Below are positions 1 to 64,000 of a stretch of 64,000 bases of DNA, piece after piece; positions within the stretch are counted from its first letter, which is position 1; each line of letters begins with the position of its first letter. This DNA comes from Macrostomum lignano (taxonomy: Eukaryota): assembly GCA_002269645.1 (NCBI GenBank), contig NIVC01000977.1, positions 124,001-188,000 of the forward strand, given 5' to 3'. Under the pieces are notes generated by a model, which searched no databases, was not told the DNA's origin, and saw nothing but the letters and a program-made list of their open reading frames with translations. The position numbers and the translations under genes were made by a program.

Positions 1-3000
1 TGCAGTGATGGATTGGCCGGTCGGCCAGTTCCACGTGGTCCCGATGGATCCTGGTGTGACACTGACGGCATTCCAGAGCCGGCGGCGGGTTCAACACAGC
101 GAAGCACGGCTTGGCGCACACGTCGCAATGGGTTGGCATCCGGTAGGTGATTGGCACGAATTTGTGCCCATTGTGCATCACCATCAGAGAGCTGGAGTCT
201 GGGCCGCCGGCGCCGCCGCCTGCCGCGCCGCCAGATTTCACCTCGCGAGACACTTTGTCCTTGGCCTCGCCGTCAGCTTCGTACAGCAGCTGGCAAGGGG
301 GGAGTGCGGGCGGTGGCTGGCATTGGGGCTGGCTCTGGGCCAAGCTGTGGCATTGGGGTTAGCTCTGGGCCAAGCTGTGGCATTGGGGCTGGCTCTGGGC
401 CAAGCTGTGGCATTGGGGTTGGCTCTGGGCCAAGCTGTGGCATTGGGGCTGGCTCTGGGCCAAGCTGTGGCATTGGGGTTGGCTCTGGGCCAAGCTGTGT
501 GGCATTGGGGTTGGCTCTGGGCCAAGCTGTGTGGCATTGGGGTTGGCTCTGGGCCAAGCTGTGTGGCATTGGGGTTGGCTCTGGGCCAAGCTGTGGCATT
601 GGGGTTGGCTCTGGGCCAAGCTGTGTGGCATTGGGGTTGGCTCTGGGCCAAGCTGTGTGGCATTGGGGTTGGCTCTGGGCCAAGCTGTGTGGCATTGGGG
701 TTGGCTCTGGGCCAAGCTGTGGCATTGGGGCGTTTTTAAGCCACAGGTAGGATTCGGGGCGATTTTTAAGCCACAAGTAGGATTGGGGGCGATTTTTTAA
801 GCTACAGGTAGGATTTGGGGCGATTTTGAAGCCACAGGTAGGATTTGGGGCGATTTTTAAAGCTACAGGTAGGATTTGGGGCGATTTTGAAGCCACAGGT
901 AGGATTTGGGGCGATTTTGAAGCTACAGGTAGGATTTGGGGCGATTTTGAAGCCACAGGTAGGATTTGGGGCGATTTTGAAGCCACAGGTAGGATTTGGG
1001 GCGATTTTGAAGCCACAGGTAGGATTTGGGGCGATTTTGAAGCCACAGGTAGGATTTGGGGCGATTTTGAAGCCACAGGTAGGATTTGGGGCGATTTTGA
1101 AGCCACAGGTAGGATTTGGGGCGATTTTTAAGCCACAGGTAGGATTTGAGACAATTATTATTCATAGATTAGGGTATTTCCACTACCTTAGATACTTTAG
1201 GCTTAAAAATCTTTGAATCAAGAACACACACGACAAGCCCCCCCCCCCCGCGGAAAAAAGCCGCACGCACCTGCAGAATCCTTGAGATATCCTTCTTATC
1301 AGCGTGCAAAGCGTCGTTCTGCGTGATGGGTCTGGCATGGAAAATCTTGGCCAACTCTAGCACCATGGCCGGGCGCTCCTGGGAGTCCTTCTCCTCCTTA
1401 GTCCGATAGAAGGCCACGCTGCGCTGGCTCACAACAACGTAGCGCTCCTCGAATGCCAGATTACCGCGGCGGCGATTGGCCTTGGGCACCGATAGAAAGC
1501 CTTCCCAGTTGCTGGCGCCTGGCAACTCAATAGACGACAGGGTAGCCGTGTCCGAGGCTGTAGTGGACGCGGCGCCACCAGTGGCCGTCCGATTGTCCGA
1601 CGATGCCACGGAAAAGGTGTCCACATGCGAAGAGTTGGCCAGGCGCCGTTCGTATTCTTCAATCATGGACTCCCTCTGTTCCAGCACGAGTTGCAGTTCC
1701 TGCAGTTCGACTTGCATCCGGTCAAGATTGACTCGCAGGTCTTGAATTTCTACATCTTTCTGTTCCACTTTGCGGCGATGAATTTCGCGTTCGCGTTTCA
1801 GCTCGGCGTCCAGCTCCCTGCGGCGATTGGGTAGACAGGACGCTAGCGATTAGAATCTATGAAGCTCAAGTACTCAAGATCTATTCATATTCGGGTGCCC
1901 GCAGCCCTCCTTTGTCTGTTTGCTTTCTTTGAAAGCTATAGTTGGTAACTTTGACTGGAATATCGCATTAATTAGACTCTCATCTCTAAAAATAATTGTG
2001 TGTGATGGCAAATAAAACCGAAATATGTGGGCCGGAACTTACCCAGTGAATAAAACAATGAATGAATGAATTAACTAATTAGTTTATCAATCAATCAATG
2101 AATGAATCAATCAATAAATAAAACAACCAATAAATCAATAAATTAATAAACCAATCAATGAATCAATAAATTAATAAACCAATCAATGAATCAATAAATT
2201 AATAAACCAATCAATGAATCAATAAATTAATAAACCAATCAATGAATCAATAAATTAATAAACCAATCAATGAATCAATAAATTAATAAACCAATCAATG
2301 AATCAATAAATTAATAAACCAATCAATGAATCATCAAATGAACCAATCAATAAACCACTCAATTAATCAATGAATCAATGAATCAATGAATCATTGAATG
2401 AACCAAAAAATGAATCAATCGATATGAATGAATCAATAAATCATCGAATGAATCAATCAATAAACCAATCAATGAATCAATATATAATCGAATGAACCAA
2501 TCAATAAATGAATATACAATTCAATCAATCAAATAATCAGCAAACGCAGATTCAACACAAAGTCGTAAAAAGGTTTCTATCCATGCTATGGTACACACGC
2601 TACTTGCAAGTAGTCTCACTCACCTAGCCTTCCTGTTGCTCTGACCCCGCCTGCCGCTGTCCATAGCGTCAGACCGCGCAGCCTTCTGCACCGTAGGGTC
2701 CTGCATCAGCCGGATCAGTTTGTTCACCGCTTCGTTCTTCAGTACGGCCTCCTCACTCACGCGCTTCTTCAACGAGGTCACCTCGGCCAGCAGGGCGGAT
2801 TTGTCGGACTCCAGACTGGTGATCTGCTGGCTGAGCTGACTCAGCTGCTGCTCAACTGACTCCTTCTGCTTAGCCAGCTCTGAGCAGGCGTCCGCGTGTT
2901 TGTCCCGCTCGAGTTCCAGCAGCAGCAGGCGGCGCTCCTGTTCAGTTTTCTGAGTTTGCAAAGCGTTGCGCGCCGACTTCTCGGCCTGCAGCTCGTCCTC

Positions 3001-6000
3001 GGTGGCTTTGGCCGAGGAGCGAAGCTTGGCAGCCTCGGCCGCTAGCGAGTCCTTCTCGGCTTTCAGCGCCTCCGCCTCCTTGGCTGACTCTTTCTTCAGC
3101 TCGTCCAGCTCAGTTTTGTACAGCTCCAGGAAGCAGCAATCCGTGTCGTATTTCTCGCCCAGCTCTTTTAGTTCGTTGGTCTTCTGCTTCAGTCTGGGTT
3201 GCGGATGAGGGTGGGGAAGGATTGCGGACATGAGGTCACGAACCCGGCACTCTCGGGTCACCAATCAGTCTGCATGAGGTCACGAACCCGACACTCTCGA
3301 GTCACCAATCACACTGAGGTCACGAACCCGACACTCTCGAGTCACCAATCACACTGAGGTCACGAACCCGACACTCTCGGGTCACCAATCTCACTGAGGT
3401 CACGAACCCGACACTCTCGGGTCACCAATCTCACTGAGGTCACGAACCCGACACTCTCGGGTCACCAATCTCACTGAGGTTACGAACCCGACACTCTCGG
3501 GTCACCAATCAGTTTGCATGAGGTCACGAACCCGGCACTGTCAGGTCACCAATCACACTGAGGTCACGAACCCGACACTCTCGGGTCACCAATCTCACTG
3601 AGGTTACGAACCCGACACTCTCGGGTCACCAATAAGTTTGCATGAGGTCACGAACCCGGCACTGTCAGGTCACCAATCTCACTGAGGTCACGAACCCGAC
3701 ACTCTCAGGTCGCCAATCACACTGAGGTCACGAACCCGACACTCTCAAGTCGCCAATCACACTGAGGTCACGAACCCGGCACTCTCGGATCACCAATCAC
3801 ACTGAGGTCACGAACCCGACACTCTCAGGTCACCAATCACACTGAGGTCACGAACCCGACACTCTCAGGTCGCCAATCACACTGAGGTCACGAACCCGAC
3901 ACTCTCAGGTCGCCAATCACACTGAGGTCACGAACCCGACACTCTCAGGTCGCCAATCACACTGAGGTCACGAACCCGGCACTCTCGGATCACCAATCAC
4001 ACTGAGGTCACGAACCCGGCACTCTCGGATCACCAATCTCACTGAGGTCACGAACCCGACACTCTCGGGTCACCAATCTCACTGAGGTTACGAACCCGAC
4101 ACTCTCGGGTCACCAATCAGTTTGCATGAGGTCACGAACCCGGCACTGTCAGGTCACCAATCACACTGAGGTCACGAACCCGGCACTCTCGGGTCACCAA
4201 TCACAGAGGTCACGAACCCGGCACTCTCGGATCACCAATCACACTGAGGTCACGAACCCGGCACTCTCGGGTCACCAATCACAGAGGTCACGAACCCGGC
4301 ACTCTCGGATCACCAATCACACTGAGGTCACGAACCCGGCACTCTCGGGTCACCAATCACACTGAGGTCACGAACCCGGCACTCTCGGATCACCAATCAC
4401 ACTGAGGTCACGAACCCGGCACTCTCGGATCACCAATCACACTGAGGTCACGAACCCGGCACTCTCGGATCACCAATCTCACTGAGGTCACGAATCCGGC
4501 GCTCTCGGGTCACCAATCAGTCTGCATGAGGTCACGAACCCGGCACTGTCGGGTCACCAATCAAACTGAGGTAACGAACCCGACACTCTCGGGTCACCAA
4601 TCACACTGAGGTCACGAACCCGACGCTCACCTATCCGCCAGTTTCTTGTGCTGCGCCGCCTGAGCATCGTGTCGCTCCTTCAGACTCGCTAGCTCCGCCT
4701 CCAGCTCGCCGATCCGGGTGCGCCCGGCCGCTATCTCGGCTTCGCCCGCCCGCTGCCGCTGCCGCTCCTCGGCCAGCTGTCCGGCCAGTTCCAGTTCGCG
4801 ATCTCTGGCCTTCCGCAGCTCGGCCTGCACGCCGGACAGCTGCTCGTTGGCTCTGGCCAGCTCAGCCGACAGCTCCTGCTTAGCGGATTCGCTGCGATCC
4901 TTGGCGACGGCCTCCAGTTCAGCCTGGCGCAGCCGCCGGTCCAGCTCGTCCTTCTGGTGCTCCAGTTCGGCGGCCTGCTTGCGCAGCGCCTCCTTCTCGT
5001 CGCGTACGGAGCGCAGTTCCTGTTGAAGATCGCGCGTCTCGGCCTGGTGGCCGGACAGAAGCTCCTGACGCTCCTGAGAGTGCCTGGAAAATTTTTATTG
5101 AAAGACGCATGTAGATGCATTCTACTTACAGTAGAATATTAGCTAGTTAAAAGATGATAAAAAGAATACAATTGAAGTACACATAGACCTTGGAAATTAT
5201 GGTCACTACCTCGAGTAGGGGAGGAGGTCACGACCTTGTGAATAGTGCCAGGTCATGACCTTGTGAGTAGTGTCAGGTCATGACCTTGTGAATAGTGTCA
5301 GGTCACAATGTTGTGAATAGTGTCAAGTCATGACCTTGTGAATAGTGTCAGGTCACAATGTTGTGAATAGTGTCAGGTCATGACCTTGTGAGTAGTGTCA
5401 GGTCACAATGTTGTGAATAGTGTCAGGTCATGACCTTGTGAGTAGTGTCAGGTCATGACCTTGTGAATAGTGTCAGGTCACAATGTTGTGAATAGTGTCA
5501 GGTCATGACCTTGTGAATAGTGTCAGGTCACAATGTTGTGAATAGTGTCAGGTCATGACCTTGTGAATAGTGTCAGGTCATGACCTTGTGAATAGTGTCA
5601 GGTCACAATGTTGTGAATAGTGTCAGGTCATGACCTTGTGAATAGTGTCAGGTCACAATGTTGTGAATAGTGTCAGGTCATGACCTTGTGAATAGCGTCA
5701 GGTCACACGACCTTGTGAATAGTGTCAGGTCATGACCTTGTGAATAGTGTCAGGTCACAACCTTGTGAATGTTTCAGGAGTCAGTACAGGAGTGGGTCAT
5801 GACCTTGTGAATGTTTCAGGAGTCAGTACAGGAGGGGTCATGACCTGGAAGAAAATGAGAGGCCTCAATCTTAACAAAGTAGGCTTACTTGGCCTCAGCC
5901 TGCCGCACCCGCTCCTCCAATTCGGATTTGCTCTTCTCCAGACTGGCTAGCTGAGCTCGCAGATCTTCCAATTCCAGCATTGCCGCCTCTTTCTCGGCTG

Positions 6001-9000
6001 TCAAAGCTTTCAAAGTTGACTCGGCGTTGCGCAGAGCGGCGCGCTCGTCGTCCAGCTGGCGGCGCAGCTGCTCGGCCTGCTGTCCGGCGTCGCGAAGCTT
6101 CGCCAAGGCCGCGTCGGCCTCCTGGTGCAGCCGCTGGGACTCGTCTTCGGCTTGTCTGCAATGATGAAGCCATGGAACTAAAGCTAAGAGTCTTAGCCAA
6201 TACTCAGCCTCAATCTGAGCCCCTACTCAGCCTCAATCTGAGCCCCTACTCAGCCTCAATCTGAGCCCCTACTCAGCCTCAATCTGAGCCCCTACTCAGC
6301 CTCAATCTGAGCCCCTCCCTACTCAGCCTCAATCTGAGCCCCTACTCAGCCTCAATCTGAGCCCCTCCCTACTCAGCCTCAATCTGAGCCCCTACTCAGC
6401 CTCAATCTGAGCCCCTACTCAGCCTCAATCTGAGCCCCTACTCAGCCTCAATCTGAGCCCCTACTCAGCCTCAATCTGAGCCCCTACTCAGCCTCAATCT
6501 AAATCCCAGCCTGAAATCCTGGACCCCAGCCTATCCCCAGACAACGCACCTAAGCGAGTTCAGCTGAGCCTCCAGCCGCGATTTCTCCTGCCGCAGGTTG
6601 TGCAGCGAAGTCTCAGCCTCCATGAGGCCCAGCTTAGCTTTGGACTCGGCCTCCCTTAGCCGGCTAATCTCGGCGGACAGCGCCTGCTCTTTGGCGCGCA
6701 ATCTGTCCAATTCGTCACCATTGGCGCCCGCGCCGGCTCCAACATTGGCGCCGCCGGCTATAGCGCCGGCGCCACCGCCTGAGCCCGCGGTGCCGCCTCC
6801 GCTGCCGCTAAACCATTGCTGCTGACGAAACGAGAAACCAATAAACGGTAAATTGCCGCCCTGATAGGCCTTGGGCTCGCTCTCCAACAACTCCCTATTA
6901 GCTTTTCTAGACGGCTCCGGATCGTCGACAAAGAAATAGCGCGTGTCGATGTCGGACGTCAGCTCGATAGGGAATGGCGCGTCAATAGCCCGGATTCGAT
7001 CCCAGGTCCATTGGGAATTAACAAAGAAATTGTGATTCTTCACATCTTTAGCCAGACGCAATCGTTTAGTTCGCTCTTCAAGCAGCTTGCGAACAATGTC
7101 CAGGCAAGTCTCCGAAAGTTCCTGCGGCAGGCCTTCGTCGAGGCGTTTCTGCAACGAATTCTTGTGATCCATGATGCAGCTGTAGGTCTCCAGAAGGTCG
7201 TCTCCAGCGAATGGAGTGTAGCCGCAGACCAGTTCGAATAGCACTACGCCGACGCTCCACCAGTCGACTTCAAAGGAGTAGGTGCTGGACTTGCCCTGAT
7301 TGGTGAGCATCTCCGGGCAGATGTAATCCGGCGTGCCAATCGTAGTCGAAGTGGTCACCGTTTTAGTTTTCGGATCGAGCCGAACTGCGGTGCCGAAATC
7401 CGCCAGTTTGAGATGGCCGCGCGAGTCCAGCAGGCAGTTCTCCGGCTTGACGTCGCGATGAACGAAGCCCAGATCGTGGAGAGCCTCCAGTGCCAGCACC
7501 AGCTCGGCAATGTAGAACCGGGCCGTGTTCTCCGGCAGGCAGGGCGAGTCCTCGTCCTCTGGCAGCAGTGCGGTCATGTCGCCGCCTTGCAGGAACTCCA
7601 TCGCCATGTACAGGTACTTCTCGTCCTGGGATTGGTGGCGGTTGTGGCGGGAGACTGGAAGGCTGCAACGCTACGCTATAGATCAAAACAGACTTGATGG
7701 GGGAACAAGGAGGGTCATAATATGTATATGTAGATTATGGGATCAGAGGTTATGGGATCAAAGTAGGTTATGGGATCAAAGTAGGTTATGGGATCGGAGT
7801 AGGCTATGGGATCAGAGTAGCTGGTTATGGGATCAGAGTAGCTGGTTATGGGATCAGAGAAGGTTATGGGATCAGAATAGGCTATGGGATCAGATTAGGT
7901 TATGGGATCAGAATAGGTTATGGGATCAGAATAGGTTATGGGATCAGAGTAGGCTTTGGGATCAGAGTAGGTTATGGGATCAGAGTAGGTTATGGGATCA
8001 GAGTAGGTTATGGGATCAGAGTAGGCTTTGGGATCAGAGTAGGTTATGGGATCAGAGTAGGTTATGGGATCAGAGTAGGTTATGGGATCAGAGTAGGCTT
8101 TGGGATCAGAGTAGGTTATGGGATCAGAGTAGGTTATGGGATCAGAGTAGGTTATGGGATCAGAGTAGGCTTTGGGATCAGAGTAGGTTATGGGATCAGA
8201 GTAGGTTATGGGATCAGAGTAGGTTATGGGATCAGAGTAGGCTTTGGGATCAGAGTAGGCTTTGGGATCAGATTAGGTTATGGGATCAGAATAGGTTATG
8301 GGATCAGAGTAGACTTTGGGATCAGAGTAGGTTATGGGATCAGAGTAGGTTATGGGATCAGAGTAGGTTATGGGATCAGAGTAGGCTTTGGGATCAGAGT
8401 AGGCTTTGGGATCAGAGTAGCTGGTTATGGGATCAGAGAAGGTTTTGGGATCAGAGTAGCTAGTTATGGGATCAGAGGTTATGGGATCAGAATAGGCTAT
8501 GGGATCAGATTAGGTTATGGGATCAGAGTAGGCTTTGGGATCAAAGTAGGCTTTGGGATCAGAGTAGGTTATGGGATCAGAGTAGGTTATGGGATCAGAG
8601 TAGGCTTTGGGATCAGAGTAGGCTTTGGGATCAGATTAGGTTATGGGATCAGAATAGGTTATGGGATCAGAGTAGGCTTTGGGATCAGAGTAGGCTTTGG
8701 GATCAGATTAGGTTATGGGATCAGAATAGGTTATGGGATCAGAGTAGGCTTTGGGATCAGAGTAGGTTATGGGATCAGAGTAGGTTATGGGATCAGAGTA
8801 GGTTATGGGATCAGAGTAGGCTTTGGGATCAGAGTAGGTTATGAGTTATCATAGCAAGCTCGGGGACCATATCAAAGTACACAAGAGACTGGCATAAATT
8901 CGCACCTGAAACGCATAGTGCAGCTGCACAATCCAGTCAGAATTAGACGTGGCCATAATTTCTCGTTCCTCCCAGAAAAACGTGGACTCGCTCCGTTTGA

Positions 9001-11806
9001 GCACGTCCGCCTTGCTCAACAGTTTCAAAGCGAACAGCTCCTGCGAGTCTTTCTTTCTAACTAATTGCACCTCGCCGTAGGCGCCTCGTCCGATCACTTT
9101 GATCAGCTCGAAGTCCGTGTATCGAATCCGCCAGCGCTTGATCTGCTTGGACAAGTCCTCGTACCTGCGAGGGTGGAATTGGTGACGGTGGGTTGAAGTG
9201 ACGTCCCTTTTCTAACTAGCCTTGTGACCCTGTGCTTGCATAGGTCACTTAAACCCACTGAAGGGCCTGAGGAAATGGCGGTAGACCCACTGAAGGGCCT
9301 GAGGAAATGGCGGTAGACCCACTGAAGGGCCTGAGGAAATGGCGGTAGACCCACTGAAGGGCCTGAGGAAATGGCGGTAGACCCACTGAAGGGCCTGAGG
9401 AAATGGCGGTAGACCCACTGAAGGGCCTGAGGAAATGGCGGTGTACACACTGAAGGGCCTGAGGAAATGGCGGTAGACCCACTGAAGGGCCTGAGGAAAT
9501 GGCGGTAGACCCACTGAAGGGCCTGAGGAAATGGCGGTAGACCCACTGAAGGGCCTGAGGAAATGGCGGTAGACCCACTGAAACCTGAGGAAATGGCGGT
9601 AGACCCATTGAATGAACTGAAATTCCTGTAGTTAATAGATTTCTTACTGGAAACTCGCTAATAATAGTATCATAGCGCGAGAGTAAATAACGCATTTAAA
9701 ATTATAAAAATAATCTAAATTTTACTTATACTTCAAAAGACAAATTTATCTCATAAAAGCAAAGGGCCCAGCATAAAGCATACGACCTTGGATAGAAGCA
9801 GAGAAAAGATCCAATTATTTGCCAGATTTATTTGAATAATGAAAATAGAAGAAGACTTGGACTGGCTGCAGGCAAGCAAATCTAGGAAAGTTTCTCTGGC
9901 TACAGAGCGATAGCAAAAGCAGAAATTTTAAAGAAATTATTGTAATTACTATTTTTATTAAGAGACCCAAGTTTGCGACTCCACAAACTTAAGCCGATGA
10001 GCGAAATTTGTGCTAAGCTAGAAGATATTGCGCATCGCAGCCTGAAATATTATAATTCTTTATATATATTCTTTGTTGCATGCTAAGCAGTTTAGGAAAT
10101 TTGTTTAAAAAACCAAATTCGTGACATCGGAGCAGATCGCAGTCTTTACCCTAAAGCGGAACTGGTTATTATCCGTTTCCTATCATTCTTCCTCGAATCA
10201 AAACAGAGTAACTAAGCTTAATACAATAGTAATGACCCTGGACTGCCGTCTGCCTCAGAGGGGCAGGCAAGGAAAGAACGCTTAGATACCAGACTAGCAT
10301 TGCAGGCCAATTAACAAACACAAGCGCCGGTCGAATTCTTGAAATAAATTGGGGCAGACTAGAACAGCGGGTAAGGCAACAGCGGCTGCATGGATACGAG
10401 ATATTGCATGGCCTCTAATGCATTGTGCGTGCGTTTCCAATGTACTTTTATTCTAACACATTTGGGAAGCTTAGGGACGTATGGGAAGGACTGAGAGACC
10501 ATAAACCAATCCACAGTCGAAGTCTATGGCGGCTAAACTGAGGACTCGGGAAGCAAATTGCGCCAAACTGAGGACTCGGGAAGCAAATGGCGCCAAACTG
10601 AGGACTCGGGAAGCAAATTGCGTCAAACTGAGGACTCGGGAAGCAAATGGCGCCAAACTGAGGACTCGGGAAGCAAATGGCGCCAAACTGAGGACTCGGG
10701 AAGCAAATGGCGCCAAACTGAGTACTCGGGAAGCAAATGGCGGCTAAACTGAGTACTCGGGAAGCAAATGGCGCCAAACTGAGGACTCGGGAAGCAAATG
10801 GCGCCAAACTGAGTACTCGGGAAGCAAATGGCGGCTAAACTGAGGACTCAGGAAGCAGATCGCCCTAAACTGAAAACTCGGGAAGCAAATGTCGCTAAAA
10901 TGAGGACTCGGGAAGCAAATGGCGCTAAAATGAGGACTCGGGAAGCAAAGGGCGCCAAACTGAGGACTCGGGAAGCAAATCGCGCCAAACTGAGGACTCG
11001 GGAAGCAAATGGCGCCAAACTGAGTACTCGGGAAGCAAATGGCGGCTAAACTGAGTACTCGGGAAGCAAATGGCGGCTAAACTGAGGACTCAGGAAGCAG
11101 ATCGCCCTAAACTGAGAACTCGGGAAGCAAATGTCGCTAAAATGAGGACTCGGGAAGCAAATGGCGGCTAAACTGAGGACTCAGGAAGCAAATCGCCCTA
11201 AACTGAGAACTCGGGAAGCAAATGTCGCTAAAATGAGGACTCGGGAAGCAAAGGGCGCCAAACTGAGGACTCGGGAAGCAAATCGCCCTAAACTGAGAAC
11301 TCGGGAAGCAAATGGCGCTAAACTGAAGATTAGGGAAGCAAAATGCGCTAAACTGAGAACTCGGGAAGCAAATCGCCCTAAAATGAGAACTCGGGAAGCA
11401 AAGGGCGCCAAACTGAGGACTCGGGAAGCAAATCGCCCTAAACTGAGAACTCGGGAAGCAAATCGCCCTAAACTGAAAACTCGGGAAGCAAATGGCGCTA
11501 AACTGAGAACTCGGGAAGCAAATGGCGCCAAACTCTGAGCTCTGGAAGCAAATGGCGCCAAACCGGAAACCACATTTAAACGCCATATTTGGTACACAAA
11601 CATTAAAAAGAGCAAAAATAGTATTTTACATTCACTCACCGTTCCAGAAACTGCGAGACATTCTTTGACTTTCGTATCAATGGATATTTCAAATCGTCGC
11701 ATAGGGCGCTAACGCAGTCTAGCAGGCTATCAATATTGATAGCTGAGCTATTGCGCAAAATCTCGGACTCAATAGCCTGCTGACCGCCTGTATTATTGCT
11801 GCTCAT
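1..11806 (-). CDS. ROCK: Rho-associated protein kinase (ROCK), spliced; 8 coding exons in window, 3' end runs off the window start
   Basis: Exons 11806-11640, 9164-8906, 7625-6550, 6155-5889, 5083-4631, 3193-2624, 1817-1271 and 289-<1 join via GT..AG with consistent phases (about 1209 codons in window). ROCK-type N-terminal dimerisation segment ([33 protein letters not shown]), AGC kinase motifs ([28 protein letters not shown]), long coiled coil, then a split PH domain interrupted by a C1 domain ([37 protein letters not shown]). Confidence 0.93.
290..1270. repeat. ROCK intron 7: two abutting 30-bp minisatellites
   Basis: About 312-728 unit TGGCATTGGGGTTGGCTCTGGGCCAAGCTG (some 32-bp variants); about 730-1148 unit AGGATTTGGGGCGATTTTGAAGCCACAGGT. 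Confidence 0.95.
2050..2535. repeat. ROCK intron 6: AT-rich 28-bp minisatellite with degenerate flanks
   Basis: Unit AATCAATGAATCAATAAATTAATAAACC repeated about 7 times, with ATGA/ATCA tetramer degenerate flanks. Confidence 0.9.
3228..4626. repeat. ROCK intron 5: ~40-bp minisatellite
   Basis: Unit GAGGTCACGAACCCGACACTCTCGGGTCACCAATCACACT, about 35 copies, running up to the splice donor. The unit contains an ACCCGA-N5-TCGGGT stem. Confidence 0.95.
5225..5845. repeat. ROCK intron 4: 25-bp minisatellite
   Basis: Unit GTCATGACCTTGTGAATAGTGTCAG alternating with the variant GTCACAATGTTGTGAATAGTGTCAG. Confidence 0.93.
6195..6500. repeat. ROCK intron 3: 23-bp minisatellite
   Basis: Unit CTACTCAGCCTCAATCTGAGCCC, about 13 copies. 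Confidence 0.95.
7735..8845. repeat. ROCK intron 2: 18-bp minisatellite
   Basis: Unit GGGATCAGAGTAGGTTAT, about 60 copies. It generates the spurious (LWDQSR)n ORF. Confidence 0.96.
9253..9610. repeat. ROCK intron 1: 32-bp minisatellite
   Basis: Unit CCCACTGAAGGGCCTGAGGAAATGGCGGTAGA, about 11 copies. Confidence 0.95.
10527..11570. repeat. ROCK intron 1: 30-bp minisatellite
   Basis: Unit GAGGACTCGGGAAGCAAATGGCGCCAAACT with occasional 32-bp variants. Confidence 0.95.
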
Positions 11807-12284
11807 TATTATAAGCAAATGATAAATAGAATTTGTTCTTTTATCAGTCTGGCAAATAGGGCAGCATGAAACAAATTGATAAATAACAGTCGATGAATGA
11901 ATGAACTAAATTTGATAAGAAACAGGAGCCTTTCTTTAATCGAAATTCTACTTTTTCATCTCCGTTGCTTTTGCATTCAAGAAACAAGTGGAGACACTGG
12001 TTACGGCCGGCAGAAGCAGCAACAGAAGAGTTGCAATGCGCAAAAAAATTCGGCCTTTAGACTGCATGCACAATAACAGTGTACCCACACTATAACTGAA
12101 CAGCAGCTAGTCAAGGTAGTAAACAATAATAATACGGTTCAAAGCTAATATTAATAATACCACTTGACTCTAGTACTTTATTGCAGAGTACAATATGATA
12201 CATTGCTTTTATAACTGCGCCTACGTTGGAATTCACTTTGCTCCACTGTTAGTCGGGCAACAACTCTTTATTCCTGCCTGCACA

Positions 12285-13702
12285 CTACCCACTGCCAGGT
12301 CTCTACTCTCCCCTACCCTACTCTACCGGGTCTCTAATCTCATCTACCCACTGCCAGGTCTCTACTCTCCCCTACCCTACTCTACCGGGTCTCTAATCTC
12401 ACCTACCCACTGCCAGGTCTCTACTCTCCCCTACCCTAATCTACCGGGTCTCTAATCTCATCTACCCACTGCCAGGTCTCTACTCTCCCCTACCCTACTC
12501 TACCGGGTCTCTAATCTCACCTACCCACTGCCAGGTCTCTACTCTCCCTACCCTACTCTACCGGGTCTCTAATCTCACCTACCCACTGCCAAGTCTCTAC
12601 TCTCCCCTACCCTACTCTACCGGGTCTCTAATCTCATCTACCCACTGCCAGGTCTCTACTCTCCCCTACCCTACTCTACCGGGTCTCTAATCTCACCTAC
12701 CCACTGCCAGGTCTCTACTCTCCCCTACCCTACTCTACCGGGTCTCTAATCTCATCTACCCACTGCCAGGTCTCTACTCTCCCCTACCCTACTCTACCGG
12801 GTCTCTAATCTCATCTACCCACTGCCAGGTCTCTACTCTCCCCTACCCTACTCTACCGGGTCTCTAATCTCATCTACCCACTGCCAGGTCTCTACTCTCC
12901 CCTACCCTACTCTACCGGGTCTCTAATCTCATCTACCCACTGCCAGGTCTCTACTCTCCCCTACCCTACTCTACCGGGTCTCTAATCTCATCTACCCACT
13001 GCCAGGTCTCTACTCTCCCCTACCCTACTCTACCGGGTCTCTAATCTCACCTACCCACTGCCAGGTCTATACTCTCCCCTACCCTACTCTACCGGGTCTC
13101 TAATCTCACCTACCCACTGCCAAGTCTCTACTCTCCCCTACCCTACTCTACCGGGTCTCTAATCTCATCTACCCACTGCCAGGTCTCTACTCTCCCCTAC
13201 CCTACTCTACCGGGTCTCTAATCTCACCTACCCACTGCCAGGTCTCTACTCTCCCCTACCCTACTCTACCGGGTCTCTAATCTCACCTACCCACTGCCAG
13301 GTCTCTACTCTCCCCTACCCTACTCTACCGGGTCTCTAATCTCATCTACCCACTGCCAGGTCTCTACTCTCCCCTACCCTACTCTACCGGGTCTCTAATC
13401 TCATCTACCCACTGCCAGGTCTCTACTCTCCCCTACCCTACTCTACCGGGTCTCTAATCTCACCTACCCACTGCCAGGTCTCTACTCTCCCCTACCCTAC
13501 TCTACCGGGTCTCTAATCTCATCTACCCACTGCCAGGTCTCTACTCTCCCCTACCCTACTCTACCGGGTCTCTAATCTCATCTACCCACTGCCAGGTCTC
13601 TACTCTCCCCTACCCTACTCTACCGGGTCTCTAATCTCATCTACCCACTCTACCAGGTATCTACTCTCCCTTACTCTACTCTACCGGTCCTCTAATCTCA
13701 CC
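12285..13702. repeat. 59-bp minisatellite, left part (interrupted by the palindromic insertion)
   Basis: Unit CTACCCACTGCCAGGTCTCTACTCTCCCCTACCCTACTCTACCGGGTCTCTAATCTCA(C/T), about 24 homogeneous copies. Confidence 0.95.
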
Positions 13703-16700
13703 ACTACTATATGAACCCGTATCCGTTGATTTTGGAGGTGGGGTGGGTGTCAACCCTCCTCGCCTCTCATTGGCTGGCGCCCCGATCACTAGGTGATCGA
13801 TACCCGTATCGATATCGGCGCTCGGCGCGCGCGCGCGCCGCAGGCGCCAAGCGCCGCAGGCGACCCTCCCCAGCCGCAGGCGCACCTACCGATATTAGAT
13901 CCCAAATCAATCAGATCCCAAATCAATCAGATCCCAAATCAATCAGATCCCAAGCGCACCCTCCCGAGCCGCAGGCGTCCATGCAGCAGGCGCCCCTCCC
14001 CGCCGCACGCGCCCTCCCCCGACATGTATGCCGCAGGCGCCCTCCCCGTCTCAGGCGCCCCTCCCGATATGTATGCGCACTCTCCCTATATGTACACCGA
14101 TATGTATGCAGCAGGCGCCCCGAGTGTACACTCCCCCGATATGTGTGTACACCGATATGTAGTCATCGATACGGGCCTCTTCCCCTCTCTCACCTACATC
14201 TCAACTAGCGAAATCGAACCCAGGTCGCGCCCATACTAGGACACTACACGGTTGTGGGGTATAGGGAGCGAGAAGTTTCAACCCTAACGCTGACGCAGCC
14301 CTGTACAGTGAGAGTGTACGGGCAGAGAGGGGTGGCGCGGACAGAGAACCAGCCACTAGGTTGTTATACTGTTGAAGCATAGGGAGCGAGAAGTTTTAAC
14401 CCCGATGCTGACGCAGCCCTGTACACTGAGCGTGTACGGGCAGAGGGTGGGTGGAAAGAGATGTGAATAACACAGCCTGCTGCAGGAGCCGGATAGAGAG
14501 GCGCATGCTAGGACAGAGAGGTAGTGTGAGTCACACACACCCCACAGAGAAAGCCATACAGAGGATAGAGAGCTCCCTCCCCAGTTGCAGGGGACAGAGA
14601 GGCAGGCAGGGTATGCAGGGGCATGCGAACCGTCAAGGGGCCACGCGAGGATAGAGTGGAGGAGCAGAGATGTGTTTGGACAGAGAGCCAGCCACGTGTG
14701 CGTAGTGTGAGGGAACAGAAACATATGGAGCAGGAGGGAGATAGGAAGCAAACGCGCAGGGTAAGGGAGCCACACAGGGCGGTACAGTGAGACACGGGCA
14801 GGGGTGGAGCCGTGCGTGGACAGAGCTGAACGGCACGGTCAGCTGCAGGAATAGGATGATAGAGAGGCGCGGAGGGGGACAGAGAGCAGTGTGCAGGGGT
14901 AGGCAGCCACGCAGGCTGGGGAACAGAGAGGCGCGTGTCAGCCAGTTGCAGCCCGGGACAGAGAAGTATGAAGGGGGGCCTGGGACAGAGTTCCGAGCAA
15001 GGCACAGAGGTAGGGTCCTGTAGCTATGTATAGGCAGGGAGCCACGCGAGGGCAGGACAGGGGAGCAGACATGCAAGTTGCATGCAAGGCCAGAGAGGTG
15101 TGCGCGGAGGGAGACAGAGAGCAGTGTGTAGGGGTAGGTAACAGCAAACTTTAGTAGCGGCGCGTGCGGGGACGGAGAAACCAGTCAGAGCATACAGAGA
15201 CGTTACAGAGAGGTACACAAGCAGAGACCAAAGCGAGCAGAGCACATGTGTAGGGACAGAGACGTGAGGGAGAATCGACCAAAACACGCTATGTATTTTC
15301 AAAAGTTGGTTTTAGTGCAACATGTTTAATAGTGGGTAGTATAATAGTATGTACATAGTAGGTATAATAGTAGTAATAATAGTAAGCATATTAGCCCAAA
15401 AGGTAGACTAAAACAGGCTAAACTGTGTGTACGCATCCTCATCACCCCACAAGCCCCCTCTCCCGCCAGACTCACTCTACCAAACCCTCCTGTATTGCTG
15501 CATGAAGGAAAATATAGTGTAAAAATACAGATCTTAACCGTCAGACCGCTGAAATCAGGGCACACTAGAGGGGGTTTCGGGGTCTGCATGCTCTATGTAA
15601 GCTGCTTGAGGAGGTTCCAAGGGCGTTGTGAGGGTTTCCATTATGTTTTGAAAAAAACTAGAGGCTTAAATACAACGTTTTATTCAAAAGTAGGTTATTT
15701 TAATGAAATAGCTGACACAATCATTGTCGAGAGTAGAAATTTTTATAAGAAACCAGGCATTTTAGCAAAAATAAACCTTCAAACCACATAAAATTGAATA
15801 AAAAGCAGACATTTTCAATTATAAACCGCAAGTATTTTAATAGAAAAGTAAGCAAACAAGGCACAAAACCAGCAAATTTTACCTTTTTATTTTAATGTTA
15901 CTGATAAGGTAGAGAGTAGAAACTTGTGAGCTGTACGGAGTTAGAAAGTATTAACCATTATGTATCGTATGAATTATTAGTTCAGTACCAGCCATTGGTC
16001 AAGCGAGCATTTATGAAGTTATTACGAGTGATGAAGGGATAGAGAGCTATATACAGGAAGACAGTATCCTTCTAAACCACCACGAACAGATTGCTAATAG
16101 AGATAAGCTTTGTCTGTGTGCAGTATGAGTAAGCGAAGGCGGGGCAAATACTTTTCCACATGCCGGACAGAACAGTATTGTGCTAGGATTTCTCTCGAAA
16201 TCGCGGTACGTTACTAGTTTTTATCACACCATCCAGATGCGTCAACTAGTCAGCAGTAGTCATTTATATGTTATTAGAACTTACAAACCCAGGTCAAGTA
16301 AATATTACAAAGAGTATATTACGTACACACACCAACTACGAATACCAAGCCATACTAGTCTACTTGCAGTGCTCCTGGAGGGAAGGGACGGCGGGGTGTA
16401 CATCCGGCAGGGTGGGCGTCCAGCGAGTGTACATCTGACAGGATGGGTGTTCAGCAAGTGTACATCTGACAGGGTGGGCGTTCAGCAAGTGTACCTTCAG
16501 CGTCGAGTAGGTGTACACCCGTCAGTGGGAACTCAGCCCCTCCCACCAATGTCGTGTGCATGCGGTTAGTCAGTATAGTGGTGGGGTAGACGGTGCAGGA
16601 AGGAAACCCAGATGCTGACGCTGCCCTGTACAGCGAGCAACCAGCCCTCCTGTAGCAGGAGGGGGACAGAGAGTGCGTGGAGGCAGTAGGAGATAGAGGA

Positions 16701-18264
16701 CGCTACCCGGCATGTCGCAGCACGCGGCGCGGGACAGAGAGGCAGTGTGTAAGTCACCCCCACAGGGAGAGCTGCCCTGGCAGGAGGCGCGGGACAGAGA
16801 GGCGGTGAATCACACCCCACGGAGAGAGCCGTACAGCGAGCTTCCCCACCCGAGTCCGGTAAATATTACAGAGTATTACGTGCACACGCCAGCCCTGAAT
16901 ACCAAGCCATACTAGTCTACCTGCAGTGCTCCCAGAGGGAAGGGATGGTCAGGAGTTACACACCAAGAATGCATTCATACAAAGAGTACACAACTCGAGC
17001 CCAGACACCAAGTCACAGTCTACTTACAGTAGAGATGGTAGATTAATAGCAAGATTATATTACAATTAGACCTCCCTAGCACATGAGGAGTGAAATTCAA
17101 TAATAATTGAATTCAATAATAATACAACATTTAGACGTAGTAATTTAATTACAAAATACCACTAACACTGAGCCAACGAATTGTAGGTTACAAAGGAGTT
17201 GCCACTCATATGGAAAGCCAGTATAATGCAGGTGTATATTATTAAAACATAGACAAAAACGATGCAGACGTATATACACACTATTGATTTTGTACATGTA
17301 CATTTCGGCATATTACCACACATCGCAGGCACATATTATATATCGGGGGATAGGTTAAAATACACACATCGTAGATGTAGAAGCAGACACAATGCAGGAA
17401 AATTATGATACGAGTGTACATATTAGTGCGTAAAAGTATCATATTATGACACCCTGTAGCACATATTGACATAATGCAGGGGAAAATATTGACAGAAATA
17501 GTACACAATTGTAGAGGTAACAACCCGCCAACTAGTAAGGACATCCAGCACTTGTTCAGGTTTTTATTATTTCGAGACGAGTGTCATGCCCCCGCAAGAG
17601 ATCTTATCAGAAATTTGTTGAACTCCACTGCAACTCTCCCCAGAGCCTCCAAATGTGAGTTTTTAACCCAGGGTCGAGTACAAAGGACCCGCCCACTCTT
17701 AACCCCAAGGGGTGATCGTAGCGGAGACCAAGTACAGTGCGGACGGAGAGGGGTAACAGAAAGCGCTGCATCAGACCGCAGGGCTGCATTCCTCCCCCGA
17801 GGTAGGCGCGTCAGCTCCCACTCCTCATTTAACCATCAAGTAAACTAAAGAAGTCAAGCAGAAAGCCTTACAATCACCCGCAACCAGCACAAGTAAGAGT
17901 ACTTTCCACTAGAGAGCCATAGTGCAAGATTCGCGAGCCAAGTTGAAGAAGCACACCAAATTACACTAAAGACATATGTATTAAAAAGCATACCGGCACC
18001 TCTACAAAAACACAGTATGTACCGATTAAAGTTGCTTTTGGTGCAGTGTATTTAATAAAAAGCAGGTACCTAACACAAAAGTAGGCATCAATGCAGTGCA
18101 CGGACTAAACTGTATTTACAAACGCAGGGCAACGAACTACACACAATGTAGCGCATAGACATAATTGTACGCATAAATGTACGCAATTTCCGGTATATAG
18201 GACCACATGTACGCAAATGTACACAATGTACACAAACAAACACACACACACACAAACACAAACA

Positions 18265-18303
<39 letters not shown>

Positions 18304-18390
18304 AGGCGTATCCTGCAGAGCGCATCCTGCAGCGCCGATCGCCGCAGGCGATGGCGCCATCGGCAGGAAGCTCTTGCTGTGAATACGCCT

Positions 18391-18439
<49 letters not shown>

Positions 18440-21400
18440 TGTTTGTGTGTGTGTGTGTTTGTTTGTGTACATTGTGTACATTTGCGTACATGTGGTCCTA
18501 TATACCGGAAATTGCGTACATTTATGCGTACAATTATGTCTATGCGCTACATTGTGTGTAGTTCGTTGCCCTGCGTTTGTAAATACAGTTTAGTCCGTGC
18601 ACTGCATTGATGCCTACTTTTGTGTTAGGTACCTGCTTTTTATTAAATACACTGCACCAAAAGCAACTTTAATCGGTACATACTGTGTTTTTGTAGAGGT
18701 GCCGGTATGCTTTTTAATACATATGTCTTTAGTGTAATTTGGTGTGCTTCTTCAACTTGGCTCGCGAATCTTGCACTATGGCTCTCTAGTGGAAAGTACT
18801 CTTACTTGTGCTGGTTGCGGGTGATTGTAAGGCTTTCTGCTTGACTTCTTTAGTTTACTTGATGGTTAAATGAGGAGTGGGAGCTGACGCGCCTACCTCG
18901 GGGAGGAATGCAGCCCTGCGGTCTGATGCAGCGCTTTCTGTTACCCCTCTCCGTCCGCACTGTACTTGGTCTCCGCTACGATCACCCCTTGGGGTTAAGA
19001 GTGGGCGGGTCCTTTGTACTCGACCCTGGGTTAAAAACTCACATTTGGAGGCTCTGGGGAGAGTTGCAGTGGAGTTCAACAAATTTCTGATAAGATCTCT
19101 TGCGGGGGCATGACACTCGTCTCGAAATAATAAAAACCTGAACAAGTGCTGGATGTCCTTACTAGTTGGCGGGTTGTTACCTCTACAATTGTGTACTATT
19201 TCTGTCAATATTTTCCCCTGCATTATGTCAATATGTGCTACAGGGTGTCATAATATGATACTTTTACGCACTAATATGTACACTCGTATCATAATTTTCC
19301 TGCATTGTGTCTGCTTCTACATCTACGATGTGTGTATTTTAACCTATCCCCCGATATATAATATGTGCCTGCGATGTGTGGTAATATGCCGAAATGTACA
19401 TGTACAAAATCAATAGTGTGTATATACGTCTGCATCGTTTTTGTCTATGTTTTAATAATATACACCTGCATTATACTGGCTTTCCATATGAGTGGCAACT
19501 CCTTTGTAACCTACAATTCGTTGGCTCAGTGTTAGTGGTATTTTGTAATTAAATTACTACGTCTAAATGTTGTATTATTATTGAATTCAATTATTATTGA
19601 ATTTCACTCCTCATGTGCTAGGGAGGTCTAATTGTAATATAATCTTGCTATTAATCTACCATCTCTACTGTAAGTAGACTGTGACTTGGTGTCTGGGCTC
19701 GAGTTGTGTACTCTTTGTATGAATGCATTCTTGGTGTGTAACTCCTGACCATCCCTTCCCTCTGGGAGCACTGCAGGTAGACTAGTATGGCTTGGTATTC
19801 AGGGCTGGCGTGTGCACGTAATACTCTGTAATATTTACCGGACTCGGGTGGGGAAGCTCGCTGTACGGCTCTCTCCGTGGGGTGTGATTCACCGCCTCTC
19901 TGTCCCGCGCCTCCTGCCAGGGCAGCTCTCCCTGTGGGGGTGACTTACACACTGCCTCTCTGTCCCGCGCCGCGTGCTGCGACATGCCGGGTAGCGTCCT
20001 CTATCTCCTACTGCCTCCACGCACTCTCTGTCCCCCTCCTGCTACAGGAGGGCTGGTTGCTCGCTGTACAGGGCAGCGTCAGCATCTGGGTTTCCTTCCT
20101 GCACCGTCTACCCCACCACTATACTGACTAACCGCATGCACACGACATTGGTGGGAGGGGCTGAGTTCCCACTGACGGGTGTACACCTACTCGACGCTGA
20201 AGGTACACTTGCTGAACGCCCACCCTGTCAGATGTACACTTGCTGAACACCCATCCTGTCAGATGTACACTCGCTGGACGCCCACCCTGCCGGATGTACA
20301 CCCCGCCGTCCCTTCCCTCCAGGAGCACTGCAAGTAGACTAGTATGGCTTGGTATTCGTAGTTGGTGTGTGTACGTAATATACTCTTTGTAATATTTACT
20401 TGACCTGGGTTTGTAAGTTCTAATAACATATAAATGACTACTGCTGACTAGTTGACGCATCTGGATGGTGTGATAAAAACTAGTAACGTACCGCGATTTC
20501 GAGAGAAATCCTAGCACAATACTGTTCTGTCCGGCATGTGGAAAAGTATTTGCCCCGCCTTCGCTTACTCATACTGCACACAGACAAAGCTTATCTCTAT
20601 TAGCAATCTGTTCGTGGTGGTTTAGAAGGATACTGTCTTCCTGTATATAGCTCTCTATCCCTTCATCACTCGTAATAACTTCATAAATGCTCGCTTGACC
20701 AATGGCTGGTACTGAACTAATAATTCATACGATACATAATGGTTAATACTTTCTAACTCCGTACAGCTCACAAGTTTCTACTCTCTACCTTATCAGTAAC
20801 ATTAAAATAAAAAGGTAAAATTTGCTGGTTTTGTGCCTTGTTTGCTTACTTTTCTATTAAAATACTTGCGGTTTATAATTGAAAATGTCTGCTTTTTATT
20901 CAATTTTATGTGGTTTGAAGGTTTATTTTTGCTAAAATGCCTGGTTTCTTATAAAAATTTCTACTCTCGACAATGATTGTGTCAGCTATTTCATTAAAAT
21001 AACCTACTTTTGAATAAAACGTTGTATTTAAGCCTCTAGTTTTTTTCAAAACATAATGGAAACCCTCACAACGCCCTTGGAACCTCCTCAAGCAGCTTAC
21101 ATAGAGCATGCAGACCCCGAAACCCCCTCTAGTGTGCCCTGATTTCAGCGGTCTGACGGTTAAGATCTGTATTTTTACACTATATTTTCCTTCATGCAGC
21201 AATACAGGAGGGTTTGGTAGAGTGAGTCTGGCGGGAGAGGGGGCTTGTGGGGTGATGAGGATGCGTACACACAGTTTAGCCTGTTTTAGTCTACCTTTTG
21301 GGCTAATATGCTTACTATTATTACTACTATTATACCTACTATGTACATACTATTATACTACCCACTATTAAACATGTTGCACTAAAACCAACTTTTGAAA

Positions 21401-22993
21401 ATACATAGCGTGTTTTGGTCGATTCTCCCTCACGTCTCTGTCCCTACACATGTGCTCTGCTCGCTTTGGTCTCTGCTTGTGTACCTCTCTGTAACGTCTC
21501 TGTATGCTCTGACTGGTTTCTCCGTCCCCGCACGCGCCGCTACTAAAGTTTGCTGTTACCTACCCCTACACACTGCTCTCTGTCTCCCTCCGCGCACACC
21601 TCTCTGGCCTTGCATGCAACTTGCATGTCTGCTCCCCTGTCCTGCCCTCGCGTGGCTCCCTGCCTATACATAGCTACAGGACCCTACCTCTGTGCCTTGC
21701 TCGGAACTCTGTCCCAGGCCCCCCTTCATACTTCTCTGTCCCGGGCTGCAACTGGCTGACACGCGCCTCTCTGTTCCCCAGCCTGCGTGGCTGCCTACCC
21801 CTGCACACTGCTCTCTGTCCCCCTCCGCGCCTCTCTATCATCCTATTCCTGCAGCTGACCGTGCCGTTCAGCTCTGTCCACGCACGGCTCCACCCCTGCC
21901 CGTGTCTCACTGTACCGCCCTGTGTGGCTCCCTTACCCTGCGCGTTTGCTTCCTATCTCCCTCCTGCTCCATATGTTTCTGTTCCCTCACACTACGCACA
22001 CGTGGCTGGCTCTCTGTCCAAACACATCTCTGCTCCTCCACTCTATCCTCGCGTGGCCCCTTGACGGTTCGCATGCCCCTGCATACCCTGCCTGCCTCTC
22101 TGTCCCCTGCAACTGGGGAGGGAGCTCTCTATCCTCTGTATGGCTTTCTCTGTGGGGTGTGTGTGACTCACACTACCTCTCTGTCCTAGCATGCGCCTCT
22201 CTATCCGGCTCCTGCAGCAGGCTGTGTTATTCACATCTCTTTCCACCCACCCTCTGCCCGTACACGCTCAGTGTACAGGGCTGCGTCAGCATCGGGGTTA
22301 AAACTTCTCGCTCCCTATGCTTCAACAGTATAACAACCTAGTGGCTGGTTCTCTGTCCGCGCCACCCCTCTCTGCCCGTACACTCTCACTGTACAGGGCT
22401 GCGTCAGCGTTAGGGTTGAAACTTCTCGCTCCCTATACCCCACAACCGTGTAGTGTCCTAGTATGGGCGCGACCTGGGTTCGATTTCGCTAGTTGAGATG
22501 TAGGTGAGAGAGGGGAAGAGGCCCGTATCGATGACTACATATCGGTGTACACACATATCGGGGGAGTGTACACTCGGGCGCCTGCTGCATACATATCGGT
22601 GTACATATAGGGAGAGTGCGCATACATATCGGGAGGGGCGCCTGAGACGGGGAGGGCGCCTGCGGCATACATGTCGGGGGAGGGCGCGTGCGGCGGGGAG
22701 GGGCGCCTGCTGCATGGACGCCTGCGGCTCGGGAGGGTGCGCTTGGGATCTGATTGATTTGGGATCTGATTGATTTGGGATCTGATTGATTTGGGATCTG
22801 ATTGATTTATTGGGATCTAATATCGGGAGGGTGCGCCTGCGGCGCTTGGCGCCTGCGGCGCGCGCGCGCGCCGAGCGCCGATATCGATACGGGTATCGAT
22901 CACCTAGTGATCGGGGCGCCAGCCAATGAGAGGCGAGGAGGGTTGACACCCACCCCACCTCCAAAATCAACGGATACGGGTTCATATAGTAGT
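13703..22993. mobile_element. 9.3-kb fully palindromic (fold-back) inserted element with 6-bp TSD; family unknown, Polinton-like ends, apparently non-autonomous
   Basis: Left arm 13703-18311 is the reverse complement of right arm 18383-22993; mirror ORF pairs have coordinates summing to 36697 from 14356 to 17607. Termini ACTACTATATGAACCCG...CGGGTTCATATAGTAGT. Flanked by direct repeat CTCACC (13697-13702 and 22994-22999). The uninterrupted target context is present at about 23101-23150. No ORF over 175 aa and no recognisable domain. Confidence 0.8.
18312..18382. other. Central 71-bp imperfect hairpin/spacer of the giant palindrome
   Basis: Non-mirrored segment CCTGCAGAGCGCATCCTGCAGCGCCGATCGCCGCAGGCGATGGCGCCATCGGCAGGAAGCTCTTGCTGTGA between arm ends ...CTCAGGCGTAT and ATACGCCTGAG..., flanked by (CA)n/(TG)n tracts. 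Confidence 0.85.
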
Positions 22994-23680
22994 CTCACCT
23001 ACTCACTCTACCCGGTTCTATACTCCTCCCTACCCTACTCTACCGGGTCTCTAATCTCATCTACCCACTCTACCAGGTATCTACTCTCCCTTACTCTACT
23101 CTACCGGTCCTCTAATCTCACCTACTCACTCTACCCGGTTCTATACTCTTTCCTACCCTACTCTACCGGGTCTCTAATCTGATCTACCTAATCTATCAGG
23201 TCTCTACTCTCCCCTACCCTACTCTACCGGTCCTCTAATCTCACCTACCCACTCTACCTGGTTCTCTACTCTCCCCTACCCTACTCTACCGGGCCTCTAA
23301 TCTCACATAATCACTCTACCAGGTCTCTACTCTCCCTTACCCTACTCTACCGGGTCTCTAATCTGATCTACCTAATCTATCAGGTCTCTACTCTCCCCTA
23401 CCCTACTCTACCGGGTCTCTAATCTCACCTACCCACTGCCAGGTCTCTACTCTCCCCTACCCTACTGTACCGGGTCTCTAATCTCACCTACCCACTCTAC
23501 CTGGTTCTCTACTCTCCCCTACCCTACTCTACCGGGCCTCTAATCTCACATAATCACTCTACCAGGTCTCTACTCTCCCTTACCCTACTCTACCGGGTCT
23601 CTAATCTGATCTACCTAATCTATCAGGTCTCTACTCTCCCCTATCCTACTCTGCCGGGTCTGTAACCCTCTATCCCACTC
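22994..23680. repeat. 59-bp minisatellite, right part (more diverged variants)
   Basis: Same unit family as 12285-13702 resuming immediately after the TSD. Confidence 0.92.
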
Positions 23681-24162
23681 TACTCTCCTTTTTCCACAGC
23701 TTCTAACGTTGACGCATTTTTTTAACTTACACTTTTGAACTAATACAATGTAAATATTAATAGAAAATGACCAAGTCAGAAACTTCCCGGAAAATGCATC
23801 CGACAAGCGAACGGAAATGTACCATTTTTATTTGAATCAATTTTTCTTTTCTCTGTTCTTCAAAGCAAATTGCGAAACACAGCGAACGTATCTGGCATTT
23901 ATCAACATCGAATGACTGGCTTATTAAGCAAGCGCAAGTGTTTCGGCTCACCATCGAAACAAACAACATAAAAACTGCAGCTGCTGCTGAAATCGAAATT
24001 TAACAATATAATTAACCAGGTATGTCTGAAAATAGAATTCACGATGCAGGTAGCTACTTACGTATTCCTCGAATTATAGGATATAAGGAAATCCAGAGAG
24101 ATAGCTAGAAGAGACTTTCTGCCTTTTTTGTCAGAAGTAAGTTCAACAGTTCAATTCAAAGC

Positions 24163-24440
24163 GCGAGTTGTATCCCATAGGACCCGAGCTCGATTCCAGA
24201 CATGCCATAGGACCCGAGCTCGATTCCAGACATGCCATAGGACCCGAGCTCGATTCCAGACATGCCATAGGACCCGAGCTCGATTCCAGACATGCCATAG
24301 GACCCGAGCTTGATTCCAGACATGCCATAGGACCCGAGCTCGATTCCAGACATGCCATAGGACCCGAGCTCGATTCCAGACATGCCATAGGACCCGAGCT
24401 TGATTCCAGACATCCCATAGGACCCGAGCTCTATTCCAGG
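24163..24440. repeat. 30-bp minisatellite downstream of the eIF2B gamma stop codon
   Basis: Unit ATAGGACCCGAGCTCGATTCCAGACATGCC, about 9 copies. Confidence 0.95.
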
Positions 24441-24605
24441 TATCAAATAGAATTCCAATTCGATTTTAAGGCGAGATAATTGTTTGGGATGCTATTAAAA
24501 TTTTGGAAAATTTAAATCTCTAGAGACTTCGAGACAACTTTGCTGTATTAGGAAGCATTTAAAACAAGATTTTCCTGTCAGATCAAACCGCCACCATTTT
24601 AAATC

Positions 24606-27600
24606 TCAGGTGGCAAAATCTGCGTCGCTAATAACCTCAGCGGCGTGAGTAGAGCCAGCGTTGACGGAGCAATCGGCCTCAACGATACAGTCGCGCAGAG
24701 TGCAGCCATCCTGACAGGCGGAGCCGGAGCACAGGATGGAATTAGTGAGATTAGCGCCGCAGCCAACGCTGGCTCCGTCCATCAGAACGCAATCGGCTAG
24801 CCGGCTATTAGCGCCAATAGTACAATTGGCGCCAATGAAACTGCGCTTAATAACGGCGCCGTCGGCTATGCTGGCGGTGGGATTAATGGGTTGAATTTGC
24901 TGTTGCTGTTGTTGCTTTCGCTGTTGACTGCGCAATAAAGATCGATTAGCCTCAGCGTAAGCTGGCAGATTATTGACTCTTAAACAGAGCCTATCAGCTG
25001 GCAGCACGTAGGCAAACACCTGGCGAGTGTTGCGAACATCAAAAGCGCCGCCGTAGCTGTCGGATTGATTGAGAATAGTTGGCCAAGCTAGCCGATCATC
25101 TTGGTTTTGTTGAGAAGATTTCTGCTCCTGCTGCTGTTGTTGTTGCTTCTGCTGCGGCTGCTGTTGCTTCTGCTGCTGCTCGTCCTGCTGCGGCAGCAGC
25201 AGATCTTGCGAGTCTTGACTGAACTGCAGACTATTAACAATGTGCGGCAGGCACTCGCCTTTGAACATTGCCAACCGGTTTAATCGGCCAGACACGCACA
25301 GCGTGTGCAAGAAGTCGCGGCGCAGAATGTACAGGTGAGCGTCCAACAGGCAGCGGAGAAAGTCTAAGCAGTGTCCGAACTGCTCGTTCTGCAGGCTGGC
25401 CAGGTGAACTGGCAATCGGCGGCCCAGGTCCGCTTCGCCTTGCATGAACACCACTCGGTGCTCGCCCTGCGGAATTAAGAGGGTAATTGAATGCTTAATG
25501 GGGAATTCGAAGCCGATTTGAAGGCTGGTGTATCAGGTGTAATTACGCCATTCTAAACCTGTTTATCAGGTGTAATTAGACCGACTAAAGCTGTTTATCA
25601 GGTGTAATTAGGCCGATTCTAAAGCTGTTTATCAGGTGTAATTAGGCCGATTCTAAACCTGTTTATCAGGTGTAATTAGGCCATTCTAAACCTGTTTATC
25701 AGGTGTAATTAGGCCGATTCTAAAGCTGTTTATCAGGTGTAATTAGGCCGATTCTAAAGCTGTTTATCAGGTGTAATTAGGCCGATTCTAAAGCTGTTTA
25801 TCAGGTGTAATTAGGCCGATTATAAAGCAGTTTATCAGGTGTAATTAGGCCATTCTAAAGCTGTTTATCAGGTGTAATTAGGCCGATTCTGAACCTGTTT
25901 ATCAGGTGTAATTAGACCGACTCTAAAGCTGTTTATCAGGTGTAATTAGACCGACTCTAAAGCTGTTTATCAGGTGTAATTAGGCCGACTCTAAAGCTGT
26001 TTATCAGGTGTAATTAGGCCGATTCTAAAGCTGTTTATCAGGTGTAATTAGCAAGATTCTATGGCGGTGTAATAAGGTGTATTTAGGCCTTTTCTAACGT
26101 TGTTTATCAGGTGTTATTAGGAAGATTCTAAGACAGTTTCGACAGGTGAAATTATATGGAGATTATAAGCCAGTAGGTTGACTGTATGCCCCTTTTGATA
26201 AGCGTAGGCAAGCGCGCACCTGTACATAGTTGCACTCGGCAAGTTGAGCGGATGTGGCTGGCGGATGCGGCCCACTTGGCGCGGGAGCCAATCCGATCAG
26301 ATCCCGATCTGGCTTCGACTTCACTTTGCCCCCAGGTGTGGCCGCCTGCGGCTGCTGCTGCTGTTGCTTTTGTTGCTGCTCGGAGAGAGGCGTGCGGTTG
26401 CTAAGCAACATAGTCAACGGACAGAGTCGCTTATCGTGCACATCGGTAACTGATCTCAATAGGCCGGTGTCGCACAATAAATCGCCGCTGATAATGACAA
26501 TATTATCGGCCCTGGCCCGGTCGCCATAGTCTCGCAGGGCGTCCATAGTGCCATGCGCATCCTCTTCGCGCTGTTCAAGGTACTCAAAAACGCCAGCTGC
26601 AGCTGCATCGGGGAAAAGCCGCTCCATCCATGCTTGAACGTCGTTCCTTCAATGGAATTTGTTTTTTGGAGAGGTCAGGAGTTGTTGACTAGCAGACTAG
26701 TCTCTCCTTCTCATCCTGTCTCTCTCTCACTGTCTATCCCTCTCAGTCTCTCTCTCCCCCTGTCTCTCTCTCATTGTCTCTCCCTCTCACTGTCTCTCTC
26801 TCTCACTAGCTCTCCCTCTCATTAGCTCTCCTTCTCACTGTCTCTCTCTCCCCGTCTCTCTCTCACTGTCTCTCCCTCGTCTCTCCCTCTCACTAGCTCT
26901 CCCTCTCACTGTCTCTCTCTCTCACTGTCTCTCCCCCCGTCTCTCCCTCTCACTGTCTCTCTCTCACTGTCTCTCCCTCGTCTCTCCCTCTCACTGTCTC
27001 TCTCTCCCCGTCTCTCTCTCACTGTCTCTCCCTCGTCTCTCCCTCTCACTAGCTCTCCCTCTCACTGTCTCTCTCTCACTGTCTCTCCCTCTCACTGTCT
27101 CTCTCTCACTGTCTCTCCCTCTCACTGTCTCTCCCCCCCCGTCTCTCCCTCTCACTAGCTCTCCCTCTCACTGTCTCTCTCCCCCGTCTCTCCCTCTCAC
27201 TAGCTCTCCCTCTCACTGTCTCTCCCCCCGTCTCTCCCTCTCACTAGCTCTCCCTCTCACTGTCTCTCTCTCCCCCGTCTCTCCCTCTCACTAGCTCTCC
27301 CTCTCACTGTCTCTCTCTCTCACTGTCTCTCTCTCTCACTGTCTCTCTCTCCCCCGTCTCTCTCTCCCCCGTCTCTCTCTCCCCCGTCTCTCCCTCTCAC
27401 TAGCTCTCCCTCTCACTGTCTCTCTCTCCCCCGTCTCTCCCTCTCACTGTCTCTCTCTCTCACTGTCTCTCCCTCGTCTCTCCCTCTCACTAGCTCTCCC
27501 TCTCACTGTCTCTCTCTCTCACTGTCTCTCCCCCCGTCTCTCCCTCTCACTGTCTCTCTCTCACTGTCTCTCCCTCGTCTCTCCCTCTCACTGTCTCTCT

Positions 27601-29371
27601 CTCCCCGTCTCTCTCTCACTGTCTCTCCCTCGTCTCTCCCTCTCACTAGCTCTCCCTCTCACTGTCTCTCTCTCACTGTCTCTCCCTCTCACTGTCTCTC
27701 TCTCACTGTCTCTCCCTCTCACTGTCTCTCCCCCCCGTCTCTCCCTCTCACTAGCTCTCCCTCTCACTGTCTCTCTCCCCCGTCTCTCCCTCTCACTAGC
27801 TCTCCCTCTCACTGTCTCTCCCCCCGTCTCTCCCTCTCACTAGCTCTCCCTCTCACTGTCTCTCTCTCCCCCGTCTCTCCCTCTCACTAGCTCTCCCTCT
27901 CACTGTCTCTCTCTCTCACTGTCTCTCTCTCTCACTGTCTCTCTCTCCCCCGTCTCTCTCTCCCCCGTCTCTCTCTCCCCCGTCTCTCCCTCTCACTAGC
28001 TCTCCCTCTCACTGTCTCTCTCTCCCCCGTCTCTCCCTCTCACTGTCTCTCTCTCTCACTGTCTCTCTCTCTCACTGTCTCTCCCTCTCACTGTCTCTCC
28101 CCCCGTCTCTCCCTCTCACTGTCTCTCTCTCCCCTTGTCTCTCTCTCATTGTCTCTCCCTCTCACTGTCTCTCTCTCCCCTTGTCTCTCTCTCACTGTCT
28201 CTCTCTCCCCTTGTCTCTCCCTCGTCTCTCCCTCTCACTGTCTCTCTCTCCCCGTCTCTCTCTCACTGTCTCTCCCCCCGTCTCTCCCTCTCACTAGCTC
28301 TCCCTCTCACTGTCTCTCTCTCATTGTCTCTCCCTCTCACTGTCTCTCTCTCCCCTTGTCTCTCTCTCCCCTTGTCTCTCTCTCATTGTCTCTCTCTCCC
28401 CCTGTCTCTCTTTCTCTCTCACTGTCTCTGTCTCACTGTCTCTCCCTCCCTCTCCCCCTGTCTCTCCATCTCACCCTCTCCCAATTATCCAGCTCCCTCT
28501 CATCATGTCTCTCCCTCTCAGTCTCTCTCTCCCCCTGTCTCTCTCTCATTGTCTCTCCCTCTTACTGTCTCTCTCTCTCACTAGCTCTCCCTCTCATTAG
28601 CTCTCCTTCTCACTGTCTCTCTCTCCCCGTCTCTCTCTCTCACTGCCTCTCCCCCCGTCTCTCCCTCTCACTAGCTCTCTCTCCCCGTCTCTCTCTCATT
28701 GTCTCTCCCTCTCACTAGCTCTCTCTCTCCCCTTGTCTCTCTCTCATTGTCTCTCCCTCTCACTGTCTCTCTCTTTCTCACTGTCTCTGTCTCACTGTCT
28801 CTCCCTCTCATCCTGTCTCTCCCTCCCTCTCCCCCTGTCTCTCCATCTCACCCTCTCCCAATTATCCAGCTCCCTCTCATCATGTCTCTCCATCTCATCT
28901 CTCTCCCTCATCCTGTCTCTCTCACCCTGCCTCTGCCTCTCAACCCGTCTTGTCGTCCTCCATATCACCAAGCTAAAACGAAAGTAATTGTCTAAAATCC
29001 ACTATTTTTAAGCAATTTCTGAGACAGACTACCTAACAATCACACACCCTGTCTATTTTTACTGATGCACCAGCAATGCAGAGCCCCAAAGCGAAATGCG
29101 TTGAGAAGATTATGAATACAGTTTTAGAATGCTTCTAAGTTAAAAGTTCACAATTCAAATTCATATTCAAAACAACCCATTAAATGACTTACTTAAAAGT
29201 CTCCAAAACAATTAGTGTAATCCGAGCAATACCATGCACTCGGAGCAACCTTATTGGATAATAGATAATTGGCAATCCGCCAACAGGTAGCAATGCTTTG
29301 CAGGAGTTGCCAATCAGACAGCGAACACTATTGCCCAGTCCAGCAGCCAAAACAACGGCTTCATAAGACAT
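24606..29371 (-). CDS. EIF2B3: Translation initiation factor eIF2B subunit gamma, spliced (3 exons, 488 aa)
   Basis: Exons 29371-29193, 26646-26220 and 25466-24606 join in phase with GT..AG. N-terminal nucleotidyltransferase-like fold (MSYEAVVLAAGLG...KALLPVGGLPIIYYPIRLL; GTMDALR; IIISGDLLCD) and C-terminal hexapeptide left-handed beta-helix (SFIGANCTIGANSRLADCVLMDGASVGCGANLTNSILC). Size and motifs fit the gamma rather than the epsilon subunit. Confidence 0.88.
25525..26140. repeat. eIF2B gamma intron 2: 34-bp minisatellite
   Basis: Unit CTGTTTATCAGGTGTAATTAGGCCGATTCTAAAG. Confidence 0.95.
26695..28945. repeat. eIF2B gamma intron 1: compound CT-rich microsatellite
   Basis: Interleaved CTCT, CTCACTGT, CCCCGT and CACTAG modules over about 2.2 kb. 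Confidence 0.95.
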
Positions 29372-30469
29372 TCTCTCTTTGTCCACTTTTGATTGCAATT
29401 TAGAACAAGTTTCACTAAAAATAATATAAATCAACTCAGTTAATCAGTGCAAAATGGTAATAAAAACGTTAAAATTCAATTAAAAATGACTTCAAAATTT
29501 ATACTTTAACCACATGAATGAAATATTCTTGGCTATTTTAATACTTGGTAGCCATATATAATTTGGTACCATGAAACATTTAAATAAACTTGAATCAAAT
29601 TAAAATTGTATATTCAAAATATCCCAAGAAAACTGATATTTCAGAAATATATAAATACAAAGATAGCCTCAAATATACACACTACTTTTGCTTTTACTCT
29701 GACAATTGAAAAAGAGATGCAATAGAAAATACAATTTGAAAAAAGCTAAGCCTAGATCATGAATTACTGTTTTATTTATTTAGAAAGAAGTTTTAAATAT
29801 TGCATTAAAATCCAACTTGGACTAGAAAATATTTAGGCAAGCTTGAATTGACAAAAATGAGGGATTATGATTGCTTTTGCAAACATTTTTGTTGCCATGG
29901 CCTTTCAATAACCCTAGGTAGAACACTAAAATAATATAAGTACATCATTGAGTTTTAGAAAAGCAAAAAAGTTGTAAGCCAAAGCCATATAATATAATTT
30001 TTGTGCAACCATTTTACTAAAATAGGCCTGCTTTGTTAAAAAACATTTTATAATAAATAAGGGGTAAAAGAGACACTTCTGTAATAAAAGATTATTGACA
30101 TATTCTAATAAGTTATTCTAAGTTATATTTTTCAATATTATGCCTTTAGCATGAATTTTTTAATTAAATTTCAATATTTTCTAAATGTCAAAGCTTATAG
30201 GAAAGGGGAATAGCTGAGATGTCAAGGCTCTTTGGGGAATTGCTAATTGCAAAGCACTATAGCTTCATTTAATTTTTATATGACATTTCTTTCATGGCTG
30301 ACATGACACTTCTATGATTTTTTCATGATGCTTCTATGATTTTTTTACATGACGCTTCTATGATTTTTTACATGACACTTCTATGATTGTTTACATGATG
30401 CTTCTGATTTTTTGACATGATGCTTCTATGGTTTTTTCATGATGCCTTTAGTCCTTTACTAGTCTTTTA

Positions 30470-31045
30470 ATAAAAGCTTTCAATAAGAATTTTCACTAGT
30501 AAGATTCAAACCCAGGTTGCTGCATTAGCAGTCCAGTCTGTTCACATCTAGGCTAGCTCGTAACAAATTTATAAATAAAAATGTAGCACTTATAATTCAA
30601 CACTCACTCACTGAGCAGTTATGACATAATCAATATCTCAGGCAATTCAGTATCAGTCTCAATTAAAGTTGACAATATAGTTATGCAATCTAAATCAAGT
30701 CTAGTGCTATGTGATGTAATCTACTTCAGAATCAGAATTCAACCAGTCAGTTTTTTCTCTAGCATTCTTACAATATATTTAAAGTTGAAAGAGCTACTTG
30801 ACCTTTGCAAAAAAGCATGTTTTTGAATATTTAATGCCTTTAGCATTGAGCAATTTCTTAGCCAAGACACATGTACCATTACAGAAAATTTCTGATTAAA
30901 CAGTGCAAGTCTCAAGAAAATTGGTTAAGCCATTCAGGAGATAATTGATTGCGCAATAACATACATACAAGATTTTCTTTTTTGGTATATTGGAAAAGCA
31001 AGCAAGCATATAAACCTTAGAGATTTAGTATATTTAGATTAGTTG
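30470..31045 (+). mobile_element. Non-autonomous Helitron/Helentron (HINE)-like interspersed repeat, copy A
   Basis: Colinear and similar to 42845-43396 (GATTC(A/G)AACCCAGG..., TTTTTTCTCTAGCATTCTTACAAT, TTGACCTTTGCAAAAAAGCATG). Ends in microsatellite + TTTAGTATATT + (C/T)TAG, an architecture resembling Lep1/HINE 3' ends. The family assignment is inference. Confidence 0.5.
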
Positions 31046-32149
31046 ACAAGGCATTTGGCCTTAATAAGACAGTCATAGTTACTCCTGCTGTTTATATAAA
31101 TCCATACTAAACTACAATACAAACTGCCTTAACTCTAGCTAGGACATGATATTAAAAAATTCCAAAATGGCAATAGATGGTTAGATGCCTTTTGTCTACT
31201 TATTCTAATAGGAGGCACACTTTAGTGCTTTGCTAAAAAGATCAGCTGCTGAATAGTCACTTGATAAGCCATTAAAGAATTCAATTGGTAGGAAGTATAT
31301 CTTATATCTAAAGTTGAGTGGATCAATCGACTGGCCGGGTTTAACGTGTATCTCCTCCTAGACGGCTGGCAACTCAAATGTGAGACTTATATATATCAAT
31401 GTATAATTTTCCTACACAACAAATAGGCAATTTTAATGTTGAAAATTTAAAATTTAAGTCTGTTAAAATAGCAGAAAACTGTTTTCTTAACCTTCTTTGG
31501 CCACTTTGCCTCTCTAGTGGCATAGTTGTAAAAACAACCACCCCAACCTACCCCTGCAGGTCGCTGTGTTTTGGAGGGGTAGGTGAGGCATGTTCTGGGT
31601 TCAATGCAAATAAAACCCCCAGTGTTGGGGGTGCAGTAAAATTTAATGATTCCCCCGGAATAGGGGGGTGGTTTGGGCTGAGTGTACATAGCAAAGTACA
31701 TTGTAAACAGATAGATAGGACTGTGTCAAGATTCAATTGGTTTTATTACTGGCACCTTTCAAAAGGCAGCCTTGTGTATTAGCTGGACAGTGAAATTCAA
31801 TGAATAAACAGCAGGCAGGTGAATGTACATGCGATACTTAATGCTTTAAATTGTGAATTTCAAACGTTAAATGTTCCTTAAGTTTTAAACTTTGAGAAAA
31901 GAGACTTATATTGCTGGAAGGATCTTGCAACGCTGAATTCGGGGATATAAGTTATTTGCTATAAATATGAAAACAAAAAGCACAGTATTGAAAAATCAAT
32001 TTCATACTTTAAAACTTTCTACTAAGATTGTAGTTGGGGGGTTGTGTATACAAATTCAAGCCAGCTATCATTTGAGTAATTTCAGTAATGGAAGGAGGCG
32101 GGTGACAAATTTTAATTGGTTTGATTATCTGCGCTTTCAGTCTGTCAGA

Positions 32150-33480
32150 TAAAAGAGTAGAGAGAAGAGAGATTTTAGGGAGAAGAGAGGATAGAATGAT
32201 AGAAAAGACAGTAGATATGAGAGATTAAAGTCAACAGAGGGGAGAGAAGAGGGGAGTGAGGCGGGAATGAAGACGGAGAGCAAAAAGAAGAGAATGTAGA
32301 GGGAAGGAAGGAGGGGAGAGAGGAAAAATGAGAGAGCAAAGGAGGGAAAAAAGATGGGAGGAGAGACGAGAGAGAAAAGAGAAGAGAGAGAGAGGATAAG
32401 TTAGAGGAGAGGCAATAGATAAGTGAGTAGAGATTAGAGATGAGAGAGAAGAGGAGAGATAAGAGAGAATTGAGAGAAGACAGGAGAGAAGAGATAAGAG
32501 AAAGAAGCGAGAAGAGAAGGGAGAGAGGAGAGAGATGAGAAAAGAAATGAGAGAGCAAAGGGGAAAGATGAGAGAATAGAGATGAGAAAATAGAGATGAC
32601 AGTGCAGAGGAGAGATGAGAGATGGGAGATGATTGATGAGAAAGTAAGAGTAGAGATGAGAGGAGATGAGAGCAGAGAGAAGAGAGAAGAGATTAGATAA
32701 AGGAGCAAAGAGGAGAGAGGAGACAGGAGAAAGTCTCAGTCTGGACGATGGCAGTCAATTTTTGCAAATAGAGAAAGCATGCTATGATATTTCAGAGGTT
32801 TTATGGAGGATTTGAAAGATTTGGAAGATTTTTTGATGTATACCCAGACAAGTAAAAAGCATATTTTTATAGACTTCAGTTTCATAGTCTTGATTGACTG
32901 AAATTTGATAGAGATAATATTTTTTTAATTGATGGATTGTAGCTTGAAGGAGATGATACACGCTGGATTTCAGTTTAACAGAGGATTTTGATGATATCTG
33001 TTTCATGGAGAGGATGAAATGGCTAAATGAAAGGGAATAGAGAAAAGAGAAAAGGAAAGAGAAGATAAAAGATTAGATGAAAAAGAACATGAAAAGAGAG
33101 AATTAAAAGGGACAGATTAGAGAAAAGAAAAAGAGAATAAAGGCGAAAGAAGAGATGAGGGAATTGAGAGAAGAGAGAAGAGGGGGTAAGAGAGGAGAAA
33201 AAGGAGACAGGAGGGATTAGAGCCGAAAGACGAGAGAGAAGAGATAAATGAGTAGAAATAAGGGGAGAGAGAGGAGAGAGAAGCGAGAGGATAAGGGAGA
33301 GAGGAGAGAGGAGAAAGTAGAGAAACAAGAGAGCAAAGAGTAGATAAAGGAGAGGAGAGAGAGGGACAGACGAGAGTCTCAGTCTGGACAATGGCAGGCA
33401 GTCAATTTTTACAAACAGGTAAAACAACATGGTTTTTGGGAGGTTAATAGAGGATTTGGAAAGGATTTGGATGATGGGAT
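32150..33480. repeat. Two related GA-rich low-complexity blocks (old tandem duplication)
   Basis: GA tracts at about 32155-32730 and 33025-33375, each followed by AGTCTCAGTCTGGAC(G/A)ATGGCAG...GTCAATTTTT. Confidence 0.75.
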
Positions 33481-35736
33481 TCGTGTCATTGGATTCAGCT
33501 AATGGATTTCAGGGAATGAAATTCTGGCAATGGGAGTTCTATCCCCTTACTCTGCCAATGGAGGAGTTGGCCTTGTAGGCCTATAAAACTTTGGTTTGGT
33601 AGATTAGTTTTTATTGACATTAAATCAATGTAAAAATATATATAATAGGAATGAGATGGCTGCACATTAGACAACAAGCAGAATGGGATGGCTAACTAAA
33701 TGGTGAGGGATAAATGAGTCATCATGCAGAATCACATCATTTGTTTAGTTTGTTATAATAGGCCTAGCTATATAGATATGCCATGGATATTAATTTAAAT
33801 TATATAAGTGGCTATCATATCAAACAAGATCATAAACAATAATTTATGACTTTAAAAGTAGCAAAAAACATGCCTATGTTATTATGACTACATGTATGGC
33901 AAAATCATATAGCTAAAAATCCTACTACTAGGCCTAGGCCTATAAATTCTAGAAAAAAAAATAAAAAAGAGAAAAATGCCCATAGCCTATTGTTTGTAAG
34001 CTAACAAGTTCAGAATCAATATTTTCTAAATTCCAAAATCATACTAGTAGCATTTTTGTAACTATATGAGTTTGCCATACTCATGTCGTGATAATATTAA
34101 TATAGTAGGCATGGTTTTTGCTAGGCCCCTACTTTTGGGATCATAACTCATTGCTTGTGTGTGAGCTTATCTGATAACCATTTGTGCAAACTAAATTAAC
34201 ATTTACATCCACTTCTGTAAATCTGTAATTTAGGAAAACATTCCATATTCTGCATTTTAGCAAACATTTTGCATCCACTTCCACATTTTTGTAGATGCCA
34301 AATTCTAAACTTGTTTAGGCAATAAGACTCTTATATTGGTTATATAAGACAAAGTTAGGCCTAAATTAAAGTTAGGCTATTGATATAATTGCTTCAGCTT
34401 AGGCCTCAGGGCTTAGGCCTAGCTTGGTAAGAGTAAGATAGGCTTAGCCTAGCATTTGATTTAATTCAATTACTATAATAGGCTCCCTACTAGGGCTACA
34501 ACTTGGCCCTAGGCCTACTGCTGATTTTTTGCATTAAACCTAAAAATTAATATATAATATATATATAATATGTTGCCAACAAAATTGTTATTGACTTTGA
34601 CTGTTCCTAAAATGGACTTGATTGGTAAATCATCATTGATATTTGCTTATTGCCTAATTATCACCTCGACCTTTCTTTAATAAGGTTTAGCATTGAGAAA
34701 TTTCCAATCTTAGGCCTACAAGATACAATTTTACTTATCATCATAGAATAGCTATATACAATAATATGAATTTTCCCTCTATGAACAGGCCCTGTGCTCC
34801 ATATTCTTCGTAATGGTCAGTCTGCTCTGCAGTCAATCAATTGCGATTGGTCGGATGGCGGCCACGGAAAGGCTGACTGAAATCCTAGATTCAAAAAATA
34901 TCCGGAAAAGACGTCAAAGTGTCACAATACAATACGCCTGTGGCGAAGTAACCTATGAAAATACTTACTTCAAAAATCTAACTGAGATGTGAATTTCCTA
35001 AGTACGTTGCTATGAATTAAGCAAAAATAGCTGATAATAAAACAATTTGCATAATTTGCAATTAAAAAGGACATGTATTACGAAACGTCAAAGTGATATT
35101 AGTAAGGGATATCTTCAGAAAAAACAAATTGAACTTCTTTAGGAGTTTAATTAAACTACTCAAGTAACTCCTCCTGAATTAGGACAGCTCAAGGGGAGTC
35201 ACTAATCCTAAACTTCTGTTCGATAGAAATGTAGGAAGCCTCGGTCTAATTGTGTTGTTTACGGGTTTATAATTTATATGATTATCAGTGTACCTTCTAG
35301 TTATATAATATTTAAAATTTGAAAAGCCAATTGACAACAAATTTATGAAATGCAATTTGAAACATATTTTGTATACTGCAATATATATTTTACAGATAAA
35401 GTATCTCACACAACCACCGGATATTTCAAGTTACAAGCATTTCATTATAAATATATAAAAAGTCAATAAGCAATTGTTTTTAATAATTAATACTGAATAA
35501 GTAATAATTAATTAATTTCAATAATTCAATGATTTTCGTGAATATATGAAACCAAACGAGTAAGAAAATTTCATAAGAAGACAGAAGTTTCTTTTAATTC
35601 AATGATAAAACTATCGATACTGCACAATAACTTGTGATCGTAAATAACGAAAAAAACAACACCTTATGTTTACGGTGACGGTATATTTAAAATCACAACA
35701 AGTGCCGATTTTTTACTCCTATTTAGTAGACGTAGC

Positions 35737-36618
35737 CAGTGTTGGGCACCAGTCCGTTAATAAGCGTTAATCCGTTAATAAGCGTTAATAAGCGTTAAGA
35801 TTTTTCATTAACGTTAACGGACTGTCGTTAAGATTTTTTTGAACTAACGGATTAACGAATTTGCGTTAAAAATTTTGTGAATTAACGATAAATTCATCGT
35901 TAACGGTAGTGTCTATGTCAATGACCAAAGACGCAAAGAAACGAAAAATAGAAGTCTTACAAGAAGTTTAAACATTACGAACGTATTTGAGCTTACCTAT
36001 ATGCCTAAATATAATCTCTTTATTTATGACGATAATCATACAGACGTACATGTAATTAACAACTTCTTAGAAATAAACTTTAAAATAATGAATTAAAATA
36101 GTGTGAAACTTTATTTCTTGCGCGTGAGCATCGATCGCTTTGATTCACTTCTGTCCCAATCTTTCGCAACTTTCTGCTGCGCCTGCTAATGGTACTGAAA
36201 CAACCTTCCTATGCGTATTTAATTATGAATTTCTCGCTATTAGCTTTTAAGTTTCAAATAAAATAAGTTACTTTTTTACCATATGCTTTACTTTTAGTAG
36301 TATAATAAATGCATGCAAGTTTTTAAAATGATTATTTATTACTTTTTTAGCTTTCAAATCGCTTAGATGACCTCTGTGTTTCGCTAAAAAGATGGAATAG
36401 CAAAGACGTGCAATACGAAGTCTGTTTTGGAAAAAACGTGCAAGATTTCCGTATTTTCTGTGTTAACTTTAACGGATTAACGCTTATTAACGATTATCAG
36501 TTAACTTTCAGTTAACTTAACGAAATTAGGAGTTGAAAAGTTAAGATTTTTTTGTTTTAACGCTAACGCTTTTGCTATTAACGGAAGTTAAGATTTTCAT
36601 TAACGGTGCCCAACACTG
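35737..36618. mobile_element. MITE-like element (hAT-like CAGTGTT termini), 882 bp
   Basis: 14-bp perfect TIR CAGTGTTGGGCACC / GGTGCCCAACACTG. Dense CGTTAA/TTAACG subterminal repeats at both ends in inverted orientation. No TSD recognised. Confidence 0.75.
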
Positions 36619-36970
36619 TTCATATCTATATGTTATTTTAATCCAAGAATCCAATTTGAGTCGTGATCAGGGTTTTTTCTGCCAAAAATGTGGATGCAAG
36701 CTTGCATCTCAAGCTTAAAAAGTGAATGCAAATATGAAAACCAGGATGCAACTTGCATCTAGGTCTAAATTTAGGGAAAGTATTCAATGAAGATTCAAAA
36801 AAGTATTAAAACAATATATTTATGCATCACCATGATGTTTTGTTTTAGGCAATGGCTAGAGTTCCGGCACCGGAACCCATTTTCTAACGGCTATGGATCC
36901 GGCAGTGGTATTCCAGTAGTGCAATTATGGGTATAATATAGCAGAAACATTTTAATTTTTTAACGGGTTG

Positions 36971-37661
36971 TAGAGCTCAGAGCTGTCAAAATTAGAGATT
37001 TTATTCGAGACGAGATTCGAGACAAAAAAGGCTTGTAAGTCGAGAATTTTGAGACGAGACAAGACAAGACAAAGTAAATCTAAAAATATATATTTCAGAA
37101 TTGCATCTTGTCTTGCTCTTATCTTGTCTTATCTTGTCTTAAATTTTTTGATAAGATACAATTCTAAAAAATATTTTTTAGATTTTCTAGAATACTTTCT
37201 TAATTGTAGTTTTAATTCTTTGCTATTTATTCATAAGCATTTATGCTTATAGCATATAGGCCCTTGGCCCTACTATGTCTATTACTAATTCGTCAAAAGA
37301 CCTATGTAGATTGTTTTTGAGTCTGCTGTGATACACCTTGCTGCAGAACTGAAATGATAACTAAACGAGCGCATATGCAATGCAAACTCGTATATAATGA
37401 CATCCGTTAAATAACTAAAACTGCTTGACATTGGCTAGATTTTACCATTTGAAAATTGCCCTATCAAGCTGTATTTATATGAAAATTTGCTCCCTTTTTA
37501 TATCTTAGGCCTATCACTTAAAAGCTTTTAAAAAAAAGGTATCAGAAAATTCTTGAATCTCGTCTCGAATTTCTTGACAAAATTCGAGATTTTTCAAGAC
37601 AAGAAAAAATGTCGAGATCTTGTCTCGAATCTTGTCTCGTCGAGATCTCGTGACAGCTCTA
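36971..37661. mobile_element. hAT-type MITE, 691 bp, with 8-bp TSD
   Basis: Termini TAGAGCT(CAGAGCTGTCA) / TGACAGCTCTA. Identical 8-bp flanks ACGGGTTG at 36963-36970 and 37662-37669. CGAGAC/GTCTCG and ACAAGA subterminal repeats. Confidence 0.85.
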
Positions 37662-37744
37662 ACGGGTTGTTGATATTGGGATTTAGTTCAAGATAAGATC
37701 AAAACAAAACTTCCTAATTTCATATGTTATTGAGCCTCATTAAT

Positions 37745-39857
37745 GACAACTCAATTGCGCCATATTGTGCAACTTCTGAGCGCCAAGGAAGGCTGCTTAG
37801 AGTGCATGGAGGCAGCAGAACAATTCCTATTCCAGATACTAGCAGTAGACAGAGTGCCTAAGATGTGACTGCGGCCCTATGCTTGCAGCAAAAGGCTGCA
37901 GCCACATCATTTGATTATGCCCATGGGCTAAATAGAGTAGCGCAGTGCGTCAAAGCAAAAGTGGTGTCATAGACTACGAGTGAAAGTCCTTAGGTAGCCG
38001 CCACATAGCTCCCCCCAGCACCAAGCTACTTGCTGAAGTGTACTCACCGACACTGCCAATGAGGCTATTGGCGACGCTGAACAATAGTTGGCAGCGCTGC
38101 TGGCTGTGTCATATCTGTGTGCTCGGTTGGCTGCCGAAGTGGCGAGTCTGTAGCTCTCCAACCGGTGTGAGGCAAAACGATACTGACTGGTGCCCACCTG
38201 GGTTGACCTCGAGGGCGTAGCGCTGGCTGTGGAATGGGATTAGCAGTGTTTAACAGCATAGGCTTTAACCTGTCCACACTGACTCAATCTTTCTAGGTGC
38301 CTAGATCTAACAGAAAGGCTTTGGCTTCTCACTCAATGACCTTGAATGGCCCATCATATGGTCTTTGCAATGCCGCATAGTGGCCATCTTGACAGACAAA
38401 TACGAATGTGCAGGTAATGAGGGCTGCGGGCTAAGCAGATGGATGGCTGCCGTGGTGCGCCATTGGCACTGGCCAAAAAGCTTGCACTGCTCTACGCACT
38501 TGCAGCAGGAACTGGTCGTAGCCCAGAGTGTCGGGTTGGCTGGGTAGTAGGCACTCTCTGTGTACGCTGATAGGTGCCCCGTACACCAACTCTCCTGATG
38601 ATGCTGGCAGATCTTCCTTGGGAGCCATGCAGATGCCGAGAAGCACCCAGGGCAGCTCATTGACCCATGTTGGTCCAGATAAGCATGCCATCAATGAAGC
38701 CTTTAATTGCCAATGAAAGCGCTCGACCAGCCTATTCGACTATGGGTGAAAAGCCATTGTCCAGTGCAGCTGCATTTCGAGTAGCCAGAAGCAGTTTGTC
38801 CACAGCTGTGAAGTGAACTGCGAGCCCCTTTCCAATGTAATGTCACTTGGCACGCCAAAGCGGGGTGACCCAATGGGAAATAAAAGCTGATGTACAGGCT
38901 GTTGCTGAAGTATCTGTCATGGGAATTGCATGGGAAGTAAAGCCGTCTATGATGGTAAACAAGTGAGTGAAACCCTGTGACTGCAGCAGCAGTCCTACCA
39001 GATCCATGTGGACATGGGCAAAATGCTGTCCAGGGACCCCAATGTCTTGATAGGTGCGGCGACATGTCGATGGACTTTAGCTCTCTAGCAAGCGACACAG
39101 GTCCAGGCCCACTGGGTGATGTCCCAGTTCATTTTTTCCCACACAAATTTTTCGGCCGCCAAATGGCACGTGCTATGAACCAATGGGTGCGCAAGGCCAT
39201 GAATTGCATCAAAAACAGCGCGGCAAAACTCTGGAGGCATGAGTGGGAGTGGCAGACTGGTAGAAGTGTCACACAACAACACCAGTCCTGGGCCGATCTC
39301 CACTTGCGCCAGCTGAAGGCTACTGCTTGTGTGAGCCACTGGGACCGCCTGTTGCGCCCTCGCCATCTCAAAGTTCACGCCGGGTAGCAACTGCGACTGA
39401 ACTGCTGCTGCCATACACTGAGAAAGCACGTCCGCTGCTGGGTTTTCTTTTCCTGCAATATGCTGGATATCCATTGTGAACTCGGATATGTAAGTTAAGT
39501 GTCGCTGCTGCCTGGCTGACCACTGATCCAAGATTTTTGACATAGCTATGACCAGTGGCTTGTGGTCTGTGAAAGCAGTGAAAACCGACCTTCTAGAAAG
39601 TAGTTTGGGAGGAAATCTGCGCCAATTAGTGGTCGGGAAACTGCTGCTAGAACAAAAGGCCACAAGCAATGCCAGATGCAAAGATCCAGAGTGAGCTGGC
39701 ATGTGCCAAAAGTCTGGATTTTACTGCCGTTGGCTGCATAGAGCGGTGGTCCTTGGCACTTCAGTTGGGTGTCTGTTCTGGCAACAGGGAAAATACTGAC
39801 CTCGGCGCCTTGGTGGTGTCATAGACTACAAGTGAAAGTCCTTAGGTAGCTGCTACA
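37745..39857 (-). mobile_element. Internally deleted, degenerate Ty3/Gypsy LTR retrotransposon
   Basis: RNase H C-terminus (FTDHKPL...RQQRHLTYISEF...HIAGKENPAADVLS), integrase HHCC zinc finger (IHGLAH...TCVAC) and frameshifted core (WVNELPWVLLG). 45-bp LTR start duplicated at 39857-39813 and 38005-37961 (TGT...). PPT GGGGGGAGCTA immediately before the 3' LTR. Left boundary approximate. Confidence 0.85.
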
Positions 39858-40519
39858 CTCTAGTACTAAAGTGAGCAGCTCGTAAAGCTGCAAACTTAGA
39901 AGCCTTGTTGCTCATTTCCAAAGCCTTGAATGCTTTGAAAGGATAGCATCACTCTCCTTATTATCATTATCAGCTTTATTAAAATGAATACTATTGCTAT
40001 CACTGCTTAGCACAGTCATTGTCAGCCAATTTGTTATCATTTTCATTCTCATTATTTTCCATTGTTGCAACATCCTGCTTTGTATGAACATATATGACCT
40101 ACGTGACACAATTTTTTTAAGTTTTGTTTCTAAAAATAGATGACAAAAATGCAGCTATATCATGCATATATCACATTATCATGTTATCTGATAATATAGC
40201 ATTGTAGTATAAATTATTGAACCTTACATATTGCATTTAAGACAAGATCAATATTAGAAATTAAGTTTTTGCTTCGAAATATTCTACTTTTTAGCAAGCT
40301 TTTAGCAAGATAGGAAAGTTACTTTTTTATTTTTATAAGTTTCATTTAATAAGGCAAAGGTCTCATAGACAAAGAGAAAGCAAGATAAAAAACAAATTGA
40401 ATATAGCTTAGGAAAAAGGCAAAGTAAAACAAATTAGAATATAAAAATGTAATAGTTCCCACAATTGTTAATGTCTATAAAAATATACAAGATTGCTGAC
40501 ATTCAAAACTTAAGGCACA

Positions 40520-40765
40520 TGATTTCTCTAGCATTCTTACAATGGATTTCAGGTCGAAATTTCTGCTTGACCTTTGCAAAAAAGCATGTTTTTCGAATAT
40601 TTAATGCCTTCAACATTGAGCAATTTCTTAGCCAAGATGCATGTACCGTCCCAGGAAAATTTCTGATCAAATGGTGCAAGTTTGAAGAAAGTCGGTTGAG
40701 CCATTTTTTCTGAAATCTATCTCACACATACACACAGACATTTCATTTTTAGTATATTGGACTAG
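40520..40765 (+). mobile_element. HINE/Helitron-like repeat, partial copy B
   Basis: Matches the 3' half of copies A and C. Ends TTTTAGTATATTGGACTAG followed by a CCCCC-GAT-GGGGG hairpin. Confidence 0.5.
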
Positions 40766-40904
40766 CAATCTTCGCCCCCCGATGGGGGACATCTAGATAA
40801 AATCTCTGTTCTCTACAAGTATCAATAAGATGGCCAAACAAAGCCTTCACATAGTCAATAGAAAAACTGCTCAGATGAAGTGCAATGCAAAAAGAAAACA
40901 TCCT

Positions 40905-41255
40905 AAGACAACAAGCATCCCCCCAGATGGCAAGCACCTGCAGATAGCAAGCACCCCCCAGATAGCAGGCACCCCCCAGATAGCAAGCACCCCCCAGATA
41001 GCAAGCATCCCCCCAGATAGCAAGCATCCCCCAGATAGCAGGCACCCCCCCCCCCCCCAGATAGCAAGCATCCCCCAGATAGCAAGCACCCCAGATAGCA
41101 AGCACCCCCAGATAGCAGGCACCCCCAGATAGCAGGCACCCCCAGATAGCAAGCACCTCCAGATAGCAAGCACCCCCAGATAGCAAGCACCACCAGATAG
41201 CAAGCACCCCCAGATAGCAGGCTCTCCCAGATAGCAAGCACCCCCAGATAGCAGG
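40905..41255. repeat. ~17-bp minisatellite
   Basis: Unit CCCCCAGATAGCAAGCA. Confidence 0.92.
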
Positions 41256-42790
41256 CGACATGGTGGCTCTTTAATGTTAGACATGGTGGCTCTTCTATGT
41301 TTGACATGGTGGCTCTTCTATTTTTGACATGGTGGCTCTTTAATGTTCGACATGGTGGTTCTTTAATGTTCGACATGGTGGTTACTTAATGTTTGACATG
41401 GTGGCTCTTTAATGTTCTACATGGTGGCCCTTTAATGTTCGACATGGTGGCTCTTTACTGTTAGACATGGTGGCTCTTTAATGTTCGAAATGGTGGCACT
41501 TTAATGTTTGACATCATGCCAGATTTATGTTTGACATGGTGGCTCTTTAATGTTCGACATGGTGGCTCTTTTAGGTTTGACATGGTGGCTCTTAAATGTT
41601 TGACATGGTGGCTCTTAAACCTTTGACATGGTGGCTTCTAAATGTTTGACATGGTGGCTCTTTAATGTTCTTCATGGTGGCTCTTTAATATTCTACATAG
41701 TGGCTCTTTAATGTTCGACATGGTGGCTCTTTAATGTTCGAAATAGTGGCTCCTTAATGTTCTTCATGGTGGCTCTTTTTTGTTCGACATAATGGCTCTT
41801 TTTTGTTATACATGGTAACTCTTTATGTTTGATACGGTGGCTTTTTAATGTCTGACGTGTTGGCTCTTTTATGTTTGACATGGTGGCTCTTTAATGTTCG
41901 ACATGGTGGCTCTTTAATGTTCGAAATGGTGGCTCTTTAATGTTTGACATAAACTTCGTAAAGTTCATAAATTAATGTTTGACGTAAAGCCATTTGACAT
42001 AGTGGCTCTTAAATGTTTGACATGGTGGCTCTTAAATGTTTGACATGGTGGCTCTTTTTAATATCTGACATGGTGGCTCTTCTATGTTTAACATGGTGGC
42101 TCTTTAATGTTTGACATGGTGGCTCTTTAATGTTTAACATGGTGGCTTTTGAATGTCTGACATGGTGGCTTCTAAATCTTTGAAATGGTGACTCTTTAAT
42201 ATTTTACATGGTGGCTCTTTTTTGTTCGACATGGTAAACTCTTTTATGTTTGATACAGTGGCTTTTTAATGTCTTACATGTTGGCTCTTTTATGTTTGAC
42301 ATGGTGGCTCTTTAATGTTCGACATAGTGGCTCTTTAATGTTTGACATGGTGGCTCTTTAATGTTTGAAATGGTGGCTCTTTTATGTTCGACATGGTGGC
42401 TCTTTTAGGTTTGACATGGTGGCTCTTTAATGTTTAACATGGTGGCTCTTTAATGTTCTTCATGATGTAGCTCTTTTATGTTACACATGGTGGCACTTTA
42501 ACGTTCGACATGGTGGCTCTTAAATGTTTGACATGGTGGCTCTTAAATGTTTGACATGGTGGCTCTTAAATGTTTGACATGGTGGCTCTTAAATGTTTGA
42601 CATGGTGGCTCTTAAATGTTTGACATGGTGGCTCTTAAATGTTTTGACATGTTGGCTCTTTAATGTTCGAAATGGTGGCTCTTTAATGTTCGAAATGGTG
42701 GCTCTTTTATGTTTGACATGGTGGCTCTTTTTTGTTTGACATGGTAACTCTTTTATGTTCGATATGTTGGCTCTTCTATGTTTGACATTG
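41256..42790. repeat. 23-bp minisatellite (diverged units)
   Basis: Unit GACATGGTGGCTCTTTAATGTT(C/T), about 65 copies, directly abutting the previous array. Confidence 0.95.
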
Positions 42791-42844
42791 CGCTTCTTTG
42801 ATGTTTAGCAGTTTTGTTATGTTTTTAAGGTGTTTTGATAAAAA

Positions 42845-43748
42845 AATCTTTTTGCACTACTAAGATTCGAACCCAGGTCGCTACATTAGCATTCCAGTCT
42901 GTTCGCATCAGGGCTATCTCTTTTCAATTGGAGAACATGAATTGTGGCCCTTATAATTCAATTCTTACAGCAAGTCAATTGGAGTAAAAAGTTATGACAT
43001 AATCAATTTCTCAGTCAGCCAGTATCAGTCTCACTTCAAGTTAGCAATATGGTTACGCAATTTAAATCATGTCGTGTGTGCATTTCTTCGGCACTGTTTT
43101 CAACTTGTTGTGATGCAATCTTTATCACAATCGGAATTCAGTCAGTCAGTTTTTTCTCTAGCATTCTTACAATGCATTTCAAGTCGAAAATTTGGCTTGA
43201 CCTTTGCAAAAAAAGCATGTTTTTCGAATATTTAATCCCTTTAACATTAAGCAATTTCTCAGCCAAGATGCATGTACCGTCCCAGGAAAATTTCTGATCG
43301 AATGGTGCAAGTTTGAAGAAAATCGGTTGAGCCAATTTTTCTGAAATCTATCGCATACCGACAGACAACTCATTTTTAGTATATGGGATAGACTAGCTAA
43401 TTAGAGCTGGCTGCCAGCAGCCAGAATAATTTTTTTATTGCCCCCTTTAAGTGGGGCCCCAGTGAGTTTTCTTATCAGTTGGCTCTGGCGCAATCAACTA
43501 AAATTGACTGAAGTTTCTTGCTGATAAAATTTGCATTGAAAAAGCACATTCAAGACAGTTTTTCAAATATTTAATCCCTTTAGCATTGAAGCAGATTAAA
43601 GAAATTTTAACCGTCTTCTTTCCAGACAATTTTGAATCTTTTGGCAAAAACGCGATCAAAATTGGTGAAGAATTGCTTGCTCTAGAGTGTTATGGACATT
43701 CAAGCAAGCAAGCATACAAACCTTAGAGATTTAGTATATTTGGACTAG
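42845..43748 (+). mobile_element. HINE/Helitron-like repeat, copy C plus tandem partial copy D
   Basis: Copy C 42845-43396 ends ...AATCGGTTGAGCC...ACAGACAAC...TTTAGTATATGGGATAGACTAG followed by a CTGGCTG/CAGCCAG hairpin. Copy D (about 43530-43748) ends CCTTAGAGATTTAGTATATTTGGACTAG. A further 3'-end copy lies at about 46250-46510. Confidence 0.5.
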
Positions 43749-43994
43749 CCATTTAGCCCCCCTCCGGGTGGCTTCTTAGCAGTTTAGCGCTTGTCTATAA
43801 GCAGTTTTGCACAGTCGCTGAGCAAATCTCACTAATCTCCGAGAAGTTCTGCAGTAGCAAATCTCTAAGCAGTTGTACACCAATTTTACTGAGACTAAAA
43901 AGTTCTAAAAAGTTACATTTCTTAATGTTTGAAACTTTGCAATGTCAATTCATTTATAGTTCTTTTATGATTATTCGTTATTTTCAAATCCTCA

Positions 43995-44730
43995 CCAGAT
44001 TAGCACTATTCTCCCACATTAGCCCTACACCCCCAGATTAGCCCCACTTCCCCAGATTAGCACTACTCCCCGTATTAGCCGCACACCCCCAGATTAGCCC
44101 CACTTCCCCCAGATTAGCACTACGCCCAGATTAGTACTGCGCCCAGATTAGCACTGCGCCCAGATTAGCACTCAGCCCAGATTCGCACTCAGCTCAGATT
44201 AGCACTCAGCCCAGATTAGCACTCAGCCCAGATTAGCACAGCCTAGATTAGCACTCAGCCCAGATTAGCACTCAGCTCAGATTAGCACTCAGACCAGATT
44301 AGCACTCAGCCCAGATTAGCACTCAGCCCAGATTAGCACTCAGCCTAGATTAGCACTCAGCCCAGATTAGCACTCAGCCTAGATTAGCACTCAGCCTAGA
44401 TTAGCACTCAGCCTAGATTAGCACTCAGCCCAGATTAGCACTCAGCCTAGATTAGCACTCAGCCCAGATTAGCACTCAGCCCGGATTAGCACTCAGCCCA
44501 GATTAGCACTACTTCTCCAGATTTGCACCACTCCGCAAAAATTCGCACTGCTACTTCCTCTAGATTAGCCCCAATCCCCCAGATTTGCACCACTCTGCAA
44601 AAATTCGCACCGCTACTTCCTCCAGATTAGCCCCAATCCCCCAGATTAGCCCCCCCACTCCTTTATAGTATTATAATTACTCCTTTATATTAGCCCCACT
44701 CCCTTAGATTAGCACCGTTCCCCAGATTAG
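43995..44730. repeat. 17-bp minisatellite
   Basis: Unit CCCAGATTAGCACTCAG with degenerate flanks. Confidence 0.92.
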
Positions 44731-45900
44731 CACCACTCCCAAACTGCTAAAAGGTGACTACTATTATTGCCTCAGAAGTTTAAAGTTAAACCCTCCCCAG
44801 AAATTGGCAGTTATCCCCACAACAACTCGAAATTATCCCTTCTAATTCCGCAAAACAGACTGCAGTCATACAACTCATTTGCACTCTACAACTTTTATTA
44901 TTATTATTCATTTTTCCCTCAGGGACCCAGAATTGTCCCTTCTGCAAGCTACAATTATTCACAGTTAGATATCCTCCTCAGAAGTCTGCCATTATTATCC
45001 TAGCAGTCTGCAGCTATCCCCTCGGCAGTTTGCAGTTTATACGCTCAATGCCTGCATGACAATGATTATTCTCACAGGTCACAAAGATAAATTCGCTGCT
45101 TCAACGCAGACTCGAACTGCCGACCTTCTGCTTAGCCTATGCCTGTTATTGCCTGTCTACAGTAACAGGCATAGCTAGGCTGCCTATTGACAGATGGTCA
45201 AAAAATCCTTATACTATTCAAAAAGTTCAGCAACTTCAGCAGTTCGAAGTTAACCTTTCCCGCAGAACAGACTGCAGTAATACTCTTAGCAGCCTGCAGT
45301 TGTCCACTTAGCCATCTACAACTTTCATGCCTGCAGTTATCCACTTTGCCGTCTACAACTTTTATTAACATCAGCAAACTACAATAATTCACTCAGCAGT
45401 CTGCAGTTATTGCCTCAACAACTTGCACTTAATACTTCACCGTTATTATCCACTTAAGACTCTCTAAATAGTTATCCCCTCAGCAGTTTGCAGCAATACA
45501 CTCATAAGTCTGGAGGAACTACGAGTACCTCAGCAATCAGTATCAGTATCAGTATCGGTATCAGCATCAGAATCCTTAGCAAACTGCAATGATCCTTTCA
45601 ACAATGTAGAAATTAGCTCAGCATTGTATGGCTTGCTAATCGATTTTCGATACATATCGGCAATCTTTTGCACCACTCAGCATTTAGCAATACCTCAGCA
45701 GTTTAGCAGCATCATCTGCAGTTAAGTAATTTAATTAATACTTCCATAGACCTAGATAATAACAATTATTGGGATCTTAGGATTTTACAAAATAAATTAT
45801 TGTAATTAATAAAAAAAATTTCAATTACAATTAATAAAAAAATGTTCAAAATTGTCGAGGCAGAAGCTACTAATAAATGAATTTATTTAATTTTAATTAT

Positions 45901-45982
45901 CCGCTGGGGAGGCGGACTCGAACCTTGGACCTTACGCCTAGCCTAAACCTAGTCCTAGTGCCTACACTGCGGCTATTCCGCC
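45901..45982 (-). pseudogene. tRNA-derived fragment (SINE head or tRNA pseudogene)
   Basis: Minus strand GGCGGAATAGCCGCAGTGTAGGCAC...GGTTCGAGTCCGCC has A-box-like (TAGCCGCAGTG) and B-box (GGTTCGAGTCC) motifs, but no proper anticodon stem could be formed. Confidence 0.5.
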
Positions 45983-47422
45983 TACTGATCGGAGGGCGCA
46001 AAAATCAGCCATATATGCTTCGGCACTGCAGTCAAATACATAGCAGTGATAGGCTGCTCAGTGTGCACAGGTTGTATGCAGGCAGAGCCAATGCACAGTT
46101 GAGTGAAATCTATTAATAGCAATTGTCTATGCAGTCCGCCAGTCAGCCAGAGTCAGAATGTACACACGCAGCCACTGAGCATTATTTTCCTCTCCCTTAT
46201 TGCAGCCAGTATTGAGGCGTGCACAGTGAACAGAGAAAAGTTGTGGCGCAATCTTAATTGGAATTGAAATTCAGTTAGTGAGATTTTGACCTTTTCTAGC
46301 CTCCCATTGAAAGCATTAAAAAAACTCGTTTTTCGATTATTTAACCATCTTCCCATTCGAATTTTTTAAATGCAATTACACCCACACAATCTCACAAGAA
46401 TTTGCAATTGAATAAAGCAAGTTTGAAAAAAATCGGTTCAGGCATTCAGGCTGTGGACTGGAATACCGGTCAGACAGACAGACAGACCTTAGAGATTTAG
46501 TATATTGTGAATTGTGAATGATGATGATGAATTAATGATGAGTGATGATGATGATGATTGGATGGATGGATTGGATAGATGGATGGATGTTAGGTTATTT
46601 TAGAAATGCAAAGGAATTTTATAATTTATTTGCTGCCAATTTTCCCATTTTTTCTATTTATAGTAAAAATGAAAGACTGTAACATTGTTGTTCATGACAA
46701 GATTTGATAAGATTTTTTAATATTTCCTGCTTGCAAAAACAGCAAAAAATCAGGAAGACAACTGCATATAGATGAATTCATAACTCTTGCATTGTAGTAG
46801 ATATCACTATGATTGATCATTTTAAATTTTTGGATGAAACAATGTCTTGCCATGTCTTACCATATCTGGTTGGATCTTAGGTGTTCAATAAGAATTACTT
46901 TGCGAATTACTTTGATAGGTTTTTACCACAAATGCAAACTCACTGATTACAAGGTCTATATCAATATCTATATTATATTATATATGAAAATTAGGATAGA
47001 GGTCAGTTAGTTTTTTAGTTACCAGTTTTTTTAAACAAATCATTTTAACTAATACCTTTACATAAACCTTAGAAGTACCTTTAGGAATAAATTACAATTT
47101 CTAATGGTGTCTTTAATCTGTCTTTTACATGCACTTTTGGCTAATTATTTATGTCTATTGAATAATTGTCAAACAAAAGCTGCTAACTCCCCTGAGTCTT
47201 GCTTGGATGTTGCTAATTGTTGGTCTCATATTTCATTGCTCACAAAATTATTTCATTGGTTTTTTTTAATGCATGCTTCTTGTATTAGACTTCGTCTTTA
47301 CTCTCAGCTCAGGTGTTCAAGACATCTAATTGAAAGTCAAGCGGGAGCGGCATAATTGAGAAAACATAAGTCTATCTACGAGCAGTCAGAGTGGATATTG
47401 TTGCGGCTGTTTATCAAGATCC

Positions 47423-50400
47423 ATGGAATCTGGTAGCGGGTCCAAAAAGGCTGACTTCATTGTCGGCAGCAAGTACAAGTTGACTAGAAAGATTGGCAGC
47501 GGATCCTTTGGCGAAATCTATCTAGGCGTCAGCGTCATCAATGGCGAGGAGGTTGCGGTGAAACTTGAACCAGTCACTGCCCGACATCCACAGCTGCTCT
47601 ATGAGAGCAAGGTGTACAAGATTCTCCAGGACGGTATTGGTATTCCTACCATCAGGTAAAGTGTCTAAAGTTTTATATGACATTTACTTGCATGCCAAGT
47701 TTAATCACTGATCACTGAATCTTAAATATCCAAGGGCCACTGAACTATACCAGGATATAAAACTTAAAGATTGTGTAATTTTTTTGGAGGCCTATTTCCT
47801 GGGAAAAATGATTTTTCCTATCTCCGCAGTGCATTTTTTTCCGGGAAATAGGCCTTCAAAAATTACACAATCTTTGTGATCTGCGTCCTGCTATACTGCA
47901 GTGTTCCTTTCAAACAGCTTTCACCCAGCTTAAATAATCTAAGAAATTTGAAAGTCTTAGACTCTAGTGGTACAGTATTTCCATTATGAATAGATCGGGT
48001 CATTGATATTGTTAGTAGCTAGAATGGTATCGAATATCAGAAATGCATATGCCATTTGTGCATCGCAGTTCGAAAATAAGACTGCTCATTTTACATTAAA
48101 AAACTGCTGAGCACAGACATTAAAATGAACTGAGACTAATCTGCATATTTATGGTCCTAAACTCATGCCATTCCGCCTGCAATCTGCAGTGTGGCAGAGT
48201 TCGGACAAAGCAAAGAATAGAACGTGACTGCGCAGATATTTAAACCATTGGTAATTGGAATGTAGATCAATTCCCCCATTTCGGCATTATGTGGCTAAAT
48301 AAACTTCTAGAATAATATAAGAAAAAAAATGAACTAGATTATTATGATGTGTTCCTTACTACCAAGACTTTCTTAGTAATCAAAGAACAATCACTTCTAG
48401 CTACTGCTAGGCAACCCAGTAATCAAATGAAGGTACCTCTTACCTTGAGTCCTGTCTTGGAGAGCTCTTTCTTGTTTTGCAATTCTCGGACTTCTGGACT
48501 CGTTAGACGTCTATGTTTCGTAAACCAGGTACACGTTCCTTTACTTCCACTGAAGTCGTTTCCGGCCGGTATCTGCAGTCAGGACCAATCAGAAGCTTCG
48601 TGTTATCGATGGGGGATCCCTGCGCCTTAATGCGGTTTCAAATAAGCCTCCTCCTTCTAGCGGTGTCTTAATGCACCCTAGGTATAGCTCCGGTATTTAC
48701 TGATAGTCCTCTAAGATCTATTAGGGTAGTCCTTCCAGAGACTACAACCAATAAGTCTCAACAGACTCAAACACCTGGCGCAAATGAGTAAGACTTACCG
48801 CAAGAACTCGACCGAGTCTCGAATTACTTGGTCGGAAGGAAGTCCTTTGGAGGCTTCCTCTCGGAGCTCTTCTTCCTTCTGGAAGGCAAAAATCTTGAGC
48901 TCCGGTCCGCTCTGGACCACTTGTACAGTATTTATAGGCAATCGGACCCCACATGAGGTCATTGAGTCCATTGTCTTAAATGTCAAAGGTTCACGGATTG
49001 GTTGCTGTCAAACATGGCAGGTTAGAAAGTTACTCCATTGGTTTAGTGTGAGCATGCATGATTGGTTACCGTAGCCGAGTTATTTTAATTTTAGATACTT
49101 TTGATTGGTTCATCCGAGCGCAGGCTGAATGATGCATCGCAACTGGGGTTTGAGCTGACAATCGCGGGTCACACGTGATTGGGTGATTTCTAAAATTAGC
49201 ATGCTCGAGATTTCTCTCTTCCTATTGGTTGATTCAAATATATGTATGGTTCAGCGCATATCTTTCTATACATGCTACTCATTTTACTACTATATAAGTA
49301 GTACGTTAACAATTTTATCACTTGTGGGAGGTGAGAGTTGAGAGTGACAGAAGAGAAATGAAGTGTTCTGTTGGTTCTGATTCTTTTCAAGGGATAATCT
49401 CGAAATTCGATATCCAATTGTGCAGCAAATGCTTTTTGGTTCAAATGTTGCATGTACCGAATGCCACACAATCTTGTGCCAACGCCAGGTGGTACGGTCA
49501 GGATGGCCTGAAAAACCAATACAACTGCCTTGTGATGGACCTGCTCGGCCCCAGCCTGGAGGATTTGTTCACCTTCTGTTCGCGCCGCTTCACTATGAAA
49601 ACTGTGCTGATGCTGGCCGATCAGATGCTCTGCCGGGTGGAGTTTGTGCATAATAAGAATTTCATTCACCGGTAATGCAAGCATTGACGTGGTTGTGAAA
49701 TCTGGCTTTAGATTTACTGAGACCGCCGCCTCGCTCCTACAACTCTCACGCTGTGGGCTACTGCCGCCTTCCCGATCCCCAGTTGCCTGGCCAGCCTCCC
49801 AGATCCCCAGTTGCCTGGCCAGCCTCCCAGATCCCCAGTTGCCTGGCCAGCCTCCCAGATCCTCAGTTGCTGGGCCAGCCTCCCAGATCCCCAGTTGCCT
49901 GGCCAGCCTCCCAGATCCTCAGTTGCTGGGCCAGCCTCCCAGATCCCCAGTTGCTGGGCCAGCCTCCCAGATCCCCAGTTGCTAGGCCAGCCTCCCAGAT
50001 CCTCAGTTGCTGGGCCAGCCTCCCAGATCCCCAGTTGCTGGGCCAGCCTCCCAGATCCCCAGTTGCCTGGCCAGCCTCCCAGATCCTCAGTTGCTGGGCC
50101 AGCCTCCCAGATCCTCAATTTCTGGGCCAGCCTCCCAGATCCTCAGTTGCTGGGCCAGCCTCCCAGATCCTCAGTTGCTGGGCCAGCCTCCCAGATCCTC
50201 AGTTGCTGGGCCAGCCTCCCAGATCCCCAGTTACTGGACCAGCCTCCCAGATCCTCAGTTGCTGGGCCAGCCTCCCAGATCCCCAGTTGCCTGGCCAGCA
50301 TCCCAGATCCTCAGTTGCTGGGCCAGCCTCCCAGATCCTCAATTTCTGGGCCAGCCTCCCAGATCCTCAGTTGCTGGGCCAGCCTCCCAGATCCTCAGTT

Positions 50401-52649
50401 GCTGGGCCAGCCTCCCAGATCCTCAGTTGCTGGGCCAGCCTCCCAGATCCCCAGTTGCTGGGCCAGCCTCCCAGATCCCCAGTTACTGGGCCAGCCTCCC
50501 AGATCCCCAGTTGCTAGGCCAGCATCCCAGATCCCCAGTTGCTGGGCCAGCCTCCCAGATCCCCAGTTACTGGGCCAGCCTCCCAGATCCCCAGTTGCTA
50601 GGCCAGCATCCCAGATCCCCAGTTGCTGGGCCAGCCTCCCAGATCCTCAGTTGCTGGGCCAGCCTCCCAGATCTCCAGTTGCTGGGCCAGCCTCCCAGAT
50701 CCCCAGTTGCTGGGCCAGCCTCCCAGATCCTCAGTTGCTGGGCCAGCCTCCCAGATCCTCAGTTGCTGGGCCAGCCTCCCAGATCCCCAGTTGCTGGGCC
50801 AGCCTCCCAGATCCTCAGTTGCTGGGCCAGCCTCCCAGATCCTCAGTTGCTGGGCCAGCCTCCCAGATCCTCAGTTGCTGGGCCAGCCTCCCAGATCCCC
50901 AGTTGCTGGGCCAGCCTCCCAGATCCCCAGTTGCTGGTCCAGCCTCCCAGATCCCCAGTTGCTGGTCCAGCCTCCCAGATCCTCAGTTGCTGGGCCAGCC
51001 TCCCAGATCCTCAGTTGCTGGGCCAGCTTCTCAGATCCTCAGTTGCTGGGCCAGCCTCCCAGATCCTCAGTTGCTGGGCCAGCCTCCCAGATCCTCAGTT
51101 GCTGGGCCAGCCTCCCAGATCCCCAGTTGCTGGGCCAGCCTCCCAGATCCCCAGTTGCTGGTCCAGCCTCCCAGATCCTCAGTTGCTGGGCCAGCCTCCC
51201 AGATCCTCAGTTGCTGGGCCAGCTTCTCAGATCCTCAGTTGCTGGGCCAGCCTCCCAGATTCTCAGTTGCTGAGCCAGCCTCCTAGATCCTCAGTTGCTG
51301 GGCCAGCTTCTCAGATCCTCAGTTGCTGGGCCAGCCTCCCAGATTCTCAGTTGCTGGGCCAGCCTCCCAGATCCTTAGTTTCTGGTCCAGCTTCTCAGAT
51401 CCAGCTTCATATAAGTATCAATAACATTATTAAAAAAGCCCTAGCAAATCATGCACAATCATTCCCACAGCGACATCAAACCGGACAACTTTCTAATGGG
51501 CATCGGGCGCCACTGCAACAAATTATTCCTTGTAGACTTCGGTCTGGCCAAAAAGTACCGGTTAGTGTTATTGCGCAATTTCTTGCCCCAGATATTTCAA
51601 TCAGCCCTCCCTCCTCAATACAAATTCATTCGCCTTTGCCCTCAGCGACTCCCGCACGAAGGCGCACATTCCTTATCGCGACGACAAGAACCTGACTGGC
51701 ACGGCTCGCTACGCCTCGGTCAATGCGCACGCCGGCATTGAACAGTCGCGTCGGGACGATCTGGAAAGTCTTGGTTACGTTTTCATGTACTTCCTGCGCT
51801 CCTCGCTGCCCTGGCAAGGACTCAAGGTTGGTGGCAACTCTTCTCATCTTCTTGTTTTAGGCCTTGTGTCACTTTCCACTGTGGTAGTGTCACTCTTCGC
51901 TATTTACGTCATTGTTCGTATCTATCTGTCACTCTCTGTATCTATCTGTCGCTCTCCATATTTATCTGTCACTCTCCATATCTATCTGTCACTCCCCATA
52001 TCTATTTGTCACTCTCCGTATCTATCTGTCACTCCCCATATCTATTTGTCACTCTCCGTATCTATCTGTCACTCTCCATATCTATCTGTCACTCCCCATA
52101 TCTATCTGTCACTCTCCATATCTATCTGTCACTCTCCGTATCTATCTGTCACTCCCCATATTTATCTGTCACTCTCCATATCTATCTGTCACTCTCCATA
52201 TTTATCTGTCACTCTCCATATCTATCTGTCACTCTCCATATTTATCTGTCACTCTCCATATTCATCTGTCACTATCCACTGCTCTTGTGTCACTCTATAC
52301 CATACTCCCAAAACACACACAGGCGAACAACAAGAAGCAGAAATACGAGCGCATCTACGAGAAGAAGGTGTCCACCCCGATCGAGAGCCTGACCAGGGGC
52401 TACCCGCCGGAGTTCAGCCGCTACCTAAGCTACTGCCGCAATCTGAAATTTGAAGAGGCCCCAGACTATCGTTGGTTGCGCGAGAATTTTCGCATACTAT
52501 TCCGCACGTTGAACTTCGTGTTCGACTACGTGTTCGACTGGACCCTGCTAAAACAGCGGGCTACTACTTCGTCCGTCTCTGCCGGCGCCGGCGCCGGCGG
52601 CGGAACGTCGAACAACGCGGTCGGCCTCCTTGGCGGCGGAAACAGGTGA
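47423..52649 (+). CDS. CSNK1A1: Casein kinase I alpha, spliced (5 exons, 337 aa if the TGA at 52647-52649 is used)
   Basis: Exons 47423-47655, 49489-49671, 51471-51560, 51646-51826 and 52323-52649 join in phase. Motifs [63 protein letters not shown] (alpha-type GIGRHCNK), [18 protein letters not shown]. Confidence 0.93.
47732..47910. mobile_element. ~180-bp fold-back (MITE-like) hairpin in CK1 alpha intron 1
   Basis: AAAGATTGTGTAATTTTTTTGGAGGCCTATTTCCTGGGAAAAATG pairs with CATTTTTTTCCGGGAAATAGGCCTTCAAAAATTACACAATCTTT across a ~21-nt loop. The outer arms (CACTG-A-TATA-CAGGA) extend the stem imperfectly. Confidence 0.7.
49765..51405. repeat. CK1 alpha intron 2: 28-bp minisatellite
   Basis: Unit CCTCCCAGATC(C/T)CAGTTGCTGGGCCAG, about 58 copies. 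It generates the spurious 491- and 562-aa ORFs. Confidence 0.96.
51915..52280. repeat. CK1 alpha intron 4: 20-bp minisatellite
   Basis: Unit TATCTATCTGTCACTCTCCA. Confidence 0.95.
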
Positions 52650-52884
52650 ATTGGATTTATTTTAGCTAACTAATAATAAATCCAACTATTTGTGCCAGCT
52701 TTGGACTCTGGAGAGGGGAGGGTTTGATTGAAATATTTAACTGTACAAAGATATCTCAAGACAAAATTTCAGTTAGAATTGCAGTTCTCTGAATGTTAAA
52801 TAACTGGTCATTGGCAGCTGTTTTAATGACCAACTGATTTTAGTTATAAAATATTTTTTTGGGATTTGAAATATACTAAAGAAG

Positions 52885-54310
52885 CCCATTGGTAATGCTT
52901 CTATTTCCATATCCCATTGGTAATACTACCAGATCCCATTGGTAATACTACCAGATCCCATTGGTAATACTACCAGATCCCATTGGTAATGCTACCAGAT
53001 CTCATTGGTAATACTACCAGATCCCATTGGTAATGCTACCAGATCTCATTGGTAATACTACCAGATCCCATTGGTAATGCTACCAGATCCCATTGGTAAT
53101 GCTACCAGATCCCATTGGTAATGCTACCAGATCTCATTGGTAATACTACCAGATCCCATTGGTAATGCTACCAGATCTCATTGGTAATACTACCAGATCC
53201 CATTGGTAATGCTACCAGATCCCATTGGTAATACTACCAGATCCCATTGGTAATGCTACCAGATCCCATTGGTAATACTACCAGATCCCATTGGTAATGC
53301 TACCAGATCCCATTGGTAATACTACCAGATCCCATTGGTAATGCTACCAGATCCCATTGGTAATACTACCAGATCCCATTGGTAATGCTACCAGATCTCA
53401 TTGCTAATGCTACCAGATCCCATTGGTAATGCTACCAGATCCCATTGGTAATACCACCATACTACCATATCCCATTGGTAATACCACCATACTACCATAT
53501 CCCATTGGTAATTCTACCAGATCCCATTGGTAATGCTACCAGATCCCATTGGTAATACTACCAGATCCCATTGGTAATACGACCAGATCCCATTGGTAAT
53601 ACTACCAGATCCCATTGGTAATGCTACCAGATCCCATTGGTAATACTACCAGATCCCATTGGTAATGCTACCAGATCCCATTGGTAATACTACCAGATCC
53701 CATTGGTAATGCTACCAGATCCCATTGGTAATACTACCAGATCCCATTGGTAATGCTACCAGATCCCATTGGTAATACTACCAGATCCATTGGTAATGCT
53801 ACCAGATCCCATTGGTAATACTACCAGATCCCATTGGTAATGCTACCAGATCCCATTGGTAATACTACCAGATCCCATTGGTAATGCTACCAGATCCCAT
53901 TGGTAATACTACCAGATCCCATTGGTAAGCTACCAGATCCCATTGGTAATACTACCAGATCCCATTGGTAATGCTACCAGATCCCATTGGTATACTACCA
54001 GATCCCATTGGTAATGCTACCAGATCCCATTGGTAATACTACCAGATCCCATTGGTAATGCTACCAGATCCCATTGGTAATACTACCAGATCCCATTGGT
54101 AATGCTACCAGATCCCATTGGTAATACTACCAGATCCCATTGGTAATGCTACCAGATCCCATTGGTAATACTACCAGATCCCATTGGTAATGCTACCAGA
54201 TCCCATTGGTAATACTACCAGATCCCATTGGTAATGCTACCAGATCCCATTGGTAATACTACCAGATCCCATTGGTAATGCTACCAGATCCCATTGGTAA
54301 TACTACCAAT
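52885..54310. repeat. 22-bp minisatellite downstream of CK1 alpha exon 5
   Basis: Unit CCCATTGGTAAT(A/G)CTACCAGAT, about 64 copies, mostly alternating A/G variants. Confidence 0.96.
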
Positions 54311-55299
54311 TCTATTTAAATAAAATCCAAATGCCTTTGAAGTTGAGTCTGTATTGCATAGATGTGCAGAACTCTGCTACGTAAAAATAGAGGTGCCACT
54401 CCTGCGCTCATGCTGAGGTACCAATCTGCGCGGCACTACTATGAGCAACTTAAATCTTAGTTTTTAAATTCACTTTATTTGCTTCCTTTTAATTTTATTA
54501 GTTTTTTAGCGTGAAAATTTCTAATCTTTCTGAAGCTGCCTTCTTGCAATTTTTGTTTGTTATTTCTTTTTTGCAAAGAGAAACAACTATAATTGACAAA
54601 AATATTCTCACCCGCCTACTCTCAGCATGCAGTTGCGGTTGGATTATCTGAATCTAACTGAACTTTTGCGCATGCGTGTAACCATAGGGCTCGATAATAG
54701 CTGCTGTGATAATAGGCTGCCATCCAATTTAGCATACTATAATATGTAATACTAGACCTTATTGCTAAGTATGGTTGCTATGCTACAATAGGCAGGCAAG
54801 TTGTGCATGTAATCTAGGCTATAGGTTTATTCAATTAATTTTTCTTAGCGCCGTGTTTTAAATTATAACACATATTGAAACAAATTTATTTTTTTCTATT
54901 TATTTGAAAAAAACAAGAATGTTGATTTTCAGTTTAATTATTACGGTATGTGACTGCAGAGCCGGCCAAGATGCTCTAAAAAACTTTCTCTGCGTGTTTG
55001 TTTGCCTGATGATGCAGCTCGACCTTGTTTTCTATATTTATTATACTTATTTTTTTATGAAATAGTGTCCATGTACTTGTAGTTTCCTGGAATTAGTATA
55101 CTTAGTAAGCCTTATAATTTTTTACTTTTTCAACTGTTTCCGTTTTCGACAAGAGATTATAATATCACGATTGTTTTTTCAACTTTTTTTTATAAATATA
55201 TAGCGAAGCACATGCGCTTTGTATTCTACTTTATCTTTCCCGTGTAGTAGAGCATGAAGTATTTTTCTTTTGGTTTTCCTCTTTTTTAATTTAATGCAG

Positions 55300-55740
55300 C
55301 GTTGGCTTGTGTCTTCTCAGCTCTCTTTTACTCTCTCCTCTCCCCCTTTCTCTCGTCTCTCTTCTCCTATCCTCACCTCGTCTCTCCTCCCTCTTCTCTA
55401 CTCTCTCTTTTCTTTCTCCCCTCTTTTCTCCTCTCCTCTCTTCTCTATTCTCTCCTCTCCTGATCTCCTCTTTTTCTCTCTCCTCTCCTCTCTTCTTTCC
55501 CTCCTTTCTCTCTCCTCTCCTCTCCTCACCTCTTTCCATCATCTCTCTTCTCTTCCTCCTCTCTCTCTTCTCTTCCTCTCACCTCTTCTATCCTCCCCTT
55601 CTCTCGCTTTCCTTTGTTTCTCTTTTCCTTCTTTCCTCCCACCTCTCATCTCTCTCATCTTTTCTCTTCTTCCATCTCGCATTTTATCTGTCTTCTCATG
55701 TCTGCTCTCATTCCGTATCTTATTCCATCTCTAATCTCCT
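55300..55740. repeat. CT-rich low-complexity tract
   Basis: Pyrimidine-only runs (TCTCC/TCTCT). Confidence 0.85.
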
Positions 55741-56527
55741 TTCCTTTGTCATCTGGCGTGCAGCCATTTGGCTCGAGTTAGAATATCTATCTTGGAATCG
55801 AAATTCGTTATAGACTACTTGCAACAAAGCTTGTTTAGAGATTCAGTGTTAGCTTATTAATGCATTGCAGTGTAGCTTGCCATTAAAATAGTCCAGCGGG
55901 ACTGACAGAGAGATTCAGTTTTTGTAAGATTAATTTTTCCACAAACTTAACGCAGTATAATTGTTGACTTTCGACCGGCTCGAATTTGGCGTCTGATAAA
56001 ATACCGGGTTGAAACTTCAATTCCTGGTGAAATCTTAAGCGGCCTAACTTTATCGTACTTTGACTTATGAATTTTGTCAATTGGCCTAACAAAAATTTGC
56101 GCACTTTGCTGTCCCAGTAAGTTTCCATTCGTCAGCAGTTTTCACCCGCGATTATCAGTGTGCATTACACACTCGCGGCAGATAAACCCAACCGGTTTGC
56201 GAGTAGTGACACACGAAATTGCTTTTTCTGTTTGGAGAAGTTTTTCCTGCCTTGGAAACAGGTTTTGTTTTTGCTGTGGATTTTACTGCTTTCACCGAAG
56301 CTTTCCACTCGCCTGCACTTGAAAACACCAGTGAAAATGCCCAGTGAGCTGCGGTATATTATGGAATTCCAATGACCCTCATAGATGCGAAACTGCCTAT
56401 AAATATGCAACCTGTTTTGTGTGTGTGAATTAAGTCTACCGCTATCAGCACTGTAACTGAGTCTTTCTAAGCAGATTGGAATTTTTTGTTCAGTTGTCCA
56501 ACTTTTTTTACAGTTTCTAGAAACAGC

Positions 56528-59500
56528 ATGTCTGCCTGCACTGGTAAGTTCGCATTAAAACCATAAGTCCTTCCTATATACTAAATATAGAAATAAATTA
56601 TACCAAAAATCATGTTTGTCTCTACCTATTCATCTAGGTATAGCCAATGCTGTGGATGATTAGACAACCCGTTTGGATGGGTAGACAACCCCCTGGATGA
56701 TTGGACAACCACTTGAATGATTAGAAAACCCCCGTGGATGATTAGACAACCCAATAGATGGTCGGATAACCTCCTGGATGATTAGACAACCCCATAGATG
56801 GTCAGAGTCAGACAACCTCCTGGATGATTAGACAACCCCCTGAATGATTAGACAACCCCCTGAATGATTAGACAACCCCCTGAATGATTAGAACCCCCTG
56901 AATGATTAGACAACCCCCTGAATGATTAGACAACCCTCTGAATGATTAGTGATTAGAGAACCCCCTGAATGATTAGACAACCGTGGATTCGTTTGAAAAA
57001 CGCAACCGCTTAGAAAACTTCATGAATGATAAGACTAACATGATGATTAAACTGGATGATTAGACAGTCACGCATGGATGATAGTAGGCAAATCTTGCAG
57101 CCCACAAGAAGATTGACGCACTTGCACCTCCCGTCTCCGCCCCTGCAGAGACCCGCCAACAGATGCTAAGCTACTGGAAGGGCCACGGCAAGCCCTCCCT
57201 AGAGATGATGATGCTGGATAGCAACGCAGCCTCCATCGCCGACCGCGAGACGCAGGAAATCCTGGGCATGCTGCCGCCCGTAAACGGTCTGGACGTTGTG
57301 GAACTTGGCGCTGGGATCGGCCGGTTCACCAAGCACCTGGCGACGCTAGCCGGCAGTCTGCACGCCTCAGATTTCATGCAGAATTTCATCGACAAGAATC
57401 GCGAAGACAATGGTCACCATGGCAACCTGACTCTGGCTGTAGCCGACGCCACCCAGATGACGATGCCGGCAGATTGCTGCGACCTGGTGTTCTCCAACTG
57501 GCTGTTCATGTACCTGGACGACGAAGAGGTGCGCGGCGTGTTCGCCAGAATCCTCGACTGGCTTCGGCCGGGTGGACATTTCTTCTTCCGCGAGTCCTGC
57601 TTCCACCGGTCCGGCTCGGTGGCCCGCACCGACAACCCCACCAAGTACCGATCGCCGCAGAGGTACAACGAGCTGCTACTTGAGGCTGCTCACGGCTCTC
57701 ACCGGTTCGGTCACGTGTTCACCAGACCGAGCCGAACCTACGTGTCCACCAAGGGCAACCGGAACCAGATGTGCTGGCTGGTGCGCAAGACTCCGCTGAG
57801 TTCGCCGGACGAGATCGACCGGATGAAGGCGGCTCATATGAGTCTCATGAACGGACCCAGCGATGAGAAGTGAGTCTAAATCTGCCAAACACAGGTGTCC
57901 AAGGGTCTCCGGCCACCTCCGTGTCATTGAGTGTCCTCTGGGTCCTCAGGTGTCCAAGGGTCTCCGGCCACCTCTGTGTCATTGAGTGTCTTCTGAGTCC
58001 TAGATATCTGTACCACCAACCTCCCGTGTCCTCGGGTATCTGGACCACCAACCTACCGTGTCCTCGGGTATCTGGACCACCAACCTACCGTGTCCTCGGG
58101 TATCTGGACCACCAACCTCCCGTGTCCTCGGAGCATCTGGGTATCTGGACCACCAACCTCCCGTGTCCTCGGAGCATCTGGGTATCTGGACCACCAACCT
58201 CCCGTGTCCCGATCGCATCCCAATCACGATGTCACCAACACCGCCATCCCTGTCCAACCGCAGGCTCGAATCCGTTTTGGCCGAGGGCAGCGAAGCGGCC
58301 GCTCTGTGCGACTATCTCGGTGTCCAGCCGGGCGAGACTGTCCTTGACGTTGGCTGCGGATTGGGAGACACCTCCTGCCTGCTAGCTAAGGTAGATGCTC
58401 GTTAAATTTTTTATTAGAAAATGAATACAGTAAGGAATGATGACAGATTCCACCGGTGCAACAATTTGCATGTACCTTTGAAAATCAAATTTTCAGAAAT
58501 ACGACGCCAACGTGATTGGTTTTGACATCGCCGGCCCACTGGTCAGTCTGGCTCTGCAGCGGGCCAATCAGCTGGGCGTGCAAAATGTGAGCGCAATTGT
58601 CCGGTATTGCTTCTAGGAAAGTCTGCGGTTTCTTAGAAAAATCAAGGTTGATTGATCGAGTTCTTTATCCAATGCAGGTTCTATGATTTGGTTCATGGAT
58701 GAATTCTTAAGTGAGTGTGGTAATTATTGTGTCATGAGTGAGGCCATGAGTGAGGCCATAAGGCGAGGTCCTGAGTGAGTTCATGAGTGAAGCCATGAGT
58801 GAGGCCATAAGGCGAGGTCCTGAGTGAGGTCATGAGTGAAGCCATGAGTGAGGCCATAAGGCGAGGTCCTGAGTGAGGTCATGAGTGAGGCCATGAGTGA
58901 GGCCATAAGGCGAGATCCTGAGTGAATTCATAAGAAGAGGCCATGAGGTAAGATAATGAGTGAGGTCGTATATTATGCGAAATCATAAGTGAGCTCATTT
59001 GAGAGATCATGTGCTGAGGTCATGAGTGAGTCATGAGGAGACGTTGTGGGTGAATTCATGAGGTGAGTGAAGTCATGAACAAGTGAGATCATGACAAGTT
59101 CTGAGGGAATGTGTACATTAAGCTTTTATTATAGCGAGATCATTCATAATTCACGGAACTTTATGAGAAACTCGACTAATTTAAGGTAGCAAATGTACTT
59201 TAGAAACTTTTTCTCGCGTTGCCAGGTGCTGTTTGAGCTGGCCGATATTGAGACCTGCGAACTGTACGAGGAGGAGACGTTCGATGTGATCTACTGCCGC
59301 GACGTGATGCACTACGTGACGGATAAGGGCAGCGTGCTGGCCAAGTTTTATGTGAGAATTTGAGCTTAATTGCTTTTTCGATTTTTTCTTTTTTATCTGA
59401 CTCTATTCTAGCTACTTACGAAGCCAAGGATTGCGAGTAGTATTGGATATGCAATAAACATTTTGCAGAACCAGCAAAACTTTACAAACTTCACAAACTA

Positions 59501-62500
59501 TAGAATCGTCACAAACTATAGAATCGTCACAAACTATAGTACCCCTGGTATCTTCACAAACTATAGAATCTTCACAAACTATAGAATCTTCACAAACTAT
59601 AGAATCTTCACAAACTATAGAATCTTCACAAACTATGGAATCTTCACAAACTATAGAATCTTCACAAACTATAGAATCTTCACAAACTATAGAATCTTCA
59701 CAAACTATAGAATCTTCACAAACTATAGAATCTTCACAAACTATAGAATCTTCACAAACTATAGAATCTTCACAAACTATAGAATCTTCACAAACTATAG
59801 AATCTTCACAAACTATAGAATCTTCACAAACTATAGAATCTTCACAAACTATAGAATCTTCACAAACTATAGAATCTTCACAAACTATAGAATCTTCACA
59901 AACTATAGAATCTTCACAAACTATAGAATCGCCCTGTTTCGTTGCAGAAATGGCTGAAGCCCGGCGGCCGCCTCTGTCTAACAGACTACTGCCCGTTAAG
60001 AAATCAGCCCAATACCGCTGATGACTCATCCGCTGACGTCAGCGCGGCCTACTCACGCGATGCCTACATTTCGGCTTTGAAATCTGCCGGATTTGCCGAC
60101 TCGACCGTCACTACGGACGACTTGACGCCGCGGTTCGAGTCGGCGGCTCTGGCCAAATGTCGAATTCTTGAACAGGCCAGGCACCTCTTTGTGCAGGTGC
60201 GATGAGTTCTGATTTTGTTACTCTGGCTTTTGTTTTCATCTAGTCCACATCGACGTTGATCCATCGACTCTCCAATTAGTCATCTATTGGCTCTCTAATT
60301 AGTCATCTATCGAAAGGCTGTTGCGTCGTAATCATCCAGACACATATAGGAGCACTAATTAGGCATCCACAGACACACTGATTAGGCACCCACAGACACA
60401 CTGATTAGGCAGCCACAGACACACTGATTAGGCAGCCACAGACACACTGATTAGGCAACCACAGACACACTGATTAGGCACCCACAGACGCACTGATTAG
60501 GCACCCACAGACACACTGATTAGGCATCCACAGGCACACTGATTAGGCAACCACAGACACACTGATTAGGCATCCACAGGCACACTGATTAGGCACCCAC
60601 AAACACACTGATTAGGCACCCACAGACACACTGATTAGGCACCCACAGACACACTGATTAGTTATCCACAGACACACTGATTAGTTATCCACAGACACAC
60701 TGATTAGTTATCCACAGACACACTGATTAGGCACCCACAGACACACTGATTAGGTATTCACAGACACACTGATTAGGTATCCACAGACACACTGATTAGG
60801 CATCCACAGACACACTGATTAGGCACCCACAGACACACTGATTAGGCATCCACAGGCACACTGATTCGGCACCCACAGACACACTGATTAGGCACCCACA
60901 GACACACTGAGTAGGCATCCACAGACACACTGATTAGGCACCCACAGACGCACTGATTAGGTATTCACAGACACACTGATTAGGTATCCACAGACACACT
61001 GATTAGGCATCCACAGACACACTGATTAGGCACCCACAGACACACTGATTAGGTATTCACAGACACACTGATTAGGTATCCACAGACACACTGATTAGGC
61101 ATCCACAGACACACTGATTAGGCATCCACAGACACACTGATTAGGCACCCACAGACACACTGATTAGGTATTCACAGACACACTGATTAGGCACCCACAG
61201 ACACACTGATTAGGTATCCACAGACACACTGATTAGGTATACACAGACACACTGATAAGGTATCCACAGACACGCTGATTAGGCACCCACAGACATACTG
61301 ATTAGGTATCCACAGGCACACTGATTAGGCACCCACAAACACACTGATTAGGCACCCACAGACACACTGATTAGGCACCCACAGACACACTGATTAGTTA
61401 TCCACAGACACACTGATTAGTTATCCACAGACACACTGATTAGTTATCCACAGACACACTGATTAGGCACCCACAGACACACTGATTAGGTATTCACAGA
61501 CACACTGATTAGGTATCCACAGACACACTGATTAGGCATCCACAGACACACTGATTAGGCACCCACAGACACACTGATTAGGCATCCACAGGCACACTGA
61601 TTCGGCACCCACAGACACACTGATTAGGCACCCACAGACACACTGAGTAGGCATCCACAGACACACTGATTAGGCACCCACAGACGCACTGATTAGGTAT
61701 TCACAGACACACTGATTAGGTATCCACAGACACACTGATTAGGCATCCACAGACACACTGATTAGGCACCCACAGACACACTGATTAGGCACCCACAGAC
61801 ACACTGATTAGGCATCCACAGGCACACTGATTCGGCACCCACAGACACACTGATTAGGCACCCACAGACACACTGAGTAGGCATCCACAGACACACTGAT
61901 TAGGCACCCACAGACGCACTGATTAGGTATTCACAGACACACTGATTAGGTATCCACAGACACACTGATTAGGCATCCACAGACACACTGATTAGGCACC
62001 CACAGACACACTGATTAGGTATTCACAGACACACTGATTAGGTATCCACAGACACACTGATTAGGCATCCACAGACACACTGATTAGGCACCCACAGACA
62101 CACTGATTAGGTATTCACAGACACACTGATTAGGCACCCACAGACACACTGATTAGATATCCACAGACACACTGATTAGGTATCCACAGACACACTGATA
62201 AGGTATCCACAGACACGCTGATTAGGCACCCACAGACATACTGATTAGGTATCCACAGACACACTGATTAGGTATCCACAGACACACTGATTAGTTATCC
62301 ACAGACACACTGATTAGTTATCCACAGACACACTGATTAGTTATCCACAGACACGCTGATTAGGCACCCACAGACATACTGATTAGGTATCCACAGACAC
62401 GTTGATTAGTTATCCACAGACACACTGATTAGGCACCCACAGACACACTGATTAGTTATCCACAGACACACTGATTAGTTATCCACAGACACGCTGATTA

Positions 62501-62771
62501 GGCACCCACAGACATACTGATTAGGTATCCACAGACACGTTGATTAGTTATCCACAGACACACTGATTAGTTATCCACAGACACACTGATAGGGCCCCCA
62601 ATTCTCATGTGTCCCCAATTCCTATAATTCCCACTGAATTCCGCATTCAATTTCCAGCAATTCAACGAGTCGTCCAGATTTGAGCAGGCTCAAGTGAACT
62701 GGCAGAGACGCTTGGCAATGTGCCAGAGCGGCGAACTGGCCTGGATTCTATATCACGTGACCAAGCAGTGA
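56528..62771 (+). CDS. Phosphoethanolamine N-methyltransferase (two SAM-methyltransferase domains), spliced (7 exons, 480 aa)
   Basis: Exons 56528-56543, 57149-57869, 58264-58390, 58497-58586, 59226-59351, 59948-60196 and 62658-62771 join in phase. Domain 1 has PEAMT hallmarks (EMMMLDS, VVELGAGIGRFT, SNWLFMYLDDEEV, FFRESCF, NPTKYR). Domain 2 has VLDVGCGLG, YCRD and KWLKPGG-L-LTDYC, and a C-terminus resembling plant PEAMT (W...SGELAW...K). Confidence 0.88.
56650..57070. repeat. PEAMT intron 1: ~20-bp minisatellite
   Basis: Unit GAATGATTAGACAACCCCCT with degenerate flanks. Confidence 0.9.
57890..58210. repeat. PEAMT intron 2: ~32-bp minisatellite
   Basis: Unit GTGTCCTCGGGTATCTGGACCACCAACCT(A/C)CC plus a related 60-bp duplication. 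Confidence 0.88.
58730..59100. repeat. PEAMT intron 4: 12-bp-based, 48-bp higher-order minisatellite
   Basis: GAGTGAGGCCAT-AAGGCGAGGTCC-TGAGTGAGTTCA-TGAGTGAAGCCA repeated. Confidence 0.88.
59485..59930. repeat. PEAMT intron 5: 18-bp minisatellite
   Basis: Unit AATCTTCACAAACTATAG. Confidence 0.96.
60350..62590. repeat. PEAMT intron 6: 23-bp minisatellite
   Basis: Unit CACAGACACACTGATTAGGCACC, about 97 copies with higher-order duplication. Confidence 0.96.
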
Positions 62772-63574
62772 AATTACAGACTGGCCTTGACTAGACTTTG
62801 CGAATACTGCCGTGTATTTTGAGCTGTGGTTCCAAGTGCATGAATATGTACTTTTCAAATATTTTAAGTAACTGTTTGAAAATAGCAAAGATTCCTACGA
62901 GTCGGATCTAATTGTTGGATATTAAGGAGAAATTCCTGAAATTTTCTCAGCATTTAGCACGCAGAAAACAATGCTATAAGAAGATATATTTAACTGCATC
63001 ATTTTTGTTCATCTAGTACTTGTAGTCAGTTAATAGGCGTAAGTTTTAAACACTTCAAGAAAGAAATCTATTTTTTTATTGGATCCGACAGTTGTATTTG
63101 AGGTGCGAGACTACTATTAATAGTAGCAGTACATGTACTTATTTTACATGTTTGTATACTTACGAGTAGTCATTGAAGCGCATTGGTGCAAATGTAAAGA
63201 TAAATCTAAAAAGGATTTGCGAGATATTCTTATGGGCAACGTGCATTCACATATTTTCAATATGAATATTTTCAACGCTTGCACATGCCAATCTTCTGCA
63301 TGTAACTTTCCCAATTTTGGAAACGTGAATTCAAGTATTCATTTAATTTCATTTAATATTGCTGGAAAATAAATTGTCCGCGAAAATTTTATTGCAAAAA
63401 GGATTATTAGCATATAATGATTTAAATACCAAGCAATTAGCACTATATGTGAGTTATGAGTCTAATTATTATTTCTATGCGAGGGGTTCGCTATGGATTT
63501 TTTGTGGAGCTGAGGGCAAAGCCAAGAATTCTACATGACAAGATTACTATAGTTTTGGAATCGGTGTTGTTAGC

Positions 63575-64000
63575 AATCATTTTGGCGCCGCAGGCACTCA
63601 TTTTGGCGCCGCAAGCACTCATTTTGGCGCCGCAAGCACTCATTTTGGCGCCGCAGGCAATCATTTTGGCGCCGCAGGCAATCATTTTGGCGCCGCAGGC
63701 AATCATTTTGGCGCCGCAGGCAATCATTTTGGCGTCGCAGGCACTCATTTTGGCGCCGCAGGCAATCATTTTGGCGCCGCAGGCAATCATTTTGGCGCCG
63801 CAGGCAATCATTTTGGCGCCGCAGGCAATCATTTTGGCGTCGCAGGCACTCATTTTAGCGCCGCAGGCACTCATTTTGGCGCCAAAGGCACTCATTTTGG
63901 CGCCGCAAGCACTCATTTTGGCGCCGCAAGCACTCATTTTGGCGCCGCAAGCACTCATTTTGGCGCCGCAGGCAATCATTTTGGCGCCGCAGGCAATCAT
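63575..64000. repeat. 21-bp minisatellite running off the window end
   Basis: Unit CATTTTGGCGCCGCAGGCA(A/C)T. Confidence 0.95.

What the first reader, a model, noticed from the sequence alone, without database searches (positions are those of the whole stretch)
13703..22993. 9.3-kb fully palindromic inserted element with a 6-bp target-site duplication and no coding capacity
Seen: two ~4.6-kb arms (13703-18311 and 18383-22993) are reverse complements with no net indel over more than 3 kb (mirror ORF coordinates all sum to 36697), separated by only 71 bp. The element is bracketed by CTCACC direct repeats. The intact target context (CTACCGGTCCTCTAATCTCACCTACTCACTCTACCCGG) occurs at about 23101-23140, so the TSD is a true duplication. 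Known: 6-bp TSDs are characteristic of Polinton/Maverick retroviral-type integrases; hAT, P and MULE elements give 8-9 bp. Typical TIRs are tens to ~1.5 kb and flank a coding core. Inference: this is a mobile DNA made entirely of inverted repeat. It could be the opened head-to-head dimer of a ~4.6-kb linear replicon with one hairpin end and one free end, integrated by a helper integrase in trans. I do not recognise any described family with this layout.
Basis: partly seen in the sequence, partly recalled or inferred. Interest (0 to 1): 0.92.

Follow-up and report, generated by a model that had tools for sequence, protein, structure and literature searches.

The report
Palindromic foldback transposon in a flatworm
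A real 9.3-kb insertion in the flatworm Macrostomum lignano is a non-coding mobile element made almost entirely of two mirror-image 4.6-kb arms; this "foldback" layout is already known, but the arms are unusually long and the ends look like those of virus-like Maverick elements.

Summary
Window 13703-18311 and 18383-22993 are inverted copies, 99.5% identical, with one 3,679-nt stretch at 100%. They are 71 bp apart and flanked by CTCACC on both sides. The window is Macrostomum lignano assembly Mlig_3_7, contig NIVC01000977.1. The element lies in a 59-61-bp satellite between an MRCK-like kinase gene and eIF2B-gamma. Joining the two flanks with one CTCACC matches a neighbouring satellite unit at 81 of 83 positions. 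The paralogous locus on NIVC01000176.1 has the satellite but none of the element. None of the 85 open frames of one arm matches Pfam or PHROGs.

It is best read as a non-autonomous foldback-type DNA element inserted as one unit by an enzyme supplied in trans. Its arms are modular, with subterminal motif arrays. What is unusual is the 4.6-kb arms of mostly complex sequence, the 6-bp duplication, and termini of the form 5'-(ACT)2A...T(AGT)2-3'. That form is used to map Mavericks, but there is no Maverick gene remnant and no partner element was found. Copy number could not be tested, because no searchable eukaryote DNA collection was available. Verdict: new variant of a known kind, moderate interest.

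The parts
12285..13696 (.). Host satellite (59-bp unit, about 24 copies), left of the insertion
   Evidence: TRF. The same satellite is present in diverged form at the paralogous locus L001.
13697..13702 (.). Left copy of the 6-bp target-site duplication, CTCACC
13703..22993 (.). Whole element, 9,291 bp, GC 0.49, palindromic from end to end
13703..13709 (+). Left terminus ACTACTA = (ACT)2A. Its mirror TAGTAGT lies at 22987-22993.
   Evidence: The form is compared with Maverick end-motifs in PMC8097293.
13703..18311 (+). Left arm, 4,609 bp
13784..14175 (+). Subterminal motif region. It holds short palindromes (GATCACTAGGTGATC at 13784, ATCGATACCCGTATCGAT at 13796), (GC)n at 13825, GCCGCAGGCG x5, a 16-bp unit x3.6 (13897-13953), a 46-bp unit x2.1 (13981-14076) and CCGATATGT x4. 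These are candidate protein-binding arrays (inference).
14251..15262 (+). Degenerate GGGACAGAGAG-type repeat block, including a ~118-bp direct repeat (14261-14332 / 14379-14450). A second block lies at 16570-16830.
   Evidence: (I8, I9).
16396..16494 (+). 31-bp tandem repeat x3.2 inside the arm
18230..18301 (+). (AC)n-rich microsatellite next to the axis. Its mirror (GT)n at 18393-18468 is 4 nt longer.
   Evidence: The sub-threshold Rfam mir-3149 match here is an artefact of this hairpin.
18312..18382 (.). Central 71-bp segment, GC 0.68. It is a degenerate palindrome with its midpoint near 18347 and carries a sixth copy of the subterminal decamer GCCGCAGGCG at 18341-18350.
18383..22993 (-). 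Right arm, 4,611 bp, reverse complement of the left arm
22994..22999 (.). Right copy of the 6-bp target-site duplication, CTCACC
23000..23665 (.). Host satellite continuing to the right of the insertion (61/123-bp higher-order units)
23081..23163 (+). Uninterrupted satellite unit that matches the expected empty site at 81 of 83 positions

Best explanation
It is a real and probably recent insertion of a non-autonomous, non-coding DNA element with foldback architecture. Two 4.6-kb arms mirror each other through a degenerate palindromic centre. The element sits in an intergenic satellite of Macrostomum lignano.

Shown: the palindrome, the precise symmetric ends, the 6-bp duplication of the target, the absence of the element from the paralogous locus, the modular arms with subterminal short-motif arrays, and the lack of any recognisable protein domain.

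Inferred: (1) The element was integrated as one unit by an enzyme made elsewhere in the genome. That enzyme recognises the two identical ends and joins them to target phosphates staggered by 6 bp. (2) The enzyme family is unresolved. A retroviral-type integrase of a Maverick/Polinton-like element is the single best candidate, about 0.3 absolute, because of the 6-bp duplication and the iterated A-first termini. (3) The palindrome arose when one end of a progenitor was copied back on itself. This could be fold-back priming or a template switch at the short GC-rich palindrome now at the axis. The product carries two identical ends and can still be recognised in trans. (4) The near-identity of the arms reflects youth, or homogenisation between arms.
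For: Palindrome and ends.

True TSD and intact target unit.

Empty paralogous locus: L001 (NIVC01000176.1) is collinear on both sides at about 84-94% identity, carries the satellite, and has no BLAST hit to the arm.

The window is an assembled M. lignano contig: L002 is 100% identical over 24,793 bp.

No coding capacity.

Foldback-type composite arms: compared with the descriptions in PMC4079207, PMC3573991 and PMC3169594.

The arms are physically distinct sequences. They differ by structured repeat-copy changes within 200 bp of each junction (one extra ~19-bp GC motif on the left, one extra degenerate 16-bp unit on the right) and by microsatellite length. A single fold-back read would not give this.

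The axis is a degenerate palindrome carrying the element's own subterminal decamer.

Maverick lead: a 6-bp TSD is characteristic of Polinton (PMC10045372; PMC3014272). The iterated end-motifs, their proposed jumping-back role, and an AC-type variant are described in PMC8097293. Iterated 6-mers make up only about 2-4% of positions in the arm itself.
Against: Only one copy was seen, so a family, its copy number and other TSDs could not be examined. The tools hold no searchable eukaryote DNA collection.

No autonomous partner was found.

A single TSD does not fix the enzyme's characteristic stagger.

The termini are not letter-for-letter any described Maverick motif.

The arms contain no remnant of polymerase, integrase, ATPase, protease or capsid genes. 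Such remnants would be expected if 4.6 kb of one Maverick end had simply been doubled.

Arm identity may be inflated by short-read polishing of the PacBio assembly (Canu plus Pilon; PMC5730564).
Confidence: 0.68

Rival explanations
1. This is a nested refinement of the best explanation, not a strict competitor. The element is a defective, non-coding dependant of a Maverick/Polinton-like virus-like element. It would be a head-to-head doubling of one genome end that keeps only the cis signals: the iterated termini used in protein-primed replication and the ends recognised by the integrase. It would be replicated and/or integrated by the helper's proteins.
For: Among described eukaryotic DNA-element groups, a 6-bp TSD is characteristic of Polinton and of IS3EU/GingerRoot (PMC10045372).

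The termini 5'-(ACT)2A...T(AGT)2-3' have the same form as the (AGT)2, (AG)3 and (AC)3A end-motifs of vertebrate Mavericks. Those repeats are proposed to serve jumping-back in protein-primed replication (PMC8097293).

A chance iterated terminus has a probability of about 2-4%.

From memory, not verified here: defective genomes of protein-primed linear replicons are classically inverted doublings of one end. Examples are adenovirus incomplete-particle DNA and the pGKL1-derived hairpin and palindromic plasmids of yeast.
Against: No Maverick gene remnant is present in any of the 85 frames.

The terminal letters match none of the three described motif types.

No paper retrieved reports Mavericks in Macrostomum, and I could not query the genome for them.

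Non-autonomous Polinton copies were reported as apparently absent in the one genome where I read a statement about them (anole, PMC3014272), so the prior is low.

No match to the termini exists in IMG/VR or JGI metagenome contigs.
Confidence: 0.3
2. An ordinary TIR element with short inverted ends and a unique core inserted here and made the 6-bp duplication. The palindrome formed afterwards in place, when one half was replaced by an inverted copy of the other through a fold-back or template-switch repair event or intra-element conversion.
For: Only this copy is known. The arms show no substitutions in about 4.4 kb of complex sequence, as expected for a very recent local event. The axis lies in a short GC-rich palindrome that could prime a fold-back.
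Against: This needs two rare events at one site. Both outer junctions are exactly symmetric, and the whole length is symmetric including the centre. The structured repeat differences near both ends show some independent history of the arms after the doubling.
Confidence: 0.12
3. Assembly artefact. The inner part of the palindrome was created by fold-back chimeric PacBio reads or by the assembler, around a real but smaller insertion.
For: Mlig_3_7 is a Canu assembly of early PacBio reads, polished with Pilon, from a very repetitive, triplicated genome that is known to be hard to assemble (PMC5730564; PMC10733133). Polishing can homogenise inverted copies.
Against: Both outer junctions join the same satellite in register with a TSD. 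An artefactual fold-back does not restore the flank in this way. The arms differ by structured repeat-copy changes, not only by homopolymer errors. The centre is a diverged palindrome rather than an abrupt turn-around.
Confidence: 0.07
4. Integration without a transposase. An extrachromosomal palindromic DNA, for example the replicated product of a hairpin-capped broken end, was captured at a staggered chromosome break by end joining, and fill-in produced the 6-bp duplication.
For: A single insertion with a short duplication does not by itself prove transposase action. Palindromic dimers are a known product of hairpin-capped breaks (from memory).
Against: The two ends stop at exactly the same nucleotide of the mirror sequence, and no filler or deleted bases are visible at either junction. 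The ends also carry organised subterminal motif arrays. This points to defined, recognised termini.
Confidence: 0.08
5. Local inverted duplication of unique host DNA, not a mobile element.
For: None beyond the fact that only one copy was seen.
Against: The paralogous locus has the flanking genes and the satellite but no sequence of either arm. The block interrupts a satellite unit and duplicates 6 bp of it.
Confidence: 0.02

Closest known systems
Galileo 'two-TIR' (2T) copies, P superfamily, Drosophila
   Same: They are non-autonomous copies made essentially of two long TIRs that are internally repetitive. The longest TIRs occur in non-coding copies, and tandem repeats inside the TIRs carry extra transposase-binding sites (PMC3573991; PMC4079207).
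   Different: Galileo TIRs reach about 1.26 kb, against 4.6 kb here. Its TSD is 7 bp, against 6 bp here. Its transposase is known, and none is known here. Most of each arm here is complex, non-tandem sequence.
Foldback elements in the strict sense (Drosophila FB, Tetris, Tm1, FARE, sea-urchin TU)
   Same: They have composite TIRs with outer, repeat and inner domains, little or no middle domain and no coding capacity in most copies. The layout is thought to have arisen independently in several superfamilies by TIR elongation (PMC4079207; PMC3169594).
   Different: Their TSDs are 8-10 bp (Tetris) or 9 bp (Tm1), and most are assigned to Mutator. Tetris TIRs reach up to 1,735 bp. The element here has a 6-bp TSD and no middle domain at all, since even its centre is palindromic.
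Maverick / Polinton virus-like elements
   Same: They have a perfect 6-bp TSD, TIRs, and a short unit starting with A that is iterated at the very ends (PMC8097293; PMC3014272).
   Different: Mavericks are 12.7-24.6 kb, have TIRs of 46-1,447 bp and carry about eight conserved genes. The element here is 9.3 kb, is all TIR and has no gene or gene remnant. Its end letters differ from the described motifs.
IS3EU / GingerRoot
   Same: The TSD is usually 6 bp (PMC10045372).
   Different: Complete families have TA..TA termini. This element has AC..GT.
Palindromic defective genomes of protein-primed linear replicons (adenovirus incomplete-particle DNA; pGKL1-derived hairpin and palindromic plasmids), recalled from memory and not verified with the tools
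   Same: They are inverted doublings of one genome end that keep only the terminal cis signals and depend on a helper.
   Different: Those are extrachromosomal molecules. The object here is integrated in a chromosome with a TSD, and no link to such a replicon has been shown.

Membership tests
Foldback-type elements (a structural class, not a superfamily) | Long TIRs make up most or all of the element, with a small or absent middle domain | tested here: met
   The arms are 4,609 and 4,611 bp of a 9,291-bp element, and the 71-bp centre is itself palindromic.
Foldback-type elements (a structural class, not a superfamily) | Composite TIRs with several domains and internal tandem or short-motif repeats | tested here: met
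   16-, 31- and 46-bp tandem repeats, decamer and nonamer arrays, and GGGACAGAGAG blocks. However, about half of each arm is complex AT-rich sequence.
Foldback-type elements (a structural class, not a superfamily) | Flanked by a target-site duplication | tested here: met
   CTCACC on both sides, and the expected empty site is matched at 81 of 83 positions. The length (6 bp) differs from FB, Tetris and Tm1 (8-10 bp) and from Galileo (7 bp).
Foldback-type elements (a structural class, not a superfamily) | A dispersed family of copies in the genome | not testable with these tools
   There is no eukaryote DNA collection to search. Only the window and two 24-kb loci of this genome could be read, and they hold one copy.
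Maverick / Polinton | Perfect 6-bp target-site duplication | tested here: met
   The criterion comes from PMC8097293 and PMC10045372.
Maverick / Polinton | Terminal inverted repeats | tested here: met
Maverick / Polinton | Iterated end-motif: 5'-(AGT)2//(ACT)2-3', 5'-(AG)3//(CT)3-3' or 5'-(AC)3A//T(GT)3-3' | tested here: inconclusive
   The ends read 5'-(ACT)2A//T(AGT)2-3'. The form is the same, but the letters match none of the described types.
Maverick / Polinton | Encodes a protein-primed polymerase, retroviral-type integrase, ATPase, protease and capsid proteins | tested here: not met
   None of the 85 frames has a Pfam domain. It could at most be a non-autonomous dependant.
Maverick / Polinton | An autonomous element with the same termini in the same genome | not testable with these tools
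   No way to search the M. lignano assembly by DNA. No paper retrieved reports Mavericks in Macrostomum.
IS3EU / GingerRoot | TA..TA (rarely TG..CA) termini with a 6-bp TSD | tested here: not met
   The TSD length fits, but the termini are AC..GT. The criterion comes from PMC10045372.
Dada | Inserted in multicopy small RNA genes, with a short TSD and no TIRs | tested here: not met
   The target is a 59-61-bp satellite with no Rfam or tRNA match, and the element has TIRs. The criteria come from PMC3706591.
P superfamily (Galileo-like) | 7-bp TSD | tested here: inconclusive
   TCTCACC can be read on both sides only if the two ends are offset by one base. The 6-bp reading with perfectly symmetric ends is simpler.
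Mutator / FB superfamily | 8-10-bp TSD | tested here: not met
   The 8 bases on the two sides are ATCTCACC and CTCACCTA.

The most novel reading that the evidence does not exclude
The element is the integrated form of a gene-less, palindromic 'defective genome' that parasitises a Maverick/Polinton-like virus-like element of flatworms. It would be a doubling of one genome end that keeps only the iterated replication termini and the integrase recognition ends. That would make it the first described non-coding satellite of this class of elements in an animal genome.
Probability: 0.3. Interest if true: 0.75.

Novelty: new variant of a known kind. Interest (0 to 1): 0.5.

Why it matters
If the family is confirmed, it extends the foldback layout in three ways. 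The arms are about three times longer than the longest TIRs in the comparators I could read (1.26-1.74 kb). The arms are mostly complex sequence. The integration signature (6-bp duplication, iterated A-first termini) has so far been tied to Maverick/Polinton elements, not to the Mutator or P groups that hold known foldback elements.

That would give a concrete, sequence-level handle on two open questions. One is whether virus-like Mavericks have non-coding dependants, as adenoviruses and linear plasmids do. The other is how whole-element palindromes arise.

Two practical points follow from general knowledge. A 9.3-kb perfect palindrome is a likely site of fragility and of assembly error in a model-organism genome. 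If it is transcribed, it would form a 4.6-kb double-stranded RNA able to feed small-RNA silencing of its relatives.

Tried and rejected
1. Searches for other copies or relatives all came back empty:
- Exact look-ups of window frames.
- Homologue searches with the terminal frame and an inner frame.
- IMG/VR scans with two terminal patterns.
- One JGI metagenome scan.
- blastn of a whole arm against plasmids and phages.
The protein collection appears to hold only the NCBI-annotated proteins of this species, so these negatives say little about copy number.

2. The representative-library search with frame 15348-15788 gave two marginal hits (E about 1e-4). Both are multi-stretch matches to translated tandem repeats, so I rejected them as homology.

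3. The Rfam mir-3149 match at the axis scores 62 bits against a gathering score of 100. It is the (AC)n/(GT)n hairpin and was rejected.

4. Alternative end readings were rejected. A CACTA-type start (CACTACTA) needs a mismatched first base and gives unequal 3-bp flanks. An 8-bp TSD does not hold. A TA..TA start does not give matching flanks.

5. The idea that each arm is a complete element with its own inverted ends was rejected, because the outer terminus does not recur at the inner end.

6. The idea of two independent head-to-head insertions was rejected. The 71-bp centre is not satellite sequence, and only the outer ends carry a shared duplication.

7. Classification by a partner transposase was impossible. 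The window encodes no DNA transposase. The only mobile-element protein signal found is an LTR-retrotransposon integrase zinc-binding domain at 39088-39720.


Full report
**Where the window comes from**

A 282-aa frame at 24606-25454(-) is 99% identical to M. lignano protein BOX15_Mlig026045g1, an eIF2B-gamma. The second member of that cluster is PAA74095.1. It is encoded on NIVC01000977.1 of assembly GCA_002269645.1 (Mlig_3_7), and that locus (L002) is 100% identical to window 14606-39398 over 24,793 bp. The window is therefore part of the published PacBio/Canu/Pilon assembly of the inbred DV1 line (PMC5730564). That genome is more than half repetitive and is assembled as about three paralogous copies (PMC10733133).

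**The observation**

The two arms are 13703-18311 and 18383-22993.
- They are inverted copies at 99.48% identity, with one uninterrupted 3,679-nt block at 100%.
- The 23-nt terminus occurs exactly twice in the window, once at each end in inverted orientation. None is expected by chance.
- The arms differ in only four ways: a rearranged tandem-repeat tract 160-195 bp from each end, two single-C homopolymer indels, the length of the (AC)n tract by the axis (72 vs 76 nt), and one mismatch inside that tract.
- There are no substitutions in about 4.4 kb of complex sequence.
- In the rearranged tract, the left arm has one extra ~19-bp GC motif and the right arm has one extra degenerate 16-bp unit, with the same net length.

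**Insertion and target-site duplication**

- The element interrupts a 59-61-bp satellite (12285-13700 and 22993-23665).
- CTCACC lies directly outside both ends.
- Left flank plus one CTCACC plus right flank (83 nt) matches the neighbouring uninterrupted unit at 23081-23163 with 2 substitutions.
- The context TAATCTCACC|TAC occurs intact 13 times in the array, and the doubled hexamer never occurs.
- The duplication is therefore real and cannot be explained by the satellite period.
- A 7-bp reading needs the ends to be offset by one base. The 3-, 4- and 8-bp readings fail.

**Empty site**

Locus L001 (NIVC01000176.1) is the paralogous copy of the region. It is collinear with the window on both sides, at about 84-94% identity in the aligned blocks. 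It carries a diverged form of the same satellite and runs straight from it into the sequence that follows the element in the window. A BLAST of the arm against its 23.7 kb finds nothing. The space between the annotated kinase gene and eIF2B-gamma is 2.3 kb there and about 12.7 kb in the window; the element accounts for 9.3 kb of the difference. Neither arm is therefore ancestral sequence at this locus.

**Coding capacity**

- The ten longest frames have no Pfam match at E<=1.
- All 85 stop-to-stop frames of at least 35 aa in one arm plus the centre have no Pfam match better than E=0.05 and no PHROG match.
- Two frames have no homologue in the 5.8-billion-protein collection.
- A third frame gives only marginal, multi-stretch matches to translated tandem repeats.
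- No gene is annotated across window 14606-24605, which covers the right arm and most of the left arm.
- Rfam finds only a sub-threshold match caused by the (AC)n/(GT)n hairpin.
- There is no DNA similarity to plasmids or phages.

**Anatomy of an arm**

From the outside in:
- the terminus ACTACTA;
- about 130 bp of unique GC-rich sequence with two short palindromes (13784, 13796) and a recurring CCGTATC motif;
- (GC)n at 13825;
- a 340-bp region packed with GCCGCAGGCG (x5), a 16-bp unit (x3.6-4.1), a 46-bp unit (x2.1) and CCGATATGT (x4);
- a 1-kb block of degenerate GGGACAGAGAG-type repeats;
- AT-rich complex sequence (GC 0.38);
- a 31-bp repeat and a second GGGACAGAGAG block, bracketed by a ~100-bp direct repeat;
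- more AT-rich complex sequence (GC 0.41);
- (AC)n;
- the centre.

**The centre**

The 71-bp centre is not a unique loop. It is a degenerate palindrome: its self-reverse-complement score is 18 against -4.2 +/- 6.1 for shuffles, reached by 3 of 2000. It also carries a sixth copy of the subterminal decamer GCCGCAGGCG right on the axis, at 18341-18350. The symmetry therefore runs through the whole element and has decayed only at the axis.

**What it is**

The layout is that of foldback elements. It has very long composite TIRs with internal repeats, no coding capacity, a TSD and essentially no middle domain. [quoted passage not shown] Galileo has a named class of 'two-TIR' copies, and its longest TIRs (1.26 kb) are found in non-coding copies (PMC3573991).

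Three things are different here:
- the arm length (4.6 kb, against 1.26 kb for Galileo, 1.74 kb for Tetris and at most 1.45 kb for Maverick TIRs);
- the fact that about half of each arm is complex rather than tandem sequence;
- the 6-bp duplication, whereas known foldback families give 7 bp (P/Galileo) or 8-10 bp (Mutator-type).

**Which enzyme**

Among the described groups I could document:
- Polinton/Maverick makes 6-bp duplications.
- IS3EU/GingerRoot also makes 6-bp duplications, but its termini are TA..TA, which is not met here.
- Dada makes 6-7-bp duplications, but it has no TIRs and targets small RNA genes, which is not met here.

Vertebrate Mavericks are mapped by TIRs, a perfect 6-bp TSD and an iterated end-motif: 5'-(AGT)2//(ACT)2-3', 5'-(AG)3//(CT)3-3', or in one fish 5'-(AC)3A//T(GT)3-3'. 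These repeats are thought to allow jumping-back in protein-primed replication (PMC8097293). The element here reads 5'-(ACT)2A//T(AGT)2-3', which is the same form with different letters. Iterated hexamers make up about 2-4% of positions in the arm, so this is moderate evidence, not proof.

Four points count against a Maverick link:
- No gene remnant is present.
- The size is outside the Maverick range.
- I retrieved no report of Mavericks in Macrostomum.
- Non-autonomous Polintons were noted as apparently absent in the anole genome.

I put the Maverick-dependent reading at about 0.3.

**How the palindrome arose (inference)**

An element needs only its two ends to be moved in trans. If one end of a progenitor is copied back on itself, the product has two identical ends. 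The copying could happen by fold-back priming or by a template switch at a short inverted repeat. The axis lies in a GC-rich short palindrome related to the element's own subterminal array. This fits a fold-back inside the far-end array of a progenitor of about 4.6-4.8 kb. Only monomer copies in the genome could test this.

Decay of symmetry at the axis is what is generally expected for long palindromes, which are unstable until the centre becomes asymmetric (from memory). The lack of substitutions between the arms means the doubling is young, or the arms are kept alike by conversion, or short-read polishing has homogenised them.

**Rivals**

- In-situ formation after insertion of an ordinary element (0.12) cannot be excluded with one copy.
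- An assembly artefact (0.07) is unlikely. Both junctions restore the satellite in register with a duplication, the arms differ by structured repeat changes close to each junction, and the centre is a diverged palindrome.
- Capture of a free palindromic fragment by end joining (0.08) is disfavoured by the exactly symmetric ends and the organised subterminal arrays.
- A local inverted duplication of host DNA (0.02) is contradicted by the empty paralogue.

**Limits**

The tools gave access to this genome only through annotated proteins. I could read 64 kb plus two loci of 24 kb each, and they hold a single copy. Copy number, other duplications, the helper element and read-level support are therefore all untested.

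**Verdict**

The element is a new variant of a known kind, and interest is 0.5.

Noticed in passing
window 18341-18350 (also 13837, 13853, 13873, 13968, 14030): The decamer GCCGCAGGCG, otherwise confined to the subterminal 340 bp of the arm, recurs once exactly on the symmetry axis. This hints that the centre derives from a subterminal repeat array.
   Followed up: partly
L001 (NIVC01000176.1:463032-486741) vs window 5000-30000: The paralogous locus is collinear but differs mostly by large indels in satellites. The intergenic distance between the kinase gene and eIF2B-gamma is 2.3 kb there and 12.7 kb here. Aligned blocks are about 84-94% identical, clearly below the ~98% small-scale identity reported genome-wide for paralogues.
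   Followed up: partly
window 7516-8851, 10526-11563, 24175-24439, 25512-26131, 26700-28941, 49700-51700, 59412-60038: The window has an exceptionally high density of distinct satellites and minisatellites. Several create long spurious open frames, for example 562 aa at 50007-51695.
   Followed up: no
window 39088-39720 (-): A remnant of an LTR retrotransposon. The frame carries an Integrase_H2C2 zinc-binding domain (E 1.4e-07), and the neighbouring frames 38310-39128 have no Pfam match.
   Followed up: partly
window 16290-16395 and 16850-16950: A direct repeat of about 100 bp (about 87% identical) inside each arm brackets the 31-bp tandem repeat and a GGGACAGAGAG block. It may be an internal duplication or a small nested insertion.
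   Followed up: no
window about 14198-14250 (-): A short string resembling a tRNA T-arm (GGTTCGA-type) lies just inside the subterminal region. ARAGORN and Rfam report nothing, so it may be chance or a SINE-like fragment.
   Followed up: partly
window 57163-57873 (+), 51912-52649 (+), 6531-7607 (-): The neighbouring host genes look ordinary: a phosphoethanolamine-methyltransferase-like exon, a casein-kinase-I-like exon that runs out of a coding-looking repeat, and the kinase domain of an MRCK-like kinase. These are named from the frame translations and from the Pfam list of the paralogue's gene.
   Followed up: no

Follow-up and report, generated by a model that had tools for sequence, protein, structure and literature searches.

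A conserved hairpin at the centre of a gene-less palindrome that is likely a snap-back satellite of a split Polinton in Macrostomum lignano

Introduction

The telomeres of parvoviruses and poxviruses are imperfect, bulged hairpins that are resolved and occur in flip and flop orientations. Palindromic by-products of phi29 DNA replication are accounted for by a hairpin-intermediate model, and non-autonomous Polintons with long TIRs were reportedly noted by Kapitonov and Jurka in 2006. Polintons (Mavericks) are described as elements of 15–25 kb with TIRs, encoding a protein-primed polymerase (PolB) and an rve integrase (PMC6431247), and the adintoviruses offer a Polinton-related comparison (PMC8502044). 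For the protein-primed replication of phi29, short palindromic DNAs are reported to arise unless SSB prevents them (PMC2175359), while the snapback genomes of AAV are reported to replicate with helper functions (PMC8235507). The segments of Vesanto virus, found in Drosophila, are described as sharing their termini (PMC8363768), and polymerase-plus-TIR loci without an integrase are described in C. elegans (PMC11414722). A gene-less, whole-element palindromic Polinton appeared in none of the literature titles and abstract openings covered, a scope that does not establish its absence from print.

Here, we analysed a stretch of 64,000 nucleotides of Macrostomum lignano DNA (the window), in which a sequence-only reading had pointed to a structured palindrome axis resembling viral hairpin telomeres. 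We propose that this hairpin is the conserved centre of a gene-less palindrome. The palindrome is probably a non-autonomous element of the snap-back type and a satellite of a split Polinton, whose protein-primed polymerase probably copies it and whose integrase likely inserts it.

Results

The axis lies at the centre of a whole-element palindrome

Analysis of the window showed that the axis is the conserved centre of a gene-less palindrome of 9.3 kb that makes up an entire element. The window copy (13703-22993) consists of two arms of approximately 4.6 kb, of which the left arm (13703..18311, forward strand) begins with 5'-ACTACT and contains no conserved ORF, and the right arm (18383..22993, reverse strand) is its reverse complement. 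The element is flanked by a 6-bp target-site duplication (TSD), the left copy of which (13697..13702, forward strand) is identical to the right copy (22994..22999, forward strand). The insertion target is a host minisatellite with a unit of 59–61 bp, which occupies 12285..13700 (forward strand) and resumes at 22993-23665. The window as a whole (1-64000) is rich in unrelated minisatellites, with 96 tandem-repeat rows. Nucleotides 8–27 of the element form a subterminal box that is hypervariable and mosaic (13710..13729, forward strand) and is mirrored at the right end; the variant found in the window is also present on polymerase-type elements. The terminal ~300 bp (13703..13996, forward strand) match the TIR of a polymerase-encoding element of ~9.4 kb at 95.6%, and an internal stretch (16392..16808, forward strand), mirrored in the right arm, matches the TIR of an integrase/capsid-like element of ~10.5 kb at 70–78%.

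A total of 49 axis loci were examined, a few of which represent a single insertion that appears on more than one contig. Both arms were intact at 30 loci, 15 loci were broken (defined as a break less than 800 bp from the axis on at least one side), and four carried an unrelated insert. In 48 of the 49 loci, the axis is flanked by one arm or both; in the remaining one (L227, on C56), the axis abuts terminal sequence of the helper elements described below. Paired ends were identified in 22 of the 37 palindrome loci tried (15 were without), and a 6-bp TSD was present in 20 of these 22 copies, whose lengths range from 7.7 to 9.4 kb. At L173 (C106), one palindrome copy has an interruption in its right arm close to a classic Polinton integrase. 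Long-read chimeras can produce near-perfect palindromes, but the same axis occurs at 50 places with different flanks and with TSDs that match at both ends, it falls into three subfamilies, and it is spanned by independent short-read contigs, which came from two of the four public runs. The TSD pattern refutes an artefact of long-read fold-back or assembly, which is an extremely improbable origin of the palindrome.

Considered as coding DNA, the arms gave no Pfam domain among 10 ORFs, and no coding-region similarity was detected between palindrome and helper loci. The synonymous/non-synonymous counts of five arm ORFs were 21/53, 9/25, 13/27, 15/41, and 6/24, a neutral-like pattern of change that is accompanied by frameshifts in many copies and is unlike that of a helper ORF used as a control (38/26). 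The lack of Pfam matches and the neutral-like substitution counts together speak against the arms as coding DNA. The palindrome is not an autonomous Polinton, with neither PolB nor an rve integrase among the arm ORFs scanned. Identification as a CACTA, Helitron, or Penelope element was dropped on account of the 6-bp TSD and of the ends that the palindrome has in common with PolB- and integrase-encoding elements.

Structure and conservation of the axis

The axis (18301..18393) consists of a perfect 11-bp stem enclosing an asymmetric spacer of 71 nt (18312-18382), with the left closing strand at 18301-18311 pairing with 18383-18393. The spacer lies between a (CA)n tract (18230..18301, forward strand), whose length differs among copies, and a (TG)n tract (18393..18468, forward strand); an unrelated repeat starts in the latter or in its mirror tract at four loci. 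An outer stem is formed by the pairing of GCAGAGC at 18315 with GCTCTTGC at 18370, and of TCCTGC at 18311 and 18325 with GCAGGA at 18363. Inside it are a 6-bp mini-hairpin, ATCGCC-GCA-GGCGAT (18338..18352, forward strand), which forms the apex of the predicted fold with its GCA triloop, and a perfect 14-bp palindrome (18349..18362), which is the junction point in a rearranged copy on C530; in the window axis the two share 4 nt. A cluster of ATGTAC(G/A)CA repeats lies at 18177..18234 (forward strand), with repeats starting at 18177, 18207, 18217, and 18226, and this stretch is the site of the asymmetric flip/flop marker in an 8.8-kb subfamily. The sequence-only reading had picked out all of these motifs, from the outer stem, triloop hairpin, and 14-bp palindrome to the CA/TG tracts and the ATGTAC(G/A)CA cluster, and had located each of them correctly.

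That reading had further described the axis as a branched hairpin with a non-random spacer and had called for its folding as single-stranded DNA. The minimum-energy fold of the window axis is, on both strands, an unbranched, bulged hairpin with a triloop cap, free of T- or Y-shaped side arms, so that the branching was not borne out. Folding of the axis variants gave a side stem of just 2–3 bp in two of them. The predicted stability is modest: the 71-nt spacer by itself had a fold z of -1.46, with 16 of 200 shuffles folding equally well, while for the 73–75-nt core the z of the window type was -2.1 (top strand) and -3.1 (bottom strand), and values of -0.9 to -1.7 were obtained with the remaining two main axis types. 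In stability, the fold is weakly above shuffled sequences.

Comparison with its own genome revealed 42 BLAST matches to the axis at 95–100% identity, and a 25-nt core has 50 exact matches in the assembly. The spacer is therefore conserved between copies, as the earlier reading had asked to be checked, and the axis is neither unrelated from copy to copy nor ordinary unique DNA, all 49 loci examined belonging to one element family. The spacers of different axis types differ by 0–2 substitutions, with 0.2–4.2 expected from the arms; no extra conservation of the core over the arms was detectable in 10 comparisons (P 0.10–0.99), and the idea of an axis conserved beyond its arms was dropped, since none of these comparisons was significant. 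A search of Rfam with the axis returned solely mir-3149, under the gathering score and spanning the CA/TG tracts. By itself, the axis is less special than had been supposed.

Two classes of helper elements form a split Polinton

Genome-wide, 119 matches to the polymerase family PF03175 were found. Several of them sit inside elements of ~9.4–9.7 kb with ACTACT ends, TIRs of ~900 bp, and 6-bp TSDs, and the polymerase element has its first ~300 bp in common with the window palindrome. Its polymerase is encoded in several pieces alongside a PC4-like ORF, and no integrase was found among the six ORFs scanned. In one such element (L098, G000:C493:494485-503962), the polymerase gene pieces are separated by GT-AG intron-like stretches, and the ORF beside the polymerase resembles the PC4-type ORF of classic Polintons. 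Among UniRef homologues of the polymerase, the best 39 of the 50 listed, and one more, are from Macrostomum lignano. Polymerase-type elements also occur in large inverted rearrangements with up to 99.9% identity (L186 on C1090; L180-L185 on C471 and C157).

The second helper class was identified by a terminal pattern search, which gave 63 matches, and 20 stretches were examined. These elements of 10.5 kb have ACTACT ends and 6-bp TSDs. Their coding content comprises an rve integrase, a P-loop ATPase, a Fic protein, and a capsid-like ORF, and comparison with the polymerase element gave no match. The Fic-domain protein (PF02661) is found on L207-L210, L214, and L216-L221. The capsid-like ORF shares 28% identity with a classic Polinton ORF, which we take to be the major capsid; it gave no match in Pfam and none in a PDB sequence search. 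Searching with the integrase gave 55 matches with E below 1e-100. Classic Polintons of 16–17 kb with AGTAGT ends coexist in this genome and could be an alternative source of proteins; a search with their integrase returned close relatives alone among the matches listed. On the basis of their encoded domains and shared ends, the polymerase elements and the integrase/ATPase/capsid-like elements are assigned as two halves of a split Polinton. The termini of the palindrome are common to elements encoding PolB and integrase, as expected of a non-autonomous Polinton derivative.

Relationships among copies and their terminal boxes

The arms were compared over 20 copies after removal of two duplicates that represent a single site; divergence was 0.17% between the arms of one copy and 2.9% from copy to copy. 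Private substitutions were present in both arms in 260 cases, 184 of which come from a single divergent copy, and in one arm in 48 cases. The symmetric changes extend to the stem beside the spacer.

The box at nt 8–27 was represented by 46 haplotypes in 121 termini (nine unclassified), and the bases after it were almost invariant, although the search pattern itself fixed nt 1–7 and the T run behind the box. The haplotype is usually equal at both ends of a copy, and identical haplotypes occur across the palindrome, polymerase, and integrase classes. These termini bear on the alternative that the palindrome is a foldback-type non-autonomous DNA transposon moved by integrase alone, with the axis as an inert remnant and the arms homogenised by chromosomal gene conversion. 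An integrase would suffice for the TSDs and the common ends, simple descent is compatible with the conservation of the axis, and an asymmetric marker near the axis (described below) could have been passed on unrepaired. However, near-identical copies carry different nt 8–27 haplotypes, which are equal at both ends and common to both helper classes, and this sharing across classes suggests that the elements exchange sequence within one replicating pool. Moreover, the triplet repeat ACTACT resembles protein-priming origins of the kind described for jumping-back (PMC2175359), and the helper TIRs are likewise ~100% alike within most copies. We therefore regard movement by integrase alone as unlikely.

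Several loci join sequences of different classes. L222 is a polymerase/palindrome chimera bounded by one TSD, and polymerase- or integrase-type sequence is joined to palindrome arms or axis at L222 (C428), L212 (C843), and L227 (C56). The rearranged copy on C530 (L171) contains half an axis, reversed and with the same private change, followed by a short arm duplication and the full axis. Its reversed half axis stops inside the 14-bp palindrome and runs on into the arm, a layout that fits a template switch at this palindrome in this single case. On C1607 (L147), two axes are arranged in tandem in one orientation.

Orientation of the axis and the viral-telomere interpretation

The earlier reading had inferred that the axis may be the closed end or resolution site of a hairpin replicon, and had proposed that its orientation be compared with flanking polymorphisms. 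On a viral-telomere interpretation, the axis would be a telomere in the style of parvoviruses, poxviruses, or protelomerase systems, and each palindrome would be an unresolved integrated dimer, in which a nuclease cut at the axis yields flip and flop ends. This interpretation agrees with a hairpin that is conserved, imperfect, bulged, and topped by a GCA triloop, with the breaks near the axis seen at 15 of 49 loci, most of them ~100 nt or less from the CA/TG tracts, and with the presence of both axis orientations within the C530 molecule. Long palindromes are unstable in chromosomes, and the breaks could also have resulted from such instability after insertion.

The orientation itself was compared by means of a base that borders the CA tract on its outer side, differs between the arms, and persists as an asymmetric marker in 10 of the 11 loci tested. 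In all 10 carrying loci, representing nine distinct sites, the side of the axis on which this marker is found is constant whatever the direction of insertion, so that one orientation was seen where two had been anticipated; the comparison is blind to a flip that takes the marker along, which would be invisible in a perfect palindrome. Relative to an insert termed X, the axis is inverted in C2693 compared with C1330, C1872, and C5246 (one of four loci). Insert X is a separate repeat with at least 40 matches, and it lies behind a TG tract in 19 of 20 loci, mostly outside the palindrome family; because it follows TG tracts, it is able to enter either tract, which explains these isomers, and they were rejected as evidence of flip/flop. 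The longer copies bearing X were rejected as autonomous elements, their interior being a tandem array of ~664 bp without long ORFs. This TG-following repeat with its ~664-bp array was seen at loci L061-L062 and L187-L206.

Among 14 helper ORFs scanned with Pfam, several of which have no family assignment, there was no Rep/HUH nickase, resolvase, or protelomerase. The open ends of the palindrome are of the integrase type, with a 6-bp TSD, and are common to the protein-primed polymerase element. Together with the unbranched fold and a core conservation not above that of the arms, the single marker orientation and the lack of a Rep or resolvase family among those ORFs make the viral-telomere interpretation improbable. 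What stands of the earlier inference is a conserved axis in a virus-related replicon, which would be the closed end of its single-stranded hairpin form; resolution and flip/flop were not supported, given the single marker orientation and the absence of a resolving nuclease among the partner ORFs scanned.

Discussion

The palindrome, the polymerase elements, and the integrase elements have common ends and 6-bp TSDs, and the arms of the palindrome are near-identical, which supports a satellite of the split Polinton. Its common ends and arm identity point to probable copying by the protein-primed polymerase of the helper, presumably by hairpin replication. Protein-primed, strand-displacing synthesis would begin at either ACTACT end, and the displaced self-complementary strand would snap back into a hairpin of ~4.6 kb, with the axis as its closed end and its open end serving again as an origin. 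Copying round the loop would regenerate the two-ended palindrome, so that neither nicking nor resolution would be needed, and the palindrome could then be inserted by the integrase. Occasional events at the axis, either fold-back or template switching, or else repair in the hairpin, may re-equalise the arms; this does not happen at every cycle, given that 10 of the 11 loci tested retain the asymmetry close to the axis. The axis sequence would most simply be the inherited scar of the founding fold-back event; no match to it was found in the helper elements compared, and over most of its length the 4.6-kb arm matches neither helper.

The similar size of the palindrome and the helper elements hints at packaging. 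A more speculative extension of the satellite model, which we consider possible though rather doubtful, is that a split-Polinton virus includes the palindrome as its third segment, gene-less and matched in size to the polymerase and integrase/capsid segments so as to be packaged. It would turn at a dedicated triloop hairpin and trade the hypervariable 20-nt terminal box with the other two segments, the box serving as a code for origin or packaging. Gene content has been the main basis for deductions about Polinton replication, and a multi-copy palindrome that shares the ends of a split Polinton may serve as a natural record of end use and arm equalisation. The satellite model predicts a specific, detectable molecule, namely a snap-back hairpin of 4.6 kb with a protein-linked open end, and the common hypervariable terminal box and the size match with the helpers may provide testable rules for origin recognition and packaging.

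Comparison with snap-back defective genomes shows that the palindrome, like them, duplicates one end in inverted form and has an origin at each terminus, and that it is probably helper-dependent. As in the palindromic by-products described for phi29, one end is inverted and duplicated, two origins are present, and no genes are needed; unlike those by-products as described, the palindrome is chromosomally integrated, ~9 kb long, and a heritable family with a fixed axis. The snapback defective genomes of AAV are similarly reported as self-complementary, helper-dependent subgenomes with symmetric and asymmetric forms (PMC8235507). AAV, however, relies on Rep nicking at hairpin ITRs, whereas the palindrome has open ends of protein-primed appearance, no Rep among the ORFs scanned, and an axis that is fixed and not varied.

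With parvovirus and poxvirus telomeres, the palindrome has in common an imperfect, bulged hairpin at the centre of a structure resembling a head-to-head dimer. It differs from them in that no flip/flop was seen, the best fold has no side arms, no resolving enzyme was found in the ORFs scanned, and the integrated unit is the palindrome itself. The bidnaviruses and Vesanto virus likewise have segments of similar size with common terminal repeats, some of them described as possibly optional or satellite (PMC8363768, PMC8502044); unlike the palindrome, integration and a gene-less palindromic segment are absent from the portions of those accounts that describe them. In comparison to Polintons/Mavericks, the palindrome is gene-less, its inverted repeat is the entire element, its ends are ACTACT, whereas the classic Polintons of this genome end in AGTAGT, and the helper functions are carried on two separate elements of ~9.4 and ~10.5 kb. 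It resembles them in its terminal inverted repeats, in its 6-bp TSD and 3-nt-repeat ends, and in the Polinton-type genes of its helpers.
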